Part shown: one piece after another, positions 1 to 64,000 of the stretch
How the letters are laid out: the number at the start of each line of letters is the position of its first letter
Position numbering within the stretch: position 1 is the stretch's first letter
Assembly: GCA_963712745.1 (NCBI GenBank)
Contig: CAVQJC010000001.1
Location: forward strand, 352,001-416,000
DNA from: an uncultured Chloroflexia bacterium
Lineage (GTDB): Bacteria > Chloroflexota > Limnocylindria > Limnocylindrales > CSP1-4
Length of the DNA stretch: 64,000 nucleotides
Direction of reading: 5' to 3'
The notes under the pieces: model-generated
The model's input: the letters and a program-made list of their open reading frames with translations, nothing else
Databases searched by the model: none
Told to the model about the DNA's origin: nothing
Program-made: the position numbers and the translations under genes

Positions 1-573
1 TTCATCCCCATCGCGGGACTCGGACCGGTCGCCGGCGCCCTGGCCATCGGCATCCACTCCGCGGGCACCCTGGGCAAGCTCACGGCCGAGGCCATCGAGG
101 GCATCGACCCCGGGCCCATGGAGGCGGCCCGAGCGGCGGGCGGCCGCGGTCTACAGGTGCAGCGCTGGGGCGTCCTGCCGCTGGTACTGCCCGAGCTGGT
201 GGGCTTCTGGCTCTACCGCTTCGAGATCAACATCCGCGCCGGTGCGGTGCTTGGCGTGGTCGGGGCCGGCGGTATCGGCTTCCTGCTCGACCAGACCATC
301 AAGTTCGGGCGCTTCCCGCAGGCCGGCATGGCCATCATCGTGGTCGTGGTCGCCACCATCCTCGTCGATGGGCTGTCAGGACGCGTGCGACGTCGCATCA
401 TCGAGGGTGCCGATGCCAAGGTCGCTCCGGAGGCTGAGAGTCGATCATCGACCCCGCCATGGCTGGCTCATGAGCTCGCCCTTCAGGCTGCGCGATCGCG
501 CAGCCCGCGAGGCCGAGGAGGTCGAGCGTCTCGCCCCGGCCGCGCTTCGCTCGATCGACTCACGCGGTCGTGA
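1..573 (+). CDS. phnE: Phosphonate/phosphate ABC transporter permease (5'-truncated; 3' end uncertain, probably ends nearer 470)
   Basis: Frame +1 from base 1 reads FIPIAGLGPVAGALAIGIHSAGTLGKLTAEAIEGIDPGPMEAARAAG...LYRFEINIRAGAVLGVVGAGGIG, the typical PhnE EAA loop and C-terminal motif. Confidence 0.88.
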   Translation, partial: FIPIAGLGPVAGALAIGIHSAGTLGKLTAEAIEGIDPGPMEAARAAGGRGLQVQRWGVLPLVLPELVGFWLYRFEINIRAGAVLGVVGAGGIGFLLDQTIKFGRFPQAGMAIIVVVVATILVDGLSGRVRRRIIEGADAKVAPEAESRSSTPPWLAHELALQAARSRSPRGRGGRASRPGRASLDRLTRS

Positions 574-1496
574 ACGGCACGAACAACCCGACCGCTTGCG
601 CACCATCTTCGAGCGTGACCGCGACCGCATCACGCACAGCAAGGCCTTTCGGCGCCTGAAGCACAAGACGCAGGTCTTCGTGAACCCCGAGGACGATCAC
701 TACGTCACGCGCCTGACGCACACCATCCAGGTGACCCAGATCGCGCGCTCGCTCGCAGACGCACTCTCACTGAACGAGCCGCTGGCCGAGGCCATCGCGC
801 TGGGCCACGACGTCGGCCACTCGCCCTTCGGCCATACCGGAGAGGAAGCACTCTCGCCGTACTTCCCGACCGTCGGCGGGTGGCACCATGCGGCGCAGAG
901 CGTGCGAGTCTACGAGGTGCTCGAGGACCTCAACCTTGCTTGGGAGGTGCGTGACGGTATCCGCGCACACTCGTGGAAGATCGAGCCGCCACCGACGTAC
1001 GCAGGAGGCCTCTGTGTGCGCTACGCCGACCGTATCGCCTACCTGACGCACGACGCGCTCGACGCCATGCGTGCCGGGCTGCTCACGCAGGACGAGTTCC
1101 CGACGCGCCATCCGTGCCCGCTTCGGCCCGCCCGGCTCGGCCTGGGTCGGGCGGCATGATCGAGGCCGTGGTGGACGGCTCGACTGGCCGAGCGGCGACG
1201 TGACGATGGACGATGAGGTCCTCGCCGACATGACCGAGCTGCGCGACTTCATGTTCGAGCGCGTCTACCTGGCGCCGACGCAGCGCGATCACCATCGCCA
1301 GGCGGTCGAGGTCATCCGTCGCCTGCTGGACCACCACCTCAGCCACCCCGACGAACTGCCTGCTTCGTACCGCGACAACGACGCCGACCGCGTCGTGCAG
1401 GCGGCCGACTACGTCACCGGCATGACCGACCGTTTCGCGCTGCGCAGGCACGAGCAGCTGTTCGGCTACCGCGGCATCGACGACCCGCAGCTGTGA
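470..1496 (+). CDS. dgt: HD-domain dNTP triphosphohydrolase (dGTPase-like, short form); frameshifted near 1100-1190
   Basis: RTIFERDRDRITHSKAFRRLKHKTQVF, TRLTHT, GHDVGHSPFGHTGE, ADRIAY motifs; C-terminal DYVTGMTDRFA in ORF 1071..1496. Confidence 0.9.
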
Positions 1497-1527
1497 GACG
1501 TTTCGACGACCGCTGAGCGGACTGCGC

Positions 1528-2105
1528 GTGGGCCTCGACATGGACGGCGTCCTGGCTGACTTCAACGCTGGCTGGATGCGGCGCTACAACGCGGACTTCG
1601 AGGCGCAGTTGCACCCGTCGATGGTGGTCACGTGGGATGGCTTGCACCGACTTACCCATTTCGAGTCGATGGTCGACTTCTGGGACTGGGCCCGCGGGGA
1701 TGAGCACTCCACCTTCCGGGATGCACCGGCCTTGCCGGGTGCTGTCGAGGCCGTGCCAAGCGCATCGCGCAGAAGCATCGCCTCGTGATCGTCAGCTCCA
1801 AGTTCGACTGGGCCATCCCTGATTCGATGGCCTGGCTGGCGGCGCATGCCATCCCGGCGCGCGAGGTGCACTTCCTGTGGGACAAGACCCTGGCCGCCTG
1901 CGACGTCTACATCGACGATGCACCGCACCAGTTGGCGGAGCTCAGCCGTCGGCTGCCCGAAGCGACCGTCTGTCGCATGGTGCATCCGTGGAACGAACCG
2001 ATGGCCGGCGTGCTCGACGTGCACTCATGGCACGAGTTCGAGACGATCGTCGATGACGCGGCCGTTCGCAAATCCGATCGCGCTGGTCGCACGACCGAGG
2101 GATAG
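1528..2105 (+). CDS. 5'(3')-deoxyribonucleotidase (HAD, NT5C family); frameshifted near 1760
   Basis: GLDMDGVLADF HAD motif I, PGAVEA, DK...CDVYIDDAPH, HPWN across ORFs 1528..1788 and 1785..2105. Confidence 0.82.
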
Positions 2106-2158
2106 TTGCAGGCGCAACTATCCTGTGGCATACTGCGGTCCAGGAAAGGAGACCCCAC

Positions 2159-3161
2159 GTGCCAGCCATCAGCGTTGACGACATCACTGCCCTGCAGCGT
2201 ATCCCCTCCCCCGATCCAGTGACCGCTCGGCCTCGTGCGGTGAAGAGCGTCACACGGGCCCCCAGTGCGTTCGAGGGCGAGGGTTTCCCGGTGCGCCGGG
2301 CCTTCGCGGGTGTCGACCTGCGCGACCTCGACCCGTTCATCCACCTCGACCAGATGGGCGAAGTGGAATACGCGCCCGGTGAACCGAAGGGCACGCCATG
2401 GCATCCGCATCGCGGCTTCGAGACCGTGACCTACATGATCGACGGCATCTTCGAGCATGCCGACTCGAACGGCGGCGGCGGCGTCATCACCAACGGCGAC
2501 ACCCAGTGGATGACCGCTGGTGCGGGCATCCTGCATATCGAGAAGCCGCCGGAGCATCTCGTCATGAGCGGTGGCCTCTTCCATGGCTTCCAGCTCTGGG
2601 TGAACCTGCCCAGGGACAAGAAGTGGGCCGATCCGCGTTACCAGGACCTGCGCGCCGATGAAGTGGCGTTGGTCGCCTCGGATGACGGCGGTGCCCTGCT
2701 GCGCATCATCGCGGGAGAGATCGCCGGCTTCACAGGTCCCGGGTCGACCTATACGCCGATGATCCAGATCCACGCCACCATCAGCCCAGGCGCCGCGGTA
2801 TCCCTGCCCTGGCGAGCCGACTACAACGGCCTGCTCTACGTGCTCAATGGCGAGGGCACGGTCGGGCCCGGAGAAGCGCCCCATCAGCATGGGCCAGCTC
2901 GCGGTGTACGGCGCGGGCAACGTGCTCAGCGTGGCCGCCTCGGCGGTGCAGGAGAGCCGCAGCCCCAGCATGGACGTGCTCATCCTCGGCGGTCGGCCCA
3001 TCCGTGAGCCGGTGGCATGGATGGGCCCGTTCGTGATGAACACGCGCGAAGAAGTCATGCAGGCGTTCAGCGACTACCAGGCTGGTCGCCTCGGCTCGAT
3101 CCCGGCGGTGCATGGCACGCCGGACCGGGTCATCTCGACGGACGGCCAGCCCCGCGCCTGA
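2159..3161 (+). CDS. Pirin family protein; frameshift near 2870
   Basis: EGEGFPVRRAF, DPFIHLDQMG, WHPHRGFETVTY, QWMTAGAGILHIE, GPFVMNTREE; RBS AGGAG upstream. Confidence 0.92.
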
Positions 3162-3193
3162 GAGCGGGCGGATCGATAACGAGCACCCAAGGC

Positions 3194-4037
3194 ATGCGGC
3201 GATTCCAGCAAGTGGATGTCTTCTCGCCGATGCCTCTGGGCGGCAACCCGGTGGCCGTGGTGCTCGACACGGAAGGCCTCACGAGCGCACAGATGCAACG
3301 CTTCACCAGCTGGACCAACCTGTCTGAGGCGACGTTCCTGCTGCCCCCGTCGGACCCTGCCGCCGACTATCGCGTGCGTATCTTCTACGCGGCAGGTGAG
3401 CTGGATTTCGCCGGCCATCCGACACTCGGCAGCTGCCACGCATGGCTCAGCGGCGGGCGGAACGCCCCAGACACCCGACATCATCGTGCAGGAATGCCCC
3501 CTGGGTCTGGTACGCATCCGACGGAGTGAGCGCGGTCTCGCCTTCGAGGCCCCACCGACGCAGCGCGCAGGCCCGGTCAGCCTGCGGAGCTGGACCGTTT
3601 CGCGGGCCATCCTGGGCATCGGCGCGGGGGACGTGATGGACTGTCAGTGGGTCGACAATGGACCCGGGTGGGTCGCGACTGATGCTCCGCTCAGCCGAAG
3701 ACGTGCTGGCGTTGAAGCCGGCCGCGGATGGGGGCGAGCGCGTGGACATCGGCGTCGTGGGTCCGTACCCGCACGGCGCGGAATGTGCGTATGAGGTGCG
3801 CGCCTTCTTCAGCAACGATCGCGGCGACCTGGTGGAGGATCCGGTGACGGGCAGTCTCAATGCGTCGCTCGCCCAATGGCTGGTCAGCAGTGGGCGATTC
3901 GAGGCACCCTACGTGGCCCGCCAAGGCACCGTGCTGGGTCGTTCCGGTCGGGTCCACATCAGCCAGACCGACGACGGCGCATCTGGGTGGGTGGCGATAC
4001 CCACACCATCATGGTGGGCTCGGTCGACCTCGGCTGA
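3194..4037 (+). CDS. PhzF family epimerase/isomerase; several frameshifts
   Basis: QVDVFS..GNPVAVV, NLSEATF, ELDFAGHPTLG, EDPVTGSLNASLAQW motifs across ORFs 3017, 3216 and 3658. Confidence 0.88.
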
Positions 4038-4068
4038 GGCCCGTGGTCAGCCGGGTCGGCCGTGCCGA

Positions 4069-5696
4069 TCAGGTGACCTTGAACAGGATGCGGTGATGAC
4101 CACGAGCACCGTCGGGTGCGGGTCGTGAGCGTCTCAGCGGTCTGCACGTCGCCGTCTGCCGTCGGTGGTGCGCACCGTCACCTCGTGGGTGCCTGGCTGG
4201 GCGTCGTAACGCGACCTTCCACTGCACCCAGGTGGTGTCGTTGAGGGCCTCGGAGAGCTCGGCTGTCTGCCAGTCGACCGTCGTCGATCTGGACTTCCAC
4301 CTTCTCGACGCCGCGGTCCTGCGCCCAGGCCACGCCGGCGATGGCGATGGTACCGGCCTCGCACGCTGCTGCCACGTCCTGGGGACATCGATACGCGACT
4401 GTGTCAGGATCGGCCCTTCCTTGGACCAGCCCCGCGGCACCCAGTAGCCGTCGAAGTCCTCGAGCGTGGTCAGCTCGATCTCGCTCAGCCACTTGGTCGC
4501 GCTGACGTAGCCGTACAGGCCCGGGATGATGAGGCGAGCCGGATAGCCATGGTCGAGCGGCAGCGGCGCCTTGTTCATGCCCAGCGCGATCATCGGCTGA
4601 CGGTCGGGGTCCATGGCCCAGGCCGTCGGAAAGCCGCAGGTCCAGCCGTCGACCGACTTGCTGGCGATCTGGGTCGCGCCGGGCTGTACGCCCAGCCATG
4701 TCGAGCACCTCGCGCAGGTCGACACCGGTCCACAGCGCGTTGCCGATGAGCTTGCCGCCGACCTCGTTGGAGACACAGGCGATGGTGACGTACTGCTCGA
4801 TGAGCGGCATGGCTGACAGCTCGTCGTAGGTCAGGGTGACCTCACGGTCGACCATGCCACCGATCTTGAGGGTCCATTCATCCACGTTGACGCGAGGTGC
4901 GACGAGCGCCGTATCGATCAGGTAGAACTGGTCGTTGGGCGTCACGATGGGGGTGATGCCCGAGCACATCGAGCGAGGCCGTCGAAGGCACGCTCGGCGC
5001 CTGGGCCCGCGGCCACGGGCAGCTCGACGTCGACGGCTGGGCCGCCGGGACGGCTGGTGAGCAGGTTGCGCCCGACGACACCCGAAGACGATCGAGCTGA
5101 CGGCGACACCGCCACCGATCCGCAGGAAGCGCCGGCGATCCCAGTCCGGCATCGAGGCCTCGCCGACATCACGGCAGTGGCCTGCCCATCGGCCGCGTCT
5201 CCCCAGGCCGGGTTGGTCGTGGCCAGCATCAGCCGCAACGCGCCCAGGGCCACGAGCATCGAGACGACGACTGTGAGGATGGTGAGCAGCGGATCGTTGA
5301 GCGGCTGCGCGACGGCTGCCACCAGTCCGGCCGATCCCGGCGATGCTGAAGCCGACGAGCGGGATGTTCCAGTTCCTGCGACCACCCACGCCGAGCAGGC
5401 CGGCGATGAGGATGGCGCCGCCGACGATCATGATGTTGAGCACGAGCTTGTCTGCCTCACCGAACAGGTCGACGAAGATCTCCTTGCCGCCGGGTGGCTG
5501 CAGGTCGATGATCAGGTCGCCGATGGCGATGACCAGAGACGGCGCCCCGGCAACGAGGCCGGCGATCAGTTCGCCGACAGCGATACCAAGGGCGGCCGCG
5601 AGACCGCCAGCCGCGAATGCAGCCGCGTCGGCTGAACGTGAGTGGCATGACGCCGGGTGCGGACGCTGTTTGGGTCGATGTGCTCATGGCAGTCAT
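4069..5696 (-). CDS. Membrane-anchored molybdopterin-dependent oxidoreductase (sulfite oxidase family); frameshifted
   Basis: N-terminal TM helices, DRRRFL, FYLIDTAL, CVSNEVGG (Mo-ligating Cys), HGYPARLIIPGLYGYVSATKWL, PAPDGARGHH. Confidence 0.88.
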
Positions 5697-5751
5697 TGAA
5701 GCGCACGTTCGTGACATTCCGACGACGGCACGATACGGCATACTCGCGGCC

Positions 5752-6305
5752 ATGGCCACAAGACCGCAGCGCAGCTCCAGGCGGGCATGCGCCGACGTGC
5801 TCGCCGCACCCAAGGATGTCGGGCACCGTCCGTCTCATCGTGCGCCGGCCCGGCGTGGACGAACGGGAGGTGCTCGAGACAGCGCGCCTCGAGCCAACCC
5901 ACGGGCTGGTCGGTGACGATTGGGAGCACCGCCCCGGACGCGATGGCGACGCCAGACCTGCTGTACGCGCAGCTGACCGTCATGAATGCGCGCTACGCCG
6001 AGTTGATCACTGGCTCCACGGAGCCGGAGCGATGGGCGGCGGCGGGTGACCAGCTCTATCTCGACCTGGATATCTCGGAGGCGAACTGCCGGCGGGTACA
6101 CGCCTGTCCGTCGGCACCGCCATCGATCGCGATCAGCGCCGAAGCCGCATACGGGCTGCGCCAAGTTCAGCGCGCGCTTCGGGTCCGAGGCCCTGAAGCT
6201 TGGCCAACACCAGCGCCGGCCGGGCGCTTGCGCCTGCGCGGCGCCAACGCCGCCGTCGTCGAGTCCGGCGTGGTGCGCACGGGAGACATCGTCCGCCGCA
6301 TCTAG
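5752..6305 (+). CDS. MOSC domain-containing protein; frameshifted
   Basis: GTVRLIVRRPG..ERE, GLVGDDW, QLTVMNAR, AGDQLYLDLDISE, PHTGCAKFSARFG, LRLRGANA. Confidence 0.85.
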
Positions 6306-6635
6306 GGTCCCGTGCTGGCCGATCGGCGAGCGTGGCTGTGGCCGCCGCTGGGACGTCGCTTCCGCGCATCGGTGTTCGTGACCGCAGGCCGGATGTCGGC
6401 GTCTGGACCGCGAACAGGCGAATGAGACGAGTCTGTAGGACAGCTGTCCCTCATGGCGGTGGGACAGCGGCAGCCGCCGGGCGACGACGGACGCTGTATC
6501 ACGTGATTCCCGGCAGTTCGGCGGGCGTGGCCGTGGTGGCGGCTTCCATGGCACTTGACGCACAGTCCACAATCGAGCCAAGCCAAGACCCTGAGGGGCG
6601 ATGCACGGGTCTTGGTGAGCGGGAGGAAACGCTCG

Positions 6636-6932
6636 ATGGCCAGTCCACCTCCGATCCTGGCGACCGTACTACGTCAGCCGGCGCCGAACGCGGTCTGCAC
6701 CTGCGAGCATTCGCTCGACTGCGACTGTGCTTGTCACGACCGGCACTGCGATATATCTCAGGTCGCCTGCCACACGGACTACCTGCCCGATGAGGGCGGG
6801 CTGACGGCCTGGGGTTGCCCCGCCTGCACACCAGGCCAGGGCGCCCTCCACTATCTCGGCTGCGAACTGATGGGCTGGAACGTTCCGATGCCCATGCCAG
6901 GCAGTGGCGGGTTGGGTCTGGCATTCGCCTGA
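6636..6932 (+). CDS. Small Cys/His-rich hypothetical protein (98 aa)
   Basis: Strong RBS GGGAGG before ATG 6636; 10 Cys and 5 His including CxC, CxCxC and CPAC...LHxxGC. Confidence 0.65.
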   Translation: MASPPPILATVLRQPAPNAVCTCEHSLDCDCACHDRHCDISQVACHTDYLPDEGGLTAWGCPACTPGQGALHYLGCELMGWNVPMPMPGSGGLGLAFA

Positions 6933-6978
6933 CAGCGCCGTGGCAGGCACGTGCATGCCATCGGCGTGGCTCTTACCT

Positions 6979-7929
6979 CTAGACCTCAGCAGCGGGACTG
7001 GATGCCTCGGCGCGGGAAGCCAGGCGTGCCTCGTCGGTGGCCTCGTAGCGTAGCGCGATACGGCCCACCACGACGACTACGGCGAAGGCGATGATGGCAC
7101 CGGCGATGGCCAAGACGACGTCACCGTCGGGTGCGCCCAGTTCCGTCGAATCGACGCCATTCGGCCACGGCCAGAGGACGCGCACCGATCCGGCCATCAA
7201 GCCGATGAGCGCCGCGAGCATGTTGTCGTGATGGTGCTGCAGGGCGTGATGCAGCAGCTGCGAGAACAGCGCCAGTCCGACGACAGCGCCAAGCATGAAC
7301 ACGCCCAGCACCGCGAAGTCGCGGTCGGTCGCGGCAGCCAGGACAGGCCCATACATACCCATCAACACGAGCAGGAATGAACCCGACACGCCCGGCAGGA
7401 TCATGGCGCAGATCGCGATCGCCCCAGCGATGAAGAACGCCCACAAAGCCGGCTGCGAGATCTGACCGACCGTCTCCTCGCTGGTGCCGCCCTGCAAACC
7501 CAGCGCCACGAAGGTGACCAACCCAACACCTGCCACGACCGCGATATGGAATGGCCGAGGTGCACGCATCAGACGCCAGGCCACGACCACCGATCCGGCC
7601 ACGAGGCCAAGGAAGATGGCTGCCATCAGCTCGGCCTCATCGTGCAGCAGACGCTGCAGGATGCCCGCGAGGACGGCCACGGCGATCAGGATGCCGGCAC
7701 CGAGCGGCACGATCAGGGCCCACTCCACCGTGGACATCCATGTGCGGAACCCGCTCGTGTCGGCCTTGAGCAGGAGGCCCAGGGCTTTCGAACCGGCCCT
7801 GATCGATGCGATCAGGCGCTCGTAGATTCCGAGCACCAGGGCGACCGTCCCGCCGGACACACCGGGCACGATGTCGGCGGCGCCCATGGCAAAGCCACGC
7901 ACGACGTTGAGGACGACGGTGACGAGCAT
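6979..7929 (-). CDS. DUF368 family membrane protein (undecaprenyl-phosphate translocase-like)
   Basis: GFAMGAADIVPGVSGGTVALVLGIYERLI and AICAMILPGVSGSFLL repeats; TATGCT 7 nt upstream of ATG 7929 suggests a leaderless start. Confidence 0.9.
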   Translation of the reverse strand: MLVTVVLNVVRGFAMGAADIVPGVSGGTVALVLGIYERLIASIRAGSKALGLLLKADTSGFRTWMSTVEWALIVPLGAGILIAVAVLAGILQRLLHDEAELMAAIFLGLVAGSVVVAWRLMRAPRPFHIAVVAGVGLVTFVALGLQGGTSEETVGQISQPALWAFFIAGAIAICAMILPGVSGSFLLVLMGMYGPVLAAATDRDFAVLGVFMLGAVVGLALFSQLLHHALQHHHDNMLAALIGLMAGSVRVLWPWPNGVDSTELGAPDGDVVLAIAGAIIAFAVVVVVGRIALRYEATDEARLASRAEASSPAAEV

Positions 7930-8022
7930 GGCAGCGAGCATAGCGTTCTGCGAGGCGCTCGTTGACCGGACCGCTGCGCAGGCTTTGTGATCGCAGACCT
8001 GGGGGCCTGGTCGTGCTTTAGG

Positions 8023-8271
8023 TCATGGCTCGCGGCGGTGCTCATCGACCGGCCGGAGCAGGATCACTCCGACCCCGAATAGCGCTACGCCCAGCCACAT
8101 CGCAGCCTGCGGCCTGGCCACGCCGCGCTCCGGCCCTCCCACGAGGTCCATCAAGGTGCCGCCAACGGCCAGGAAGATCGATGTCAGGCCCAGCCCATTT
8201 GGCGAGACTCGCAGGAGCTGCGTACCCGGGAGTCGCTGGATGGGTCGCGCGCTGGCTGCGGCGACGGCCAT
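8023..8271 (-). CDS. Small membrane protein, two predicted TM helices
   Basis: 82-aa ORF with two hydrophobic segments directly downstream of the 5'-nucleotidase gene. Confidence 0.5.
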   Translation of the reverse strand: MAVAAASARPIQRLPGTQLLRVSPNGLGLTSIFLAVGGTLMDLVGGPERGVARPQAAMWLGVALFGVGVILLRPVDEHRREP

Positions 8272-8286
8272 GATCTAGCCCGGCGA

Positions 8287-9324
8287 TCAGCGCTTCAGCG
8301 CGGCCCGATCGCGCGTCTTACGCGGGGTCTGCGCACTAGCGCGAGAACCGGCCTCCGGAATCGGCTTGACGTGGCCCCCGACCGGCAGGACCACCACCGG
8401 CTCCTGCCCGGGTCCCGAGATCGCCTCGACCACCTCTTCCGGCCAAAGCACCTGGGCAGATGGCACCAGCCGCGCTGCCGATGCGACGTGTGCATGCTGG
8501 TCATCGAAGAAGATATGGGCCCCGAACGCAGCCAGCACGTCGGTCTTCTCGACGCCCCCGAGGAAGTAGGTCTCGTCGATACGAACGCCCCATTGGCGCA
8601 ACGTATTGATGACGCGCAGGTGGGCCGGCGCGCCACGTGCGGTCACGAGCGCGGTACGGATGGGCGAGATGCCCTCGAAGCGGGCCTGGATACGCGCGAG
8701 GCCATCGAGGAACGGCCGGAATGGCCCGGGCGCCATGGCCCGATCCGCGTGCCGCGATTCATACGCATGGAAGGCCTCGAGGCCTTCTTCGTCGAAGAGA
8801 CGCTGCGACTCGGCATCGAAGAGCACGGCATCACCGTCGAACGCGATGCGAACCTCCGAAAGGTCCTCATCGAGGGCCTCCTGCGGCGGCGTCATGATCA
8901 GCGCTGCGGGCACGCCCTGCTCGCGAGCCTGAAGCACCTGGCTCGCCTCGGCGCTCAGGAAGATATCGCAGCTCAGCGCTGACAGGAACGAGAGCGGATC
9001 GCGCCCGCCGCGGAAGACTCCGCGGCTGATGTCCAGGCCATGTGCCTCGATCGAGCGGAAGACACGCATGGCGGAATCGGCGTCGTTGCGCGAGAAGATG
9101 ATGACCTCGACCAGGTGATCGCCGGCCCGTTCGTTCACCGCGAGCAGGCCCTTGACCAGCGGGAACGCCGTGCCCGGCGAGAGGATCTCGTGCTCGTGTG
9201 AATGCTGGAATTCGCGATATGCGCTCAGGCCTTCACGCTCGTAGACGGCGTTCGCCTCACTCAGGTCGAAGAGCGCTCGCGACGAGATCCCGACGACCAA
9301 CTTGTCCTGGAGATCAAGGGGCAT
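8287..9324 (-). CDS. 5'-nucleotidase (cN-I-like, PF06189 type)
   Basis: KLVVGISSRALFDL, PGTAFPLVKGLL, RIAFDGDAVLF, TALVTARGAPAH, HIFFDDQ. Confidence 0.92.
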   Translation of the reverse strand: MPLDLQDKLVVGISSRALFDLSEANAVYEREGLSAYREFQHSHEHEILSPGTAFPLVKGLLAVNERAGDHLVEVIIFSRNDADSAMRVFRSIEAHGLDISRGVFRGGRDPLSFLSALSCDIFLSAEASQVLQAREQGVPAALIMTPPQEALDEDLSEVRIAFDGDAVLFDAESQRLFDEEGLEAFHAYESRHADRAMAPGPFRPFLDGLARIQARFEGISPIRTALVTARGAPAHLRVINTLRQWGVRIDETYFLGGVEKTDVLAAFGAHIFFDDQHAHVASAARLVPSAQVLWPEEVVEAISGPGQEPVVVLPVGGHVKPIPEAGSRASAQTPRKTRDRAALKR

Positions 9325-9446
9325 TGGCTCTGGGTCCGACTACGGCACTGGGTAGTGCCAGTCTAGGCCAAGCGCTGCCATCGATGAACCCCCCATCAGG
9401 TGGCGTATGCCGTCAACCACGGTCCTGCGAAGAGCACGCATCGTGG

Positions 9447-10143
9447 CTACTCGCGGATGTTCTGACGGTCTACGGAGGTGACCTCGCCGCGGAAGTATTC
9501 CCAGGGCCCATCCTTGCGCTCATAGGTCGCGACTACGGTCGAAGGGATACGCACACCGCCGAATTCGCGCGGCTGACCGAAATCACAGCGCCAGGGGGCC
9601 AAAGCAAAGCCGTCGGGCACGTCGTACGGTCGCGCCTTGCTGGTTGCGCGCACGACGTCGCCGCGCGCATCGATGTCGAAGCGCACCGAGACCGGGCGCG
9701 AACCGGCTGCGTGACTGATCTCGAAGGCATCCTTGCCGGCAGCGGTCCACTTCAGGCTTGGTTCCGCTCGCGCCAGATCTGGCACCCAGGCCAGTTCTGC
9801 GAGGCTACGGATGACTTGCATCGTCAGCACCTCGGGTCCCTCGCGCTGGCCCAACGACTTGATGCCGTAGAGCCAGGCGCCACCCCAACCGCGGTCGGCG
9901 GCATGGCCGTCCTTGACCAGGATCCACAGGGCTGTCTTGAGACGCAGCCGTCCGCGCCAGTCGTACGAGAACGGGCGTGCCTCGTACGTGCCGGTCGACT
10001 TGAACGAGAGCCAGCGATCCTGCGCATCCATCTCCCCTTGCTCACCCACCCAGATGCGCTCAGGACTGGGGGCATCCGGGGCGATGACGCTGTCGAGCCA
10101 ACGCTGCGCCGCTGCCGGCAGCTTCGCTGGCATCTCGCGCTCG

Positions 10144-10151
<8 letters not shown>
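9447..10151 (-). CDS. Conserved hypothetical protein (DUF6544/DUF6920-like)
   Basis: LPAAAQRWL..., QGEM, F.WRGR, RSLAELAWVP, W...GVRIPS pattern; overlaps glnS stop. Confidence 0.65.
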
Positions 10152-11870
<1,719 letters not shown>

Positions 11871-12036
11871 GCCCACAAGGGCAGCAGGGACAGATGTCGA
11901 GCCGGGTCGGTAGCAGGCGGGCGCCGGATCCGGATCTGGCTCACGGCGCGATGCGATGGCTCGCCGTCACTACGTGCTGCGAGGCTAGCACAGGGCACGT
12001 CGTGGCTCGGGGTTGTGAGGACTACGTGAGTGCAGC

Positions 12037-12459
12037 CTATGCCTGGAGGAGGATCCATAGCGGCGCGTCAGACGACACCCGATCACTGGTGGCATGCTCG
12101 AGCACATCCCGAAGCATGGCGCGATCCGCGGCGGTGCCCATCGAGGGAGAGCTGCCGCCGAGCACGGCGATGACATATCCGCGCTGCCGTGACGGTAACC
12201 AGGAGAGGTCGCGCAGGGCATCATCGAGGGCATCCCAGTTGTGCCCGAACCAGCCAGGAAACCGCAGCTGCTGCGCGAAGGCAGCCAGGACGCCCGCCTT
12301 GTCGATGACCCCGCTGAGGTCGATCAGTGCCGTCGACCAACCAGCGGCGTCGAATTGGTCCAGGAGCCTGACCATGTCCACCTCGACCCCAACGTCATGG
12401 GCGCCCGGGTCGAGCTCGCTTAGGCCCGCCGGCCACGCCGCTTCGCCAGGTGTGGTCAC
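12037..12459 (-). CDS. Barstar family ribonuclease inhibitor
   Basis: LRFPGWFGHNWDALDDALRDLSW barstar motif; GTG start overlaps RNase TGA (GTGA). Confidence 0.88.
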   Translation of the reverse strand: MTTPGEAAWPAGLSELDPGAHDVGVEVDMVRLLDQFDAAGWSTALIDLSGVIDKAGVLAAFAQQLRFPGWFGHNWDALDDALRDLSWLPSRQRGYVIAVLGGSSPSMGTAADRAMLRDVLEHATSDRVSSDAPLWILLQA

Positions 12460-12902
12460 GGTTCCACGAACCGAAATGAGTCGTAGTGGTCGTCGGTGTA
12501 GTACAGGACCGAGCCAGCCTCGACGACGAGTCGCCGCGCCCCGCGATCTGACGACCCGGGTGTCTCGACGGTGTACTCGCGATAAGCGCCCTGCTGGCGG
12601 CCCGGCAGGAGGCCCTCGCGGTTCTGGAAGGCGGCCCCATCCTGCCGATACGGAAACGGTCCACCGGCAGCGATGAGCGCGAGTACCTCGATCGCTTCGG
12701 GTGGCAAGTCTGCCATCGCGACGCTGGCACCGCGCCAGTCGGACGCTGCTTGCGTGGCCCAAGGCCCCCCGGCAGCATCAGCGCCAGCGCTCCCGCTCGC
12801 GTCCGGGTCAGCACAGGCTGAGACGATGAGCATGAACAGCAACGCGACCATGGAGAACAGTCGGAGGTGACGGTTTCCGTTCGCGGACGACCGGTACGAC
12901 AC
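12456..12902 (-). CDS. Guanyl-specific ribonuclease (RNase Sa/barnase family), predicted lipoprotein
   Basis: GGPFPYRQDGAAFQNREGLLP, YREYTVETPGSSDRGARRLV, YYTDDHYDSF; signal peptide ending in lipobox VSAC. Confidence 0.9.
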   Translation of the reverse strand: MSYRSSANGNRHLRLFSMVALLFMLIVSACADPDASGSAGADAAGGPWATQAASDWRGASVAMADLPPEAIEVLALIAAGGPFPYRQDGAAFQNREGLLPGRQQGAYREYTVETPGSSDRGARRLVVEAGSVLYYTDDHYDSFRFVEP

Positions 12903-12975
12903 GATGGGCCTTCTAGTGCTGGTGCGTGCTACTGCTGGTGCGTGCCAGACCGGCAGCGACGGTCGGACTTGCACA

Positions 12976-13974
12976 TCAGTCGCGCGCGGTGGGGTTGACC
13001 GCATTCCGGGGGCGCCCACCATCGAGGACACGCAAGGCTTCATCGGCACTGAACAGGGCCAGTTCGCGCTTGGCCTCGAGCGAGTACCAGGCCACGTGGC
13101 CTGTCACGAAGACGTTGTCCCGCTGCAGGATGGGGCGACTCAGATCGGGGTCAGGTTCATCCTCGAGTACATCGAGGCCAGCCGCAGAGACGCGGCCATC
13201 CTCCAGCGCGGCCTCGAGAGCATCGATGTCGATGAGTCCACCACGGCTGGTGTTGACCACGACCAGGCCGGGCTTCGCAAGGTCGAGGCGTCGCGTGTCG
13301 ACGAGGTGGTACGTCTCCGGCACGAGCGGGCAATGCAGCGTGATCGCGTCGGCTGTCGCGAACAACTCCTCGAGCCCGAGCGGCTCTGCACCCCTCTCCT
13401 GGATGACTTCGGCCGACAGCCCAGCGTCATGGCCGACGACGCGCCAGCCGAATGCGGCCGCTCGCCTTGCCACCGATGCTCCGATGCGCCCCAGGCCGAT
13501 CACTCCGAGGACTCGCTCGGATGCTCGATGCACCGGCGGCAGCGCCTCATAGCGCAACCAGCCGCGGCCCTCTCGCCAGAGACCCAGCGAGGCATCCAGG
13601 CGCCGGGTCGTCGCGAGCAGCAGCAACATGGTGTGATCGGCCACCTCATCGGCGCAGTAGTCGGGTACGTTGGCGACCCAGATGCCGCGCTGCGTGGCCG
13701 CGTCGACATCGATGAGGTCATAGCCGATGCCGACCCGCACGATGAGACGCGCTTGCAGCAACTCCCGCATCTCCGCCTCTCCCAGGGCCCTGGCACCGTC
13801 GAGGATGACGCTGGAAGTGGCTGCGGCCTTCACGGCCTCGGCGGTCGAGGCGCCATCGGGCACGACGTTCACCTCTACGCCGGCCTCACGCAATCGTTCG
13901 ATGCCGGGCGCCAGTAGTTCGCGAGAGTCGACGACAGCGACCCTGCGTTCCATGGCATCGTCGGGCTGGTTCAT
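12976..13974 (-). CDS. D-isomer-specific 2-hydroxyacid dehydrogenase (CtBP-like)
   Basis: GIGYDLID, NVPDYCADEVADH, GLGRIG, LHCPL, NTSRGGLID, GLDVLEDEP, GHVAWYS. Confidence 0.9.
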   Translation of the reverse strand: MNQPDDAMERRVAVVDSRELLAPGIERLREAGVEVNVVPDGASTAEAVKAAATSSVILDGARALGEAEMRELLQARLIVRVGIGYDLIDVDAATQRGIWVANVPDYCADEVADHTMLLLLATTRRLDASLGLWREGRGWLRYEALPPVHRASERVLGVIGLGRIGASVARRAAAFGWRVVGHDAGLSAEVIQERGAEPLGLEELFATADAITLHCPLVPETYHLVDTRRLDLAKPGLVVVNTSRGGLIDIDALEAALEDGRVSAAGLDVLEDEPDPDLSRPILQRDNVFVTGHVAWYSLEAKRELALFSADEALRVLDGGRPRNAVNPTARD

Positions 13975-14157
13975 GATGGGTCTCCTGCGTGCGGCGCGGA
14001 AGCAAGCTTATCCTTCGATCCGAGGAGACATCCGCCTGGCGTCATACGGTCATCGCCCAGACTGCATGAACGCCTGAATGGCCCGGGCTGGCAGCCGTGC
14101 CACGGCGAGACGTTCCCTAGACAACGCGCGGCCGATGAGTCACGCCTGCACCCTACA

Positions 14158-14172
14158 GTCAGCACTGCTGAC
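14158..14172. promoter_or_regulatory. Perfect 7-1-7 palindrome GTCAGCA-C-TGCTGAC overlapping a putative -10 (TACAGT, 14154-14159)
   Basis: Read directly from the sequence between the divergent dehydrogenase and VOC genes. Confidence 0.5.
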
Positions 14173-14208
14173 GTGACACATGAATGAACGCAATTGATGG
14201 AGTTGCCG

Positions 14209-14643
14209 ATGCCAGTGATCACTGACGTGTGCCTCGTGACGCGGGACCTTGACGCAGCCGTAGCGTTCTACTCCCAAAGACTCGGTTTTGAGCTGGCCTC
14301 CCGGATGCCCGGGTTCGCCGATTTCAGCAGCGAGGGTGTCACGCTTGCCCTCTGGGACGCCCAGGCCATCCGCGAGGCCACTGGCGTACCGGCTCAGGTG
14401 ATCGAGCCAGACGGCCATGGGGTCATGATCGCCCGGGAGCTGGCGCTGCCGTCGGCCGTCGACGACAAGTACCACGAGCTGTCGTCCCGTGGCGTCGAGT
14501 TCTATGGCCCGCCCAGGGACTATCCGTGGAATGCGCGCGCCATCTACCTGGCGGGTGTGTGTGGGGAATTCTGGGAGTTCTACGCCTGGAACGAGGGGGG
14601 CAAGCATGGGCACCTTCTCGCGCGAGACCCTGCCGTCAGCTAG
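14209..14643 (+). CDS. VOC/glyoxalase family protein
   Basis: VCLVTRDLDAAVAFYSQRLGF and VDDKYHELSSRGVEFYGPPRDYPWNARAIY; RBS GGAG. Confidence 0.85.
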   Translation: MPVITDVCLVTRDLDAAVAFYSQRLGFELASRMPGFADFSSEGVTLALWDAQAIREATGVPAQVIEPDGHGVMIARELALPSAVDDKYHELSSRGVEFYGPPRDYPWNARAIYLAGVCGEFWEFYAWNEGGKHGHLLARDPAVS

Positions 14644-14691
14644 CCGAGCCGAGCGTATCGACGACCGAGCCAGAGAGGTACCCGTCCCGAT

Positions 14692-15057
14692 ATGGCCACC
14701 GATTCCTTCGAAGAAGCCCTGGACGCGGCCATCGAGGCATTGCCTGCACCATATCGCCAAGAGCTCGCAAGCGTCGCCATCGTCATCCAGGATGAGCCAG
14801 ACGCAGTGCAGCTCGCCAGCGTGCATGCGCGTGGCCTGTTCGGCCTGTACGAGGGCGTGCCGCGCACCGCGTATGGTGCCCGCGGCATGCCGGTGGCCAG
14901 CAAGATCACCCTCTTCCGCGGACCGCTCATGCGCGCGTATCGAGGGCACGACGCCCTCGTCGAGGGCGTGCGCGAGACGCTCGATCACGAGGTCGGACAC
15001 CATCTGGGCATCAGCGACGCTCGGCTACGTGAGCTGAAGGCCAAGCACGGCGCATGA
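14692..15057 (+). CDS. Zincin-like metallopeptidase (Zincin_1)
   Basis: GLFGLYEGVP, KITLFRGPL, HEVGHHLGISD (HExxH). Confidence 0.9.
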   Translation: MATDSFEEALDAAIEALPAPYRQELASVAIVIQDEPDAVQLASVHARGLFGLYEGVPRTAYGARGMPVASKITLFRGPLMRAYRGHDALVEGVRETLDHEVGHHLGISDARLRELKAKHGA

Positions 15058-15227
15058 ACCAGTCTGGCTGTTCCACGGACGTCGACATCGAGTCCGATGC
15101 TGGCGAGATCGCGGCGTACCCGAAGGCTGGAGGCTTCGCGTTCGGGCGCAGCACACCTGCGTGGTGCGCTCCTGGCCAAACGCCGACCCACGCAGTGTTG
15201 AGGCAGACCGACGCAAGAAGGTTGGGA

Positions 15228-16605
15228 TTAATCGAGGCTCTTGAGGTACGTGATCAACTCATCGAGCTGCTGGGGCGTCAACATGTCGAACGGTGGCATC
15301 TCTTCGTCTCTCGGGGTTCTGGATGTATTCCCGGAGGTGTGATTCGCTCCAGCGGGCTCCGGCGCGGGACAGGTCCGGACCCTTGGTGCCACCCAGGCCG
15401 TCGATGGTGTGGCAGGCGGCGCAACTGTTCTGGTTGAGGACTGCGAGGCCCGCCAGGTCGGTGACTGTCATGCCCTCCCTTGGTGGGATGGTAGGCACAC
15501 TTGCTCCCGCGCTAGCTCCCAGGTAGGTCAGCCACCCCACACCGCCGACCACGAGCGACCACCAGGACCATCGCGATAGGTCGCTGCCTGGGATGCCTGG
15601 CGCGCCCTCGGTCGATGAACGGCACGGCCAGGAATATCAGCGCGCCGGCGGTGAAGATGCCGAAGATCAGTAGCGGTTCAGTCGGCCCGGTGATGTACCA
15701 GAGCAACTGGAACATGTCGAGGAAGTACCACTCGGGTCGGGGCACGTAGCTGATGGTGTTGGGGTCTGCTGGCTCCTCGAGCGGGAGCGCCGAGGACCAT
15801 GGCCGCGACGACCACGGCGCCCACGATCACGAGCGCGACGATGGCGTCCTTGAGTAGCGCCTTCCAGAACGGTTTGCCGGCCTCCTTCTCGGCGGCGTAC
15901 TCACGCCGGTACGCATCCCGGCGAGACTCACCGGGTTCGGGCGCCACGAGGGGCGTGCGGCGCGGCGTTGCCGCGATGCCCTGGCGCACGACCATGAAGA
16001 GGTGCAGGCCCACGAGCAGGAGCAGGGACGCCGGCAGTACCCAGACGTGGATGCCGTAGAACCGGGTCAGGCCCACGGCTCCCGAGCGCCTCGCCGCCAC
16101 GCAGGAACTCGATGACGGATCCGCCGATGAAGGGCGCCGATCCGGCGATGTTGGTGCCCACCACGGTGGCCCAGTAGGCCTTCTGGTCCCAGGGCAGCAG
16201 GTAGCCGGTGAAGGCGAAGCCCATGATCACGAACAGCAGGCTCGCGCCGACGACCCAGCTCAGCTCACGCGGATACTTGTGGGCGCCCCAGATGAAGACG
16301 CGCAGGGCATGCAGTCCGACCAGCACTACGAGCAAGCCGGCCGAGGCTCGATGCATCGAGCGCACCAGCTCGCCAAAGGGCGTCTGGTCGATGTAGAGGA
16401 CGCTGGCATAGGCGTGGTCGGGCGACGGCACATACGACATCGACAACGTGATGCCAGTGACGATCTGGACGACCAGAAGAACGAGGGTCGCGCTGCCCAG
16501 CGTGTGGAACCAGTTGATGTTGCCCGGGACGTGGCGGTCGAGGAAGGCACTGAGCAGCTCGTCGGTGCCAAGCCGTTCGTCGAGCCAACGCGCCACACGC
16601 GTCAT
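15228..16605 (-). CDS. Cytochrome b (unsplit, PEWY motif) fused to a C-terminal monoheme cytochrome c; about four frameshifts
   Basis: RSMH...GLH and GIH...GLH heme-b His pairs, FTGYLLPWDQKAYWA, VPRPEWYF, then CAACH...GPDLS...EMPPF ending in TAA at 15228. Confidence 0.85.
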
Positions 16606-17261
16606 CCTTCTGGTTCCGACGGTCAGCAGTGCGCGGAGTTGGACTCTCGCCGTTCTCGACGCGCGTCTCGTAGACGTCCATGCGGCGCGGGGGCGGACCA
16701 GCGGTCGGGTAGCCCTCCGGATCGAAGGCACCACCGTGGCAGGGGCAAAGGTACGAACCGGAGCCCACCGCGTAGCGGACCGGGCAACCGAGGTGCGTGC
16801 AGTGCGGGTCGAGGACGGTGGCGTTGCTATTCGCCCTCCCGCAACACGAAGACGCCGACAGGCTCGACTCGCTCTACCCATCCGTCCTGGATCGAGACGA
16901 TCGACGGTGATGTACTGCGGGATGCCCAGTTCGTAATCGTCGAGAGGACCAGCGGACGACCACTCGTCCGAGCGGAGCGCCGGCGATACGGTCTCGGAGA
17001 GGAGTCGCCTGGGCAGCGTGCGAGAGCCAGCCCGGGAGCGGTCATGAAGGCGAGTGCCGGGATCGCCACGATCGCAGCCGCGATGCACTGAGGACCGCCA
17101 TGAGCGCGAGAACGAAGCCACGTCGCGACAATCGCGGCACGGGTCCCGTCGTGGCCGGCTCCGGTGGTGGGGCCGGTTGCGTCTTCGAGACGGTGCCTTG
17201 ACCTTGTCGGGCGAGACCGACCGGAACTTCCGGTCTTGTCCGTGATCGGATCGACGTCCAC
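16602..17261 (-). CDS. Rieske [2Fe-2S] subunit with Tat signal; frameshifted, start approximate
   Basis: CTHLGC and CPCHGG boxes near 16810-16735; LSRRGFVLAL twin-arginine motif near 17130; GPPPR. Confidence 0.85.
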
Positions 17262-17299
17262 AGCTGCGCGCCCGCCCTTTCCAGCGATGTCGAGAATAG

Positions 17300-17344
17300 G
17301 CCAGTCGCGCCGGGCCCAGGAGGGGCAGATGCGGCGCGACTGGC
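17300..17344. terminator. 13-bp GC-rich hairpin between the heme-protein gene and the Rieske gene (attenuator or mRNA stabiliser)
   Basis: GCCAGTCGCGCCG-19 nt-CGGCGCGACTGGC perfect inverted repeat; no strong U tract. Confidence 0.55.
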
Positions 17345-17353
17345 GAGAGACGG

Positions 17354-18220
17354 CTAGTTCAGGGTGACCTCGATCCAACCACTCTCGGCGTTGGTGAGGT
17401 GTCCGGGGTCAGACCAGCCCTCTGCGTGCTCACGTGGATCCCACCAGGCGAGCACGAGGGAGGCGATTCCGCCAGCCTCGAACTGGGCATCCTGCGGGTC
17501 GCCGGTGTTCAGTGGCCGCGACATCTCGAACGTCCAGGTGCCATCGCCGCCGATCTCGGCAGCGCTGTGGCTCCAGGCGCCGGCGAGGCTGTTCTCGGCG
17601 GCGTCGTTGGCGATGTCGCCACCACCGTCATCCTCACGCATCGTCGGCGTCGTGGCGTACTCGTCGTCGAAGTTGCAGGCTTCGTCATTGCCGCCCGCGA
17701 CACCCTGGCCGCCGGTCAGAACGCCGGGTCCACACTCGAGCTCCCAGTGCCAGATATCGACCATGCCGGTGCTGGTGAGCAGGTCTTCTTCTTCAGCGCC
17801 CATGTGGACCGCCGTGGCGGGATCGATCCACGATTCGACGGCGAGCGCCGGCGATAGGTGGGCATCATCGGCCACGTAGTCGTATGGGGTCGGCACTTCG
17901 ACCAGCACATAGACGTTGTCGGCATCATTGGCGACAGCGATCTGCACATCGATGGGGTCGACTGGGCCGACCTCGGCAGCTTCGTCAGCTTCGAGGATGG
18001 AGGTGTCGTACTGTTCCAGCGTCACCGTCGTGCGCGCTACGTCGGCCCAGTCCGATGCGTCGCCGTCCACGGTGATGGGTACAGCAGCAGCGGTGATGGC
18101 GAATCCGGCCCCACCCTCCGCGTTGTCTTCGTCAGTCTGCGCCGCGACGCCCGCGGTAGAGATGGCTAGTAGCCCCGCCGCCGCCATGGCAGACAGGAAT
18201 GTGGACCTGGATCGTCGCAT
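17354..18220 (-). CDS. Secreted acidic DOMON-like / ethylbenzene dehydrogenase (EB_dh) heme-binding protein
   Basis: Signal peptide ending VAAQ; PITVDGDASDW, VHMG, VDIWHW, GTWTFEMSRPLNTGDPQDAQF, AWWD...GH; RBS GAGG. Confidence 0.75.
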   Translation of the reverse strand: MRRSRSTFLSAMAAAGLLAISTAGVAAQTDEDNAEGGAGFAITAAAVPITVDGDASDWADVARTTVTLEQYDTSILEADEAAEVGPVDPIDVQIAVANDADNVYVLVEVPTPYDYVADDAHLSPALAVESWIDPATAVHMGAEEEDLLTSTGMVDIWHWELECGPGVLTGGQGVAGGNDEACNFDDEYATTPTMREDDGGGDIANDAAENSLAGAWSHSAAEIGGDGTWTFEMSRPLNTGDPQDAQFEAGGIASLVLAWWDPREHAEGWSDPGHLTNAESGWIEVTLN

Positions 18221-18294
18221 CGGTATCACCTCTCGTGATGAGCATCTCGGGATCCACGTGTCCGAGACCCGTGGTCACCCCGTGGCCACCAAAA

Positions 18295-18346
18295 TGCTAG
18301 GACGGGAGGTGTCGCGAAGGCGTCAGCGGCGTGTCTCGATCGTGTC
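18295..18346 (-). promoter_or_regulatory. Promoter of the heme protein-Rieske-cytochrome operon: four GACAC/GACGC repeats at 11-bp pitch plus -10 TAGCAT
   Basis: Plus-strand GTGTC/GCGTC at 18309, 18320, 18331 and 18342; ATGCTA at 18295-18300. Confidence 0.7.
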
Positions 18347-18404
18347 AAAAAGACCGAGCAGTGCATAGCCGCGCGTTCTTGCCTGTGCTACACCTGTTTT
18401 GACC

Positions 18405-19548
18405 ATGGCGATGTTGCGAACGTCCCTCAGCACCGGTTCCGGGCTGCGCTTGTTGCGGCTCGTGCGCTGGCTGCTGCCCCTTGTCCTTGCCTTGGTGGCC
18501 GTCGTCTTCGAGTTTGGCGAGCATTTCCAGGAGGGTGCGGACGAGCTCGCACCTAGCGGCATGGCCGAGATCGTGGTCTTCGCAGTGGTCGGACCAGTGG
18601 CTGTCTTCATCACGCTGGTCTGGGTCGAGCGCCTGGTCACCGCGTATCAGGAGACCTCGGCTGAGCTGGCCGGCCGTGAACCAGGATCTGGAGGCTCGCA
18701 TCGAGGAACGCACGGCCCATCTTGCGGTGACAGGGACCCAGCTGCGCGAAGCCAATGCGGAGCTGGCTCGCGCAAACGAGGAGCTGCGGCAGCTGGATCG
18801 ACTCAAGTCGGAGTTCGTTTCACTTGTCTCACACCAGCTGCGGGCGCCCCTCACCAACATCAATGGCGCTCTGGAGATCGTGGCCCAGGATGCCGACGAC
18901 CTCCCAGCACGACACGCAACGCACGCTGCGCATCCTGGTCAGTGAAGGGAAGCATCTGTCGTGGCTGATCCAGACCATCCTCGACGTGTCCAGGATCGAG
19001 GCCGGACGTCTGCAGCCACGTCTCGGGCCGGTCGCGCTGGGACCGTTGCTGGCTGAAGCCTGTGCTGCGACACTCGCTGGCGAGCCCGAGGCCGGCCGCA
19101 TCGGCTCATGGTCCCGGAAGGCCTGCCGCCTGCGATGGGCTGACGAGACGCTGCTTGGCGAGGTCGTACGGAATCTCATCGAGAACGCCATGCGCTATTC
19201 ACAGACTGGCACGCCGGTCGAGGTGGCCGCGAGGTACGACGGGGACGGGCTCGTGATCTCGGTGACCGATCACGGGTATGGCGTGCCATCGGAGGAACAG
19301 GAGCGCATCTTTCGCGTCCTTCCATCGTGTCTCCGATGGCGACAGACGACGTCAAGGGTTCCGGATTAGGCCTCTATTTCGCCGAACGACTGATGCGCGC
19401 GATGGGCGGCTCGGTCGAGGTGAAGAGCCCCGTCTGGCCAGAACCGCACGCGCCCGGAGCTCGCTTCAGCGTTCGACTGCCGATGGCCGACGATGTGCCC
19501 GACGAGGAACAGGATCACCTCGATGAGCCTGGGCTGGTGGCCGGCTGA
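18405..19548 (+). CDS. Sensor histidine kinase (2 TM, short loop); frameshifted
   Basis: H-box VSHQLRAPLTNI, N-box NLIENAMRYS, G1 DHGYGV, G2 GSGLGL. Confidence 0.9.
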
Positions 19549-20245
19549 TGTCACGCATCCTCGTCATCGACGACGATCGATCCCTGCTCGAACTTCTGTT
19601 CAGACTACCTGCGGCGCCAGGGCTTCGACGTCTCGACCGCATCGTCGGGTCAGGCTGGGCTTGGCGGCGTTCTCGGAGCAGGGCTCCGACCTGGTGCTCC
19701 TGGACGTGACCATGCACGGACTCGACGGCTGGCAGGTGCTGGCGCGGTTGCGGGAGCGATCAGCCGTGCCCATCATCATGCTGACGGCCCGGAGCGAGGA
19801 ATCCGAGGTACTGCGCGGTTTCTCGGGCGGAGCCGACGACTACGTCAGCAAGCCCTTCAGCTTTGCGCAGCTCGTGGCGCGCATCGGGGCCGTGCTCGAG
19901 CGGGCCAACCGGTCTCACGGCACGGCCATCGGGGTCTTGCGGGGCGGAGACCTGGAGGTCGACGTGGACCGCCATCGGGTCTACCGCTCTGGCGAGACCA
20001 TCGACCTTACGGCGACCGAGTTCAGGATCCTGACGGCGTTGCTGCGCGAACAGGGCCGGGTGCTGTCGTTGCGCGAGCTGGTGACCGAGGTCTGGGGTGC
20101 CGACTACGCCGAGGAGACCGGCTATGTACGTCGCTATATCTGGCACTTGCGACACAAGATCGAGCCCGACCCAGGTCGACCTCGCTACATCCTCAACGAA
20201 CGCAGCATCGGCTACGTCTTCCCGGCGGATGCGGACTTGGCGTGA
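19548..20245 (+). CDS. OmpR/PhoB family response regulator; frameshifted N-terminus
   Basis: RILVIDDD, LVLLDVTM, PIIMLTAR, GADDYVSKPF, LTATEFRIL, LRHKIEPDP; TGATG coupling to the kinase. Confidence 0.92.
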
Positions 20246-20346
20246 CTACGATCGCGACATCAGCGTGAAGCGTCGATGCTGAGATACGGACAGCGTGAGG
20301 ATGCCTGCTCGGGTCACCAAGGGAGGGCGTTTCGTGCACGATGACG

Positions 20347-20363
20347 TGGCGCGCCCGGTGAGA
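20347..20363 (-). repeat. Direct repeat of the tRNA-Arg 3' end (putative att site)
   Basis: TGGCGCGCCCGGTGAGA matches 23580-23596 TGGCGCGCCCGGCGAGA at 16 of 17 positions, including the CCA end. Confidence 0.7.
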
Positions 20364-20702
20364 GCAAGGCGTGGGGTAGTCAAACCGTTTCCGGACGGTT
20401 CCGTTAGCCGGGAGTCGCTGCGGAGGCAAGATGCAGTTCACCTAGATGATCGCGACCACAACGATAAGTTCCAAACTCGCTCGGGATGGTGGACCATGCC
20501 GCAACGAGACTCGCTCATGGCGCCAGGAGAGAGACGCGCGGCTGTCTCGTTGGATGCAGTCCGTGCGGCACGGCTGCACAATTGACCCACCAGAGCAAGC
20601 GAACGAGTCTGCCGGTGGGCGACACTGGCGGCGGGGAGTTGGCGTGAGCAGTTGGAGGCCGGCGTGCAGGACTCGCGGCGACGTCAACGATAGGGGGCGC
20701 TG

Positions 20703-21869
20703 TTGAAAACAGAAGTGCGGGTCTATCGAGGACATCACGGCCTGACGGAACTCCGCGACCCTTGGCGCGGCCTCGTGGATGTGATGACCGACCGCAGCTT
20801 CGTCCACGCCTATGAGTGGCACCGCAGCTTCCTCGAGACCCAGGAGCCCGATCCGGAAGCGACGCTCTTCGTTACCGTTTCGATCGATGGTTCGCTGGAA
20901 GCCATCCTCCCTTTGCGGCCGGTGCGGCTCCTGGGCAGCCTCGGTCGACGCGGCCTCGAGGTGCCTCTGAACCCCCACGTGCCATTCACTGACATCGTGG
21001 TCAAAGACCCCGAACGACTGCGCGCTGTCATGCCAAGCGTGCTGAGCTCGCTCGCGAGGGAGCTCGGGTTCCAATGGGACTACATCGCGCTCCGACGCAC
21101 GCTCGGCGACTCTGGAGCGGCGCGCTGCCTTCGCGACGTGCCTGGCTTTCCCGGCCTGGTGAGTGAGTGCGGTCAGGTCCACGTGATCTCGCTCGAGTCG
21201 TACGAGGCGCTCTTCAGCGCCCTCTCGAGTCGCTTTCGCAACAATCTGCGACGCGCTGCCAAGCGGGCGGAGACGCTAGGAGACATCACCTACCACACCG
21301 CGACAAGCCCCCAGCAATGTGACGCGCTCTTCGCCGAGTTCCTCCAGGTGGAGGCCTCTGGGTGGAAAGGCAAAGAAGGAACGGAGTCCGCGATCGCTCT
21401 ACACGCTGAACTGCGTCAATTCTACGCGGCGTTGGTGAGCCGCTTCGCCGTCCACGGGCAATGCCGCATCGACGTCGTGCGACATGCTGACCGACCCATC
21501 GCAGCAGCCTTCCACCTCGTGATGGACCAGACCCTCTATGGCTTGAAGATCGGCTATGACGAATCCTATGCGCAGATCGCGCCCGGCAACCTGCTCCACT
21601 GGTACATCTTCCGCAGCGCCTGCGAGGATCCCCGGCTAGCGACGTTCAATACGACCTCTGGCGCGGCGTGGCACTCGCAATGGCGTCCCCGCTCGGTCGA
21701 GCTCCTGGATATCGTCGTCGTCCGCCCCGGCCTCGCGGGCACTGTCGCGAATGCCGAGCAACGCGTCCTTGAGCATGCCGCCGACTACCGACGTCGGATC
21801 GCTCGACGCTGGTTCGTGAACGAGCGAGGGCGACGGCGGCCCACCTGGAAGCCACCACGACGCGCGTGA
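20703..21869 (+). CDS. GNAT family acyltransferase (CelD/BcsL, Acetyltransf_6 type)
   Basis: LSSRFRNNLRRAAKR, EASGWKGKEGT, LKIGYDESYAQIAPGNLL. Confidence 0.85.
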   Translation: MKTEVRVYRGHHGLTELRDPWRGLVDVMTDRSFVHAYEWHRSFLETQEPDPEATLFVTVSIDGSLEAILPLRPVRLLGSLGRRGLEVPLNPHVPFTDIVVKDPERLRAVMPSVLSSLARELGFQWDYIALRRTLGDSGAARCLRDVPGFPGLVSECGQVHVISLESYEALFSALSSRFRNNLRRAAKRAETLGDITYHTATSPQQCDALFAEFLQVEASGWKGKEGTESAIALHAELRQFYAALVSRFAVHGQCRIDVVRHADRPIAAAFHLVMDQTLYGLKIGYDESYAQIAPGNLLHWYIFRSACEDPRLATFNTTSGAAWHSQWRPRSVELLDIVVVRPGLAGTVANAEQRVLEHAADYRRRIARRWFVNERGRRRPTWKPPRRA

Positions 21870-22079
21870 GCCTGGCACCGTGCCCCGACGGCTCAGCGCT
21901 GCCAAGCGTGGCCAGGCACCCGATGACCCACCCCTCCTCCGAGTCGCGGGCAGCGCCAGATTGACGAGCCTACGTTCACTCACGGCGCACGCGCGGCCAG
22001 ACTGGGCGATAATCCTGTATCGGTCCTCTGACGATCAACGAACCGTTCCTGCCTTGCGGAGCGTTCGAATACGACCGGG

Positions 22080-23351
22080 ATGGTGAGACGCAGCGGGAGG
22101 AGAGTCACGAAACGCCACCTCGCACTCCTCGGTGGCACCACGTCGTATCCGGACTGCCTAAACGCACTGTGGTGTCTCGCCCGCCCCACATCGCTGGTCG
22201 ATGGACCCGCGACGGATCGCTTCGAGCGTGAATTCGCCGACTACATCGGCGTTTCCCACGCCATCAGCTTCACTAGCGGCCGAGTCGGTCTCTATGAGAT
22301 CTTGCTAGGCCTGGACATCGGCGAGGGCGACGAGGTCCTGATCCAGGTGCCCACCCACATCGTCGTGGCCAACGCGATCCGCTACGCGGGCGCCCAGCCG
22401 GTCTACGTGGACTGTCGCACCAATTCATACAATCTGGATCTGTCCCACGCCGAAAGTCTGGTCAGTCCTCGGACCAAGGCGATCGTCCTGCAGCACACCT
22501 ATGGGATCCCTGTCGATCTGGATGCCGCGCAAACATTTGCCGATCGACATGGCCTGGCGGTCATCGAAGACTGCGTCCACTCGCTCGGCGCGACGTTCAA
22601 GGGTCGCCAGACCGGGAGCTTTGGCAGGGCGTCCTTCTTCAGTACCGAAGAGACCAAGATCATCTCGACCACCCTCGGTGGGGTCGTGACCACCGATGAC
22701 GACCAGCTGGCGACACGAATACGCGACGCTCATCGAGATCAATGCCACTCGCCGAGTCGGTGGCTAGTCGCGCGCTACCTCGTGAAGTTGATCGCGTACC
22801 ATGTGATGACCGAACCCGTGATCCACCCGTACGCTCGGGCGGTGTACGACTTCATCGGGGTTCAACCGCTGCCAACGCCGGTGTCTCGCCAGGAACTCGT
22901 GGGCGAGCGCCCGGCAGGATATCTGGAGCGCTTCAGCAACGCTCAAGCGTCCGTGGGGCTACGCCAGCTACGGCGGATCGAGGAGAACGTCGCCCATCGG
23001 CGAAAGATCGCGGGCATCTACCGGGACCGACTGGAGTCACTGGGCATGGACCGTCTAGCGTCCTACCCCGAACACTCATCCCCGTCGTGGTGTCGCTATC
23101 CGGTCCGCGTGCGGCAACGCGACGTCGTGGAAGAGGCAGTCAGGCCGTTCGCCCAGCCAGGCATCTGGTTCACGTCCGTGCTCGAAGAAGCTGAGTCACC
23201 GGAGGTCGGAGGCTATGTCCAGGGCTCGTGCCCGAACGCAGAGTCCGTGACGGGTCACGTGATCAATCTTCCGACCCACGGCCGCGTGAGCGCGAAAGAC
23301 GCGGAACGCCTGGCAGCGGTCGTCCTCGAGTCCGCAACCCGCGGAGGATAG
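22080..23351 (+). CDS. DegT/DnrJ/EryC1/StrS family PLP aminotransferase
   Basis: GEGDEVLIQVPTH, TKAIVLQHTYG, VIEDCVHSLGA, FFSTEETK (PLP Lys), INLPTH. Confidence 0.88.
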   Translation: MVRRSGRRVTKRHLALLGGTTSYPDCLNALWCLARPTSLVDGPATDRFEREFADYIGVSHAISFTSGRVGLYEILLGLDIGEGDEVLIQVPTHIVVANAIRYAGAQPVYVDCRTNSYNLDLSHAESLVSPRTKAIVLQHTYGIPVDLDAAQTFADRHGLAVIEDCVHSLGATFKGRQTGSFGRASFFSTEETKIISTTLGGVVTTDDDQLATRIRDAHRDQCHSPSRWLVARYLVKLIAYHVMTEPVIHPYARAVYDFIGVQPLPTPVSRQELVGERPAGYLERFSNAQASVGLRQLRRIEENVAHRRKIAGIYRDRLESLGMDRLASYPEHSSPSWCRYPVRVRQRDVVEEAVRPFAQPGIWFTSVLEEAESPEVGGYVQGSCPNAESVTGHVINLPTHGRVSAKDAERLAAVVLESATRGG

Positions 23352-23579
23352 TCCAGCGGTCGTCGTGCTGGACCTGGTGGCACGGTAGGGCTGAGCGGCA
23401 CTCCTGACTCGATCCCACCATCTAGCGCTCGATGCCCATGGAGTGCTCGCGGCGAGGTGGTGCCCAACGAACCGCTCACGGTCGCCCCGCATGGCGGTTT
23501 AGTTTAGTAGACATGACTCGGCCCGTTCGGGGCTGAGCCGATCCGCGTTTAGGGAACGAGGAACGTGCCGATCCGTGGA

Positions 23580-23655
23580 TGGCGCGCCCGGCGAGACTCG
23601 AACTCACGACCTTCTGGTCCGCAACCAGATGCTCTATCCGCTGAGCTACGGGCGC
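23580..23655 (-). tRNA. tRNA-Arg(GCG), 76 nt, CCA encoded
   Basis: GCGCCCG acceptor stem, D arm AGCTCAGCGGATAGAGC, anticodon arm TCTGG-TTGCGGA-CCAGA, T loop GTTCGAG. Confidence 0.92.
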
Positions 23656-23662
23656 CTAAGAC

Positions 23663-23754
<92 letters not shown>

Positions 23755-23952
23755 TCTTCAGCCGGCCGATGGTAGCACGCACCGGACGCGGGCCGAGTAT
23801 CATCGCCTTCCTACTGCTACAGAAGCGGAATCGCACCGCGCTCTGTGCTCGCGTCCGCACGAGCCGGACTAGTCGTGTCGTGCGATCTGGGGAGTTCCCC
23901 AACTCGATCATGAGGCGAGCCTCTCGTGGCTCGCAACCTGGAGACCGTCCAC

Positions 23953-24853
23953 ATGTCCAAACGCGTCGTCCTTCTTGGCCACCCGGTATCCCATTCGCTG
24001 TCGGAAGCGCTACAGCGAGCCGCCTTCGAGGCCGCAGGGGTCGATGCCACCTACGAACCGATCGACACACCGCCGATCGATCTCGCGCAGGCCGTTGCCG
24101 CCCTGCGCGGCGATGACTACCTGGGGGCCAACATCACGCTGCCGCACAAGGATCGTGTGGCCTCGATGGTCGATCGCCTCACTGATGAGGCGCAGCACAC
24201 CGGGGCGGTCGATACCATCACGCGTGACGGCGATCAGCTGGTCGGGCACAACACCGACGTGCTCGGCTTTCCGTCCCGCACTCGACGCGCTCGTGGGACG
24301 CCAGAAGATGCCACGTACGGCGGTCGTGCTCGGCGCCGGTGGCGGGGCTCGCGCGGTCGTCTATGCCCTCATTCGTGCCTCGTTCCAGCACGTCATCGTT
24401 TTCAACCGCCATCTGCACCGTGGCGAGAAGATGATCAGCCACTTCGGGCGCAGCGCGTCTCACATGGAGTTGCGCGCCAAGCCATGGCACGAGTCGGTCA
24501 TCGAGGCGGAACTGGCCAAGACCGACATCCTCATCAATGCCAGCTCGGTCGGGCGCGACCCGAACGAGTCGCCCCTGCCCGCCGAGCTGCTGCCAGCGGA
24601 CATCCTGGTGCTCGATCTGCACTATGTGCCTGAGGAGACAAAGCTCATCCGCGATGCCCGCGAAGCTGGTGCCAAGACCGTCATGAACGGTGACATCATG
24701 CTTGTCGGCCAGAGTGCTGCGGCCTTCGAGCTGTGGACAGGAGAGAAGGCGCCGCTCGACACGCTTCGCAAGCAACTCGAGGCTTCCCGCAATGACCCTG
24801 ATGTGCCGGTCAGCGCCGGGGAGAATGGCGAGCCAATAGCCACCGCCGAGTGA
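23953..24853 (+). CDS. aroE: Shikimate dehydrogenase; frameshift near 24270
   Basis: LGHPVSHSLS, GANITLPHK, GHNTD, LGAGGGARA, NASSVG. Confidence 0.92.
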
Positions 24854-25863
24854 CCGATAGCACAGCTGGCTCACGCCTGGCGCTGGAACGCGCGTTCGCC
24901 ATCGAGGCCGTCGCGGCAGCCAGCCAGCTTTGCCGTACGGTGCGTGACGCCTTCGATGCGTCCGAGGCGACCTCGAAAGCCGACAGCTCTCCGGTCACGG
25001 TCGCGGACCTTGGCGCCCAGGCCCTGGTCAGCATCGCGCTACGCGAGCAGCTCCCCGGCGACGGGCTCATGGGCGAGGAGGACTCGGGGCCGCTGACCGC
25101 GTCGCCCGAACTGGCGGCGGCTGTACTCGCACGGGTACAGGAGCAGCGGCCCGACGTCGGGATGGATGAGTTGCTCGTCGCGCTCGACCGCTGCGACGAT
25201 CCCGGCGGACCCGGGCGCCGCTGGTGGACGCTCGATCCGGTCGATGGCACCAAGGGCTTCCTGCGTAATGAGCAATATGCCGTCGCGCTGGCGCTCATCG
25301 AAGATGGTGGGGTGGTGCTCGCGGTGATGGGATCGCCCAATCTGCCGCTCCGGGGTGAGCCCGGCGACCCCGGTGCTACGGGCTGCCTGTTCGTGGCTGA
25401 GCGCGGCCATGGCACCTACCAGATGGCTCTCGCAGACGTCGCGCCTGGCATTACCGGACAGCGCATCGCGGTGGCCGAGATCGAGTCCGCAGCCGAGGGG
25501 CGCTACGCCGAGTCGGTCGAGTCAGCCCACTCGAATCAATCGCAGTCGGCGCAGATCGGCCAAGCCTTGGGCATCACCGCCGAGCCACTGCGCCTCGACA
25601 GCCAGACGAAGTACGCGGTGGTCGGTCGTGGTGATGCCTCGATCTACCTCCGGCTGCCACGCGGTGACTACCGCGAGAACGTATGGGACCACGCAGCGGG
25701 CTACCTCATCGTGAGCGAAGCCGGGGGCCGCGTCTCGGATGTGGAGGGCCGGCCGCTCGACTTCAGCACCGGTACGCGCATGACCGACAACCGCGGCATC
25801 GTGGCCACGGTGGCGTCCATCCACGACGAGGTGCTCGCGGCCGTCGCGGCTTCCTTGGGATAG
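24850..25863 (+). CDS. 3'(2'),5'-bisphosphate nucleotidase (HAL2-like inositol monophosphatase family)
   Basis: KADSSPVTVADLGAQA, WTLDPVDGTKGFLRNEQYAVALALI, RLDSQTKY, YRENVWDHAAG. Confidence 0.9.
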   Translation: MTDSTAGSRLALERAFAIEAVAAASQLCRTVRDAFDASEATSKADSSPVTVADLGAQALVSIALREQLPGDGLMGEEDSGPLTASPELAAAVLARVQEQRPDVGMDELLVALDRCDDPGGPGRRWWTLDPVDGTKGFLRNEQYAVALALIEDGGVVLAVMGSPNLPLRGEPGDPGATGCLFVAERGHGTYQMALADVAPGITGQRIAVAEIESAAEGRYAESVESAHSNQSQSAQIGQALGITAEPLRLDSQTKYAVVGRGDASIYLRLPRGDYRENVWDHAAGYLIVSEAGGRVSDVEGRPLDFSTGTRMTDNRGIVATVASIHDEVLAAVAASLG

Positions 25864-26318
25864 CACGCGCGCCGGTGAAGTCTGCGGGTGCTGGCGCGGT
25901 CGGCGTAGTTCACGTAGTCGGCGGGCGTCGCGCGCATCGGATCAGCCCATGCATCCTGCTCGGCTGCTCACCGAAACACCGCATGTGGCTGCAGCGGCCG
26001 GGATCGAGGGAGCGACGTCAGGTCGTCGCATGAGAGGTGCCAACTGGAGGCTCGGGTGGCGTCTGACGAGTATCGGCCACCCTTGTGTGGCGATTTGGTG
26101 CATCAGAGGCACCAAACGGCGATCGCGACGGCCATCTGGCCATTCAGGCAGCCCCGATCCAGTGCTCGGGGGTCACTTGGCACGCGTGATGCAACACGGC
26201 CCCGACGAGCGCGCGCGTGATGCAAAGAGTGCCAGGGGGCGCTCAGGTAGGCCTTGAAGGTGAGCGTTGAAGGCCGGCTGGACTCGACGCGCGGGTCGCG
26301 CGCCACGGCGCCAAGGGA

Positions 26319-27134
26319 CTACGAGCGCTTTGTGGCTTCGGACAGGGACATCACCAGTGCAGCCATGCGCGAGATGTCATGCCCCTCTGGTCCCAGGGCA
26401 TCGACAAGGGCGCTGGCAACGATGACGCCATCGGCCAACTGTGCCAGCGAACGTGCATGGGCAGGCTTCGAGACACCGAAACCGACTGCCACCGGTACGG
26501 GGCTGACAGCACGGATCTCCTTGAGGAAACGGCCCACGCCGGGCGGCAGGGACTTGCGTGCACCAGTCACGCCAGCGAGCGAGACGGCGTACAGGAACCC
26601 CTGGCTGCGCGAGGCCACGAAGCGGCGGCGATCGACCGGCGTGGTCGGTGCGACCAGGTAGATGATGCCGATGCCGTGGCGCGCAGCCTCCTGTTCAAGC
26701 TCAGCGCCTTCGTCCGGTGTCAGATCGGCGAGGATGAAGCCCGATACGCCGGCCTTGCCGAGCCGCTCGAGCACGTTGGCACCGTCGCGGCCACCGAGCA
26801 CTTGGTTGACATAGCCCATGGCCACGAGCGGTGTGTCCGGACGTGCGGCGTGGATGCGGCCGACCAGCTCGATGGATGCGTCGAGGTTGGCACCGGCCGC
26901 GAGCGCGATGGAGCTGGCGCGCTGGAGCGTGGCACCGTCCGCGAGCGGGTCGGAGTAGGGCAAACCGACCTCGAGGATATCGGCGCCGCCATCGATCAGC
27001 GCGATGGCGATGCGGGCCGACGTCTCCGCGTCGGGATAGCCGGCCACAGCGTACGGGATCAGCGCTGCTCGGCCATCTGCGTCCGCGGCAGCGAAGGCAG
27101 CCGCGATCCTCATTGGACCTGCTACGCCAGTCAC
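26319..27134 (-). CDS. trpA: Tryptophan synthase alpha chain
   Basis: [40 protein letters not shown]. Confidence 0.95.
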
Positions 27135-28370
27135 GCTACGCCTCCCGCGTGCATGCCCGCCATGAGGCGATCCTCGATGGCCGCGATGTCCTTGTCACCA
27201 CGTCCCGACAGCCCCATGAGCACGATGTCGTCGTCGTCGGGTGCCGCTATCGAGGTCCCACGTAACAGCTCGATCATGGCTGACACGGCATGGGCCGGTT
27301 CCAGCGCGGGCAGGATGCCTTCGGTCATCGTGAGCAGCCGCACCCCCTCGAGCGCCTCTTCATCGGTCGCGCTCAGGATCTCCAATCGACCCGCCGCATA
27401 AAGCGCCGAGAGCTGCGGTCCGATGCCCGGATAGTCGAGCCCAGCCGAGATCGAGTGCGCCTCGGTGACCTGGCCATCGTCATCCTGGAGCAGGTATGAG
27501 CGCGACCCATGCAGCACACCGGGAGTGCCGCCGCCGAGAGCAGCCGCGTGCTTGCCGTCAAGGCCCTCCCCCGCCGCTTCAACGCCGATGATGCGTGTTT
27601 GCGTTTCGCCGATGAACCGCGCCAGCAAACCGATGGCGTTGGAGCCACCGCCGACACAGGCGATAGCGATATCCGGCAGGCGGCCCTCGAGCGTGTTGAC
27701 CTGCTCGGCGGCTTCGTCGCCGATGACGCGCTGGAGGTCACGCACCAGGGATGGGAACGGATGCGGCCCCACGGCAGACCCGAGGATGTAGTGGCTCGTC
27801 TCGACGTTGGTGACCCAGTCGCGCATCGTCTCGTTGACGGCATCCTTGAGCGTGGCCGTGCCCGAGGTGACCTCACGTACTTCGGCACCGAGCGCGCGCA
27901 TGCGCAGGACGTTGGGTGCCTGACGGCGGATGTCTTCAGCGCCCATGTAGACGACACAATCGAGGCCCAGCAGGGCACAGGCGGTCGCGGTGGCCACACC
28001 ATGCTGGCCCGCGCCGGTCTCGGCGATGACGCGATGCTTGCCCAGGCGCAACGTGAGCAGGGCCTGACCGAGCGCGTTGTTGATCTTGTGCGCACCGGTA
28101 TGGTCGAGGTCTTCACGCTTGAGGTACAGGCGCAGCCGACCAGGTTCGCGGCCCGCCCGCAGTTCCAGCTCGCGCGCGAGGCGATCGGCACGGTAGACCG
28201 GGGTGGGCCGACCGACGTAGTGATGCGAGAGATCACGTAGCTCGGACCAGAATGCAGGATCGATTCGGATGGCTTGGTATGCAGCCTCAAGGTCGAGCAG
28301 CGCAGCCATCAGCGTCTCCGGCACGAAGCGGCCGCCGAACTGGCGTTCCACGCCCCAGCGCCCGTGTTCA
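27131..28370 (-). CDS. trpB: Tryptophan synthase beta domain, in-frame C-terminal part of a TrpF-TrpB fusion
   Basis: [67 protein letters not shown]. Confidence 0.93.
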
Positions 28371-29125
28371 TCCGGCTCGAGCAGGCCAGCATCGACCGGG
28401 TGGGGGCCGAACGCGACCGTGGGCCGGTCGAGGCGCGCGGCGCTGGCGCGCTTGATGAACAACGCCACCCTGAAGGGGTCCTTGACTGGACCGCGCCGAG
28501 CCCGAGGTGCAACCTCGACGCCGCTGGAGACGTCCACACCGACGGCCGGGATATCGATCAAGGCACCGGCTACGTTGGACGCGTCGAGTCCACCAGCCAG
28601 CACCACCGGCGTACGCCCGGCGATCGTCTGGGCGACCGACGCCGAGGCACGCTGCCCGGTGCCGCCGAGGACCCCAGGTGCAGCCGTATCGAGCAGGATG
28701 GCGCGCAGGTTCGACCTGGACTCGTACTCCACCACATCGGACAAGAGCGCCGCGAGATCAGGTGGGCTGAGCTGCGTGTCGCCCGCGGGCACGTGCAGGA
28801 CCTTGAGCACTGGTAGCGGGATCAGATCCAGGTCGGCAGGCCGGCTCGCTGCCATGCAGCTGCACCATGTCGAGACCCAGCCGAGTGGCCATGGCCGCGA
28901 CCTCGGCCGGATCCTGGTCGGCGAAGACGCCCACCAGCAAGGGTCCATTGCCCGGCGATCGAGGCCACGCGCGATGGCGATCAGCTTGGTCGCCTGGGCC
29001 TCATCGAGGACGCGCGGACTGCCGGGCACGAAGTTGAAGCCGATAGCATCCGCGCCGGCCGCGATCGCGGCCGCCAAGCCGTCGGCCTCCGGGATACCGC
29101 AGATCTTCACGAACGGCTGGCGGCC
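28371..29125 (-). CDS. trpF: Phosphoribosylanthranilate isomerase domain (fused to TrpB; compensating frameshifts at about 28950 and 28840)
   Basis: [52 protein letters not shown]. Confidence 0.9.
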
Positions 29126-29970
29126 GTCGACGGCAGGATCGACGCCCGGTCCCGCCTTGCGTGCCAGCGCTCACCAAGGTGGCGACGCGCGACTCGATCT
29201 CGCCGGGATCGGTGCCACTGCGCATCAGGTCTTCGCCGACCAGAGCCGCATCGAAAGCGAGTGCCCGCCAGCGACGCAGCGTGCTCGCGTCCCGCACGCC
29301 CGACTCCGCCATCACGAGGCGATCGTCGGGAACCTGCGAGCGCAGCCGGTCGGAGAGCTCGGCATCGACCTCGAGCGTGCGCAGGTCGCGGTTGTTGATA
29401 CCGATAAGGCGCGCTTCGGTGGCCACCGCCGCTGCCAGTTCCCGCTCGTCGTGCGCCTCCACGAGTGGCTCGAGGCCAACACGCTGGGCCGCCCGCACCA
29501 GGCGCGCCAGTCGCTTGGGCGGGTGCAGGGCAGCGAGCAGAAGCACGGCGTCAGCGCCGGCTGCGCGAAGCAGTGGCAGCTGGCGTGCATCGACCACGAA
29601 CTCCTTGGCCAGGATCGGCAACGGTGGTGGCTGCGCGCGCCAGCCGAAGATCGTCGAGGGAGCCACCGAACCAATGCGGCTCGACGAGCACCGAGATCAT
29701 CGAGGCGCCGCCGGCCTGGTAGGCACGAGCGCGCTCCGCCACGTCGAGCTCGCCATCGATCATCGCGCCAGCCGAAGGCGAGCTGCGCTTGATCTCGGCG
29801 ATGAGGTGTAGGCCGGGGCGCGCCAGACGGCCGACCACGTCACGACGAATAGGCCCGGCGCCCGATGCACGCGTGACCGCACGCAGATCGTTCGACCCGA
29901 ACTCGGTGGCAACGTCCTCGGCGCGTCGTGTGGCGATCTGGTGCAGCACCGAATCCGCTCTCGTGCTCAT
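29126..29970 (-). CDS. trpC: Indole-3-glycerol phosphate synthase (probably fused to TrpF-TrpB); frameshift near 29630
   Basis: [56 protein letters not shown]. Confidence 0.92.
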
Positions 29971-31018
29971 GCCTGGGCCCCTTCGCCGCCACGCCCGGCA
30001 CGCGCCCGCAGACGCTGGAGCAGGTCGAATGCCGCCCCAGAGCCGATGGTCTGCTCAGCCAGCGCCACCCCAGCCCGGAGATCGCTCGCGAGGCCGGCCA
30101 TCTCCAGAGCCGCGGCAGCATTCAGCACGACCACGTGCCGCGCCGGACCGTCGAGTTCATCGCGCAGGATGGCTTCGACCAGGCGCGCGTTGGCTTCGCC
30201 ATCACCCCCGGCGAACTCGCTCGTGGACGCAACCGGCAAGCTATGGTCGGCACTGGTCACGGTCCGCCGAACGATGCCCGCTGGCGAGACGTCGAAGATG
30301 ATGCCGCTGTCATCGAGCGGCAGCTCGTCGATGCGGTCGCCGGTGACGACGAAGGCACGTTGCGTGCCCAGGGCGTGCAACGTCTCAGCCGCCTTTCGGG
30401 CCACCGCCTCATCGGGCACTCCCATCAACTGACGAGTCGGTTCAGCCGCATTGGCGATGGGGCCGATGAAGTTGAAGGCCGTGCGTACGCCGAGCTCCAT
30501 CCGAACCGGACCTGCGTGACGCATGCCGGGGTGGAAGGCTGGCGCGTGCAGATAGGCATAGCCATCTTCGCGCAACGATGCCTCCGCTTCATCCCGGTCC
30601 AGCTCGACGGCCAGCCCCAGGGCACGCATGACGTCGGAGCTGCCCGAGATACCCGACACCGCCCGGTTGCCGGTCTTGGCCACGGTCACGCCGCTCGCCG
30701 CGGTGACCAGCGACGAAGCCGTGGAGATGTTGAAGGTCTGGTGGCCGTCGCCGCCGGTGCCGCACGTATCGATGGTGCCATCGGGCGCCGGCACGTGGAT
30801 GGAGCGCGAGCGCAACGCGCGCACGAAGCCGGTCAGCTCGTCTGTCGTCTCACCGCGGACATGCATGCCCACGAGAACGCCCCCGAGCTGCGCGGGCGTG
30901 ACCTCACCATCGAGCACCGCGGCCATGAACGACTTCCGCAGCTGCCGCATCCAACGTCTCGCCAGCGGCGACGCCACGCAGGGTCGCACGGATCATGTCG
31001 CTGGTGGCTATCGGTCAC
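29967..31018 (-). CDS. trpD: Anthranilate phosphoribosyltransferase; N-terminal frameshifts
   Basis: DTCGTGGDGHQTFNISTA, KTGNRAVSGISGSSD, FHPGMRH, RTAFNFIGP. Confidence 0.93.
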
Positions 31019-31115
31019 TGGCCTGGACACTCCCTCTCGTCGCGTGGCGGAGGATAGATGCTACCCGCTCAGGCAGGGCACTGGTGACATGGGCGTCGCC
31101 TGCTATCGTGCGAGG

Positions 31116-31853
31116 GTGACGAGCGAACTCATGGCGCGACCCGATACAGCCAGCGATGCACCCACACCCGAGGACGTGCGGGTCGCCTTCGCCGATCTGT
31201 GGGGTGACATGGGCCCAGCCTGGAACGTGACCCCTTCGGTCGCGCGGGTGCATGGCTACCTGCTCGCAGCGGGCGGCCTCAATACCGAGCGTGAGGTCCG
31301 TGAGGCCCTGGGCTTGAGCCACCGAGCAGCCTCGCTGGCGCTGGGCGAGCTCGAGGAGTGGCGCCTGGTCGAGCGTGTCGACGATCCCCGGCGCGAGGCC
31401 CGGCCCGGACCGTCGGCCATCGCCTGGAGCGTGGTGGGTGATCGCTGGCGCTGGTTCCAGCGCGTGGCGGAGGAGCGCCGAGCGCGCGAGGCAGACCCGC
31501 TGCAGCCACGTTTGGCAGCCTGCATCGAGCTTGCGGACCAGGCCATCGCGGCCTCACCGGATGACACCGAAGCCGCGCGATTGCGCGAATGGCTGACGGA
31601 GATCCAGGGCTTCGTGACGCTCTTCGAACGAGCGCTGCGGACGCTCTCGCGAGCCGAGACTGGTGAGATCGCACGCGGCTTCGCGGTCCTGGCGCGCATC
31701 AGCGATGAGACCCTCGACAACCTGCTGCGCCTGTTCGGTTCGCTGCCCGAAGATGAGCTGGCAGAAACGCTCGACGCCATCTCCAGGGCCTCGCCGACGA
31801 CAGCGCGACGCGTCATGAGCGCCGCCAACAAGGTGGCTCGGCTGAGCCGCTAG
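31116..31853 (+). CDS. GbsR/MarR family transcriptional regulator with C-terminal helical extension
   Basis: WGDMGPAWNVTPSVARVHGYL, LGLSHRAASLALGELEEWRLV; extended -10 TGcTATCGT 6 nt before GTG. Confidence 0.8.
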   Translation: MTSELMARPDTASDAPTPEDVRVAFADLWGDMGPAWNVTPSVARVHGYLLAAGGLNTEREVREALGLSHRAASLALGELEEWRLVERVDDPRREARPGPSAIAWSVVGDRWRWFQRVAEERRAREADPLQPRLAACIELADQAIAASPDDTEAARLREWLTEIQGFVTLFERALRTLSRAETGEIARGFAVLARISDETLDNLLRLFGSLPEDELAETLDAISRASPTTARRVMSAANKVARLSR

Positions 31854-31899
31854 GCGCACCCTACAATCGGGTGATGGCACCCGTGACCGATCGAACGAC

Positions 31900-32931
31900 G
31901 TGATGCGCGCGCTCATCAAGCAGGCGCCAGGCGCCCACAACGTTGGGTTGGGCTCGGTGCCGCGGCCCACGCCGGGCAGCGATGAGGTCCTCATCGAGGT
32001 CTACGCAACCGGCATCTGCGGCACCGATCTGCATATCCAGGACGACGAATTCACGTCCGTCCCACCGGTCGTGATGGGCCACGAGGTCACCGGCGTCGTG
32101 GTCGAGGCTGGTGCTGGCGCAGAGGCTGCCCTGGGCAAGCGCGTCTCGCCCGAGACCTACTTCTTCACCTGCGGCCGCTGCGATGCCTGTCGTGCCGGTC
32201 GCCGCAACCTGTGCCAGCAACGGCGCAGCATCGGCTCACATGTGAACGGCGGCTTTGCCTCGCACGTGCTGGTGCCGCTCCACAACCTGCACGAGGTCCA
32301 CGCCTCAGTCGGCGAACATGCAGGCGCACTGTACGAACCGCTGTCGTGCGTGGCGCAGTGCCTGTGCGATCCGGCCGTGGCGTCACCGGGTGACACCGCG
32401 CTCGTGGTCGGGCCGGGCGCCATGGGCATCCTGAGCGCCCAGGTCTTGCGTGCGCAAGGCGCCCACGTGACCGTCTCCGGCACGGCGCGTGACCGGGCGC
32501 GCCTCGATCTCGCCGCGTCGCTGGGTCTCGCGGTCACCGAGGCGGACGGGCTTGAAGAGGCCATGCCCGAGGGTGGCTTTGATGTCGTTGCGGAGTGCTC
32601 CGGCTCGGCCGCTGGCGTGGATGCCGGGCTGCGCTCGACCAGACGCGGCGGCCACTACGTCCAGATCGGGCTGGCCGGCAAGACCATCCAGCTCGATATC
32701 GACTTGATCTGCCTGCGCGAGCTCGTGGTCACCTCGGGCTTCGCGAGCACGCCTCGTTCATGGCGTCGCCTCGAGTCGCTCATCGCCGGAGGCCACGTAC
32801 AACTCGATCCCCTGGTCACCGACGTGTTGCCGCTATCGGAGTGGCAGATGGGCTTCAGCCGCACCCGGCAAGCCAATGGCCTCAAGGTGATGCTCGACCC
32901 GCGCCTTGATGGTGCGCACGAGGGGGAGTAG
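31900..32931 (+). CDS. Zn-dependent alcohol/polyol dehydrogenase
   Basis: GICGTDLH, GHE, CGRCDACRAGRRNLC, GPGAMG. Confidence 0.9.
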   Translation: MMRALIKQAPGAHNVGLGSVPRPTPGSDEVLIEVYATGICGTDLHIQDDEFTSVPPVVMGHEVTGVVVEAGAGAEAALGKRVSPETYFFTCGRCDACRAGRRNLCQQRRSIGSHVNGGFASHVLVPLHNLHEVHASVGEHAGALYEPLSCVAQCLCDPAVASPGDTALVVGPGAMGILSAQVLRAQGAHVTVSGTARDRARLDLAASLGLAVTEADGLEEAMPEGGFDVVAECSGSAAGVDAGLRSTRRGGHYVQIGLAGKTIQLDIDLICLRELVVTSGFASTPRSWRRLESLIAGGHVQLDPLVTDVLPLSEWQMGFSRTRQANGLKVMLDPRLDGAHEGE

Positions 32932-32935
32932 GCCG

Positions 32936-33721
32936 ATGAGCGAGACCTTCAGCCTGGCTGGCAGGAACGCTGTCGTGACGGGGCTCTCGGGCGGCATCGG
33001 CCAGGCCATCGCGGCAACGCTCGCCCGCGAGGGCGCCAACGTCGCGGGCGACTACCTCAGCAATACCGAGGGTGCCGCCGCGACCGCCCGATCGATCGAG
33101 GCACAGGGTCGCGAGGCACTCATCATGCAGGGTGATACCGGCGATGAAGCGCACATCCAGACTCTCGCCGACGAGACCGTGGCGCGCTGGGGCAGCCTCG
33201 ATATCTGGGTCAACAACGCCGCCCGGCTGATGGTGCGCGACTTCTTCGAGACCTCCAGCGATGACTGGCACGGTCTGCTGCAGGCCAACCTGCACGGCTA
33301 CTACTACGGCTGCAAGGCAGCCGCAGAGCGGATGCGCGGGCCAGGCCCTGGCCGCATCATCAACATCACCTCCGAAGCCGATGTGCAGGCCATCAGCGGC
33401 CTGAGTGCCTACATCACCGCCAAGGGCGGTGTGGTGGCCTTGACCAAGGTCCTGGCCCTCGAACTCGCCCCGTACGAGGTGACCGTCAACGCCGTTGCCC
33501 CGGGTGCCACCGAGACACCCCTCAACGCGGTGGCCTATACCGACGAAGTGCGTGCCAACTACGACAGGCGCATCGGCCTGGGCCGCATCGGCGTGCCCCA
33601 GGAGATCGCCGATGTCGTCGCCTTCGTGGCCTCGGACGCATCCCGCTACATGACCGGCCAGGAGTTGCTCGTCGATGGCGGACTGTCGATCAACGGCAAC
33701 GTCGGGCACGCCGCCACATAG
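32936..33721 (+). CDS. SDR family oxidoreductase
   Basis: TGLSGGIG, VNNAA, YITAK, NAVAPG, TGQELLVDGG. Confidence 0.9.
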   Translation: MSETFSLAGRNAVVTGLSGGIGQAIAATLAREGANVAGDYLSNTEGAAATARSIEAQGREALIMQGDTGDEAHIQTLADETVARWGSLDIWVNNAARLMVRDFFETSSDDWHGLLQANLHGYYYGCKAAAERMRGPGPGRIINITSEADVQAISGLSAYITAKGGVVALTKVLALELAPYEVTVNAVAPGATETPLNAVAYTDEVRANYDRRIGLGRIGVPQEIADVVAFVASDASRYMTGQELLVDGGLSINGNVGHAAT

Positions 33722-33723
33722 GG

Positions 33724-34699
33724 GTGGCGCCGCTCGTCCTCGTCATCGGCCGCCAGTTCGGGGAGCCCCCGCCAGGCCTCCCGGAAACCACGAACGCCGT
33801 GCGCTACGTCTTCGCGGATGACCTCGAGGGTGTCCGTGAATACATCGCCGAGGCCGAGATCGTCTTCCACTACGGTGGCCCGCGCACCGCACTTCGGGAT
33901 GTCTGGGCGGAGACCAGCCGACTGCGCTGGATCCACGTCGGCAATATCGGCGTCGACTGGGCGCTCTTCCCCGAGCTGATCGAAAGCGACGTCGTGGTGA
34001 CCAACAGCCGCGGCGTGTTCGATGTGAGCATGCCCGAGTACGCCCTTGCCTTGATGCTGGCGTTACTGAAGGATCTGCCGGGCAGCATCAGGCTCCAGCA
34101 GCAACAGCGCTGGCAGCATCGTGCTCTCGAGCCACTGGCGGGCGGGCACGTGGTCATGCTCGGTGCCGGGTCCATCGCCCGCTCCACCGGCCGGGTATTG
34201 CGGGCCATGGCCATGAGCGTGACCATCGTGGGCACCACCGAGCGCGATGGTGGCGTTGACGAGGGGCGCATCCGCAGCGTGGCTGATCTGCACGACCTGC
34301 TGCCTGCGGCCGACTGGCTCATCTGTGCGACACCGCTGACACGAGCGACACATGGGCTCATCGGCGCTGCCGAACTGGCGCAGCTGCCTCGAGGGGCGCG
34401 CGTCGTGAACATCGGGCGCGGGCCAGTCGATCTCGGAAGCCGCGCTGCTCGGAGCGCTCCGCTCGGGCGCGCTCGCCGGGGCAGCACTGGATGTCTTCGA
34501 GACAGAGCCACTGCCTCGGGGGCACCCTTTCTGGTCGATGCCCAACGTCATCGTCTCACCGCACATCGGCGGTGACGTCACGACATCGGGTGCCGCCTTC
34601 ACGCGCTCGTTCCTGGCCAACCTGGAACGCTATCTGGAGGCCCGCCCCATGCATGATGTCGTGGACAAGCACCTCGGCTACGTGCCCACCACAAGCTGA
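33724..34699 (+). CDS. D-2-hydroxyacid dehydrogenase; frameshift near 34430
   Basis: TNSRGVFD, GAGSIA, NIGRG, ALDVFETEPLP, SPHIGG. Confidence 0.85.
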
Positions 34700-34754
34700 C
34701 CAGGGTTCGCGGGAAGAGCCCAGGGAACGACCGACCGCATAGACTGCAAGTCGC

Positions 34755-35699
34755 ATGCCACTTGTCGCCCTCGACGGGCTCACCAAACGCTACCCCCAGG
34801 GCGTCGTCGCGCTGGACGCGCTGACCCTCGAGATCGAGCCGGGCATCGTCGGCCTGGTCGGTTCGAATGGCGCCGGCAAGTCGACCCTCATCAAGATCCT
34901 GTTGGGCCTGCTCGACGCGACCGCAGGCAGTGCCCGGGTCCTGGATCTCGATGTCGCCACCCAGGGCCAGGGCATCCGCCAGTACGTCGGCTATATGCCC
35001 GAGCATGACTGCCTGCCCGGCGACATCTCGGCCAGCGACTTCGTCAATCACATGGCCCGCATGTCGGGCCTGCCCAAGGCCGCGGCTCGCGAGCGCACCT
35101 CCGATGTGTTGCGCCACGTGGGGCTCTTCGAAGAGCGCTATCGACCCATGGGTGGCTACTCCACGGGCATGAAGCAACGCGTCAAGCTGGCCCAGGCGCT
35201 CGTGCACGACCCCAAACTGCTACTGCTCGACGAACCCACCAACGGCCTTGACCCAGCCGGGCGTGATGAGATGCTCGAGCTCGTATCGCGCACCGGGACC
35301 GAGTTCGGCATCGCCATCATCATGGCCAGCCACCTGTTGGGCGAGATCGAGCGGGTGTGCGATTACCTTGTCGCGATCGATGCTGGGCGCTTGCTGCGCG
35401 CCGCCGCGCTGCAAACGTTCACACAGCAGACCGGCGTCCTCATCGTCGAGATCGATGAGCGACCGGAGGCGCTGGCCGATGACCTGGCCGCACGCGGCCA
35501 TGACGTACGCGTGGACGGCCACAACGTGCTCGTCCAGATCGAGCACGACGAGACCTACGACCACGTGCGCGATGCCATCGTCGACCTCGGGCTGGCCATG
35601 ATCAGGATCGAACAACGCCGCAGCAAGCTCGAGGACCTCTTCCGCGAAGAGCCTGTGCCCGCCACCGAGTCGCCAGATGCGCCCGAGGGCGATGCATGA
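34755..35699 (+). CDS. ABC transporter ATP-binding protein
   Basis: GSNGAGKST, YSTGMKQR, LLLDEPTNGLDP. Confidence 0.93.
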   Translation: MPLVALDGLTKRYPQGVVALDALTLEIEPGIVGLVGSNGAGKSTLIKILLGLLDATAGSARVLDLDVATQGQGIRQYVGYMPEHDCLPGDISASDFVNHMARMSGLPKAAARERTSDVLRHVGLFEERYRPMGGYSTGMKQRVKLAQALVHDPKLLLLDEPTNGLDPAGRDEMLELVSRTGTEFGIAIIMASHLLGEIERVCDYLVAIDAGRLLRAAALQTFTQQTGVLIVEIDERPEALADDLAARGHDVRVDGHNVLVQIEHDETYDHVRDAIVDLGLAMIRIEQRRSKLEDLFREEPVPATESPDAPEGDA

Positions 35700-36631
35700 C
35701 CGACGCACCCATGACCACACCGTCGTCCGAGGGCCGTGGTGGCAGCATCTACGACCTTGGGTACCGGGGGTACGAAGGCGTGCGGCTGGGGCGCCGCGCC
35801 GTCATCGGTGCCCTGCTGACCCACAGCCTGCGCACGGCCTACGGGCTGGGGCGCAGTACGCGCTCGAAGATCATGCCGGTCGGGCTGGCGGTGTTTGCGG
35901 TCCTGCCGGCGCTACTGGCGCTGGGCATCATCGCGCTCATCTCGCAGATCGGCGCCGCGGGTGAAGCCTTCGAGGCCATCTCGCCGATCCGCTACGCCAC
36001 GCTGTTCCCGTTCATCGCGGTGCTCGTGTTCCTCTTCTGCGCCTCGCAAGCGCCGGAACTGTTCGGGCGTGACCAGCGCGCCGGCACCCTGCCGCTGTAC
36101 TTCTCGCGCGCGACATCGCGCATGGACTATGCCACGGCACGCACTCTCGGCCTGCTGGCGTCGCTCCTGGTGCTGGTGCTCACCCCGCAACTGCTCCTGT
36201 TCGTCGGCCGCGTGCTCGTCGCCGAAGACCCCTTCGATGGCTTGTCCGAAGAGCTGCCCAGCATGCCAGCCGCCGTCGCGGTGGCCCTCATCGTGGCCAC
36301 CCTGGTGGGCTCGGTGTCCGCAGCCATCGCCGCGCTCACACCGCGACGCGCCTACGCCACGGTCGCGATCATCGGCATCTTCCTGTTGCCCAATATCGTG
36401 GCTGCCCTGCTGGTCGAACTCGAGACCGGCAGCCTGGGCCATCTGGCGGTCTTGCTGAGTCCGGCCGATGTGCTCGACGGCGTCAACGCCACGCTGTTCG
36501 GGACCGCCCCCGACAACCCTACGGTCGAGGCCGCGGACCTCGATGGCTGGATCTATCTGGCCACCGTAGCCGCGTGGATCGTCGGCTCGCTGACGTTGCT
36601 CATGCGCCGCTACCGGCGCATCGAGGTATGA
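35696..36631 (+). CDS. ABC-2 type permease
   Basis: GSIYDLGYRGYEG, APELFGRDQRAGTLPLYFSR, six TM segments. Confidence 0.88.
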   Translation: MTDAPMTTPSSEGRGGSIYDLGYRGYEGVRLGRRAVIGALLTHSLRTAYGLGRSTRSKIMPVGLAVFAVLPALLALGIIALISQIGAAGEAFEAISPIRYATLFPFIAVLVFLFCASQAPELFGRDQRAGTLPLYFSRATSRMDYATARTLGLLASLLVLVLTPQLLLFVGRVLVAEDPFDGLSEELPSMPAAVAVALIVATLVGSVSAAIAALTPRRAYATVAIIGIFLLPNIVAALLVELETGSLGHLAVLLSPADVLDGVNATLFGTAPDNPTVEAADLDGWIYLATVAAWIVGSLTLLMRRYRRIEV

Positions 36632-37565
36632 ACACCGACGCGCCCGGCGGCGCTGCCATCCGGCTCGACCACGTGTCGCGCTGGTACGGCAGACGTGGTC
36701 GCCGTCAACGACATCAGCTTCGAGGTGAGCCCAGGCGTCACTGGGCTGCTGGGCCCCAATGGCGCAGGCAAGACGACGCTGCTGCACATGACCGCGGGCC
36801 TGCTGGCGCCTTCACCGGGCGACGTGCTCGTCAATGGCGAGCCGACCTGGCGCAACGCGCAGATGTATCGACACGTCGGCCTGGTACCGGAACGCGAGAA
36901 CGTCTACCCCTACCTCACGGGACGTGAGTTCGCCATCGCCAACGCGCGACTGCAGGGCCTGCCCGATGTGCTCGCGGCAGCTGAACGAGCCATCGCCCTG
37001 GTCGACCTCGCTGACGCCGCCGACCGCCGCATCGGGACGTACTCCAAGGGCATGCGGCAACGCATCAAGATGGCGGCGGCGCTCGTGCACGATCTCCGCG
37101 GTGCTGATCCTTGACGAGCCGTTCAACGGCATGGATCCACGCCAGCGCCTGCACATGTTCGAGCTGCTGCGCTCGATGGCCGAACAGGGCCGCACGGTGC
37201 TGCTCTCGTCACACATCCTCGAGGAGGTCGAGCGCGTGGCCGATTTCGGTGCTCGTGACTCTACTCGGGCCGGCTCGCTGCAGCCGGCGACTTCCGCTCC
37301 ATCCGCCAGTTGATGACCGACCGGCCACATGTCTTCCGCTTGCGTTCGTCAGATGACCGACGACTGGGCTCGGCCTTGCTCAAGGAGGATTGCGTCTTCG
37401 GGGTCGAGCTCGGAGCGAAGGGCCTGGTCGTGCGCACGTCTGACTACGGTCGCTTCACGCGACGAGTCCCCGTGGTCGCGCAGGCGGCAGGACATCTCAC
37501 TCCTCGAACTGGCACCGACCGATGATTCGCTCGAGTCAGTCTTCGCCTACCTGGTAGGCCGATGA
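36628..37565 (+). CDS. ABC transporter ATP-binding protein; frameshifted
   Basis: GPNGAGKTT, YSKGMRQR, ILDEPFNGMDP, DDSLESVFAYLV. Confidence 0.9.
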
Positions 37566-38285
37566 TCACGCGCATGCCCATCGTGGCCATCACGCTGCGC
37601 GGCCTGCTCGATCGGCGCCGCACGTGGTTGATGGTGCTGCTCGCGGCCGTGCCGGTGCTCATCGCGTTGGTGGTCGTGTCATTCGGCAACACCAGCTTCA
37701 CCGAGCGGATCTTCGACCAGCTGGTGGTGCGCACGGTCTTGCCGCTCATCGCGCTGGTCTTCGGTACCGCCGCGATCGGCACGGAGCTCGACGACGGCAC
37801 CGTGGTCTACCTGCTCGCCAAGCCACTGCGCCGGCTACACGTGGTCCTGGCCAAGTCGACCGTGGCGGCCGCACTGACCATCGCGCTGATCGTGCCCGCG
37901 ACGCTGCTCACCGGCCTGGTGGCAGCGACGCAGAACGCTGACCTCGACCGAGGCCGTGCTGGCGTTCGCCATCGCGGCCGCCGTGGGTGGCGCGGCATAC
38001 ACCATGGCGTTCTTCACGCTGAGCACGTTCACCTCGCGTGCGCTGGCGGTGGGTCTGGGCTATGTGCTCCTCTGGGAGGGCGTACTTTCGGGCCTGTTCG
38101 ACGGCTCTCGGCTCTTCTCGATCCGCCAGGCCACGCTCGGCCTGGCGGCACAGATCCAGGGCGTCGAACGCTCGTCCGCGACCGATGGCACCACGGCCAC
38201 GGTGTTCCTGCTAGTAGTCATCGTCGGGTCCGTGGCACTCGCGACGTGGCGACTCACGCGCTTCCAGATGCGGGGTGGTGACTGA
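37562..38285 (+). CDS. ABC-2 type permease; frameshift near 37950
   Basis: LPLIALVFGTAAIGTELDDGTVVYLLAKP, GLGYVLLWEG. Confidence 0.88.
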
Positions 38286-38309
38286 GCGCAGGACGCTGTC
38301 GCACTGTGC

Positions 38310-38345
38310 TTGTCAAGCCGTGCTATCGGTCGCACAATCGATAGC
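38310..38345 (+). promoter_or_regulatory. Sigma70-like promoter TTGTCA-17-CACAAT with inverted repeat GCTATCG-N10-CGATAGC straddling the -10
   Basis: Read directly upstream of the thioredoxin gene. Confidence 0.55.
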
Positions 38346-38355
38346 GATATGACCG

Positions 38356-38823
38356 ATGCGACCCAACCGCGCCAGACCACCGCAGCCGCCGAGCGGACCT
38401 CTCTCGATCCTGACGTGCGCCGAATGCGGCAAGAAGAACAAGATCCGCCCGAGCGAGAAGGGTTCGCCGCACTGTGGATCCTGCGGCAAGCCATTGCCCT
38501 GGTTGGTCGATGCCAGCGACGCCACGTTCGCGCAGGAGGCGCGCGCATCGGTGGCGGTGCTAGTGGACCTGTGGGCACCGTGGTGTGGGCCGTGCCGCGT
38601 CGTTGGACCTCAGCTGGAGGCCCTGTCGCGCGAATATGCCGGGCGCATCAAGGTGGTCAAGGTGAACGTGGACGAGAACCCCGGACTCTCGCAGCAGTTC
38701 CAGGCCACGAGCATCCCGACCCTCGTGGTCATCAAGGGCGACCGGGTGGTCGACCGTATCGTGGGCGCGCTTCCGCCGTCAGAGCTGAAGATGCGCCTGT
38801 TTCCCTATCTGATGAGGACCTAG
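38356..38823 (+). CDS. trxC: Thioredoxin with N-terminal Zn finger (TrxC type)
   Basis: CAECGKKN...CGSCGKPLPW zinc site; WAPWCGPCR active site. Confidence 0.85.
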   Translation: MRPNRARPPQPPSGPLSILTCAECGKKNKIRPSEKGSPHCGSCGKPLPWLVDASDATFAQEARASVAVLVDLWAPWCGPCRVVGPQLEALSREYAGRIKVVKVNVDENPGLSQQFQATSIPTLVVIKGDRVVDRIVGALPPSELKMRLFPYLMRT

Positions 38824-40115
38824 ACACCGCAGGTCGGATCGCCGGCCACGAAGCCATCGAGGCCAGGCCCGGTCAGGAGCCCCAGCTGCGCCGGTCAGCG
38901 GTCGCAGGTCGACCATCTGCTGTCCACCGGACGTCTGTAGCGGCGCATCCTCGGTGGCGCTCAAGAGCCACTGACCGTCGGGCACCTCCACGCTGAAGGT
39001 CGCAGAGTCGCTGGTCGTGTCGACCACCACGCTCGCATCGATGGGCTCGGGGGCATCCTCGGAGCCGACTGCGGTCAAGGCCAGCTCGACGGTACCGCCG
39101 AGCGCCGAAAGCTCTGAGCTGATGTCCGGGCCCTGACTCCAGCCGACCGTGTAGCGGATGATGCTGTTGCCCGGAGCAACTTCCGCCGCTTCGGCGGCCC
39201 CAGCGGAGTAGGTCGCCAGGGCTCGACACGCGAGGGGCTTGCCAGACTTCTTCAGGTTCAGGCCCCAGGCAGCCGAGTCCAGGCCGAGGAAGCGCCCGCC
39301 CGTCGGCAGGCGCAATTCATCGAAGACATCGCCGTTCGGACCTGCAGCGCGGAGCGTCACCGTGGCAGCGGTAGCACCCTTGGGCACGCGGGCGATGTGC
39401 GTGATCACGCCACGCTTGGAGTCGTAGTAGCCCATATCGCGCGACGGCCCATTGAAGAACGGGATGGGCGAGATGCCATCCCAATCGGTCAGCGTGGTCG
39501 TGCCGGAAGCCCAGTCCTGACCGGGGTACGAACCACTGATCGAGAAACTCTGGGCACCCCGGTATGGGCCCAGCAAGCTACCAGCCTCGTGCGGCACCCC
39601 GTCGGGACCATCGAAGGTGACGATCAGTTGCACGTCGGTGTCTGGGTTGTTGGGTATCTTGGCGGCGGTCTTGGCGATGATGTAGAACCCGTCATCGCCT
39701 TTCTTCCAGTCAGCATCTGCCCCGTAGTAGCCGCCCGCGGTGCCCGGCGGGTAGTCCTCGGCGAGCTTGCGCAGCATCTTCGAGCCAGCCGCAGCGCTCG
39801 ACGACGTTGACCTCGGTGAGGTCGGTCCACGCTGTCAGCATCGACGATATCGCGGCCATCGAGCGCGATCTGGTCGCCGATGGGGTCCTGGAAGCGGACC
39901 CAGTCCTTGGCCACCTTGGCCTGCGCTACGCGCATGTTCTTGCTCTTGCCCTTGACAGTCTCAACCGTCGTGCCAACGGGGTCTCGTGTCGCTGACCGCA
40001 TCGGTCTCGGGCGCTCAGCGTTCGCGGCGAAGACGCTGCCACCGTTCCCGACTGCCAGGATGAGGAGGGCTAGGGCCAGGCTCATGGAAGTGCGCACGAA
40101 CGGTGGGGTCATCAT
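38820..40115 (-). CDS. Secreted hypothetical protein (about 430 aa); frameshifted
   Basis: Signal peptide MSLALALLILAVGNGGSVFAA; FQDPIGDQ motif; GC-rich third positions through ORF 38779..39777; alternative frame ends GDPTCGV-TAG at 38820. Confidence 0.6.
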
Positions 40116-40570
40116 GAGGGTCTCCGCGTGGACGACGCACATCGCTGGCAGGTAGCCGTCGTTGCCGTGCATCCTGTGTCGGATGGTCAGTGGCCCTCGA
40201 TTATCGGCGCTGGAGGGGAATCCGGCGCGCTCTCTCCGCGAGTACCTCGCCGCGCCGATGGACGCCGGGGCCGCCCGCTCGTCGGCCAGCGATCCTGGTC
40301 GATGTACGCGAGGCCGCGCACTGCTTCCGGCACGCCTCGTCTCAGCCTGGTCCTGGTAGATCTGACGCATCACTGTCCCAGGAACACTGGGGCGGCAGCT
40401 CGACCGATCCGGCCGACGCTGGCACGGCCGGGCCAGCGTGTCCAGGACACCAAGCGTGAAAGCGATGGCTGCATCGCCCGATGGTAGCTCCCTCGCAAGC
40501 CCCGCTGACCGAGGATCACGGGTGGCGCGAGCGACATCGTCGCCGGCCCTGTCCGGGACGACGCCGTCCG

Positions 40571-40973
40571 TTAGCCTCGCAAGCGTCGTCGGGCGGATGT
40601 GGAGTCGTACCGGATAACCCTCGTCGTATGTCGCCCAGGTGAAGTCCCAGCGAGGCAGGTGCGCGGCGTACTTGGCCCGGTAGTCGGGATCAGCGCTGGG
40701 TGGCACATCGGTTCCGATGATCTCGGCGTCACCCTCGATGATGACCAAGCCATCACCATCGGCATCGCTGTTGAGATTGAGCGCCACGCGCGGATTGGCG
40801 CGGATGTTGCGTAGGCGCGGCGTCTGATCCTTCGAGTAGACCAGGATGACGTCATCCTTCAGGACGAGCCAGACGGCCGATGGCTGAGGCTGGCCCGTAG
40901 CGTTCACGGTGGTCAGCCAAGCCACGGTCGCGTCGCGTAGGCGAGCCTGGACATCGGGTCGATCGTCGTACAT
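40571..40973 (-). CDS. PPOX class F420-dependent oxidoreductase (Rv3369/TIGR03667-like)
   Basis: VAWLTTVNATGQPQPSAVW, YS...RLRNIRANPRVALNLNSDADG, YRAKY; frameshift just before the stop. Confidence 0.85.
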
Positions 40974-40995
40974 CAGGGCAGCATAGACTGCCGAC
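40974..40995. promoter_or_regulatory. Bidirectional leaderless promoter with overlapping -10 hexamers
   Basis: TAGACT (+, 40984-40989) and TATGCT (-, 40980-40985), each exactly 6 nt from an ATG. Confidence 0.7.
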
Positions 40996-41779
40996 ATGCC
41001 GCCGACCGTCCATGCCACCCGTTACATCGCACCACTGCGGGAGGGCGGTTCTCTGCCGGGTCTGATGGAGGCAGACGACGAGGGCACCTACGTGGTCAAG
41101 TTCCGCGGTGCCGGCCAGGGGCCCAAGGCGCTGGTGGCGGAACTGGTGAGCGGACAGATCGGGCAAGCGCTCGGGTTGCCGGTACCAGATCTGGTGTTGG
41201 TGGAACTCGATCCCGCCTTCGCGCGCTTGGAGATGGACCCCGAGATCCAGCACCTGCTGCGTGCCAGCGAGGGCCTCAACGTGGCCCTCGATTTCCTGCC
41301 TGGATCGATCAGCTACGACCCCCAGGTGCCCCCGCCGGTGGATGCCGACTTCGCGGCCGCGGTCGTCTGGTTCGATGCCTTCATCACCAACATCGACCGC
41401 ACCGCGCGCAACACCAATATGCTCAGCTGGCACGGTCGGCACGTGGCTCATCGACCACGGCGCGTCGCTGTATTTCCAGCATGACTGGCGCGATGTGCTG
41501 GGCCGTGCCATCGATCCCTTCACGCTGGCGAGGGACCACGTGCTGCTGCCGTTCGCAGGTGACATCGCAAGCGCGGGCCAGCGGGCGCGAGGGCGATTGA
41601 GCGCCGAGGTGCTGGAGGCGATCCTGGCGTCGGTGCCGGACCTGTGGCTCTCGGCTGGCTACGGCGATGAGTCCGTGCCCCAGGTGCGCGACACGTTGCT
41701 GCGCTACCTGCTCGTGCGCCTTGATGCCGCCCGTGTATTCGAGGAGGAGGCCGACCGTGCCCGAGCGCTGCTCGTATGA
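40996..41779 (+). CDS. HipA-like kinase (HipA_2 family); frameshift near 41440
   Basis: YIAPLREGGSLPG, YVVKFRGAGQGPKALVAE, NIDRTARNTNML, WLIDHGASLYF. Confidence 0.88.
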
Positions 41780-42144
41780 CTACGCGGTAGTCCGCGTGGT
41801 GCCCTCGGAGGAGCGGGCCGAGTTCATCAACGTCGGCATCATCCTGCACGCCAAGGCCCATGGTGTCCTCGCGATCCGGATCGATCTGGACGAGGCGCGA
41901 TTGCGGGCCATGGCGCCGTCCATCGACGTAGCCATGGTGCGCGCGCATCTCGAATTCGATGCAGCGCATCAGCGCGGGTGGTACGGACACCGGACCCATC
42001 GGCCGACTCAGCCAGTCACAGCGCTTCCACTGGCTGGTGTCGCCGCGCAGCACCGTCATCCAGACCTCGCCGGTGCACTCGGGCCTGTGCGACGACCCGC
42101 AGCGCGAACTCGATCGGCTCTTCGGTCGCCTAGTGGAGAGATGA
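41757..42144 (+). CDS. DUF3037 domain protein; frameshift near 41960
   Basis: YDYAVVRVVP..ERAEFINVGIIL, QRFHWLVSPRSTVIQTSPVHSGLC. Confidence 0.88.
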
Positions 42145-43349
42145 GCTCACTCGTCGCTTCCAGTCTCGACGTGATCGAACGGAATCAAGCGTCCACTGGG
42201 GCCTTCGTCGCCGCTCCGGGGTACGCAACGTACGCCTACAGCTGGTTGCGCGACGGGTCGTTCATCGCGGCAGCCCTCGATGCCTACGGTCGCAGGTCCG
42301 CTGCTACTGCATTCCATACCTGGGTCGCCCGGACCATCGAGCGGTACGGATACAAAGTCGAACGCCTTGAGGCCAGCGTCGACGCGACGGGCAAAGACGG
42401 CGGCAGCGCGGTCATGCCGCTCGACGATAGCCACGCACTTCACACGCGGTTCACCGTCGAGGGCGTGGAGGGAAGCGAAGACTGGGGCAATTTCCAGCTC
42501 GATGGCTATGGCTTCTGGCTCACGTGCGTTGCCCGGCATCTGCTACTCACGGGAACGGACCCAGCGCCGTTCTTGACCGCGATCGACCTGGTCCGCCGAT
42601 ACCTGGCACTCAGTTGGGAATACCCCTGCTACGACGCCTGGGAGGAGTACCCGACGCATCGGCACATGGCGACCTGGGCGGCGGTCTCGAAGGGGCTCGC
42701 CGCATCCGACCAGCTCGGCTTGAGCGTGGTGCCGATCGGAACCTCCGGGGAGATCCTGCGGCGACTCGTCAGCCTGACCCAACCCGACCACGTGCTCAAG
42801 AAGTTCGTGCCCGGGGATGCTTCGGGCATACATGCGGCGGCGGCCGAGGCCCCGCCACGAACAGGCGTGACTTCGGCCGGCCACGAGCGCATCGGGCGCG
42901 CGTTGACCGATGACGACATCGATGGCAGCGCTCTGCTCGTGTTGGGTGACTTCGGACCGTTTTCGCCGACCAGCAACATCGCGCGCAGCACGATCGGCGC
43001 CATCGACGCATCTCTCGTCCATGAGGGTGGCGTACACCGGTACCTCGAGGATGAGTTCTACGGAGGCGGTCTCTGGGTCGTGCTCGGAGGCGCTAGGGCT
43101 GTCGTCCTCGCCAGCATGGACCCACAAGCCGCGGCCAAGGCCATCGAATGGATCGAGTCCACGGCGGACCCCCAGGGCTACCTGCCGGAACAGGTTTCCG
43201 TGCGTCTGCGCAAGCCGGAGCGAATGGCGGCCTGGGTGGACCACTGGGGCCCGCCTGCCCAACCCCTGCTGTGGTCTCATGCGATGTACCTTCTGGCCGT
43301 AGACGCAATGACCAAGGCAGCGAGCAGCCGATCCTCGAACCTGACCTGA
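42141..43349 (+). CDS. Glycoside hydrolase family 15 (glucoamylase-like)
   Basis: YAYSWLRDGSFI, WGNFQLDGYG, YDAWEE, GVHRYLEDEFYGGG, LPEQV, PLLWSHAM. Confidence 0.88.
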   Translation: MSSLVASSLDVIERNQASTGAFVAAPGYATYAYSWLRDGSFIAAALDAYGRRSAATAFHTWVARTIERYGYKVERLEASVDATGKDGGSAVMPLDDSHALHTRFTVEGVEGSEDWGNFQLDGYGFWLTCVARHLLLTGTDPAPFLTAIDLVRRYLALSWEYPCYDAWEEYPTHRHMATWAAVSKGLAASDQLGLSVVPIGTSGEILRRLVSLTQPDHVLKKFVPGDASGIHAAAAEAPPRTGVTSAGHERIGRALTDDDIDGSALLVLGDFGPFSPTSNIARSTIGAIDASLVHEGGVHRYLEDEFYGGGLWVVLGGARAVVLASMDPQAAAKAIEWIESTADPQGYLPEQVSVRLRKPERMAAWVDHWGPPAQPLLWSHAMYLLAVDAMTKAASSRSSNLT

Positions 43350-43400
43350 TCGTGGGGGTCGGTTGCCGACGATCCCGTTTCTGATCACGCAGGAGCAGAC

Positions 43401-44165
43401 ATGCAGCATCCGTTCGATCTCTCGGGCAAGACCGCGCTGGTCACGGGTGCCAACCGTGGCCTTGGTCGCGCCATCGCCGTGGGCATGGCATCCGCGGGAG
43501 CAGACGTCGTCGGCGTGTCGGCGAACCAGGCCGCCATCGACTCGGGCGTCGCGACCGAGGTGGCGGCGACGGGACGGTCGTTCGCCAGTCACGCTTGCGA
43601 TCTCGCCGACCGCGACGACATCTACCGTCTGGTCGAGACACTGAGGGCGCAACGACTGGCCATCGATATCCTCGTCAACAACGCTGGCATCGTGCGGCGT
43701 GCACCGGCGGCGCGCCACACCGATGCTGATTGGGATGACGTGCTCGATGTGAATCTGACGGCGCCGTTCATCCTCGCCCGAGAGTTGGCCAAGCCGATGC
43801 TCGAGCGTCGGCACGGCAAGATCATCTTCATCGGCTCGGTGCTGAGCTTCCAGGGCGGCATCAACGTGCCTGGCTACGCCGTCTCCAAGAGCGGCATCGC
43901 TGGGCTGACCAAAGCACTCGCCAACGAATGGGCGGCCGGCAACGTGAACGTCAACGCCATCGCGCCCGGCTACATGACCACCGATAACACCCAAGCCCTG
44001 CATACGGACCCGGTCAGGTCGAGGGGTATCCTCGAGCGCATCCCAGCGGGTCGCTGGGGCAGAGCCGAAGACATCGCGGGTGCCGCGGTCTTTCTTGCCT
44101 CGCGCGCAGCCGACTATGTGCATGGCAGCGTGATCAGCGTGGATGGCGGGTGGATGGGACGCTAG
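43401..44165 (+). CDS. kduD: 2-dehydro-3-deoxy-D-gluconate 5-dehydrogenase-like SDR
   Basis: FDLSGKTALVTGANRGLG, SVLSFQGGINVPGYAVSKSG, ILERIPAGRWG, VDGGWMGR. Confidence 0.82.
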   Translation: MQHPFDLSGKTALVTGANRGLGRAIAVGMASAGADVVGVSANQAAIDSGVATEVAATGRSFASHACDLADRDDIYRLVETLRAQRLAIDILVNNAGIVRRAPAARHTDADWDDVLDVNLTAPFILARELAKPMLERRHGKIIFIGSVLSFQGGINVPGYAVSKSGIAGLTKALANEWAAGNVNVNAIAPGYMTTDNTQALHTDPVRSRGILERIPAGRWGRAEDIAGAAVFLASRAADYVHGSVISVDGGWMGR

Positions 44166-44259
44166 GGCCATCAACCACCGGCCAGCCAAGCAAGCCCCGC
44201 CATCGACTCCGTATCTCCGCAAACGCTAGGCACGGGACCATGCCCCACACCGGCCCTCG

Positions 44260-45842
44260 ATGGACGTCTATTCCCGCCAGCAAGCGAAGGCGATGACGAC
44301 AGACAGAGCATCGCTCCGCGCAGAACGCATCCCTGGCATCGCCGGCAGCGTGCGGGTGCCCCACTTCGAGGCTCGTGTTGTGCGCGACGAGCTGGTCACC
44401 GAGGGTGACGAGGATGTGCTGCTCGGCCACCAGGTGGGCGAATGGTCAGGTCACGCGGGTGGCAACTGGGTGCGCTGGCGTTGGCAGGATGACACGCTGA
44501 CTGTCACCAACGACCCCTTTGGTGCCTATCCGTGCTACTACGCCGCCACCGATTCATCCATCGCGATCTCGCCGTCGATCGACCGACTGCTGACTTCGGG
44601 TGCAAGCCGTGAGCTTGACCTTGATGCTCTCGCCGCATTCCTGGCCGTGGGCTACTACCCCGGCACCGATACGCCGTTCCGTTCCATCCGGGCACTGCCC
44701 CCTGCCTGCGAGCTGACCTGGAGCAAGCGCAGCCTGTCGATCGCGAGTCATCCGACTCGCTTCGTCCTTTCGGACATGACGAGAGCACAAGCCAGCGAAG
44801 GCGTGAACGAGCTCTTTCGGCAGGCCATTGCGCGTCGCATCCCCGATGGTCCGGCCGACTACATCATGCCCATCAGCGGCGGCCGTGATTCGCGACATAT
44901 CCTGCTCGAGCTCATGCGCCAGGACCATCCGCCGCGTATGACGCTGACGGTCGACCACTTTCCCTTCGATTGGGGCGGCGACGTGCCATATGCAGCACGT
45001 CTGGCCCACGAGCTGGGCCTACAGCACACGGTGGTGCGGCCGGATAGGCCGGTCGTGACGGAACAGCGCAAGAACCATCTGGTGAGCTACGGCTCGCCGA
45101 TGCACGCCTGGTTCGTCCCGGCTGCTGACCTGCTGACTGCCCAGACCAGCTATACCTACGAAGGCCTGCCTGGGGGCACCGTGCTGGAACGCCACTTCTT
45201 CTCGAACAGGGTCCGGGCCAAGGCCGCTGCGGGCAGCTGGGACGAGCTGGCCGCGTGGATGGGCAAGAAGGCTGACGGCCAGCCACGCTACGCACCACTG
45301 CTGACAACATCGCTGCGAGAGACCCTTGGGGCCGATCGCGCAACGACTCGCATCCGCGCCGAGATAGAGCGGCACCTCGACAAGGATGACCCCCTCATGT
45401 CGTACCGTTTCTGGAATCGCACGATGCGCGAGTCGACGCTGGTCCCCAACGCCATGATGTCCGGCATCCCGGCGGTCTACACGCCGTTCATGGACCCCGA
45501 TTTCCTCGTCTTCGCCATGTCGATCCCGCCGCAATTCATCGACCGAGCCTTTCACGACGATCTGCTGGCCGCGGCGTTTCCGCAGGTCGCGCACGTGCCC
45601 TACAAGCCAGAACGCAAACCCAGACCGTCGCGCAGCTACCTCCGACGCCTTGACCTCGACATCCTGCGGTTGCTGCAACACAGCGATGGCTCGCTGGTGG
45701 ATCGGTCGTCACTCATGCGGCGTGCCGTCGGAGGATCGTCCGAGGCGACGACTGGTTCACGTGGGGCCGCCGGTTCTCCCTACTGACCTACCTCGTCCAG
45801 CTCGAGGAGTTGCAGAACCCGGAGCCCGACTCTGCGACGTAG
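44260..45842 (+). CDS. Asparagine synthetase-like ATP-dependent amide ligase; C-terminal frameshift
   Basis: NDPFGAYPCYYA, DTPFRSIRALPP, PISGGRDSRHIL PP-loop, YTPFMDPDF. Confidence 0.75.
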
Positions 45843-45954
45843 GCTCGAGGATCCTGGGGCACTAGGCGCACGCGTGAGACGCGAGCCACCCCGGCCCCGA
45901 CTGCCGATGGCTGGTCCTCGTGTCAGCCAGCCCCCGAGGTTCGGCTCGGGCGCG

Positions 45955-47154
45955 TCAGCCGAAGAACTCGGTCGTCGTCGCGACCATCAGACGAACCGCC
46001 AGGGGGATGGCTGATTCGTCCACATCGAACGAGCCGCTGTGCAGGTCGAGTCGTTTGCCGAGTGCGCTCGGGTCGTGCACGCCGACGCGGACGTACGCGC
46101 CCGGCCGCTCGAGCAGGTACCAGGCGAAGTCATCGCCGCCCCAACTCTGGATGATCGGGCGGATGGCAGCCAGGCCGAACTCTGCGATGGCCGCGGCGTG
46201 CACATCGGCCGCGACAACCGCATCGTTGATGACCGGCGGCACACCCTGGACATAGTCGAGCTGGTATTCGGCGCCACTATCGACGAGCAGCTCGGCGAGC
46301 GCGCGGCCGACAGCCTGGGGCAACCGTCGCCAGGTCTCGGTCGAGGGTGTACGCACCGAACCGCGCAACACGCAACGAGACGGGATGACGTTGGCAGCGT
46401 CGCCGGAGCGCAACATCCCGAAGCCGACGCGCACCGCCGCCGGGTCGCCGCTCAGCTCCGCGATCCTGCCGGGTAGCGCCTGGACGAGGCGAGCCGCCAG
46501 CGTGATCATGTCCACGGTCCGCTCCGGCCGGGCTGTATGACCGCCCGGACCGGTCAGCGTGATAGTCAGCATGTCAGCTGCCGAAGAGACCGGACCAGGC
46601 CCGATGCCGAAGAGACCTGCGTCCAGCGACGGGTCGCAATGCAGTCCCACGATGGCGTCCACATCATCGAGCGCGCCATTCTCGATCGCCGCCAACGCAC
46701 CGCCGGGAACACGCTCCTCGTCCGGCTGGAAGATGAAGCGCACCGGGCCGCCGAGTCGCTCAGGGTGATGCGCCAGGTAGAGGGCAGCACCGAGCATCAC
46801 GGTCGTGTGCACGTCGTGGCCGCAGGCGTGTGAGATACCGGGTACCTGGCTGCGGTAGTGCGCGTCCTTCTCGTCGTCAAGTGGCAACGCATCGATGTCA
46901 GCCCGTAACGCCAACCTTGGGCGCTCGTCGTGCCCTGGGCTGATATCGCAGATAAGACCCGTGCCCGAGGCCAGCACGCGCGGCTCCAGGCCAGCCAAAC
47001 GGAGTCGCTCGCCGATCAGCTCGGTCGTGGCGTACTCCTCACCGCCAAGCTCGGGATGCGCATGCAGTCGGCGCCGCACAGCGATGAGATCTTCGCCGTG
47101 TTCACCGAGCCACGTATCGATATCGCGGGTCCTGCCGACGCTGTCCACGCTCAC
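45955..47154 (-). CDS. M20 family amidohydrolase (in frame with the upstream GCS2 gene in this assembly)
   Basis: RRRLHAHPELGGEE, LRADIDALP, HACGHDVH, FQPDEE, GGHTARP, GGDDFAWYL. Confidence 0.9.
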   Translation of the reverse strand: MSVDSVGRTRDIDTWLGEHGEDLIAVRRRLHAHPELGGEEYATTELIGERLRLAGLEPRVLASGTGLICDISPGHDERPRLALRADIDALPLDDEKDAHYRSQVPGISHACGHDVHTTVMLGAALYLAHHPERLGGPVRFIFQPDEERVPGGALAAIENGALDDVDAIVGLHCDPSLDAGLFGIGPGPVSSAADMLTITLTGPGGHTARPERTVDMITLAARLVQALPGRIAELSGDPAAVRVGFGMLRSGDAANVIPSRCVLRGSVRTPSTETWRRLPQAVGRALAELLVDSGAEYQLDYVQGVPPVINDAVVAADVHAAAIAEFGLAAIRPIIQSWGGDDFAWYLLERPGAYVRVGVHDPSALGKRLDLHSGSFDVDESAIPLAVRLMVATTTEFFG

Positions 47155-48310
47155 GGCGGTCGTCGGGCGATCGTCCGCCAGCTCATCGGCCAAGTGGTTC
47201 ACCACATCGAGCAGCGTAGCGCCCTGCTCCACGAGCTGTCGTTGTCGCATCGCACCCGAGCCATGTTCGAGGATAGCCAGCACAGACAGCAGCTCAGCAT
47301 GGCATCCCAGGCGCGTCGCGGTCGGCTCGAGCTCGGCCACGAGTTCGCTGACCAGCTCGCGAACCGGTCGGCGCGCGGGTCGGCCATCGACGCCGCCGTC
47401 CTCGACGATCAGAGCCGCGTCCAGACCGTACCGCCCTGCCAGCCAGCGGTTCTCGTGGACAGTCCATTCGCGCGGTGGGTCAGGCAGGCCACTGGCATCG
47501 AGACGTTCGTGACAGCGCGCGACCATGCACTGGGCCAGCGCAGCGATGGCCGTCACCTCGGATAGCGTCTGTGGCGCATCGCACATGCGCAACTCGATGG
47601 TGCCGAACTCGGGGTGCGGACGGATGTCCCACCAGACCTCACGGATCGAGGTGATGAGCTGTGCATCGAGCAACGTCGACATGAAGGCCTCGAAATCGAC
47701 CCAATCCTCGAGCTGGGGCGGCAGGCCGGCCGTCGGCAGGGACTCGAAGACCTTCGAGCGCGCCGACGCGAGGCCGGAGTCCTCGCCTTCGAAGTACGGA
47801 CTCGACGAGGACAATGCGAGGAAGAGCGGCAGGGTGCGGCGCAGCTCGTTGATGATGGCGATAGCGCGCTGGCCGTTGCGCACTCCGACGTGCACGTGCA
47901 TGCCACAGATCAACAAGCGCCGCGCCGGCCACTGCATCGCCTCGACCAGCTCCTCGTAGCGCGGGTCCGGGACTGATCTGCTGCCTTCGGGCGATGCCGA
48001 ATGGGTGCGTGCCGGAACTGATGATGCGCAGCCCGCGTGTATCGGTGTGCTGGCGCAGCTCATCGAGTGTGCCCTGCAGATCGCGCCGGACTTGAGCCGG
48101 CGTTTCACAGACGCCGGTGATGATCTCGATAGTCGACTGGAACAGCTCGTGCTTGGCCTTGGGGTGTTCGCCGCCGGGGTGACCGGCGCCCATCTCGGCG
48201 AGGATCTCGGTGGCCGCCGACACGAGGTCGCCGGTTTGCGCATCGATCAGATGCAACTCCAGTTCGACGCCGACTGTCTGTCGGTCATTGCGTGTGAACT
48301 CGATCGCCAT
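47151..48310 (-). CDS. Glutamate--cysteine ligase family (GCS2/YbdK carboxylate-amine ligase); frameshift near 47975
   Basis: TVGVELELHLID, KHELFQSTIEIITGVC, GMHVHVG, WWDIRPHPEFGTIELRMCD, ENRWLAGRYG. Confidence 0.9.
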
Positions 48311-48519
48311 CAGGCCGACGGTCCCTCTGCTTCAGGCGTGAGAGTCTCTCATACCCCAAACGACCGAGCGAGCATGGCGAACACAGTTGCTGATCGAGAG
48401 GGACCTGGAATCATCCGATTGGGGCGATGCCGGACGACGGGTCGAAGTCCATCGTCGCGAGATACGGGGCGAGCCGCCCATGGCCCATGAAGAACGCTCT
48501 CAGAGAGGGGAGTTCCAAG

Positions 48520-49395
48520 ATGTCGGATGACGCTGCATCTAGGTCGAATTGGCGCCGCACGTTGAGGCTCGGGCTCGGCAGCGCCATCGCGCTGTGCTTT
48601 GCGCTAGTCGGAGCGGGCGCCATCGCGCAGTCAAGCCCGGAGCCCAGCGCGCCGGCGTCCACGTCAGGTTCGGAGGCGTCCGTCAGCGAGCCGATCCCGA
48701 TGAATTCACTCGGGGACCTGTCATCCCTCGACGCGGTGGTGACCATCACAGCCGACGGGACCATGGAAGGCAAGCAGATGAGCGGTGACATCACCGCGAC
48801 GTTGACCAGCAACGATCAATCACAGAGCCAGATCGACGTGACCGGCAGCCTGCTTGGTCCCGTCGCGGCGCAAGTCGGGGGCAAGCTCGTCGGGCTCTTC
48901 CGACCCAAGCAGGCAAGCGTCTACACCGTGTCCGACGGCACCTACGTGGTCGTCTCGGGTCTCACCGACGTGTGCGTCAAGCCCGCGGACAACGCGGCGA
49001 CCGACGCACTCAGCCAGCTAAGCCCGCAGGTCCTCATGGAGACGCTAACGAGCAGCGACGTCGCCCAGGGCCAGTTCGTGGGTGACGAGACGATCGACGG
49101 AACCCCGGTCAAGCATTACGTCATCGACGGCGCACAGTTCCTGGACGCGGCGCAATCGGCGAGCACCGACCCGACTGTGCAGAGCTTCGCCCAGTCGCTC
49201 ACCGGCGCTGCGGACGCCGATCTGTATGTCTCGACGGAGAGCGGCTACCCGGTGAGTTATAGCGGCAGCTTCAGCGGCGCATACGAACCATTGGGCCTGG
49301 ATGGCGACTTCACCGTCCAGATCGACCTGACCGGCGTCAACTCGAACGCGCCCGTGGCACTGCCAGGAGCATGCGATCACCCGATCCCCTACTAG
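48520..49395 (+). CDS. Secreted hypothetical protein, LppX/LprAFG- or LolA-like beta-rich fold
   Basis: RBS GAGGGGAG; signal peptide ending AIAQ; FVGDETIDGTPVKHY and DLYVSTESGYPV motifs. Confidence 0.65.
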   Translation: MSDDAASRSNWRRTLRLGLGSAIALCFALVGAGAIAQSSPEPSAPASTSGSEASVSEPIPMNSLGDLSSLDAVVTITADGTMEGKQMSGDITATLTSNDQSQSQIDVTGSLLGPVAAQVGGKLVGLFRPKQASVYTVSDGTYVVVSGLTDVCVKPADNAATDALSQLSPQVLMETLTSSDVAQGQFVGDETIDGTPVKHYVIDGAQFLDAAQSASTDPTVQSFAQSLTGAADADLYVSTESGYPVSYSGSFSGAYEPLGLDGDFTVQIDLTGVNSNAPVALPGACDHPIPY

Positions 49396-49630
49396 GCACT
49401 CCTCGGCCAGATGCAAGGACAAGGATCGCTGGTGAGCTCGATGCCGACAACGTCGTGGGGCAAGTGACACGACCTGCCAGTGACACGGTTTCGGTGACGA
49501 TGGACAACCCTTCCGTCGTCAGACCATTGACGGAACGAAGGTCCCGTCCGCATCCTAGTACTTCCGGCGCTTCCCCTCGAGGGGATCCGAGCCGGTCACC
49601 CTTGTCGTCATCGCTAGGAGCCAACTCAAA

Positions 49631-49888
49631 ATGGATAGCCCCCAGGATCGATTCGAACGAAGGACCTACCGGGTCCGCTTCGATGGTGGACCGCGGGATG
49701 CCGCACAGACCGCAGTCCTGAGCCTCGACTCGGGCCAGCCGCCCGACATCCTCCTGACCCCCGGCAAACCTGACTGGATCTATGTCCTGGCTGGGGGTGC
49801 CCGCCGGGACGGCAGCCTGCCGTACTTGTGGATGCCACACGGGAGGAGGGTTGCTGCCCTGAGGGGTCATTCGCCACGGACGACCTAA
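49631..49888 (+). CDS. Small hypothetical protein (85 aa)
   Basis: RBS AGGAG then ATG; RVRFDGGPRD motif; followed by a GC hairpin at 49894-49932. Confidence 0.55.
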   Translation: MDSPQDRFERRTYRVRFDGGPRDAAQTAVLSLDSGQPPDILLTPGKPDWIYVLAGGARRDGSLPYLWMPHGRRVAALRGHSPRTT

Positions 49889-50230
49889 GGGCTGCGGCCC
49901 CGACACGAAGGAGAGAGAGATGCCGGGGCCGCGGAGGATGGGTGAGGAGGGCCCGGCGCCAATGCCTGCCTAAAGCGGCTACCGGCGGGGGTAGTGATCG
50001 AGCGAGCTCCTCGTCGTCGGTGCCGACGGGCCTTGGTGCGCAAGATGGGAGACGCGACAGCTCACGGGTTCGAGACGCTCGAGGCCCAGGGTCGCCTCTG
50101 CCCAATTTGACATGCGCTCGTCGGTATCTCCATCATGAGCGCTGCTGAAGACCATCGCTGCGGACCATCTGGACGTAGCTCGGATTCCGCGGGACGGTCG
50201 TCCTGCCGGGGGATACGAGGAGAACGACTC

Positions 50231-51238
50231 GTGCGCATAGGGCTCTTCGGAGCGGGGCGCATCGGCAAGATGCATGCCGACGTGTTGACGACGCTCGACG
50301 GGATCGACCAGATAATCATCGCGGACCCGGACGCGGCGGCCGCCGCCAGGCTTGCCGAGCAGATCGGCGCCACTTCCGAATCTGTGGATGACGCGGTCGC
50401 TCGCGTTGACGCGATGATCATCGCGGCTGCCAGCGATGCACATGCCCCGCTCACCCGCACGGGCCTCGAGCGCGGCATCCCGGTCTTCTGCGAGAAGCCG
50501 CTGGCGCCGGATCTCGCCGATGCCATCAGCCTGGCGCGCGACATCGAGGCCTCGGGCGTGCCATTCCAGCTCGGCTTCCAGCGGCGTTTCGACCCTGCCT
50601 ACATCGAGGCGCGACGCCTGGTGGACAGCGGCGAGTTGGGCACGCTCTACTGCGTTCGCCTGGCCGGCCATGACCCGGCGCCACCCCACGAGTCGTACAT
50701 CCCTGTTTCAGGGGGACTCTTCCGGGACTTCTCGGGCCATGATTTCGACATCCTGCGCTGGCTCACCGGCAGCGAAGTCGAGGAGGTCTATGCCGACGGG
50801 TCGGTCCGAGGTTTCCCCGTGTTCGCCAAATACGGCGACGTCGATACGGCCACCGCGATGTTGCGACTCGAATCCGGGGCGCTGGCGGTCATGACCGTTG
50901 CCCGCCATGACCCGCTCGGCTATGACATCCGCACCGAACTCTTCGGGTCCAGGGACAGCATCAGCGTAGGTATGGGGCCGAGGCAGCCCATCCGCTCGGT
51001 CGAACCCGGAGTTCCAGCACCTGCCGGCCCCGCCTGGCCCAACTTCCAGGAGCGGTTCGCCGACGCCTACCGCGCAGAGCTCGAGGGTTTCCTCGTGTTG
51101 GCGCGCGGAGAGGGCCGATCCGCATGCACGGCCCTTGACGGTGTCGAGGCTGGCCGCATCGCCGAGGCGACGACTCGCTCCCGCCTGGAGCATCGACCCG
51201 TCCGTCTCACGGAGATTCCCGGCGTGGTGGATCGATAA
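50231..51238 (+). CDS. iolG: Inositol 2-dehydrogenase-like Gfo/Idh/MocA oxidoreductase
   Basis: RIGLFGAGRIG, FCEKP, GFQRRFDP, SGGLFRDFSGHDFD, GYDIRTELFGS, F.ERF.DAY..EL. Confidence 0.8.
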   Translation: MRIGLFGAGRIGKMHADVLTTLDGIDQIIIADPDAAAAARLAEQIGATSESVDDAVARVDAMIIAAASDAHAPLTRTGLERGIPVFCEKPLAPDLADAISLARDIEASGVPFQLGFQRRFDPAYIEARRLVDSGELGTLYCVRLAGHDPAPPHESYIPVSGGLFRDFSGHDFDILRWLTGSEVEEVYADGSVRGFPVFAKYGDVDTATAMLRLESGALAVMTVARHDPLGYDIRTELFGSRDSISVGMGPRQPIRSVEPGVPAPAGPAWPNFQERFADAYRAELEGFLVLARGEGRSACTALDGVEAGRIAEATTRSRLEHRPVRLTEIPGVVDR

Positions 51239-51266
51239 CCGGGACGGGCGAACCTGCGCACTGTGC

Positions 51267-53512
51267 CTACCCGCTCCTCCCGACGCCGAACGCTGCAAGT
51301 ACGTTGCGTACGAGGGTCGCGATAGCCACGTCCGAAGCGAGAGCACCCGTTGCCCCGATGCTACCGAGACTCACGACGCGGCCGCCGGCGGGTCGCTCCC
51401 AGTAGATGAGGTCTGCGCCCTGGTCATGCCTGAGGCCCTGCCATTCGAGGTTGGGCTGCTTGGCAGTGGCCAGAATCACCTGCCCCGGTAACGCTTCGGC
51501 GCGCGTGCCCACCTTCTCCGGGACGGCGTCGAACTCATAGCCACTGACCATCGGTCCATTCAGGCCGGACTCGCCGATGGTGCCGGTCGCGGACAGCGGG
51601 ACCCATTCGGGCTGATGAAAGAGCCAGTGTTCGGGCCGCAGCACCAGCAGGGGGCGGAAGGCGGTGGGCGTGCCATCGTCGATCATGCCCTGTGGGTCCA
51701 GACCCAGCGTCTCGTGAGCATGGCGGCCGATACGACGATAAGAGCCTCCGGGGCGCCCGTCGGTCGAATGCCAGCGCTCGCCCCAGTGATCGGGATCGAG
51801 CCAGCGCACATCGACATCGTCGACCTCCTTGCGGCACTCCAACAGCGTCATCGACCGATCGAACGACACACGCCAATGGATGCTGTCACCCGACAACGAG
51901 ATGACCGCTCCGCCGCGATCCAGATAGTCCTCGACGCCCGTGCGGGCCTCATCGGACCAGTACTCCGAATGACCAGCCACGAACAGCACGTCGAAGCCAT
52001 CGAGCAGGCCGGGTTCCTCATGCAGATCGTGATCGGTGATGACCTCGAAGGCGTAGCCCTCGCGCTCCAGCCAGGCTTCGGCGTAGCGCTCCGGCCGGAC
52101 AAGGTGCGAGTGTCCGATCGCAGCGGCTCGTGCGGATTCGAAGCCGAAGGGCGTGGCGCGCGGCGATGGTGCACACGTCGTGAGCCAGAAGAATGGCCGG
52201 CCGCTGGCGTGCGTCGAATAGAACGACGCTTCCAGCCCGAACGACCGAGCAGTCGCGCTGGGGCGCCGTCCGTAGGCGTACCAGGTATTGGTGGCCAACA
52301 GTAGAGCGACGCTGCCGGAGCGACGCGGTCGCCGTCGTACGACCGCGAAGGTGATGGCCGTCGCATCATTTTCGGGCTGTCCAGTCAGCCGAATGAGTCC
52401 CGCGTACAGTCCTGAGGCCGCATCGTGGGGGACCTGCCACTCGGCTGCCACCGGCCACTCGCAATCGAGTAGATCATCGCTGGAAAGGCGGAGGCCATGG
52501 CCACGGCTGGCGTCGCTCGCGGGGTCGTAGCTGGCATCGCCGCGCGAAGGATCGAACCGCGGTCCGCCGATCTGCCAGGTCCCACCTTGCACGATCGTGC
52601 CGTGTCGTTCGCAGCCACTCGAAATCGGCCACCTGGTCGCCACGTTCTTCGACGAGGTCCCAGGCGCCCTGCAGCGGACCAAGGTCAAGCTCGCTCAGCG
52701 GGGTTCGTCCGCGATCGGCGACGATCGCGCCGAGCTTCGTAGCGTCCAGGATGGTCGCCGCGATGAACGGGGCGGCGACGTCGCCATCGAGGAAGTCATC
52801 GGCCAGTCCTCGTTCCGCTGAAGCACCGATGCGCAATCGAGAGTTCGCTCCGGCTTCGGCGAGCCCACCTCGGCGCGAATCCATCCTGGGGCGTGGCAGT
52901 GGCCACCGTGACCCCGTCGGTGAACATCGCCAGTTCATCACGGCCGAGTGTCGCGGCCACATGTACCCATCTCCCAAGACGCTCACCCAGCAGCGGCTCC
53001 GTCCAGTGCATCCGCTCGTGGTCGAAGACTCCACCGTCGCCGACATAGCAACCGATGCGACCGAGGTGATCGACCACGAGCGCGAAGCGTGCGGCCATCG
53101 GATAGTCCAGGTCGCTGATCAGGCTCGACCAGGCCCACTGGAGTTCGTCGAGCACCGGTAGTCGCCAGAGCCGCAGCCAAAGGCCGCAGCTGAGTGGGCC
53201 GGCGGGCAAGGGCGCCCCGCCGACATGGATGTAGGAGCCTGGCTCGATGTGCTGCGGCGTCGCAGTCGCGGATTCGAAGGAAGCGAGGGTCTCGACGTCT
53301 GCGCGATCTGCCTCAGCATCGCCGGGCGCATCGATGATGGCGTGCCGGCCTAGCCTGACCACGTCGAGTCGATATGCAGACGGCGCACTCAGGTGGAAGC
53401 GCACCGACTCGCCAGGGGCGACCCCGACCCGGTCGACGTAGCCCAGCGGACCCCGCACGGCGATCCTCCTCGCGTGTTCGGGCCGCTCCATCGCGATGCC
53501 CTGCGCGTTCAC
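51267..53512 (-). CDS. N,N-dimethylformamidase large (beta) subunit family protein with LamG-like insert; frameshifted
   Basis: GYVDRVGVAPGE, SGLY, ATNTWYAYG, SFYSTH, WLEREGYAFEVITDHDLH, GHSEYWS, SGYEFD, GGRVVSLGSI. Confidence 0.8.
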
Positions 53513-53552
53513 GGCCCACTACCTGGTGAAAGCGTGGGCGCTGCATGCATGC

Positions 53553-54428
53553 CTACTGCGCTTGCGTCTGACTCTCGGCGCCGTCGCCTGCCTTGTGTGA
53601 GCCGATCTCGGCGGCGTACTCCTCCAGCTCGTGGCCCAGCTTGTCGAGCTCCTCGCCACCACCCATGAGCTTCAGGAGTTCTTCGCGTGGCAACTCTTCC
53701 TTCTCGAAGGTCCCGACCTGCTGGCCGCGGTCGAGGATCACGAATCGCTCGCCGACCGGATAGGCATGGTTCACGTTGTGCGTGATGAGGATGATGCCGA
53801 GGCCGCTTGCCTGCGCGGCGACGATGTAGCGCAATACGATGGCCGCTTCCTTGACACCGAGCGCCGAGGTCGGCTCATCGAGGATGACGACCTTAGCGCC
53901 GAAGTGGACCGCACGGGCGATGGCCACGGACTGGCGCTCACCTCCTGAAAGCGTGCCCACCGCCTGTGTGGTATCGCGCAGGTCGATGCCCATGCGATGC
54001 AGCTCCTCGCGGCTGATCTTGTCCGCTGTAGGGGCGTCATAGCGTTTGAACGGACCCCAGCCCCGTGTCGGCTCGTTGCCGAGGAAGAAGTTGCGCGACA
54101 CGCTCATGAGCGGGCACATCGCCAAATCCTGGTAGACGGTGGCGATGCCCCGGTGCAGCGCATCCCGAGGCGACTGCAGGTGGACTTCCTTACCATCGAG
54201 GAGGATCTGACCCTCGTCGGGCGGATGCACGCCCGAGAGAGTCTTGATGAGGGTGGACTTGCCAGCCCCATTGTCTCCAAGCAGGCAGACCACCTCACCG
54301 GCCCGGACGGTCAGCGAGATGTCCTTGATGGCGATGACATTGCCGAAGTATTTGGTCAGATTGCGGGCTTCGACCAGTGGTGCTCCTGTCGAGGCTCCCT
54401 TGGCCTCGGGTGCGCTGGCTGTGGTCAT
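53553..54428 (-). CDS. Sugar (inositol) ABC transporter ATP-binding protein
   Basis: [34 protein letters not shown]. Confidence 0.93.
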
Positions 54429-55498
54429 GATCGGACTCCAGTGCCTCGCTGCCGGACGTAGTTCGAGAGCAACACCGCCACCAGGAGGACGATACCCAGG
54501 ATGGCGAAGTACCAATCCGATGAGTAGCCGGCAAGCGGGATGCCCACTTTGGTCATGCCCAGGGTGAGAGCGCCGAAGAACGCTCCGATGGGTGAGCCGT
54601 AGCCGCCGGTCAGCAGCGTGCCACCGATGACCGAAGACGCGATCGCTTCCAGCTCCTTCTGCTCACCCCGCAGGACGTCTGCCGAGCCGAAGGTCAGGAC
54701 CTGGTTGACGCCCAGCAGGCAGGCCGAAGCCGCGGTGGCCATGAAGAGCGAGATCTTCACACCGCGGACCGGCACGCCCACATTCCGAGCAGCCGTCTGA
54801 TTGCCGCCGGTACCGAAGATCCAGTTCCCGAACGTCGTCTTGAAGAGGACCCAGGCCGCGATGACGGTGACGATCAGCCACCAGAATACGGCGGCCTTGA
54901 TACTGAAGTCACCTACCGCCAGGTCACCGGTGAAGAACGTGACGAGGAAGTCATCCGCGGTGAGCTCGCGCAGCCCGCCCACCTGGGTGCGACCGGTGAT
55001 GTACCGGGTGATGCCGATGGTCACGCCGCGTAACAGGAAGAGCATGCCCAGCGTCACGATGAACGATGGCAATCGCGTCCGCGTCACCAGCCATCCGTTG
55101 ATGAAGCCGACGAAGAGAGAGAAGGCGAACGCCACGATGATGGCCACGAAGGGTGCCAACTGGAATTCGGCGATACCCAGCGCCAGCACCATACCGGAGG
55201 CGCCGATCATCGAGCCCACCGAGAGATCGAACTCGCCGGCGATCATGAGCAAGCTGACGGCCGCCGCGAGGATGCCGACCTGTGCCGCGACGTCAAGCCA
55301 GTTGCTGATGCCACGAGGCGTCAGGAAGCCGTTGGCGAAGCATGCCTGCGGATCGCCCATGCATTCCCAGAGGGGCCAGGTGAACACCAGGATGGCGATG
55401 AGCGTGGTCAGCACAGCGCCTGTCTCGGGCCGGCTGAGCGCCGCCTGCCACCAGCTCCGTTTTCTGACTCGCTCGTCCTTCCGCTGAGCTTGCGTCAC
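54425..55498 (-). CDS. Sugar (inositol) ABC transporter permease
   Basis: [47 protein letters not shown]. Confidence 0.93.
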
Positions 55499-55540
55499 GC
55501 TTCGGTCCTCCCTCTAAGGCCCGTGCCAGGGATGGTGGAA

Positions 55541-55576
55541 CAAAAACGGGGGGCGGGTCCAGCCCGCCCCCCGTTT
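55541..55576 (-). terminator. Rho-independent terminator-like hairpin after the substrate-binding protein gene
   Basis: AAACGGGGGGCGGG-5 nt-CCCGCCCCCCGTTT followed by further T residues on the minus strand. Confidence 0.8.
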
Positions 55577-55585
55577 ACAGGACTT

Positions 55586-56558
55586 CTAGCGGATGCCCTC
55601 GGCCGACAGGTCGATGACAGCCGCGGCATTCTCAGCGGTCACGAAGCCTGGGCCGGTGAGGATCGACACCACCGCCACCTGGGATCATGCCGCCGTAGCG
55701 GTTGTACAGGGTCAGCATCACCACCGGCAGGTAGCCCTGCAGGTACTGCTGCTGGTCGATGGCGAACAGCATGTTGCCATCGACGATGGCCTGCAAGGCG
55801 TTCGGCGACAGGTCGAACGTGGCCAGCTTGGTCTGTCCGAGGATGCCCAAGTCCTCGAAGGCGAGCAGTGCCGGATCCGCCCCGGTCGGGCCCAGAGTCA
55901 GGACGCCGTCGATGTCAGGGTTGGCGGTGAGAGCCGCCGAGATGGACGCCTGAGAACCCGCCGGGTCGGTCAGGTCCACCGCGAGTACCTCGGAGGTACC
56001 ACCAGCCTCGGCGAGCGCGTCAGCGAATCCCTGGCAACGCAGGTCGAGGGCAGTGTTGCCGACTTCCTGGTTGACACACAGACCCGTGGTCACGCCGGAT
56101 TCGGCCATACGCTTGCCGCCGCCCAGGCCGGCCACGTATTCGGTCTGGCCGACATGGGCCAGGATGCCGAGCGCCGCGTAGTCGTCAGAGCCCGAGTTCA
56201 TCGAGATGACCGGGATGCCGGCTGCTACAGCAGCCTCGATCGACGGGCCAAGCGCGTCGGCATCAGGCAGCGAAACGACGATGCCATCCGGGGCTGACGC
56301 CACGGCGGTATCGATCAGCTGTGCCATCGCTGGCATGTCGAACGTGGGCGGGGCGGTGTAGTTGACGGTTACGCCCATCGCCGCAGCTGCATCGATCACG
56401 CCGTTCTGCACGACCGACCAGAACGGGTCGGATGCCTGACCGTGGCTGACAACCTCGATGCGGATGTCATCCTGCGCCGCGACTCCGGCGGGCGCGACAG
56501 CCGCTCCGGCCAGCAGACCGATGCTGATGAGGCCGACAAGCCCCTTCTTGTATCGCAT
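55586..56558 (-). CDS. Sugar (inositol) ABC transporter substrate-binding protein; C-terminal frameshift
   Basis: Signal peptide; [47 protein letters not shown]. Confidence 0.9.
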
Positions 56559-56649
56559 CCTAGATCTCTCCTTACTGGCGGATGACTCCGCCGCTCTCCC
56601 TTGGGCAGTTGATCAAACCGTGGGTCGTCTCCTCGCGCTACCTCCTTCG

Positions 56650-57544
56650 CTAGTGCTCTCCATGCGTAAGGGATTCGAGATAGCGGACGCTCTTCTCTGC
56701 GTCACGCAGGGGTCCTTCACCTGGAGCAGGGTCCCGATCAAGCGAGACGTCCTGCTCGAGCACGTACCAGCCACTGTAGCCAGCGCCCTCGAGCACGTCG
56801 ATCACGCCAGCGATGTCCACATCCCCGTCGCCCACGGCGGTGAACATGCCATCGAGCGTAGCCTGCTTGAAGGTGGTCTCACCCGTGCGCACTCGTTCAG
56901 CCAGCGCACCATCGACATCCTTGAGATGGACGTGCACCACGCGCGATGCGGCCAGTCGTGCGATCGCGACCGGATCGGCGCCGGCGACGTAGAGATGACC
57001 CGTGTCAAGGCAGAGATCGACATCCGATGACTGGAGCAATCGCTCGACCTCCGGCTGTCCGGCGATGGCCATGCCCCAGTGTGGATGGAGGGCTGTGGTC
57101 AAGCCGTTGCTCGTCACGAGATCCTGCAAGCGGCGCAGGTTGATGAACAGTGTCTGCCACTCGGTCTCGTCCAGCTCGACGGGCGTGTCATAGCCGTCCA
57201 GATGGGAGCTCGGGCCAAGCACCAGCACCTTCGCCCCCGTCGCGGCCAGCTGGCGAGAGGCCCGATCGACATAGTCCAGGCCCGCCTCGAAGCGGTCCTG
57301 GCGGTAAAGCACGGCAGGTACGAAGCCTCCCACGACCCGCATCCTATAGCGCGCCACGTACGCACGCAGCTCGTCGGGGTCAGCTGGGAGATAGCCATCG
57401 GGGCCGATCTTCCGTCGCCGACAGGCCGACTTGGGCCATCTCAGCCATGACGCGATCGCGGTCCATCAGGTGTCCCCACCCGGGCGATCCGTCCACGCCC
57501 CAGGTGATGGGGGCGCCAGCGATCCGGCCGCCTAGATCACCCAT
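56650..57544 (-). CDS. iolE: Inosose dehydratase-like TIM-barrel protein; frameshift near 57410
   Basis: RIAGAPITWGV, GPDGYLP, LHPHWG, LCLDTGH, HVHLKDV, GWYVLEQD. Confidence 0.75.
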
Positions 57545-57569
57545 GCTCGAGTCCTCCGTTGACCATGAG

Positions 57570-57619
57570 TGGAACGTTCCAACCGAGCCACCGTATACTT
57601 GCCCGGAGATCGCTGTCAA
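57570..57619. promoter_or_regulatory. LacI-type operator TGGAACGTTCCA with divergent sigma70-like promoter elements
   Basis: Perfect 12-bp palindrome with central CG at 57570-57581; TATACT (+) at 57594-57599; TTGACA (-) at 57614-57619. Confidence 0.7.
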
Positions 57620-57681
57620 CCGATGTTGGAAATGCCTGGGCAGCGTGCTGACCGCAACGGCGACGCACGATGGGAGGGTGG

Positions 57682-58875
57682 ATGGCAAGATCGATCGGTA
57701 TCGGCGTCATCGGCCTCGGCTGGATGGGCCAGGCGCATTCGCGGTCCTATCGAAGTATCCCAGCGTATTTTCCCGAGGCTGGCATCACGCCGCGACTGGT
57801 CGCCATCGCGGACAACCTGCCTGAGCGCGTCGAACTGGCAAAGGCCAAGTACGGCTACGAGTTCGGAACGACGGACTGGCGTGAGTTGATCGAGCGTGAC
57901 GACATCGATGTCATCGACATCACCGCGCCGAACGCGCTGCACCAGGAACTCGCCGAGGCTGCGGCCGCAGCCGGCAAGCACATCTTCTGTGAGAAGCCGG
58001 TCGGCATCGATCCGGCGGCCACGGCCGCCATCGAGGCGGCTGCCCGCCAGGCCGGTGTCATCACCGGGTGCGGCTATAACTACCGCTGGGCGCCACTCGT
58101 GCAGTACACCCGAGGTCTCATCGAGCAAGGCCGCTTTGGCGACCTGACGCACTATCGAGGCCGCTTCTTCTCGATGTACGGCCGAGACCGCCTGGGCCTG
58201 CTGTCGTGGCGCTACCTGCAGGCGGAGGCCGGCTACGGTGCGCTGAGCGACATCATGTCGCACACCATCGATATGGCCCAGCATCTGTGTGGGCCGATCG
58301 CCCGCGTCGTCTCTGTCAAGGACACGTTCGTGAAGGAACGCCCGCTGCCAAGGCCCGGCGCCGCCACCCACTACGAACGAGGCAAGCCTGACGATCCCAC
58401 TGGGGCAGTGACCAACGAGGACTACGTCGGAGCCCTCGTCGAGTTCGCCAGCGGCGTACGCGGAACGCTGGAAGCAGATCGATCGATCTTCGGACCGCAA
58501 AGCTCCATCGCCTACGAGCTCAACGGGTCGAAGGGCGCTGCCTCCTGGGACCATGAGAAGCTCAACCAGCTCCAGCTGTACCTGCCCGAAGAACAGCCCG
58601 TCGACGGCTTCATCGAGGTGCTGGCGGGCGACGCTTTTCCGCACCATGGGAACTTCGTGCCCGGAGGTGGCAATTCCATCGGCTACGAGGACTTGAAGGT
58701 CATCGAGGCCATGGAATTCCTCAAGGCCGTCGCGGCCGAGCGGCCTTTCGCTCCCGACTTCGGCGACGCGGTGGCCAACGCATCCGTCGCGGCCACGATG
58801 ATCAGGTCGTGGCAGTCGGAGCGCTGGGAAGCGGTGGTCAGCCTACGAGTCGATGATGGTCCATCGAGTGCTTGA
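57682..58875 (+). CDS. Gfo/Idh/MocA oxidoreductase (scyllo-inositol/IolY- or levoglucosan dehydrogenase-like clade)
   Basis: IGLGWMG, TTDWRELI, HIFCEKP, GYNYR, DIMSHTID, IGYEDLKVIE. Confidence 0.85.
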   Translation: MARSIGIGVIGLGWMGQAHSRSYRSIPAYFPEAGITPRLVAIADNLPERVELAKAKYGYEFGTTDWRELIERDDIDVIDITAPNALHQELAEAAAAAGKHIFCEKPVGIDPAATAAIEAAARQAGVITGCGYNYRWAPLVQYTRGLIEQGRFGDLTHYRGRFFSMYGRDRLGLLSWRYLQAEAGYGALSDIMSHTIDMAQHLCGPIARVVSVKDTFVKERPLPRPGAATHYERGKPDDPTGAVTNEDYVGALVEFASGVRGTLEADRSIFGPQSSIAYELNGSKGAASWDHEKLNQLQLYLPEEQPVDGFIEVLAGDAFPHHGNFVPGGGNSIGYEDLKVIEAMEFLKAVAAERPFAPDFGDAVANASVAATMIRSWQSERWEAVVSLRVDDGPSSA

Positions 58876-59638
58876 GAACCGGACCAAGGCGAGACTGGCC
58901 GCCGGTGAGGCCGTTTTCGGTTGTTTCGTGCGCTACGCAGACCCGGCGTTCACGGAGTTCGCTGCCATGCAGGGCTGGGACTTCCTTGTCTTCGATGCCG
59001 AGCACGGCACGCTCGAACCACGTGATGTGGAGGGGCTGTGTCGCGCCGCTGAGCTGCGCGGCGTAACGCCCATCACCCGCGTGACCACGAATCAGGCCCA
59101 CCAGATCCTACGTTTCCTCGATACCGGCGTACACGGGTTGCATGTGCCCTGGGTCGATACCGCGGCCGCCGCAGAGCAAGCCGTCAAGTCGGTCAAATAC
59201 GAGCCACGCGGGCAGCGAGGACTGGCAGGCAGCCGCGCATCTGACTGGGGTATGTACGAATCGATCGCAACGTACACAGAGCGCGCCAACCGGGAGACGC
59301 TGGTGGTGATCCAGATCGAGACCCCCGGCGCGGTCGACGCCATCGAGGAATACGTCGCCCTCGATGGCATCGATGTCCTCTTCATCGGACCCACCGACCT
59401 GTCGCATTCCCTCGGCCATCCGGGCGACCTGTCACACCCCGAGGTCGTCAAAGCGATGGACCGGGTCGCCGAGGTCGTGGTCCGCTCGAACAAGGCGCTG
59501 GGCATCTACGCGGCGGTGCCAGGTGCGGCCAGGACGTGGCTTGACAAGGGAGCTCGTTACATCACCACCGGCACCGATGGATTCATCAAATCGGGCATGC
59601 AGGACTACCTCGCCCAGGTACGTGACCGAAGGAGCTGA
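58868..59638 (+). CDS. HpcH/HpaI family aldolase
   Basis: DFLVFDAEHG, RFLDTG, GQRG, IQIET, FIGPTDLS. Confidence 0.9.
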   Translation: MLENRTKARLAAGEAVFGCFVRYADPAFTEFAAMQGWDFLVFDAEHGTLEPRDVEGLCRAAELRGVTPITRVTTNQAHQILRFLDTGVHGLHVPWVDTAAAAEQAVKSVKYEPRGQRGLAGSRASDWGMYESIATYTERANRETLVVIQIETPGAVDAIEEYVALDGIDVLFIGPTDLSHSLGHPGDLSHPEVVKAMDRVAEVVVRSNKALGIYAAVPGAARTWLDKGARYITTGTDGFIKSGMQDYLAQVRDRRS

Positions 59639-59640
59639 GC

Positions 59641-61485
59641 ATGGACACCATCCGACTGACCACGGCGCAGGCGATCGTCAGATGGTTGCTGGCTCAGCGG
59701 ACCGTCGTGGATGGGGTGGAGCTTGCGTTGTTCGCCGGGGCGTTCGGCATCTTCGGCCATGGCAACGTCACCAGCCTGGCCGAAGCGCTCGAGCCGGTTC
59801 AGGACGAACTGCCCACGTGGCGGGGCCAAAACGAGCAAGGCATGGCCCTGGCCGCCGTAGCCTATGCCAAGGCGATGCGAGGGCAGCGGATCATGATCGC
59901 GACCTCATCCATCGGCCCTGGTAGCACGAACATGGTCACCGCCGCTGCGGTCGCTCACGCCGATCGTCTGCCGCTGCTGCTGCTCTCCGGTGACACTTTC
60001 CAGCACCGCATCGTCGACCCCGTGTTGCAGCAGGTCGAAAGGTTCGATGATCCGACCGTGACGGTCTGCGACACATTCAGGCCGGTGACGCGCTACTGGG
60101 ACCGCATCAGCCGGCCCGAGCAGATCGTGCAGTCGCTCCCCCAGGCGGTGGCGGTGATGCTGGATCCGGCGACGCGGGGACCGGCCTTCTTCGCCTTGCC
60201 GCAAGACATCCAGGCCGAGGCATACGACTACCCGGCCACGTTCTTCGAGCCGGTCGTCCACTACATCCGTCGACCCGGGCCCGATCCGCGAGATGTCGAG
60301 GCGGCTGCAGCGATGCTTTCGTCGGCGTCCAAGCCGCTCATCATCGCTGGCGGCGGCGTGCACTACTCGGATGCCGTGGCGACCCTCACCGACTTCGCGG
60401 AACGCCACGGCATCCCCGTGGTCGAGACGGTGGCAGGCAAGGCCACGCTGGTCCACGACCATCCCAACTATGCCGGTCCCATCGGCGTGACTGGATCGAC
60501 GGCGGCCAACGCATTGGCCCAGGATGCCGATGTGGTGCTCGCGGTGGGTACCCGTCTGCAGGATTTCACCACCGGTTCCTGGTCGGTGTTCCGCAATCCC
60601 GATCTGCGCTTGATCGCCATCAACACCACTCGTTGGGACGCGCACAAGCAGATGGCCCAACCCGTGATCGGTGATGCCAGGGTCTCGCTCGAGGCGCTCG
60701 ATGACGCGGCCCGTGAGTACAGCGCGCCTTCCGATTGGTTGGTCTTCGCGCAGCGCCAGATCGCTGCGTGGCACGACTATCTCGATACCTGGAAGACGGC
60801 GCCGGGCGATGGTGCCCCAGCCTACGCTAACGTCATCGCGGTCATCAACGAGCTGTGTGACGACGACGACTACTGCCTGTCCGCGGCGGGTGGCTTGCCC
60901 GGCGAGCTAAGCATGGGCTGGCGTGCGAAGTCGATCCACTCCTTCGACTCCGAGTACGGCTACTCCACGATGGGCTATGAGGTCGCCGGCGCCTGGGGCG
61001 CCAAGATGGCTCGAGGTCGAGGTGATGTCATCTGCTGGGTCGGTGACGGCTCGTACCTGATGATGAACTCGGACGTCTACTCGACGGTCCTGACCGGTCA
61101 CAAGGTCATCTTCATGGTCCTTGACAACGGTGGCTTCGCCGTGATCAACCGCCTCCAGGTCAATACCGGAGGGGCCGAGTTCAACAACCTGCTGCGTTCT
61201 AGCCGCCACACCGACTACTTCCAGGTCGATTTCGTCAAGCACATCGAATCGATGGGTGCCATCGCCGAGAAGGTGGCGCACATCGAGGACCTACCGGCTG
61301 CCTGGCGTCGCGCCAAGGCGGCTGACCGCAGCTACGCCATCGTGCTGGACATCGATCAGTACACCTGGACCGAGGGTGGCGCCTGGTGGGAGGTTGGCGT
61401 TCCCGAGGTCAGCGAGCGCGGCGAGGTAAGAGCAGCCCGTGCTGCGTGGGAGGCTGCCAAGAAGCATCAGCGGGTCGGCGTGTGA
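59641..61485 (+). CDS. iolD: 3D-(3,5/4)-trihydroxycyclohexane-1,2-dione hydrolase
   Basis: TIRLTTAQA, GIFGHGNV, GQNEQGMA, SSIGPG, GTRLQDFTTGS, EYGYSTMGYE, GDGSYLMMNS, WWEVGVPEVS. Confidence 0.95.
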   Translation: MDTIRLTTAQAIVRWLLAQRTVVDGVELALFAGAFGIFGHGNVTSLAEALEPVQDELPTWRGQNEQGMALAAVAYAKAMRGQRIMIATSSIGPGSTNMVTAAAVAHADRLPLLLLSGDTFQHRIVDPVLQQVERFDDPTVTVCDTFRPVTRYWDRISRPEQIVQSLPQAVAVMLDPATRGPAFFALPQDIQAEAYDYPATFFEPVVHYIRRPGPDPRDVEAAAAMLSSASKPLIIAGGGVHYSDAVATLTDFAERHGIPVVETVAGKATLVHDHPNYAGPIGVTGSTAANALAQDADVVLAVGTRLQDFTTGSWSVFRNPDLRLIAINTTRWDAHKQMAQPVIGDARVSLEALDDAAREYSAPSDWLVFAQRQIAAWHDYLDTWKTAPGDGAPAYANVIAVINELCDDDDYCLSAAGGLPGELSMGWRAKSIHSFDSEYGYSTMGYEVAGAWGAKMARGRGDVICWVGDGSYLMMNSDVYSTVLTGHKVIFMVLDNGGFAVINRLQVNTGGAEFNNLLRSSRHTDYFQVDFVKHIESMGAIAEKVAHIEDLPAAWRRAKAADRSYAIVLDIDQYTWTEGGAWWEVGVPEVSERGEVRAARAAWEAAKKHQRVGV

Positions 61486-61531
61486 TCGTGGCCGCGAGGG
61501 TGCTTGCACCGCCTGCGTGTGTGGGCGCCGC

Positions 61532-62338
61532 ATGACCAGCGAGGCTGGCAAGGTCGCGATCGTCACTGGCGGCGCGTCGCTCATCGGATTGGCTATCGCT
61601 GGCCGGCTGGTCCGAGCCGGCGTGCGCGTCGTGCTCGGAGATGTGGATGCATCGGCTCGTGACGAAGTCCAGCGCGTCCTTGACGGGAAGGGTGAGTTTC
61701 TCTGCGGCGACGTCTCCGACGACGCCTTCCTGGATCTCCTCGTGGCGGCGGCCGTCGAGGGACTGGGCAGGCTCGACCACGTCATCACCGCACCGGCCAT
61801 CTTCGACGACGACGGCTACCAGACGTCCTGGGAGCTGTGGCACAAGGCACTGGATATCAACACGCTGGCGGCTGCGCGTTTGACCGGCAAGGCCGCCCCG
61901 CACCTGCCCAGCGGGTCTTCGGTCGTCTACGTGGCTTCGGTCTCGGGTAGCACAGCACAGCCCGATCGAATGGTTTACAACGTCACCAAGGCAGCGCTGC
62001 TGATGCTGGCCAGGAGTGGCGCTCAGGCCCTGGCAGGCGATGGCATCCGGGTAAACGCAGTCTCGCCGGGGTGGACCTGGAGCCGAAACATCGAGCGCCG
62101 CTACGGCTCCCGTGAGAAGGCTGATGCCTTCGCTGCCGAATTCCAGCCGCTGGGGCGCATGGCCGACCCAAGCGAGGTTGCGGACGCGGTGATGTTCCTC
62201 ATCTCCGCTCAGGCCTCGTTCATCACCGGGACCAACCTCGCGGTGGATGGCGGATACGGGGCGATCGGTCCCGAGGCGCTCGGCCAGGCGCAGCGGAAGC
62301 ATCGACCCACCCCGCCGGACGAGACGCGCTCGCCATGA
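61532..62338 (+). CDS. SDR family oxidoreductase (resembles cyclic-alcohol dehydrogenase-like SDRs)
   Basis: GKVAIVTGGASLIG, YNVTK, RVNAVSPGWTWS, VDGGY. Confidence 0.88.
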   Translation: MTSEAGKVAIVTGGASLIGLAIAGRLVRAGVRVVLGDVDASARDEVQRVLDGKGEFLCGDVSDDAFLDLLVAAAVEGLGRLDHVITAPAIFDDDGYQTSWELWHKALDINTLAAARLTGKAAPHLPSGSSVVYVASVSGSTAQPDRMVYNVTKAALLMLARSGAQALAGDGIRVNAVSPGWTWSRNIERRYGSREKADAFAAEFQPLGRMADPSEVADAVMFLISAQASFITGTNLAVDGGYGAIGPEALGQAQRKHRPTPPDETRSP

Positions 62339-63333
62339 GCTACGACCTGATCACCGTCGGTCGCGTGACGATGGACCTCCATGCCCAGAACATCGGCGCA
62401 CCCTTCGAAGAGATCACCGGCTTCGACACCATGGTCGGCGGCAGCCCTACCAACATCGCCATCGGCTCGGCTCGGCTGGGACTGCGGCCGATCGCGTTCA
62501 CCGGGGTGGGCGATGACCTGGTCGGGGACTACGTCCTGCGCTACCTGCGCGATGCCGGTGTAGAGACTGCACACGTGATGCGCAAGGTGGGCAAGCGGAC
62601 CTCGCTGGCGATGGTTGCGGTCCAGCCGCCTGACCGATTTCCGTTGTCTTTCTACCGCGAGGACCCCGCGGACATCTACCTGACCGTCGAGGATGTCGCC
62701 TACTTGCCATTCGACGATGTGCCGGCCGTCCTGCTCTCAGGCAACGCCTTCAGCCGGGGCACCTGCGTCGATGCCGCACGCGAGTGTGCCGAGCTCGCGA
62801 ACCGCGATGACATCACCACGTACATGGACCTGGACCTACGGCCGACCGAGTGGTCAGACCCACTTGCCTACGGACGCACGCTGCGCTCGATCCTGCCGCT
62901 CGTCGATGTCGTCATGGGGACCGAAGAAGAGTTCTACGCGGCCCTCGCATCCGACCCGGTCGCGTTGATCGCGCGGGAGGCGATCGATCAGCCTGGTCAA
63001 GATGTCCTCGAGGAGCTGCTCGATGGGCTCGCCGGCGATGGCGCCGTCGAGACCATCGTCCTGAAACGGGGCTCACGTGGTGCGACAGTCATCACCGCGA
63101 GGGGGCGCGAGGACGTGCCTGGCTTCGAGGTCGCTACGGTCAATACGGTGGGCGCCGGCGACGCCTTCGCAGCGGGCTTCATGCGCAGCCGGCTGCTTGG
63201 CTGGGATCGGTACCGCGCGACTCGGTTTGCCAACGCCTGCGGAGCCATCCAGGTCACCCGCCATGGTTGCTCGTCCGCATTCCCGACCGAGGCGGAGGTC
63301 CTGGACTTCATCGAGAGCCATGGAGGACTGTGA
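62335..63333 (+). CDS. iolC: 5-dehydro-2-deoxygluconokinase (PfkB family)
   Basis: DLITVGRVTMDL, GGSPTNIAIGSARLG, PPDRFPLSFYRE, DLDLRP, GAGDAFAAGF, HGCSSAFPT. Confidence 0.92.
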   Translation: MSYDLITVGRVTMDLHAQNIGAPFEEITGFDTMVGGSPTNIAIGSARLGLRPIAFTGVGDDLVGDYVLRYLRDAGVETAHVMRKVGKRTSLAMVAVQPPDRFPLSFYREDPADIYLTVEDVAYLPFDDVPAVLLSGNAFSRGTCVDAARECAELANRDDITTYMDLDLRPTEWSDPLAYGRTLRSILPLVDVVMGTEEEFYAALASDPVALIAREAIDQPGQDVLEELLDGLAGDGAVETIVLKRGSRGATVITARGREDVPGFEVATVNTVGAGDAFAAGFMRSRLLGWDRYRATRFANACGAIQVTRHGCSSAFPTEAEVLDFIESHGGL

Positions 63334-64000
63334 TGCCCGAACATCAGCTGCGGTCGGTGCCGGGAGCCAGAACCGCCGTCAAGGTTGACCCGGCCAGCGC
63401 TGGCTGGACCAGCCTCGACTTCTCCGTGCTTGGGTTGGACGGGCCGGATGGCCACACCATCGAGACCGGAGAGCGCGAAGTGGCCATCGTGCCGCTGGAG
63501 GGGGCCGTCCGGGCCACGATCGCGGAACAGGAGTTCAGCCTGCGCCGGACAAGCGTCTTCAGCGAGATGCCGCAGGTCCTCTATCTCCCGCCCGGGCAGA
63601 CCGTTCGACTCGAGGCGGACGGGCGCGCAGAGGTCGCCGTCGGCGGTGCACCCGCGCAGGGGCGCTATCCGGTACGCCTGTTCGCACCGACCGAGATGCA
63701 CTCCGAGATCCGCGGCGGAGGCGGCGCTACGCGACAGGTCAACCACATCCTCGCGCACCCGCTGCCCGCGGAACGGCTCATCCTGTACGAGGTCTACGTC
63801 CCCCGGGGAGGCTGGTCGGGCTGGCCGCCCCACTGCCACGACGGCTACGAAGGCTCGCCCTACCTCGAGGAGACCTACTACTTCCGGTTCTCCCCTGCTG
63901 ACGGCTGGGGAATCCACCGCAACTACCGTGTGGATATGGACTTCGATGAGACCTTTGCGGTGCGCGACCGCGAAGTCGTCTGCGTCACCAGGGGCTTCCA
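63333..64000 (+). CDS. iolB: 5-deoxy-glucuronate isomerase (3'-truncated; frameshift near start)
   Basis: AGWTSLDF, RGGGGATRQVNHI, EVYVPRGGWSGWPPHCHD, LEETYYFRF. Confidence 0.9.
   Translation, partial: MPEHQLRSVPGARTAVKVDPASAGWTSLDFSVLGLDGPDGHTIETGEREVAIVPLEGAVRATIAEQEFSLRRTSVFSEMPQVLYLPPGQTVRLEADGRAEVAVGGAPAQGRYPVRLFAPTEMHSEIRGGGGATRQVNHILAHPLPAERLILYEVYVPRGGWSGWPPHCHDGYEGSPYLEETYYFRFSPADGWGIHRNYRVDMDFDETFAVRDREVVCVTRGF

Follow-up and report, generated by a model that had tools for sequence, protein, structure and literature searches.

An operon in this stretch of DNA (the window, 64,000 nt in all) opens with an exported protein of the EB_dh/DOMON fold and continues with a Rieske protein and a cytochrome b, which raises the question of what such a protein does beside a quinol-oxidizing complex. 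The reading favoured here, at a probability of roughly 60 %, is that of a menaquinol-type Rieske/b6c operon in which the exported DOMON haem b protein is the dedicated outside partner of the cytochrome c domain, with a neighbouring two-component system probably switching the operon. The locus comprises the following features.

17354..18229, minus strand: exported EB_dh/DOMON-fold protein (intact ORF, 291 aa; Pfam EB_dh)
about 16603..17251, minus strand: Rieske [2Fe-2S] protein, start codon uncertain (frameshift-aware alignment; Pfam Rieske)
15228..16605, minus strand: cytochrome b6, subunit IV and monohaem cytochrome c in one gene (stop codon at 15228–15230)
18230..18398, no strand: divergent intergenic region, 169 bp (read from the sequence)
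18399..19548, plus strand: histidine kinase, HisKA and HATPase_c (Pfam pieces in three frames)
19548..20245, plus strand: OmpR-family response regulator (Pfam Response_reg and Trans_reg_C)

The original prediction described three co-oriented redox genes facing a divergent kinase/OmpR pair, and all of the features it reported were found, across a gap of 169 bp; in one correction to it, the redox genes lie on the minus strand. They run in the order EB_dh/DOMON, Rieske and cytochrome b-c (18229 to 15231), and the reading frames place the Rieske stop codon over the ATG of cytochrome b. The same prediction held that no type II molybdoenzyme or oxidase adjoins the operon, and this stood: when 149 reading frames from the window (61, 83 and 5) were compared with Pfam, neither a molybdoenzyme domain of MopB type nor one of a haem-copper oxidase turned up. 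Elsewhere in the window, a gene with a sulfite-oxidase-family molybdenum domain lies at 4072–5683 on the minus strand, about 10 kb from the operon.

The Rieske gene contains seven single-base indels (near 17084, 17030, 17020, 16893, 16829, 16645 and 16623) and the cytochrome b-c gene four single-base insertions (near 16080, 15782, 15556 and 15309); the EB_dh gene has no frame breaks. In the kinase at least four frame changes were seen (near 18650, in the interval 18894–18905 and twice within 19315–19336) and in the regulator two (between 19548 and 19661), read for these two genes by eye from the frames and domain coordinates with no relative aligned. Read through its breaks, the Rieske protein was 73–74 % identical to the relatives P0249 and P0243 over the full length, and the cytochrome b-c protein was identical to P0121 at 407 of 457 residues (89 %). 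Six unrelated genes of the window were also found to be frame-split, namely those for NT5C, PhzF, the molybdenum-domain protein, a class I Glu/Gln tRNA synthetase, IGPS and a 2-hydroxyacid dehydrogenase. Because of the identity of the read-through products to intact relatives, together with these six split genes, the frameshifts are judged on sequence evidence to be window-wide sequence or assembly errors and not decay. The converse, that the DOMON gene alone still works and that its four neighbours (Rieske, cytochrome b, kinase and regulator) are true pseudogenes, draws on the distribution of the breaks: the 876-nt DOMON gene is unbroken amid about 4.1 kb with 17 or more frame changes, a rate at which it would be expected to have about 3.6 (probability of none, about 0.03). 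Against this, the Rieske and cytochrome b-c genes have no in-frame stops, retain every cofactor motif and show 73–89 % identity to relatives, 10 of the 11 breaks mapped in them consist of one extra base, a signature like that of sequencing error, and the genes split alike elsewhere include a tRNA synthetase. Decay is consequently considered extremely unlikely.

The Rieske protein (Pfam Rieske on a gene fragment, E = 1.1e-6) displayed, in the read-through alignment, the Tat motif SRRGF and the boxes CTHLGC and CPCHGGAF. The latter has Gly and Phe at both of the positions that the accessible part of PMC3509893 ties to low potential, suggesting that the cluster is likely of the low-potential type. 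Sources label the Rieske protein menaquinol-cytochrome c reductase. The cytochrome b-c gene has 457 codons plus a stop and encodes PEWY in the quinol-site string PRPEWYF, the bL and bH His pairs (MHRAS...GLHAL and GIHVW...GLHLF) and a C-terminal CAACH cytochrome c; the 14-residue spacing of the second pair is one that we take to be ‘b6-type’. Its fragments matched Pfam Cytochrome_B (5.7e-39, 134 bits), Cytochrom_B_C (1.2e-6) and Cytochrom_C (5.1e-9), as well as Cytochrom_B_N_2. For the relative P0121, the best NCBIfam match was ‘cytochrome b6’, at 226 bits against a cut-off of 325, and the QcrB_actin cut-off was missed too (91.7 against 500 bits). By these matches, the cytochrome b-c protein is a distinct fused form. 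The fusion accounted for 3156 hits among 8000 candidates, the best 120 of which were nearly all 454–463 aa in length and all 69–92 % identical, and some of the relatives among the matches listed are named from Limnocylindria.

The EB_dh protein has a signal-like segment at its N terminus and matched Pfam EB_dh (PF09459) over residues 58–266, profile positions 1–227 of 236 (E = 2.2e-11; 44.7 bits, cut-off 33.3). Its score for NCBIfam TIGR03477, ‘DMSO reductase type II haem b subunit’, was below the cut-off, at 22.3 against 169.85 bits. The top Foldseek matches of the AlphaFold2 model (mean pLDDT 73, pTM 0.74) were the ethylbenzene dehydrogenase gamma subunit 2ivf_C (E 5e-9, TM 0.57/0.75) and 7b04 NxrC (E 1.3e-8), with CBM9 modules also present (E 1.4e-5 to 4.7e-5); by sequence, NxrC was the sole solved structure to match strongly (E 8.1e-7). 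Among divergent family members, Met143 was kept in 53 of 57 and His277 likewise in 53 of 57. His277 falls about three residues or less from the position aligned with the NxrC haem ligand Lys305, the equivalence of Met143/His277 to NxrC Met155/Lys305 being approximate and drawn from partial alignments. The Met ligand position of known gamma subunits is probably kept, and their Lys ligand is absent; at position 98 of alignment A1, the sole one with a nearly conserved Lys, the window protein has Ala. Because Met143 and His277 are near-invariant, ligation of haem b by Met/His is suggested, unlike the Met/Lys of known gamma subunits, and the protein most likely carries one haem b at these candidate ligands. 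This would make the family a naturally occurring Met/His version of the Met/Lys site that holds haem in the gamma subunits of molybdoenzymes.

The DOMON family is compact, with 231 clusters at E ≤ 0.001. A scan of 19 long members yielded three fusions of cytochrome c with EB_dh, one of an Ig-like domain, cytochrome c and EB_dh, and one of cupredoxin with EB_dh in which the cupredoxin match was marginal (21.0 bits against 21.2); some long members also gave weak CBM9_1 Pfam hits. These natural fusions to monohaem cytochrome c support the view that the haem-type protein does not stand beside the quinol complex by accident. Gene neighbourhoods were available for six loci, L001–L006, from one genome scan. 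In three of these (L001, Limnocylindria; L003, Gemmatimonadales; L006, Anaerolineaceae) the DOMON homologue was located in a gene string with Tat FeS (DsrO-like) and NrfD-type (DsrP-like) genes, and the pairing of a quinol module with an uncharacterised haem-type protein therefore recurs in other bacteria. A membrane-anchored monohaem cytochrome c was present in two of the three NrfD-type loci and an adjacent two-component system in all three, and molybdenum-cofactor synthesis genes were found near L003 (MoeA, MoaC and MoCF_biosynth) and L006 (MoaE/ThiS-like). The cytochrome c domains of the window and of the NrfD-type clusters share just the generic haem-binding stretch. Neither Rieske/cytochrome b genes nor genes for alpha (molybdenum) or beta (FeS) subunits stood beside the DOMON homologue in any of the six loci; the archaeal loci L004 and L005 had no redox neighbour, and L002 ends at a contig edge.

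In closer relatives, contig sizes gave an indirect measure of linkage to the bc genes. Equal-sized contigs occurred across the hit lists six times for EB_dh and Rieske, where near-misses predict about 1.3, and four times for EB_dh and cytochrome b, where they predict about 1.4. Eight of these ten pairs, having the same source, were taken as linked, and in a tree of 123 rows seven of the eight fell within the clade of 36 rows that contains the window. Several long contigs with close cytochrome b relatives had no matching EB_dh entry.

The window's own cytochrome c domain is broken, and the co-fold stands on relatives: the cytochrome c domain of P0122 and the DOMON protein P0007, with two haems included, the two being assumed to lie on one contig from an equal contig size (5347) and a common source. 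The pair scored 0.66, compared with 0.00 for the best of three controls; contact agreement between runs was at least 100 % and partner pLDDT at least 91. Of 157 solved complexes 116 attain this mark, as do 2 of 215 mismatched pairs; these counts apply roughly here because the alignments were our own and small molecules were included. The predicted interface involves a conserved acidic loop (R198–D205 in the window protein) and the loop after the conserved Met on the DOMON side, and R410, R414 and W415 on the cytochrome c side. The co-fold of haem protein and cytochrome c domain that the original prediction had proposed thus passed its controls in these relatives. Its claim that the haem protein is a dedicated donor or acceptor held in part: the fusions, the two unrelated kinds of quinol module and the co-fold argue for it, and the lack of Rieske/cytochrome b at all six loci argues against it.

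The kinase has two membrane helices with a short outside loop, followed by HisKA and HATPase_c, and its stop codon overlaps the regulator ATG by one base. With the regulator matching Pfam Response_reg (4.4e-18) and Trans_reg_C (4.4e-21), the fragments give a HisKA and HATPase_c kinase beside a receiver and winged-helix regulator, as in OmpR/PhoB-type pairs. The regulator's best NCBIfam equivalogs, MtrA, RpaB and KdpE, fell well short of their cut-offs. A tandem 11-nt direct repeat at 18268–18289 (CCCGTGGTCAC / CCCGTGGCCAC) is a candidate regulator site, and a simple scan detected no sigma-70-like promoter in 18230–18398. A two-component system adjoins all four clusters that have a quinol module (the window, L001, L003 and L006), the regulator types being unlike, OmpR/HisKA in the window versus LuxR/HisKA_3 in the loci.

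Taken together in the favoured reading, electrons would pass from quinol to the Rieske cluster of low-potential type, from there to the fused cytochrome c domain, on to the haem b of the DOMON protein outside the membrane, and finally to an acceptor that the operon does not encode; reverse flow would also be possible, and the divergent kinase/OmpR pair would probably switch the operon. We infer the haem binding, the flow direction, the regulation and the acceptor in this scheme.

Parts of this arrangement resemble known systems. QcrC consists of subunit IV joined to monohaem cytochrome c, and Bacillus-type QcrABC (b6c) shares with the window a Rieske protein with residues of the low-potential type, a b6-type cytochrome b and this subunit IV fusion; in the window, by contrast, b6, subunit IV and cytochrome c make up a single polypeptide of 457 aa, and the first gene of the operon is that for DOMON. 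The cytochrome domain of cellobiose dehydrogenase binds its haem through Met/His. Together with the CYBDOM ferric reductases it resembles the scheme proposed for the window in having an outer-face DOMON haem b that a membrane or flavin module supplies with electrons, though both belong to other, eukaryotic DOMON subfamilies. Their feeding modules are cytochrome b561 or a flavodehydrogenase, whereas Rieske/b would serve in the window and NrfD in the loci. The ‘soluble b’ cytochrome of haloarchaea is presumably a member of the EB_dh family. According to the accessible part of PMC3509893, this periplasmic protein is encoded in haloarchaeal Rieske/cytb-Nar (NarB/NarC) clusters, which like the window combine Rieske/cytb with a periplasmic b-type cytochrome proposed to pass electrons onward; those clusters contain NarG/NarH and no cytochrome c gene, whereas in the operon of the window cytochrome c is fused to cytochrome b and a molybdoenzyme is absent. 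The window DOMON protein, compared by tblastn with 72,556 plasmid records, gave no match, so no direct haloarchaeal sequence link was obtained. The gamma subunits of type II DMSO reductases (2ivf_C, 7b04 NxrC) have their fold in common with the DOMON protein and bind an FeS beta subunit, and haem b via Met/Lys (accessible parts of PMC8387239 and PMC8840923); the window differs in its His for Lys, its sub-threshold TIGR03477 score and its lack of alpha/beta genes. Finally, alternative complex III and DsrMKJOP/Qrc resemble L001, L003 and L006 in combining Tat FeS, an NrfD-type subunit and monohaem cytochrome c, but the loci have a DOMON protein instead of multihaem ActA/DsrJ-type or MopB-like subunits. 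The accessible part of the NrfD review PMC8076601 contains no description of NrfD/FeS combined with a DOMON haem protein.

Three other accounts of the locus differ in the role they give the DOMON protein. Rieske/b6c could be the lineage's housekeeping complex III, with DOMON as a lineage-specific carrier or extra subunit to a terminal oxidase and the two-component system incidental or a general respiratory regulator. The abundance and high conservation of the fusion, the annotation of the Rieske protein and the absence of a second bc complex from the search are consistent with this, though that search covered the 64 kb window and not the whole genome. The DOMON family is nevertheless far smaller than the fusion family, two-component systems adjoin every one of the four clusters, and the fused cytochrome c may reach an oxidase without an extra carrier. 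In L001, from the same class, the DOMON gene is paired with NrfD/FeS instead, which suggests accessory modules, and we regard the housekeeping role as a serious but distinctly less probable account. An orphan gamma subunit whose molybdoenzyme belongs to the type II DMSO reductase family (resembling periplasmic nitrate reductase, nitrite oxidoreductase or chlorate/selenate reductase), has its alpha/beta genes elsewhere and is fed by the bc complex would explain the structural and sequence matches to gamma subunits and the molybdenum-cofactor genes near L003 and L006, and has a parallel in the periplasmic b-type cytochrome placed between Rieske/cytb and NarGH in the accessible part of PMC3509893. 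The TIGR03477 score, the replaced Lys ligand, the absence of MopB/NarH-type genes from the window frames scanned and from beside the homologue in all six loci, and family fusions to cytochrome c with none to FeS subunits make this unlikely. That the DOMON-fold protein is a haem-free CBM9-like carbohydrate binder, or an unrelated secreted protein and a chance neighbour of the bc genes, appears very improbable: the CBM9 structural and Pfam matches point that way, and the case for haem binding is the conserved Met and His in the sequence, but these residues are near-invariant, the family is fused to cytochrome c and linked to two kinds of quinol module, and the co-fold passed.

A variant of the favoured reading, which we hold only tentatively, places DOMON at the end of the chain as a two-component-switched cell-surface Met/His haem b outlet that would reduce or oxidise an external substrate (a secreted copper enzyme, for instance, or humic quinones or ferric/manganese species) and be fed by interchangeable quinol modules, Rieske/b6c or NrfD/FeS. 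If true, it would be a prokaryotic counterpart of the eukaryotic cytochrome b561-DOMON ferric reductases and the cellobiose dehydrogenase cytochrome domain.

Rieske/cytochrome b and NrfD-type complexes are the two main routes of quinol oxidation outside the membrane. Under the favoured reading, in which DOMON is the outside partner of the quinol complex, one haem-protein family would be wired to both, which if true would constitute an undescribed respiratory branch. The family occurs in Chloroflexota including Limnocylindria, in Gemmatimonadota and in some Thermoplasmata, groups that are abundant and poorly cultured, and the acceptor of the DOMON protein might reveal a new terminal reaction or outward electron route in single-membrane bacteria.

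The original prediction described three co-oriented genes facing a divergent kinase/OmpR pair across a gap of about 185 bp. Reading frames and Pfam profiles bear out this arrangement, with the three genes on the minus strand, and the divergence stands; the gap between the DOMON gene and the kinase measures 169 bp. The operon comprises:

18229–17354, minus strand: DOMON gene (EB_dh/DOMON-fold exported protein), unbroken, 291 codons
about 17251–16605, minus strand: Rieske gene with SRRGF, CTHLGC and CPCHG motifs, in pieces in several frames
16605–15231, minus strand: cytochrome b gene with PEWY and a C-terminal CAACH cytochrome c, in pieces in several frames

On the plus strand a histidine kinase (HisKA, HATPase_c) is followed by an OmpR-type regulator (Response_reg, Trans_reg_C), both fragmented. 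Read from the frames, one-base overlaps join the stop codon of the kinase to the ATG of the regulator, and that of the Rieske gene to the ATG of the cytochrome b gene. The outside loop of the kinase is short and rich in Glu and His, and metal sensing by this loop is speculation. At 18268–18289, the divergent region contains two tandem copies of an 11-nt direct repeat (CCCGTGGTCAC CCCGTGGCCAC), 39–60 nt upstream of where the DOMON gene starts; this is a candidate regulator site that could also be due to chance. Its spacing is that expected for an OmpR-type binding site; two-copy direct repeats of 11-nt length often arise by chance. A promoter scan returned no sites, and the two terminator-like sites were no excess over shuffled sequence; the G+C content of the window is 65–70 %.

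Correction of the frameshifts, as the original prediction had called for, was carried out by aligning intact relatives to the window DNA with frameshifts permitted, and both broken genes were recovered as intact. The cytochrome b gene read through with 407 of 457 residues identical to the cytochrome b-c relative P0121; four one-base insertions interrupt it, near 16080, 15782, 15556 and 15309. Over its full length, the Rieske gene read through with 73–74 % identity to its relatives P0249 and P0243, its breaks being six insertions and one deletion of a single base. No in-frame stops or lost motifs were found in either read-through gene. The DOMON gene had no breaks against about 3.6 expected at the local rate, which is only mildly unusual. 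In six unrelated window genes, the two halves of a single Pfam domain, or of a single enzyme, lay in different frames and complemented each other:

1426–2102: NT5C
3008–4125: PhzF
4072–5683, minus strand: sulfite-oxidase-family molybdenum-domain oxidoreductase
9824–11876: class I Glu/Gln tRNA synthetase
29004–30054: IGPS
33265–34696: 2-hydroxyacid dehydrogenase

Because the tRNA synthetase is split too and the breaks are strongly biased to one extra base, the frameshifts were taken to be uncorrected sequencing errors; a pseudogene reading was rejected, the frameshifts being errors and not decay. Single-base indel errors run across the whole contig, so that polishing is needed before any gene call is trusted. 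The operon is real and intact in the organism. Elsewhere in the window (40987–43346, plus strand), part of a HipA-like kinase (HipA_2) precedes a frame with DUF3037 and a partial glycoside hydrolase 15 domain, probably several genes run together by indels. On the minus strand, a barnase-type secreted ribonuclease (Pfam Ribonuclease, 12456–13049) and a barstar-type inhibitor (Pfam Barstar, 12040–12777) are neighbours in overlapping frames.

The DOMON product begins with a signal-like segment, MIPMRRSRSTFLSAMAAAGLLAISTAGVAAQ, and the profile check of this secreted protein bore out its family, with 44.7 bits for Pfam EB_dh (cut-off 33.3). A word-index search returned 464 relatives, mostly of 280–330 aa, the few named ones being 'ethylbenzene dehydrogenase-related protein' from Chloroflexota, Dehalococcoidia and Actinomycetota MAGs. 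The window's DOMON protein itself has a database entry on a contig of 516,319 bases. The family is compact: when 1.84 billion cluster representatives were searched exhaustively with a profile, 231 reached E≤0.001 and 63 reached E≤1e-30. A protein atlas search returned EB_dh clusters only, and tblastn against plasmids gave no match. Collagen-like triple-helix repeats follow the EB_dh domain in Thermoplasmata and some other members (L004, an archaeal locus, 6785–7948; P0305).

The AlphaFold2 model (mean pLDDT 73) most resembled 2ivf_C, the gamma subunit of ethylbenzene dehydrogenase (E 5e-9), and NxrC (7b04), with CBM9 modules ranking next; by sequence, NxrC was the sole clear solved relative (E 8.1e-7). 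In known gamma subunits haem b is ligated by Met and Lys, as described for NxrC (Met155/Lys305; PMC8387239) and ethylbenzene dehydrogenase (PMC8840923). Among the window protein and 56 divergent representatives, Met143 and His277 were each kept in 53 of 57 rows and were among the best-kept positions; the two Cys residues and His142 were not kept. His277 falls within about three residues of the NxrC Lys305 position if the partial alignment is extended. On these sequence grounds we infer that the DOMON protein carries a Met/His haem b. It was not filed as a gamma subunit because the NCBIfam gamma-subunit model reached only 22.3 bits against a cut-off of 169.85.

For the respiratory complex, the best NCBIfam match of P0121 was 'cytochrome b6' (226 bits, cut-off 325), with subunit IV and c-type cytochrome models matching farther along the chain; cytochrome b6, subunit IV and a monohaem cytochrome c therefore form one polypeptide of 457 aa, and the cytochrome b is of the b6 kind. 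Such fusions are common, with 3156 matches among 8000 candidates; among the best 120 of these matches nearly all were 454–463 aa, some named Candidatus Limnocylindria or Chloroflexota. The Rieske CPCHGGAF motif carries Gly and Phe at positions that PMC3509893 links to potentials below +200 mV, and these low-potential residues fit a menaquinol-type complex. The second-best matches of P0121, standing in for the window gene at 15228–16605, were ExtP (210 bits, cut-off 290) and ExtQ (25 bits, cut-off 150), 'selenite/tellurite reduction operon b-type cytochrome', a hint that, elsewhere, special electron outlets have b6-type complexes of their own.

Co-location in closer relatives was estimated indirectly, from contigs of identical size across the EB_dh, Rieske and cytochrome b match lists, with the expectation taken from near-misses. 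Same-size contigs numbered six for EB_dh/Rieske (about 1.3 expected), four for EB_dh/cytochrome b (about 1.4) and nine for Rieske/cytochrome b (about 0.7). Eight of the ten EB_dh matches, those from the same source, were counted as linked; in a 123-row tree a single 36-row clade (SH-aLRT 99) united seven of these eight with the window protein, and the NrfD-linked members lay outside it.

Gene neighbourhoods were sampled at six loci (L001–L006) from one genome-contig scan for DOMON-protein homologues, the closer relatives of the window lying outside these six. The neighbourhood check was borne out in part: a quinol module adjoins the homologue at three of the six loci, there an FeS protein with an NrfD-type membrane protein, and the Rieske/cytochrome b pairing was judged from the same-size contigs. 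At these three loci, L001 (Limnocylindria), L003 (Gemmatimonadales) and L006 (Anaerolineaceae), the homologue is a lipoprotein in one gene string with a Tat-type FeS protein and an NrfD-type protein, whose best matches are DsrO and DsrP respectively, and a two-component pair (HisKA_3 kinase, LuxR-type regulator) adjoins the string; L001 and L003 also include a monohaem cytochrome c. A two-component system was thus present in all four clusters having a quinol module, that of the window included. L002 was cut at a contig end, and no redox gene was found beside the homologue in the archaeal loci L004 and L005. The NrfD-type clusters also encode a small protein in which a signal peptide and a C-terminal membrane helix flank an Ig-like domain (weak Big_1/Big_3_5 hits):

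L001, 5941–6510: Ig-like small protein
L006, 6201–6818: Ig-like small protein
L003, 10282–11367: Ig-like small protein

In all three clusters it sits between the NrfD gene and the cytochrome c or DOMON genes, and L003 and P0307, a long EB_dh-family member, have it as a fusion with cytochrome c; the window has no counterpart.

Among the 19 long DOMON-family members covered by the fusion scan, P0302, P0308 and P0324 comprise a membrane anchor, a monohaem cytochrome c, a Pro/Thr linker and EB_dh, and P0307 is similar with an Ig-like domain added at the front. In P0303, EB_dh is preceded by a cupredoxin match that is marginal (21.0 bits, cut-off 21.2). Six of the 19 carry a tandem pair of EB_dh domains, including P0298, in which HmuY follows the pair. 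An HmuY-like protein also follows the L003 cluster (11351–12067) and appears to be a second recurring partner outside the membrane. When the cytochromes c of L001 and of the P0302 fusion were compared with the window-type domain, only the generic CxxCH stretch was in common, and there is therefore no support for a common origin of the cytochrome c partners.

The original prediction had stated that no Mo catalytic subunit or oxidase is adjacent, and this holds: no MopB-type molybdoenzyme or oxidase was found in the window or beside the homologue in the six loci. A molybdoenzyme partner may nevertheless exist, because the sulfite-oxidase-family gene at 4072–5683 (Pfam Oxidored_molyb in two frames; its product is hydrophobic towards the N terminus and has the Tat-like motif RRRFLRIGG) lies about 10 kb from the operon, and molybdenum-cofactor synthesis genes lie near two of the three DOMON/NrfD clusters (L003 1011–3185, MoeA, MoaC and MoCF_biosynth; L006 9647–11500, a fusion of MoaE with a ThiS/MoaD-like part). 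In haloarchaeal Rieske/cytochrome b-Nar clusters, a periplasmic b-type cytochrome has been proposed as carrier from the complex to NarGH (PMC3509893); unlike these, the window is without NarGH and has a cytochrome c. Literature searches on DOMON with NrfD or Rieske, EB_dh, Limnocylindria bc and NarB/NarC did not find the family or the pairing, a weak negative with subscription journals mostly outside its scope, and passages of PMC5600118 and PMC8076601 gave nothing specific.

The proposed co-folding of the haem protein with the cytochrome c domain gave a positive result on relatives from same-size contigs of the same source: the P0122 cytochrome c domain and P0007, with two haems, scored 0.66 against 0.00 for the best of three controls. 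Of 157 solved complexes 116 reached this mark, as did 2 of 215 mismatched pairs, counts only roughly valid here because our own alignments were used and small molecules rode along. Contact agreement between runs was at least 100 % and partner pLDDT at least 91. In the modelled interface, the loop after the conserved Met and an acidic R-E-D-D-G-G-G-D loop face R410, R414 and W415 by the haem c site. Fusions, neighbourhoods, same-size contigs and the co-fold support a partnership between the DOMON protein and the respiratory complex, in which electrons would pass from quinol to cytochrome c and on to the DOMON haem. One haem-protein family is wired to two unrelated quinol modules, Rieske/b6c and FeS with NrfD.
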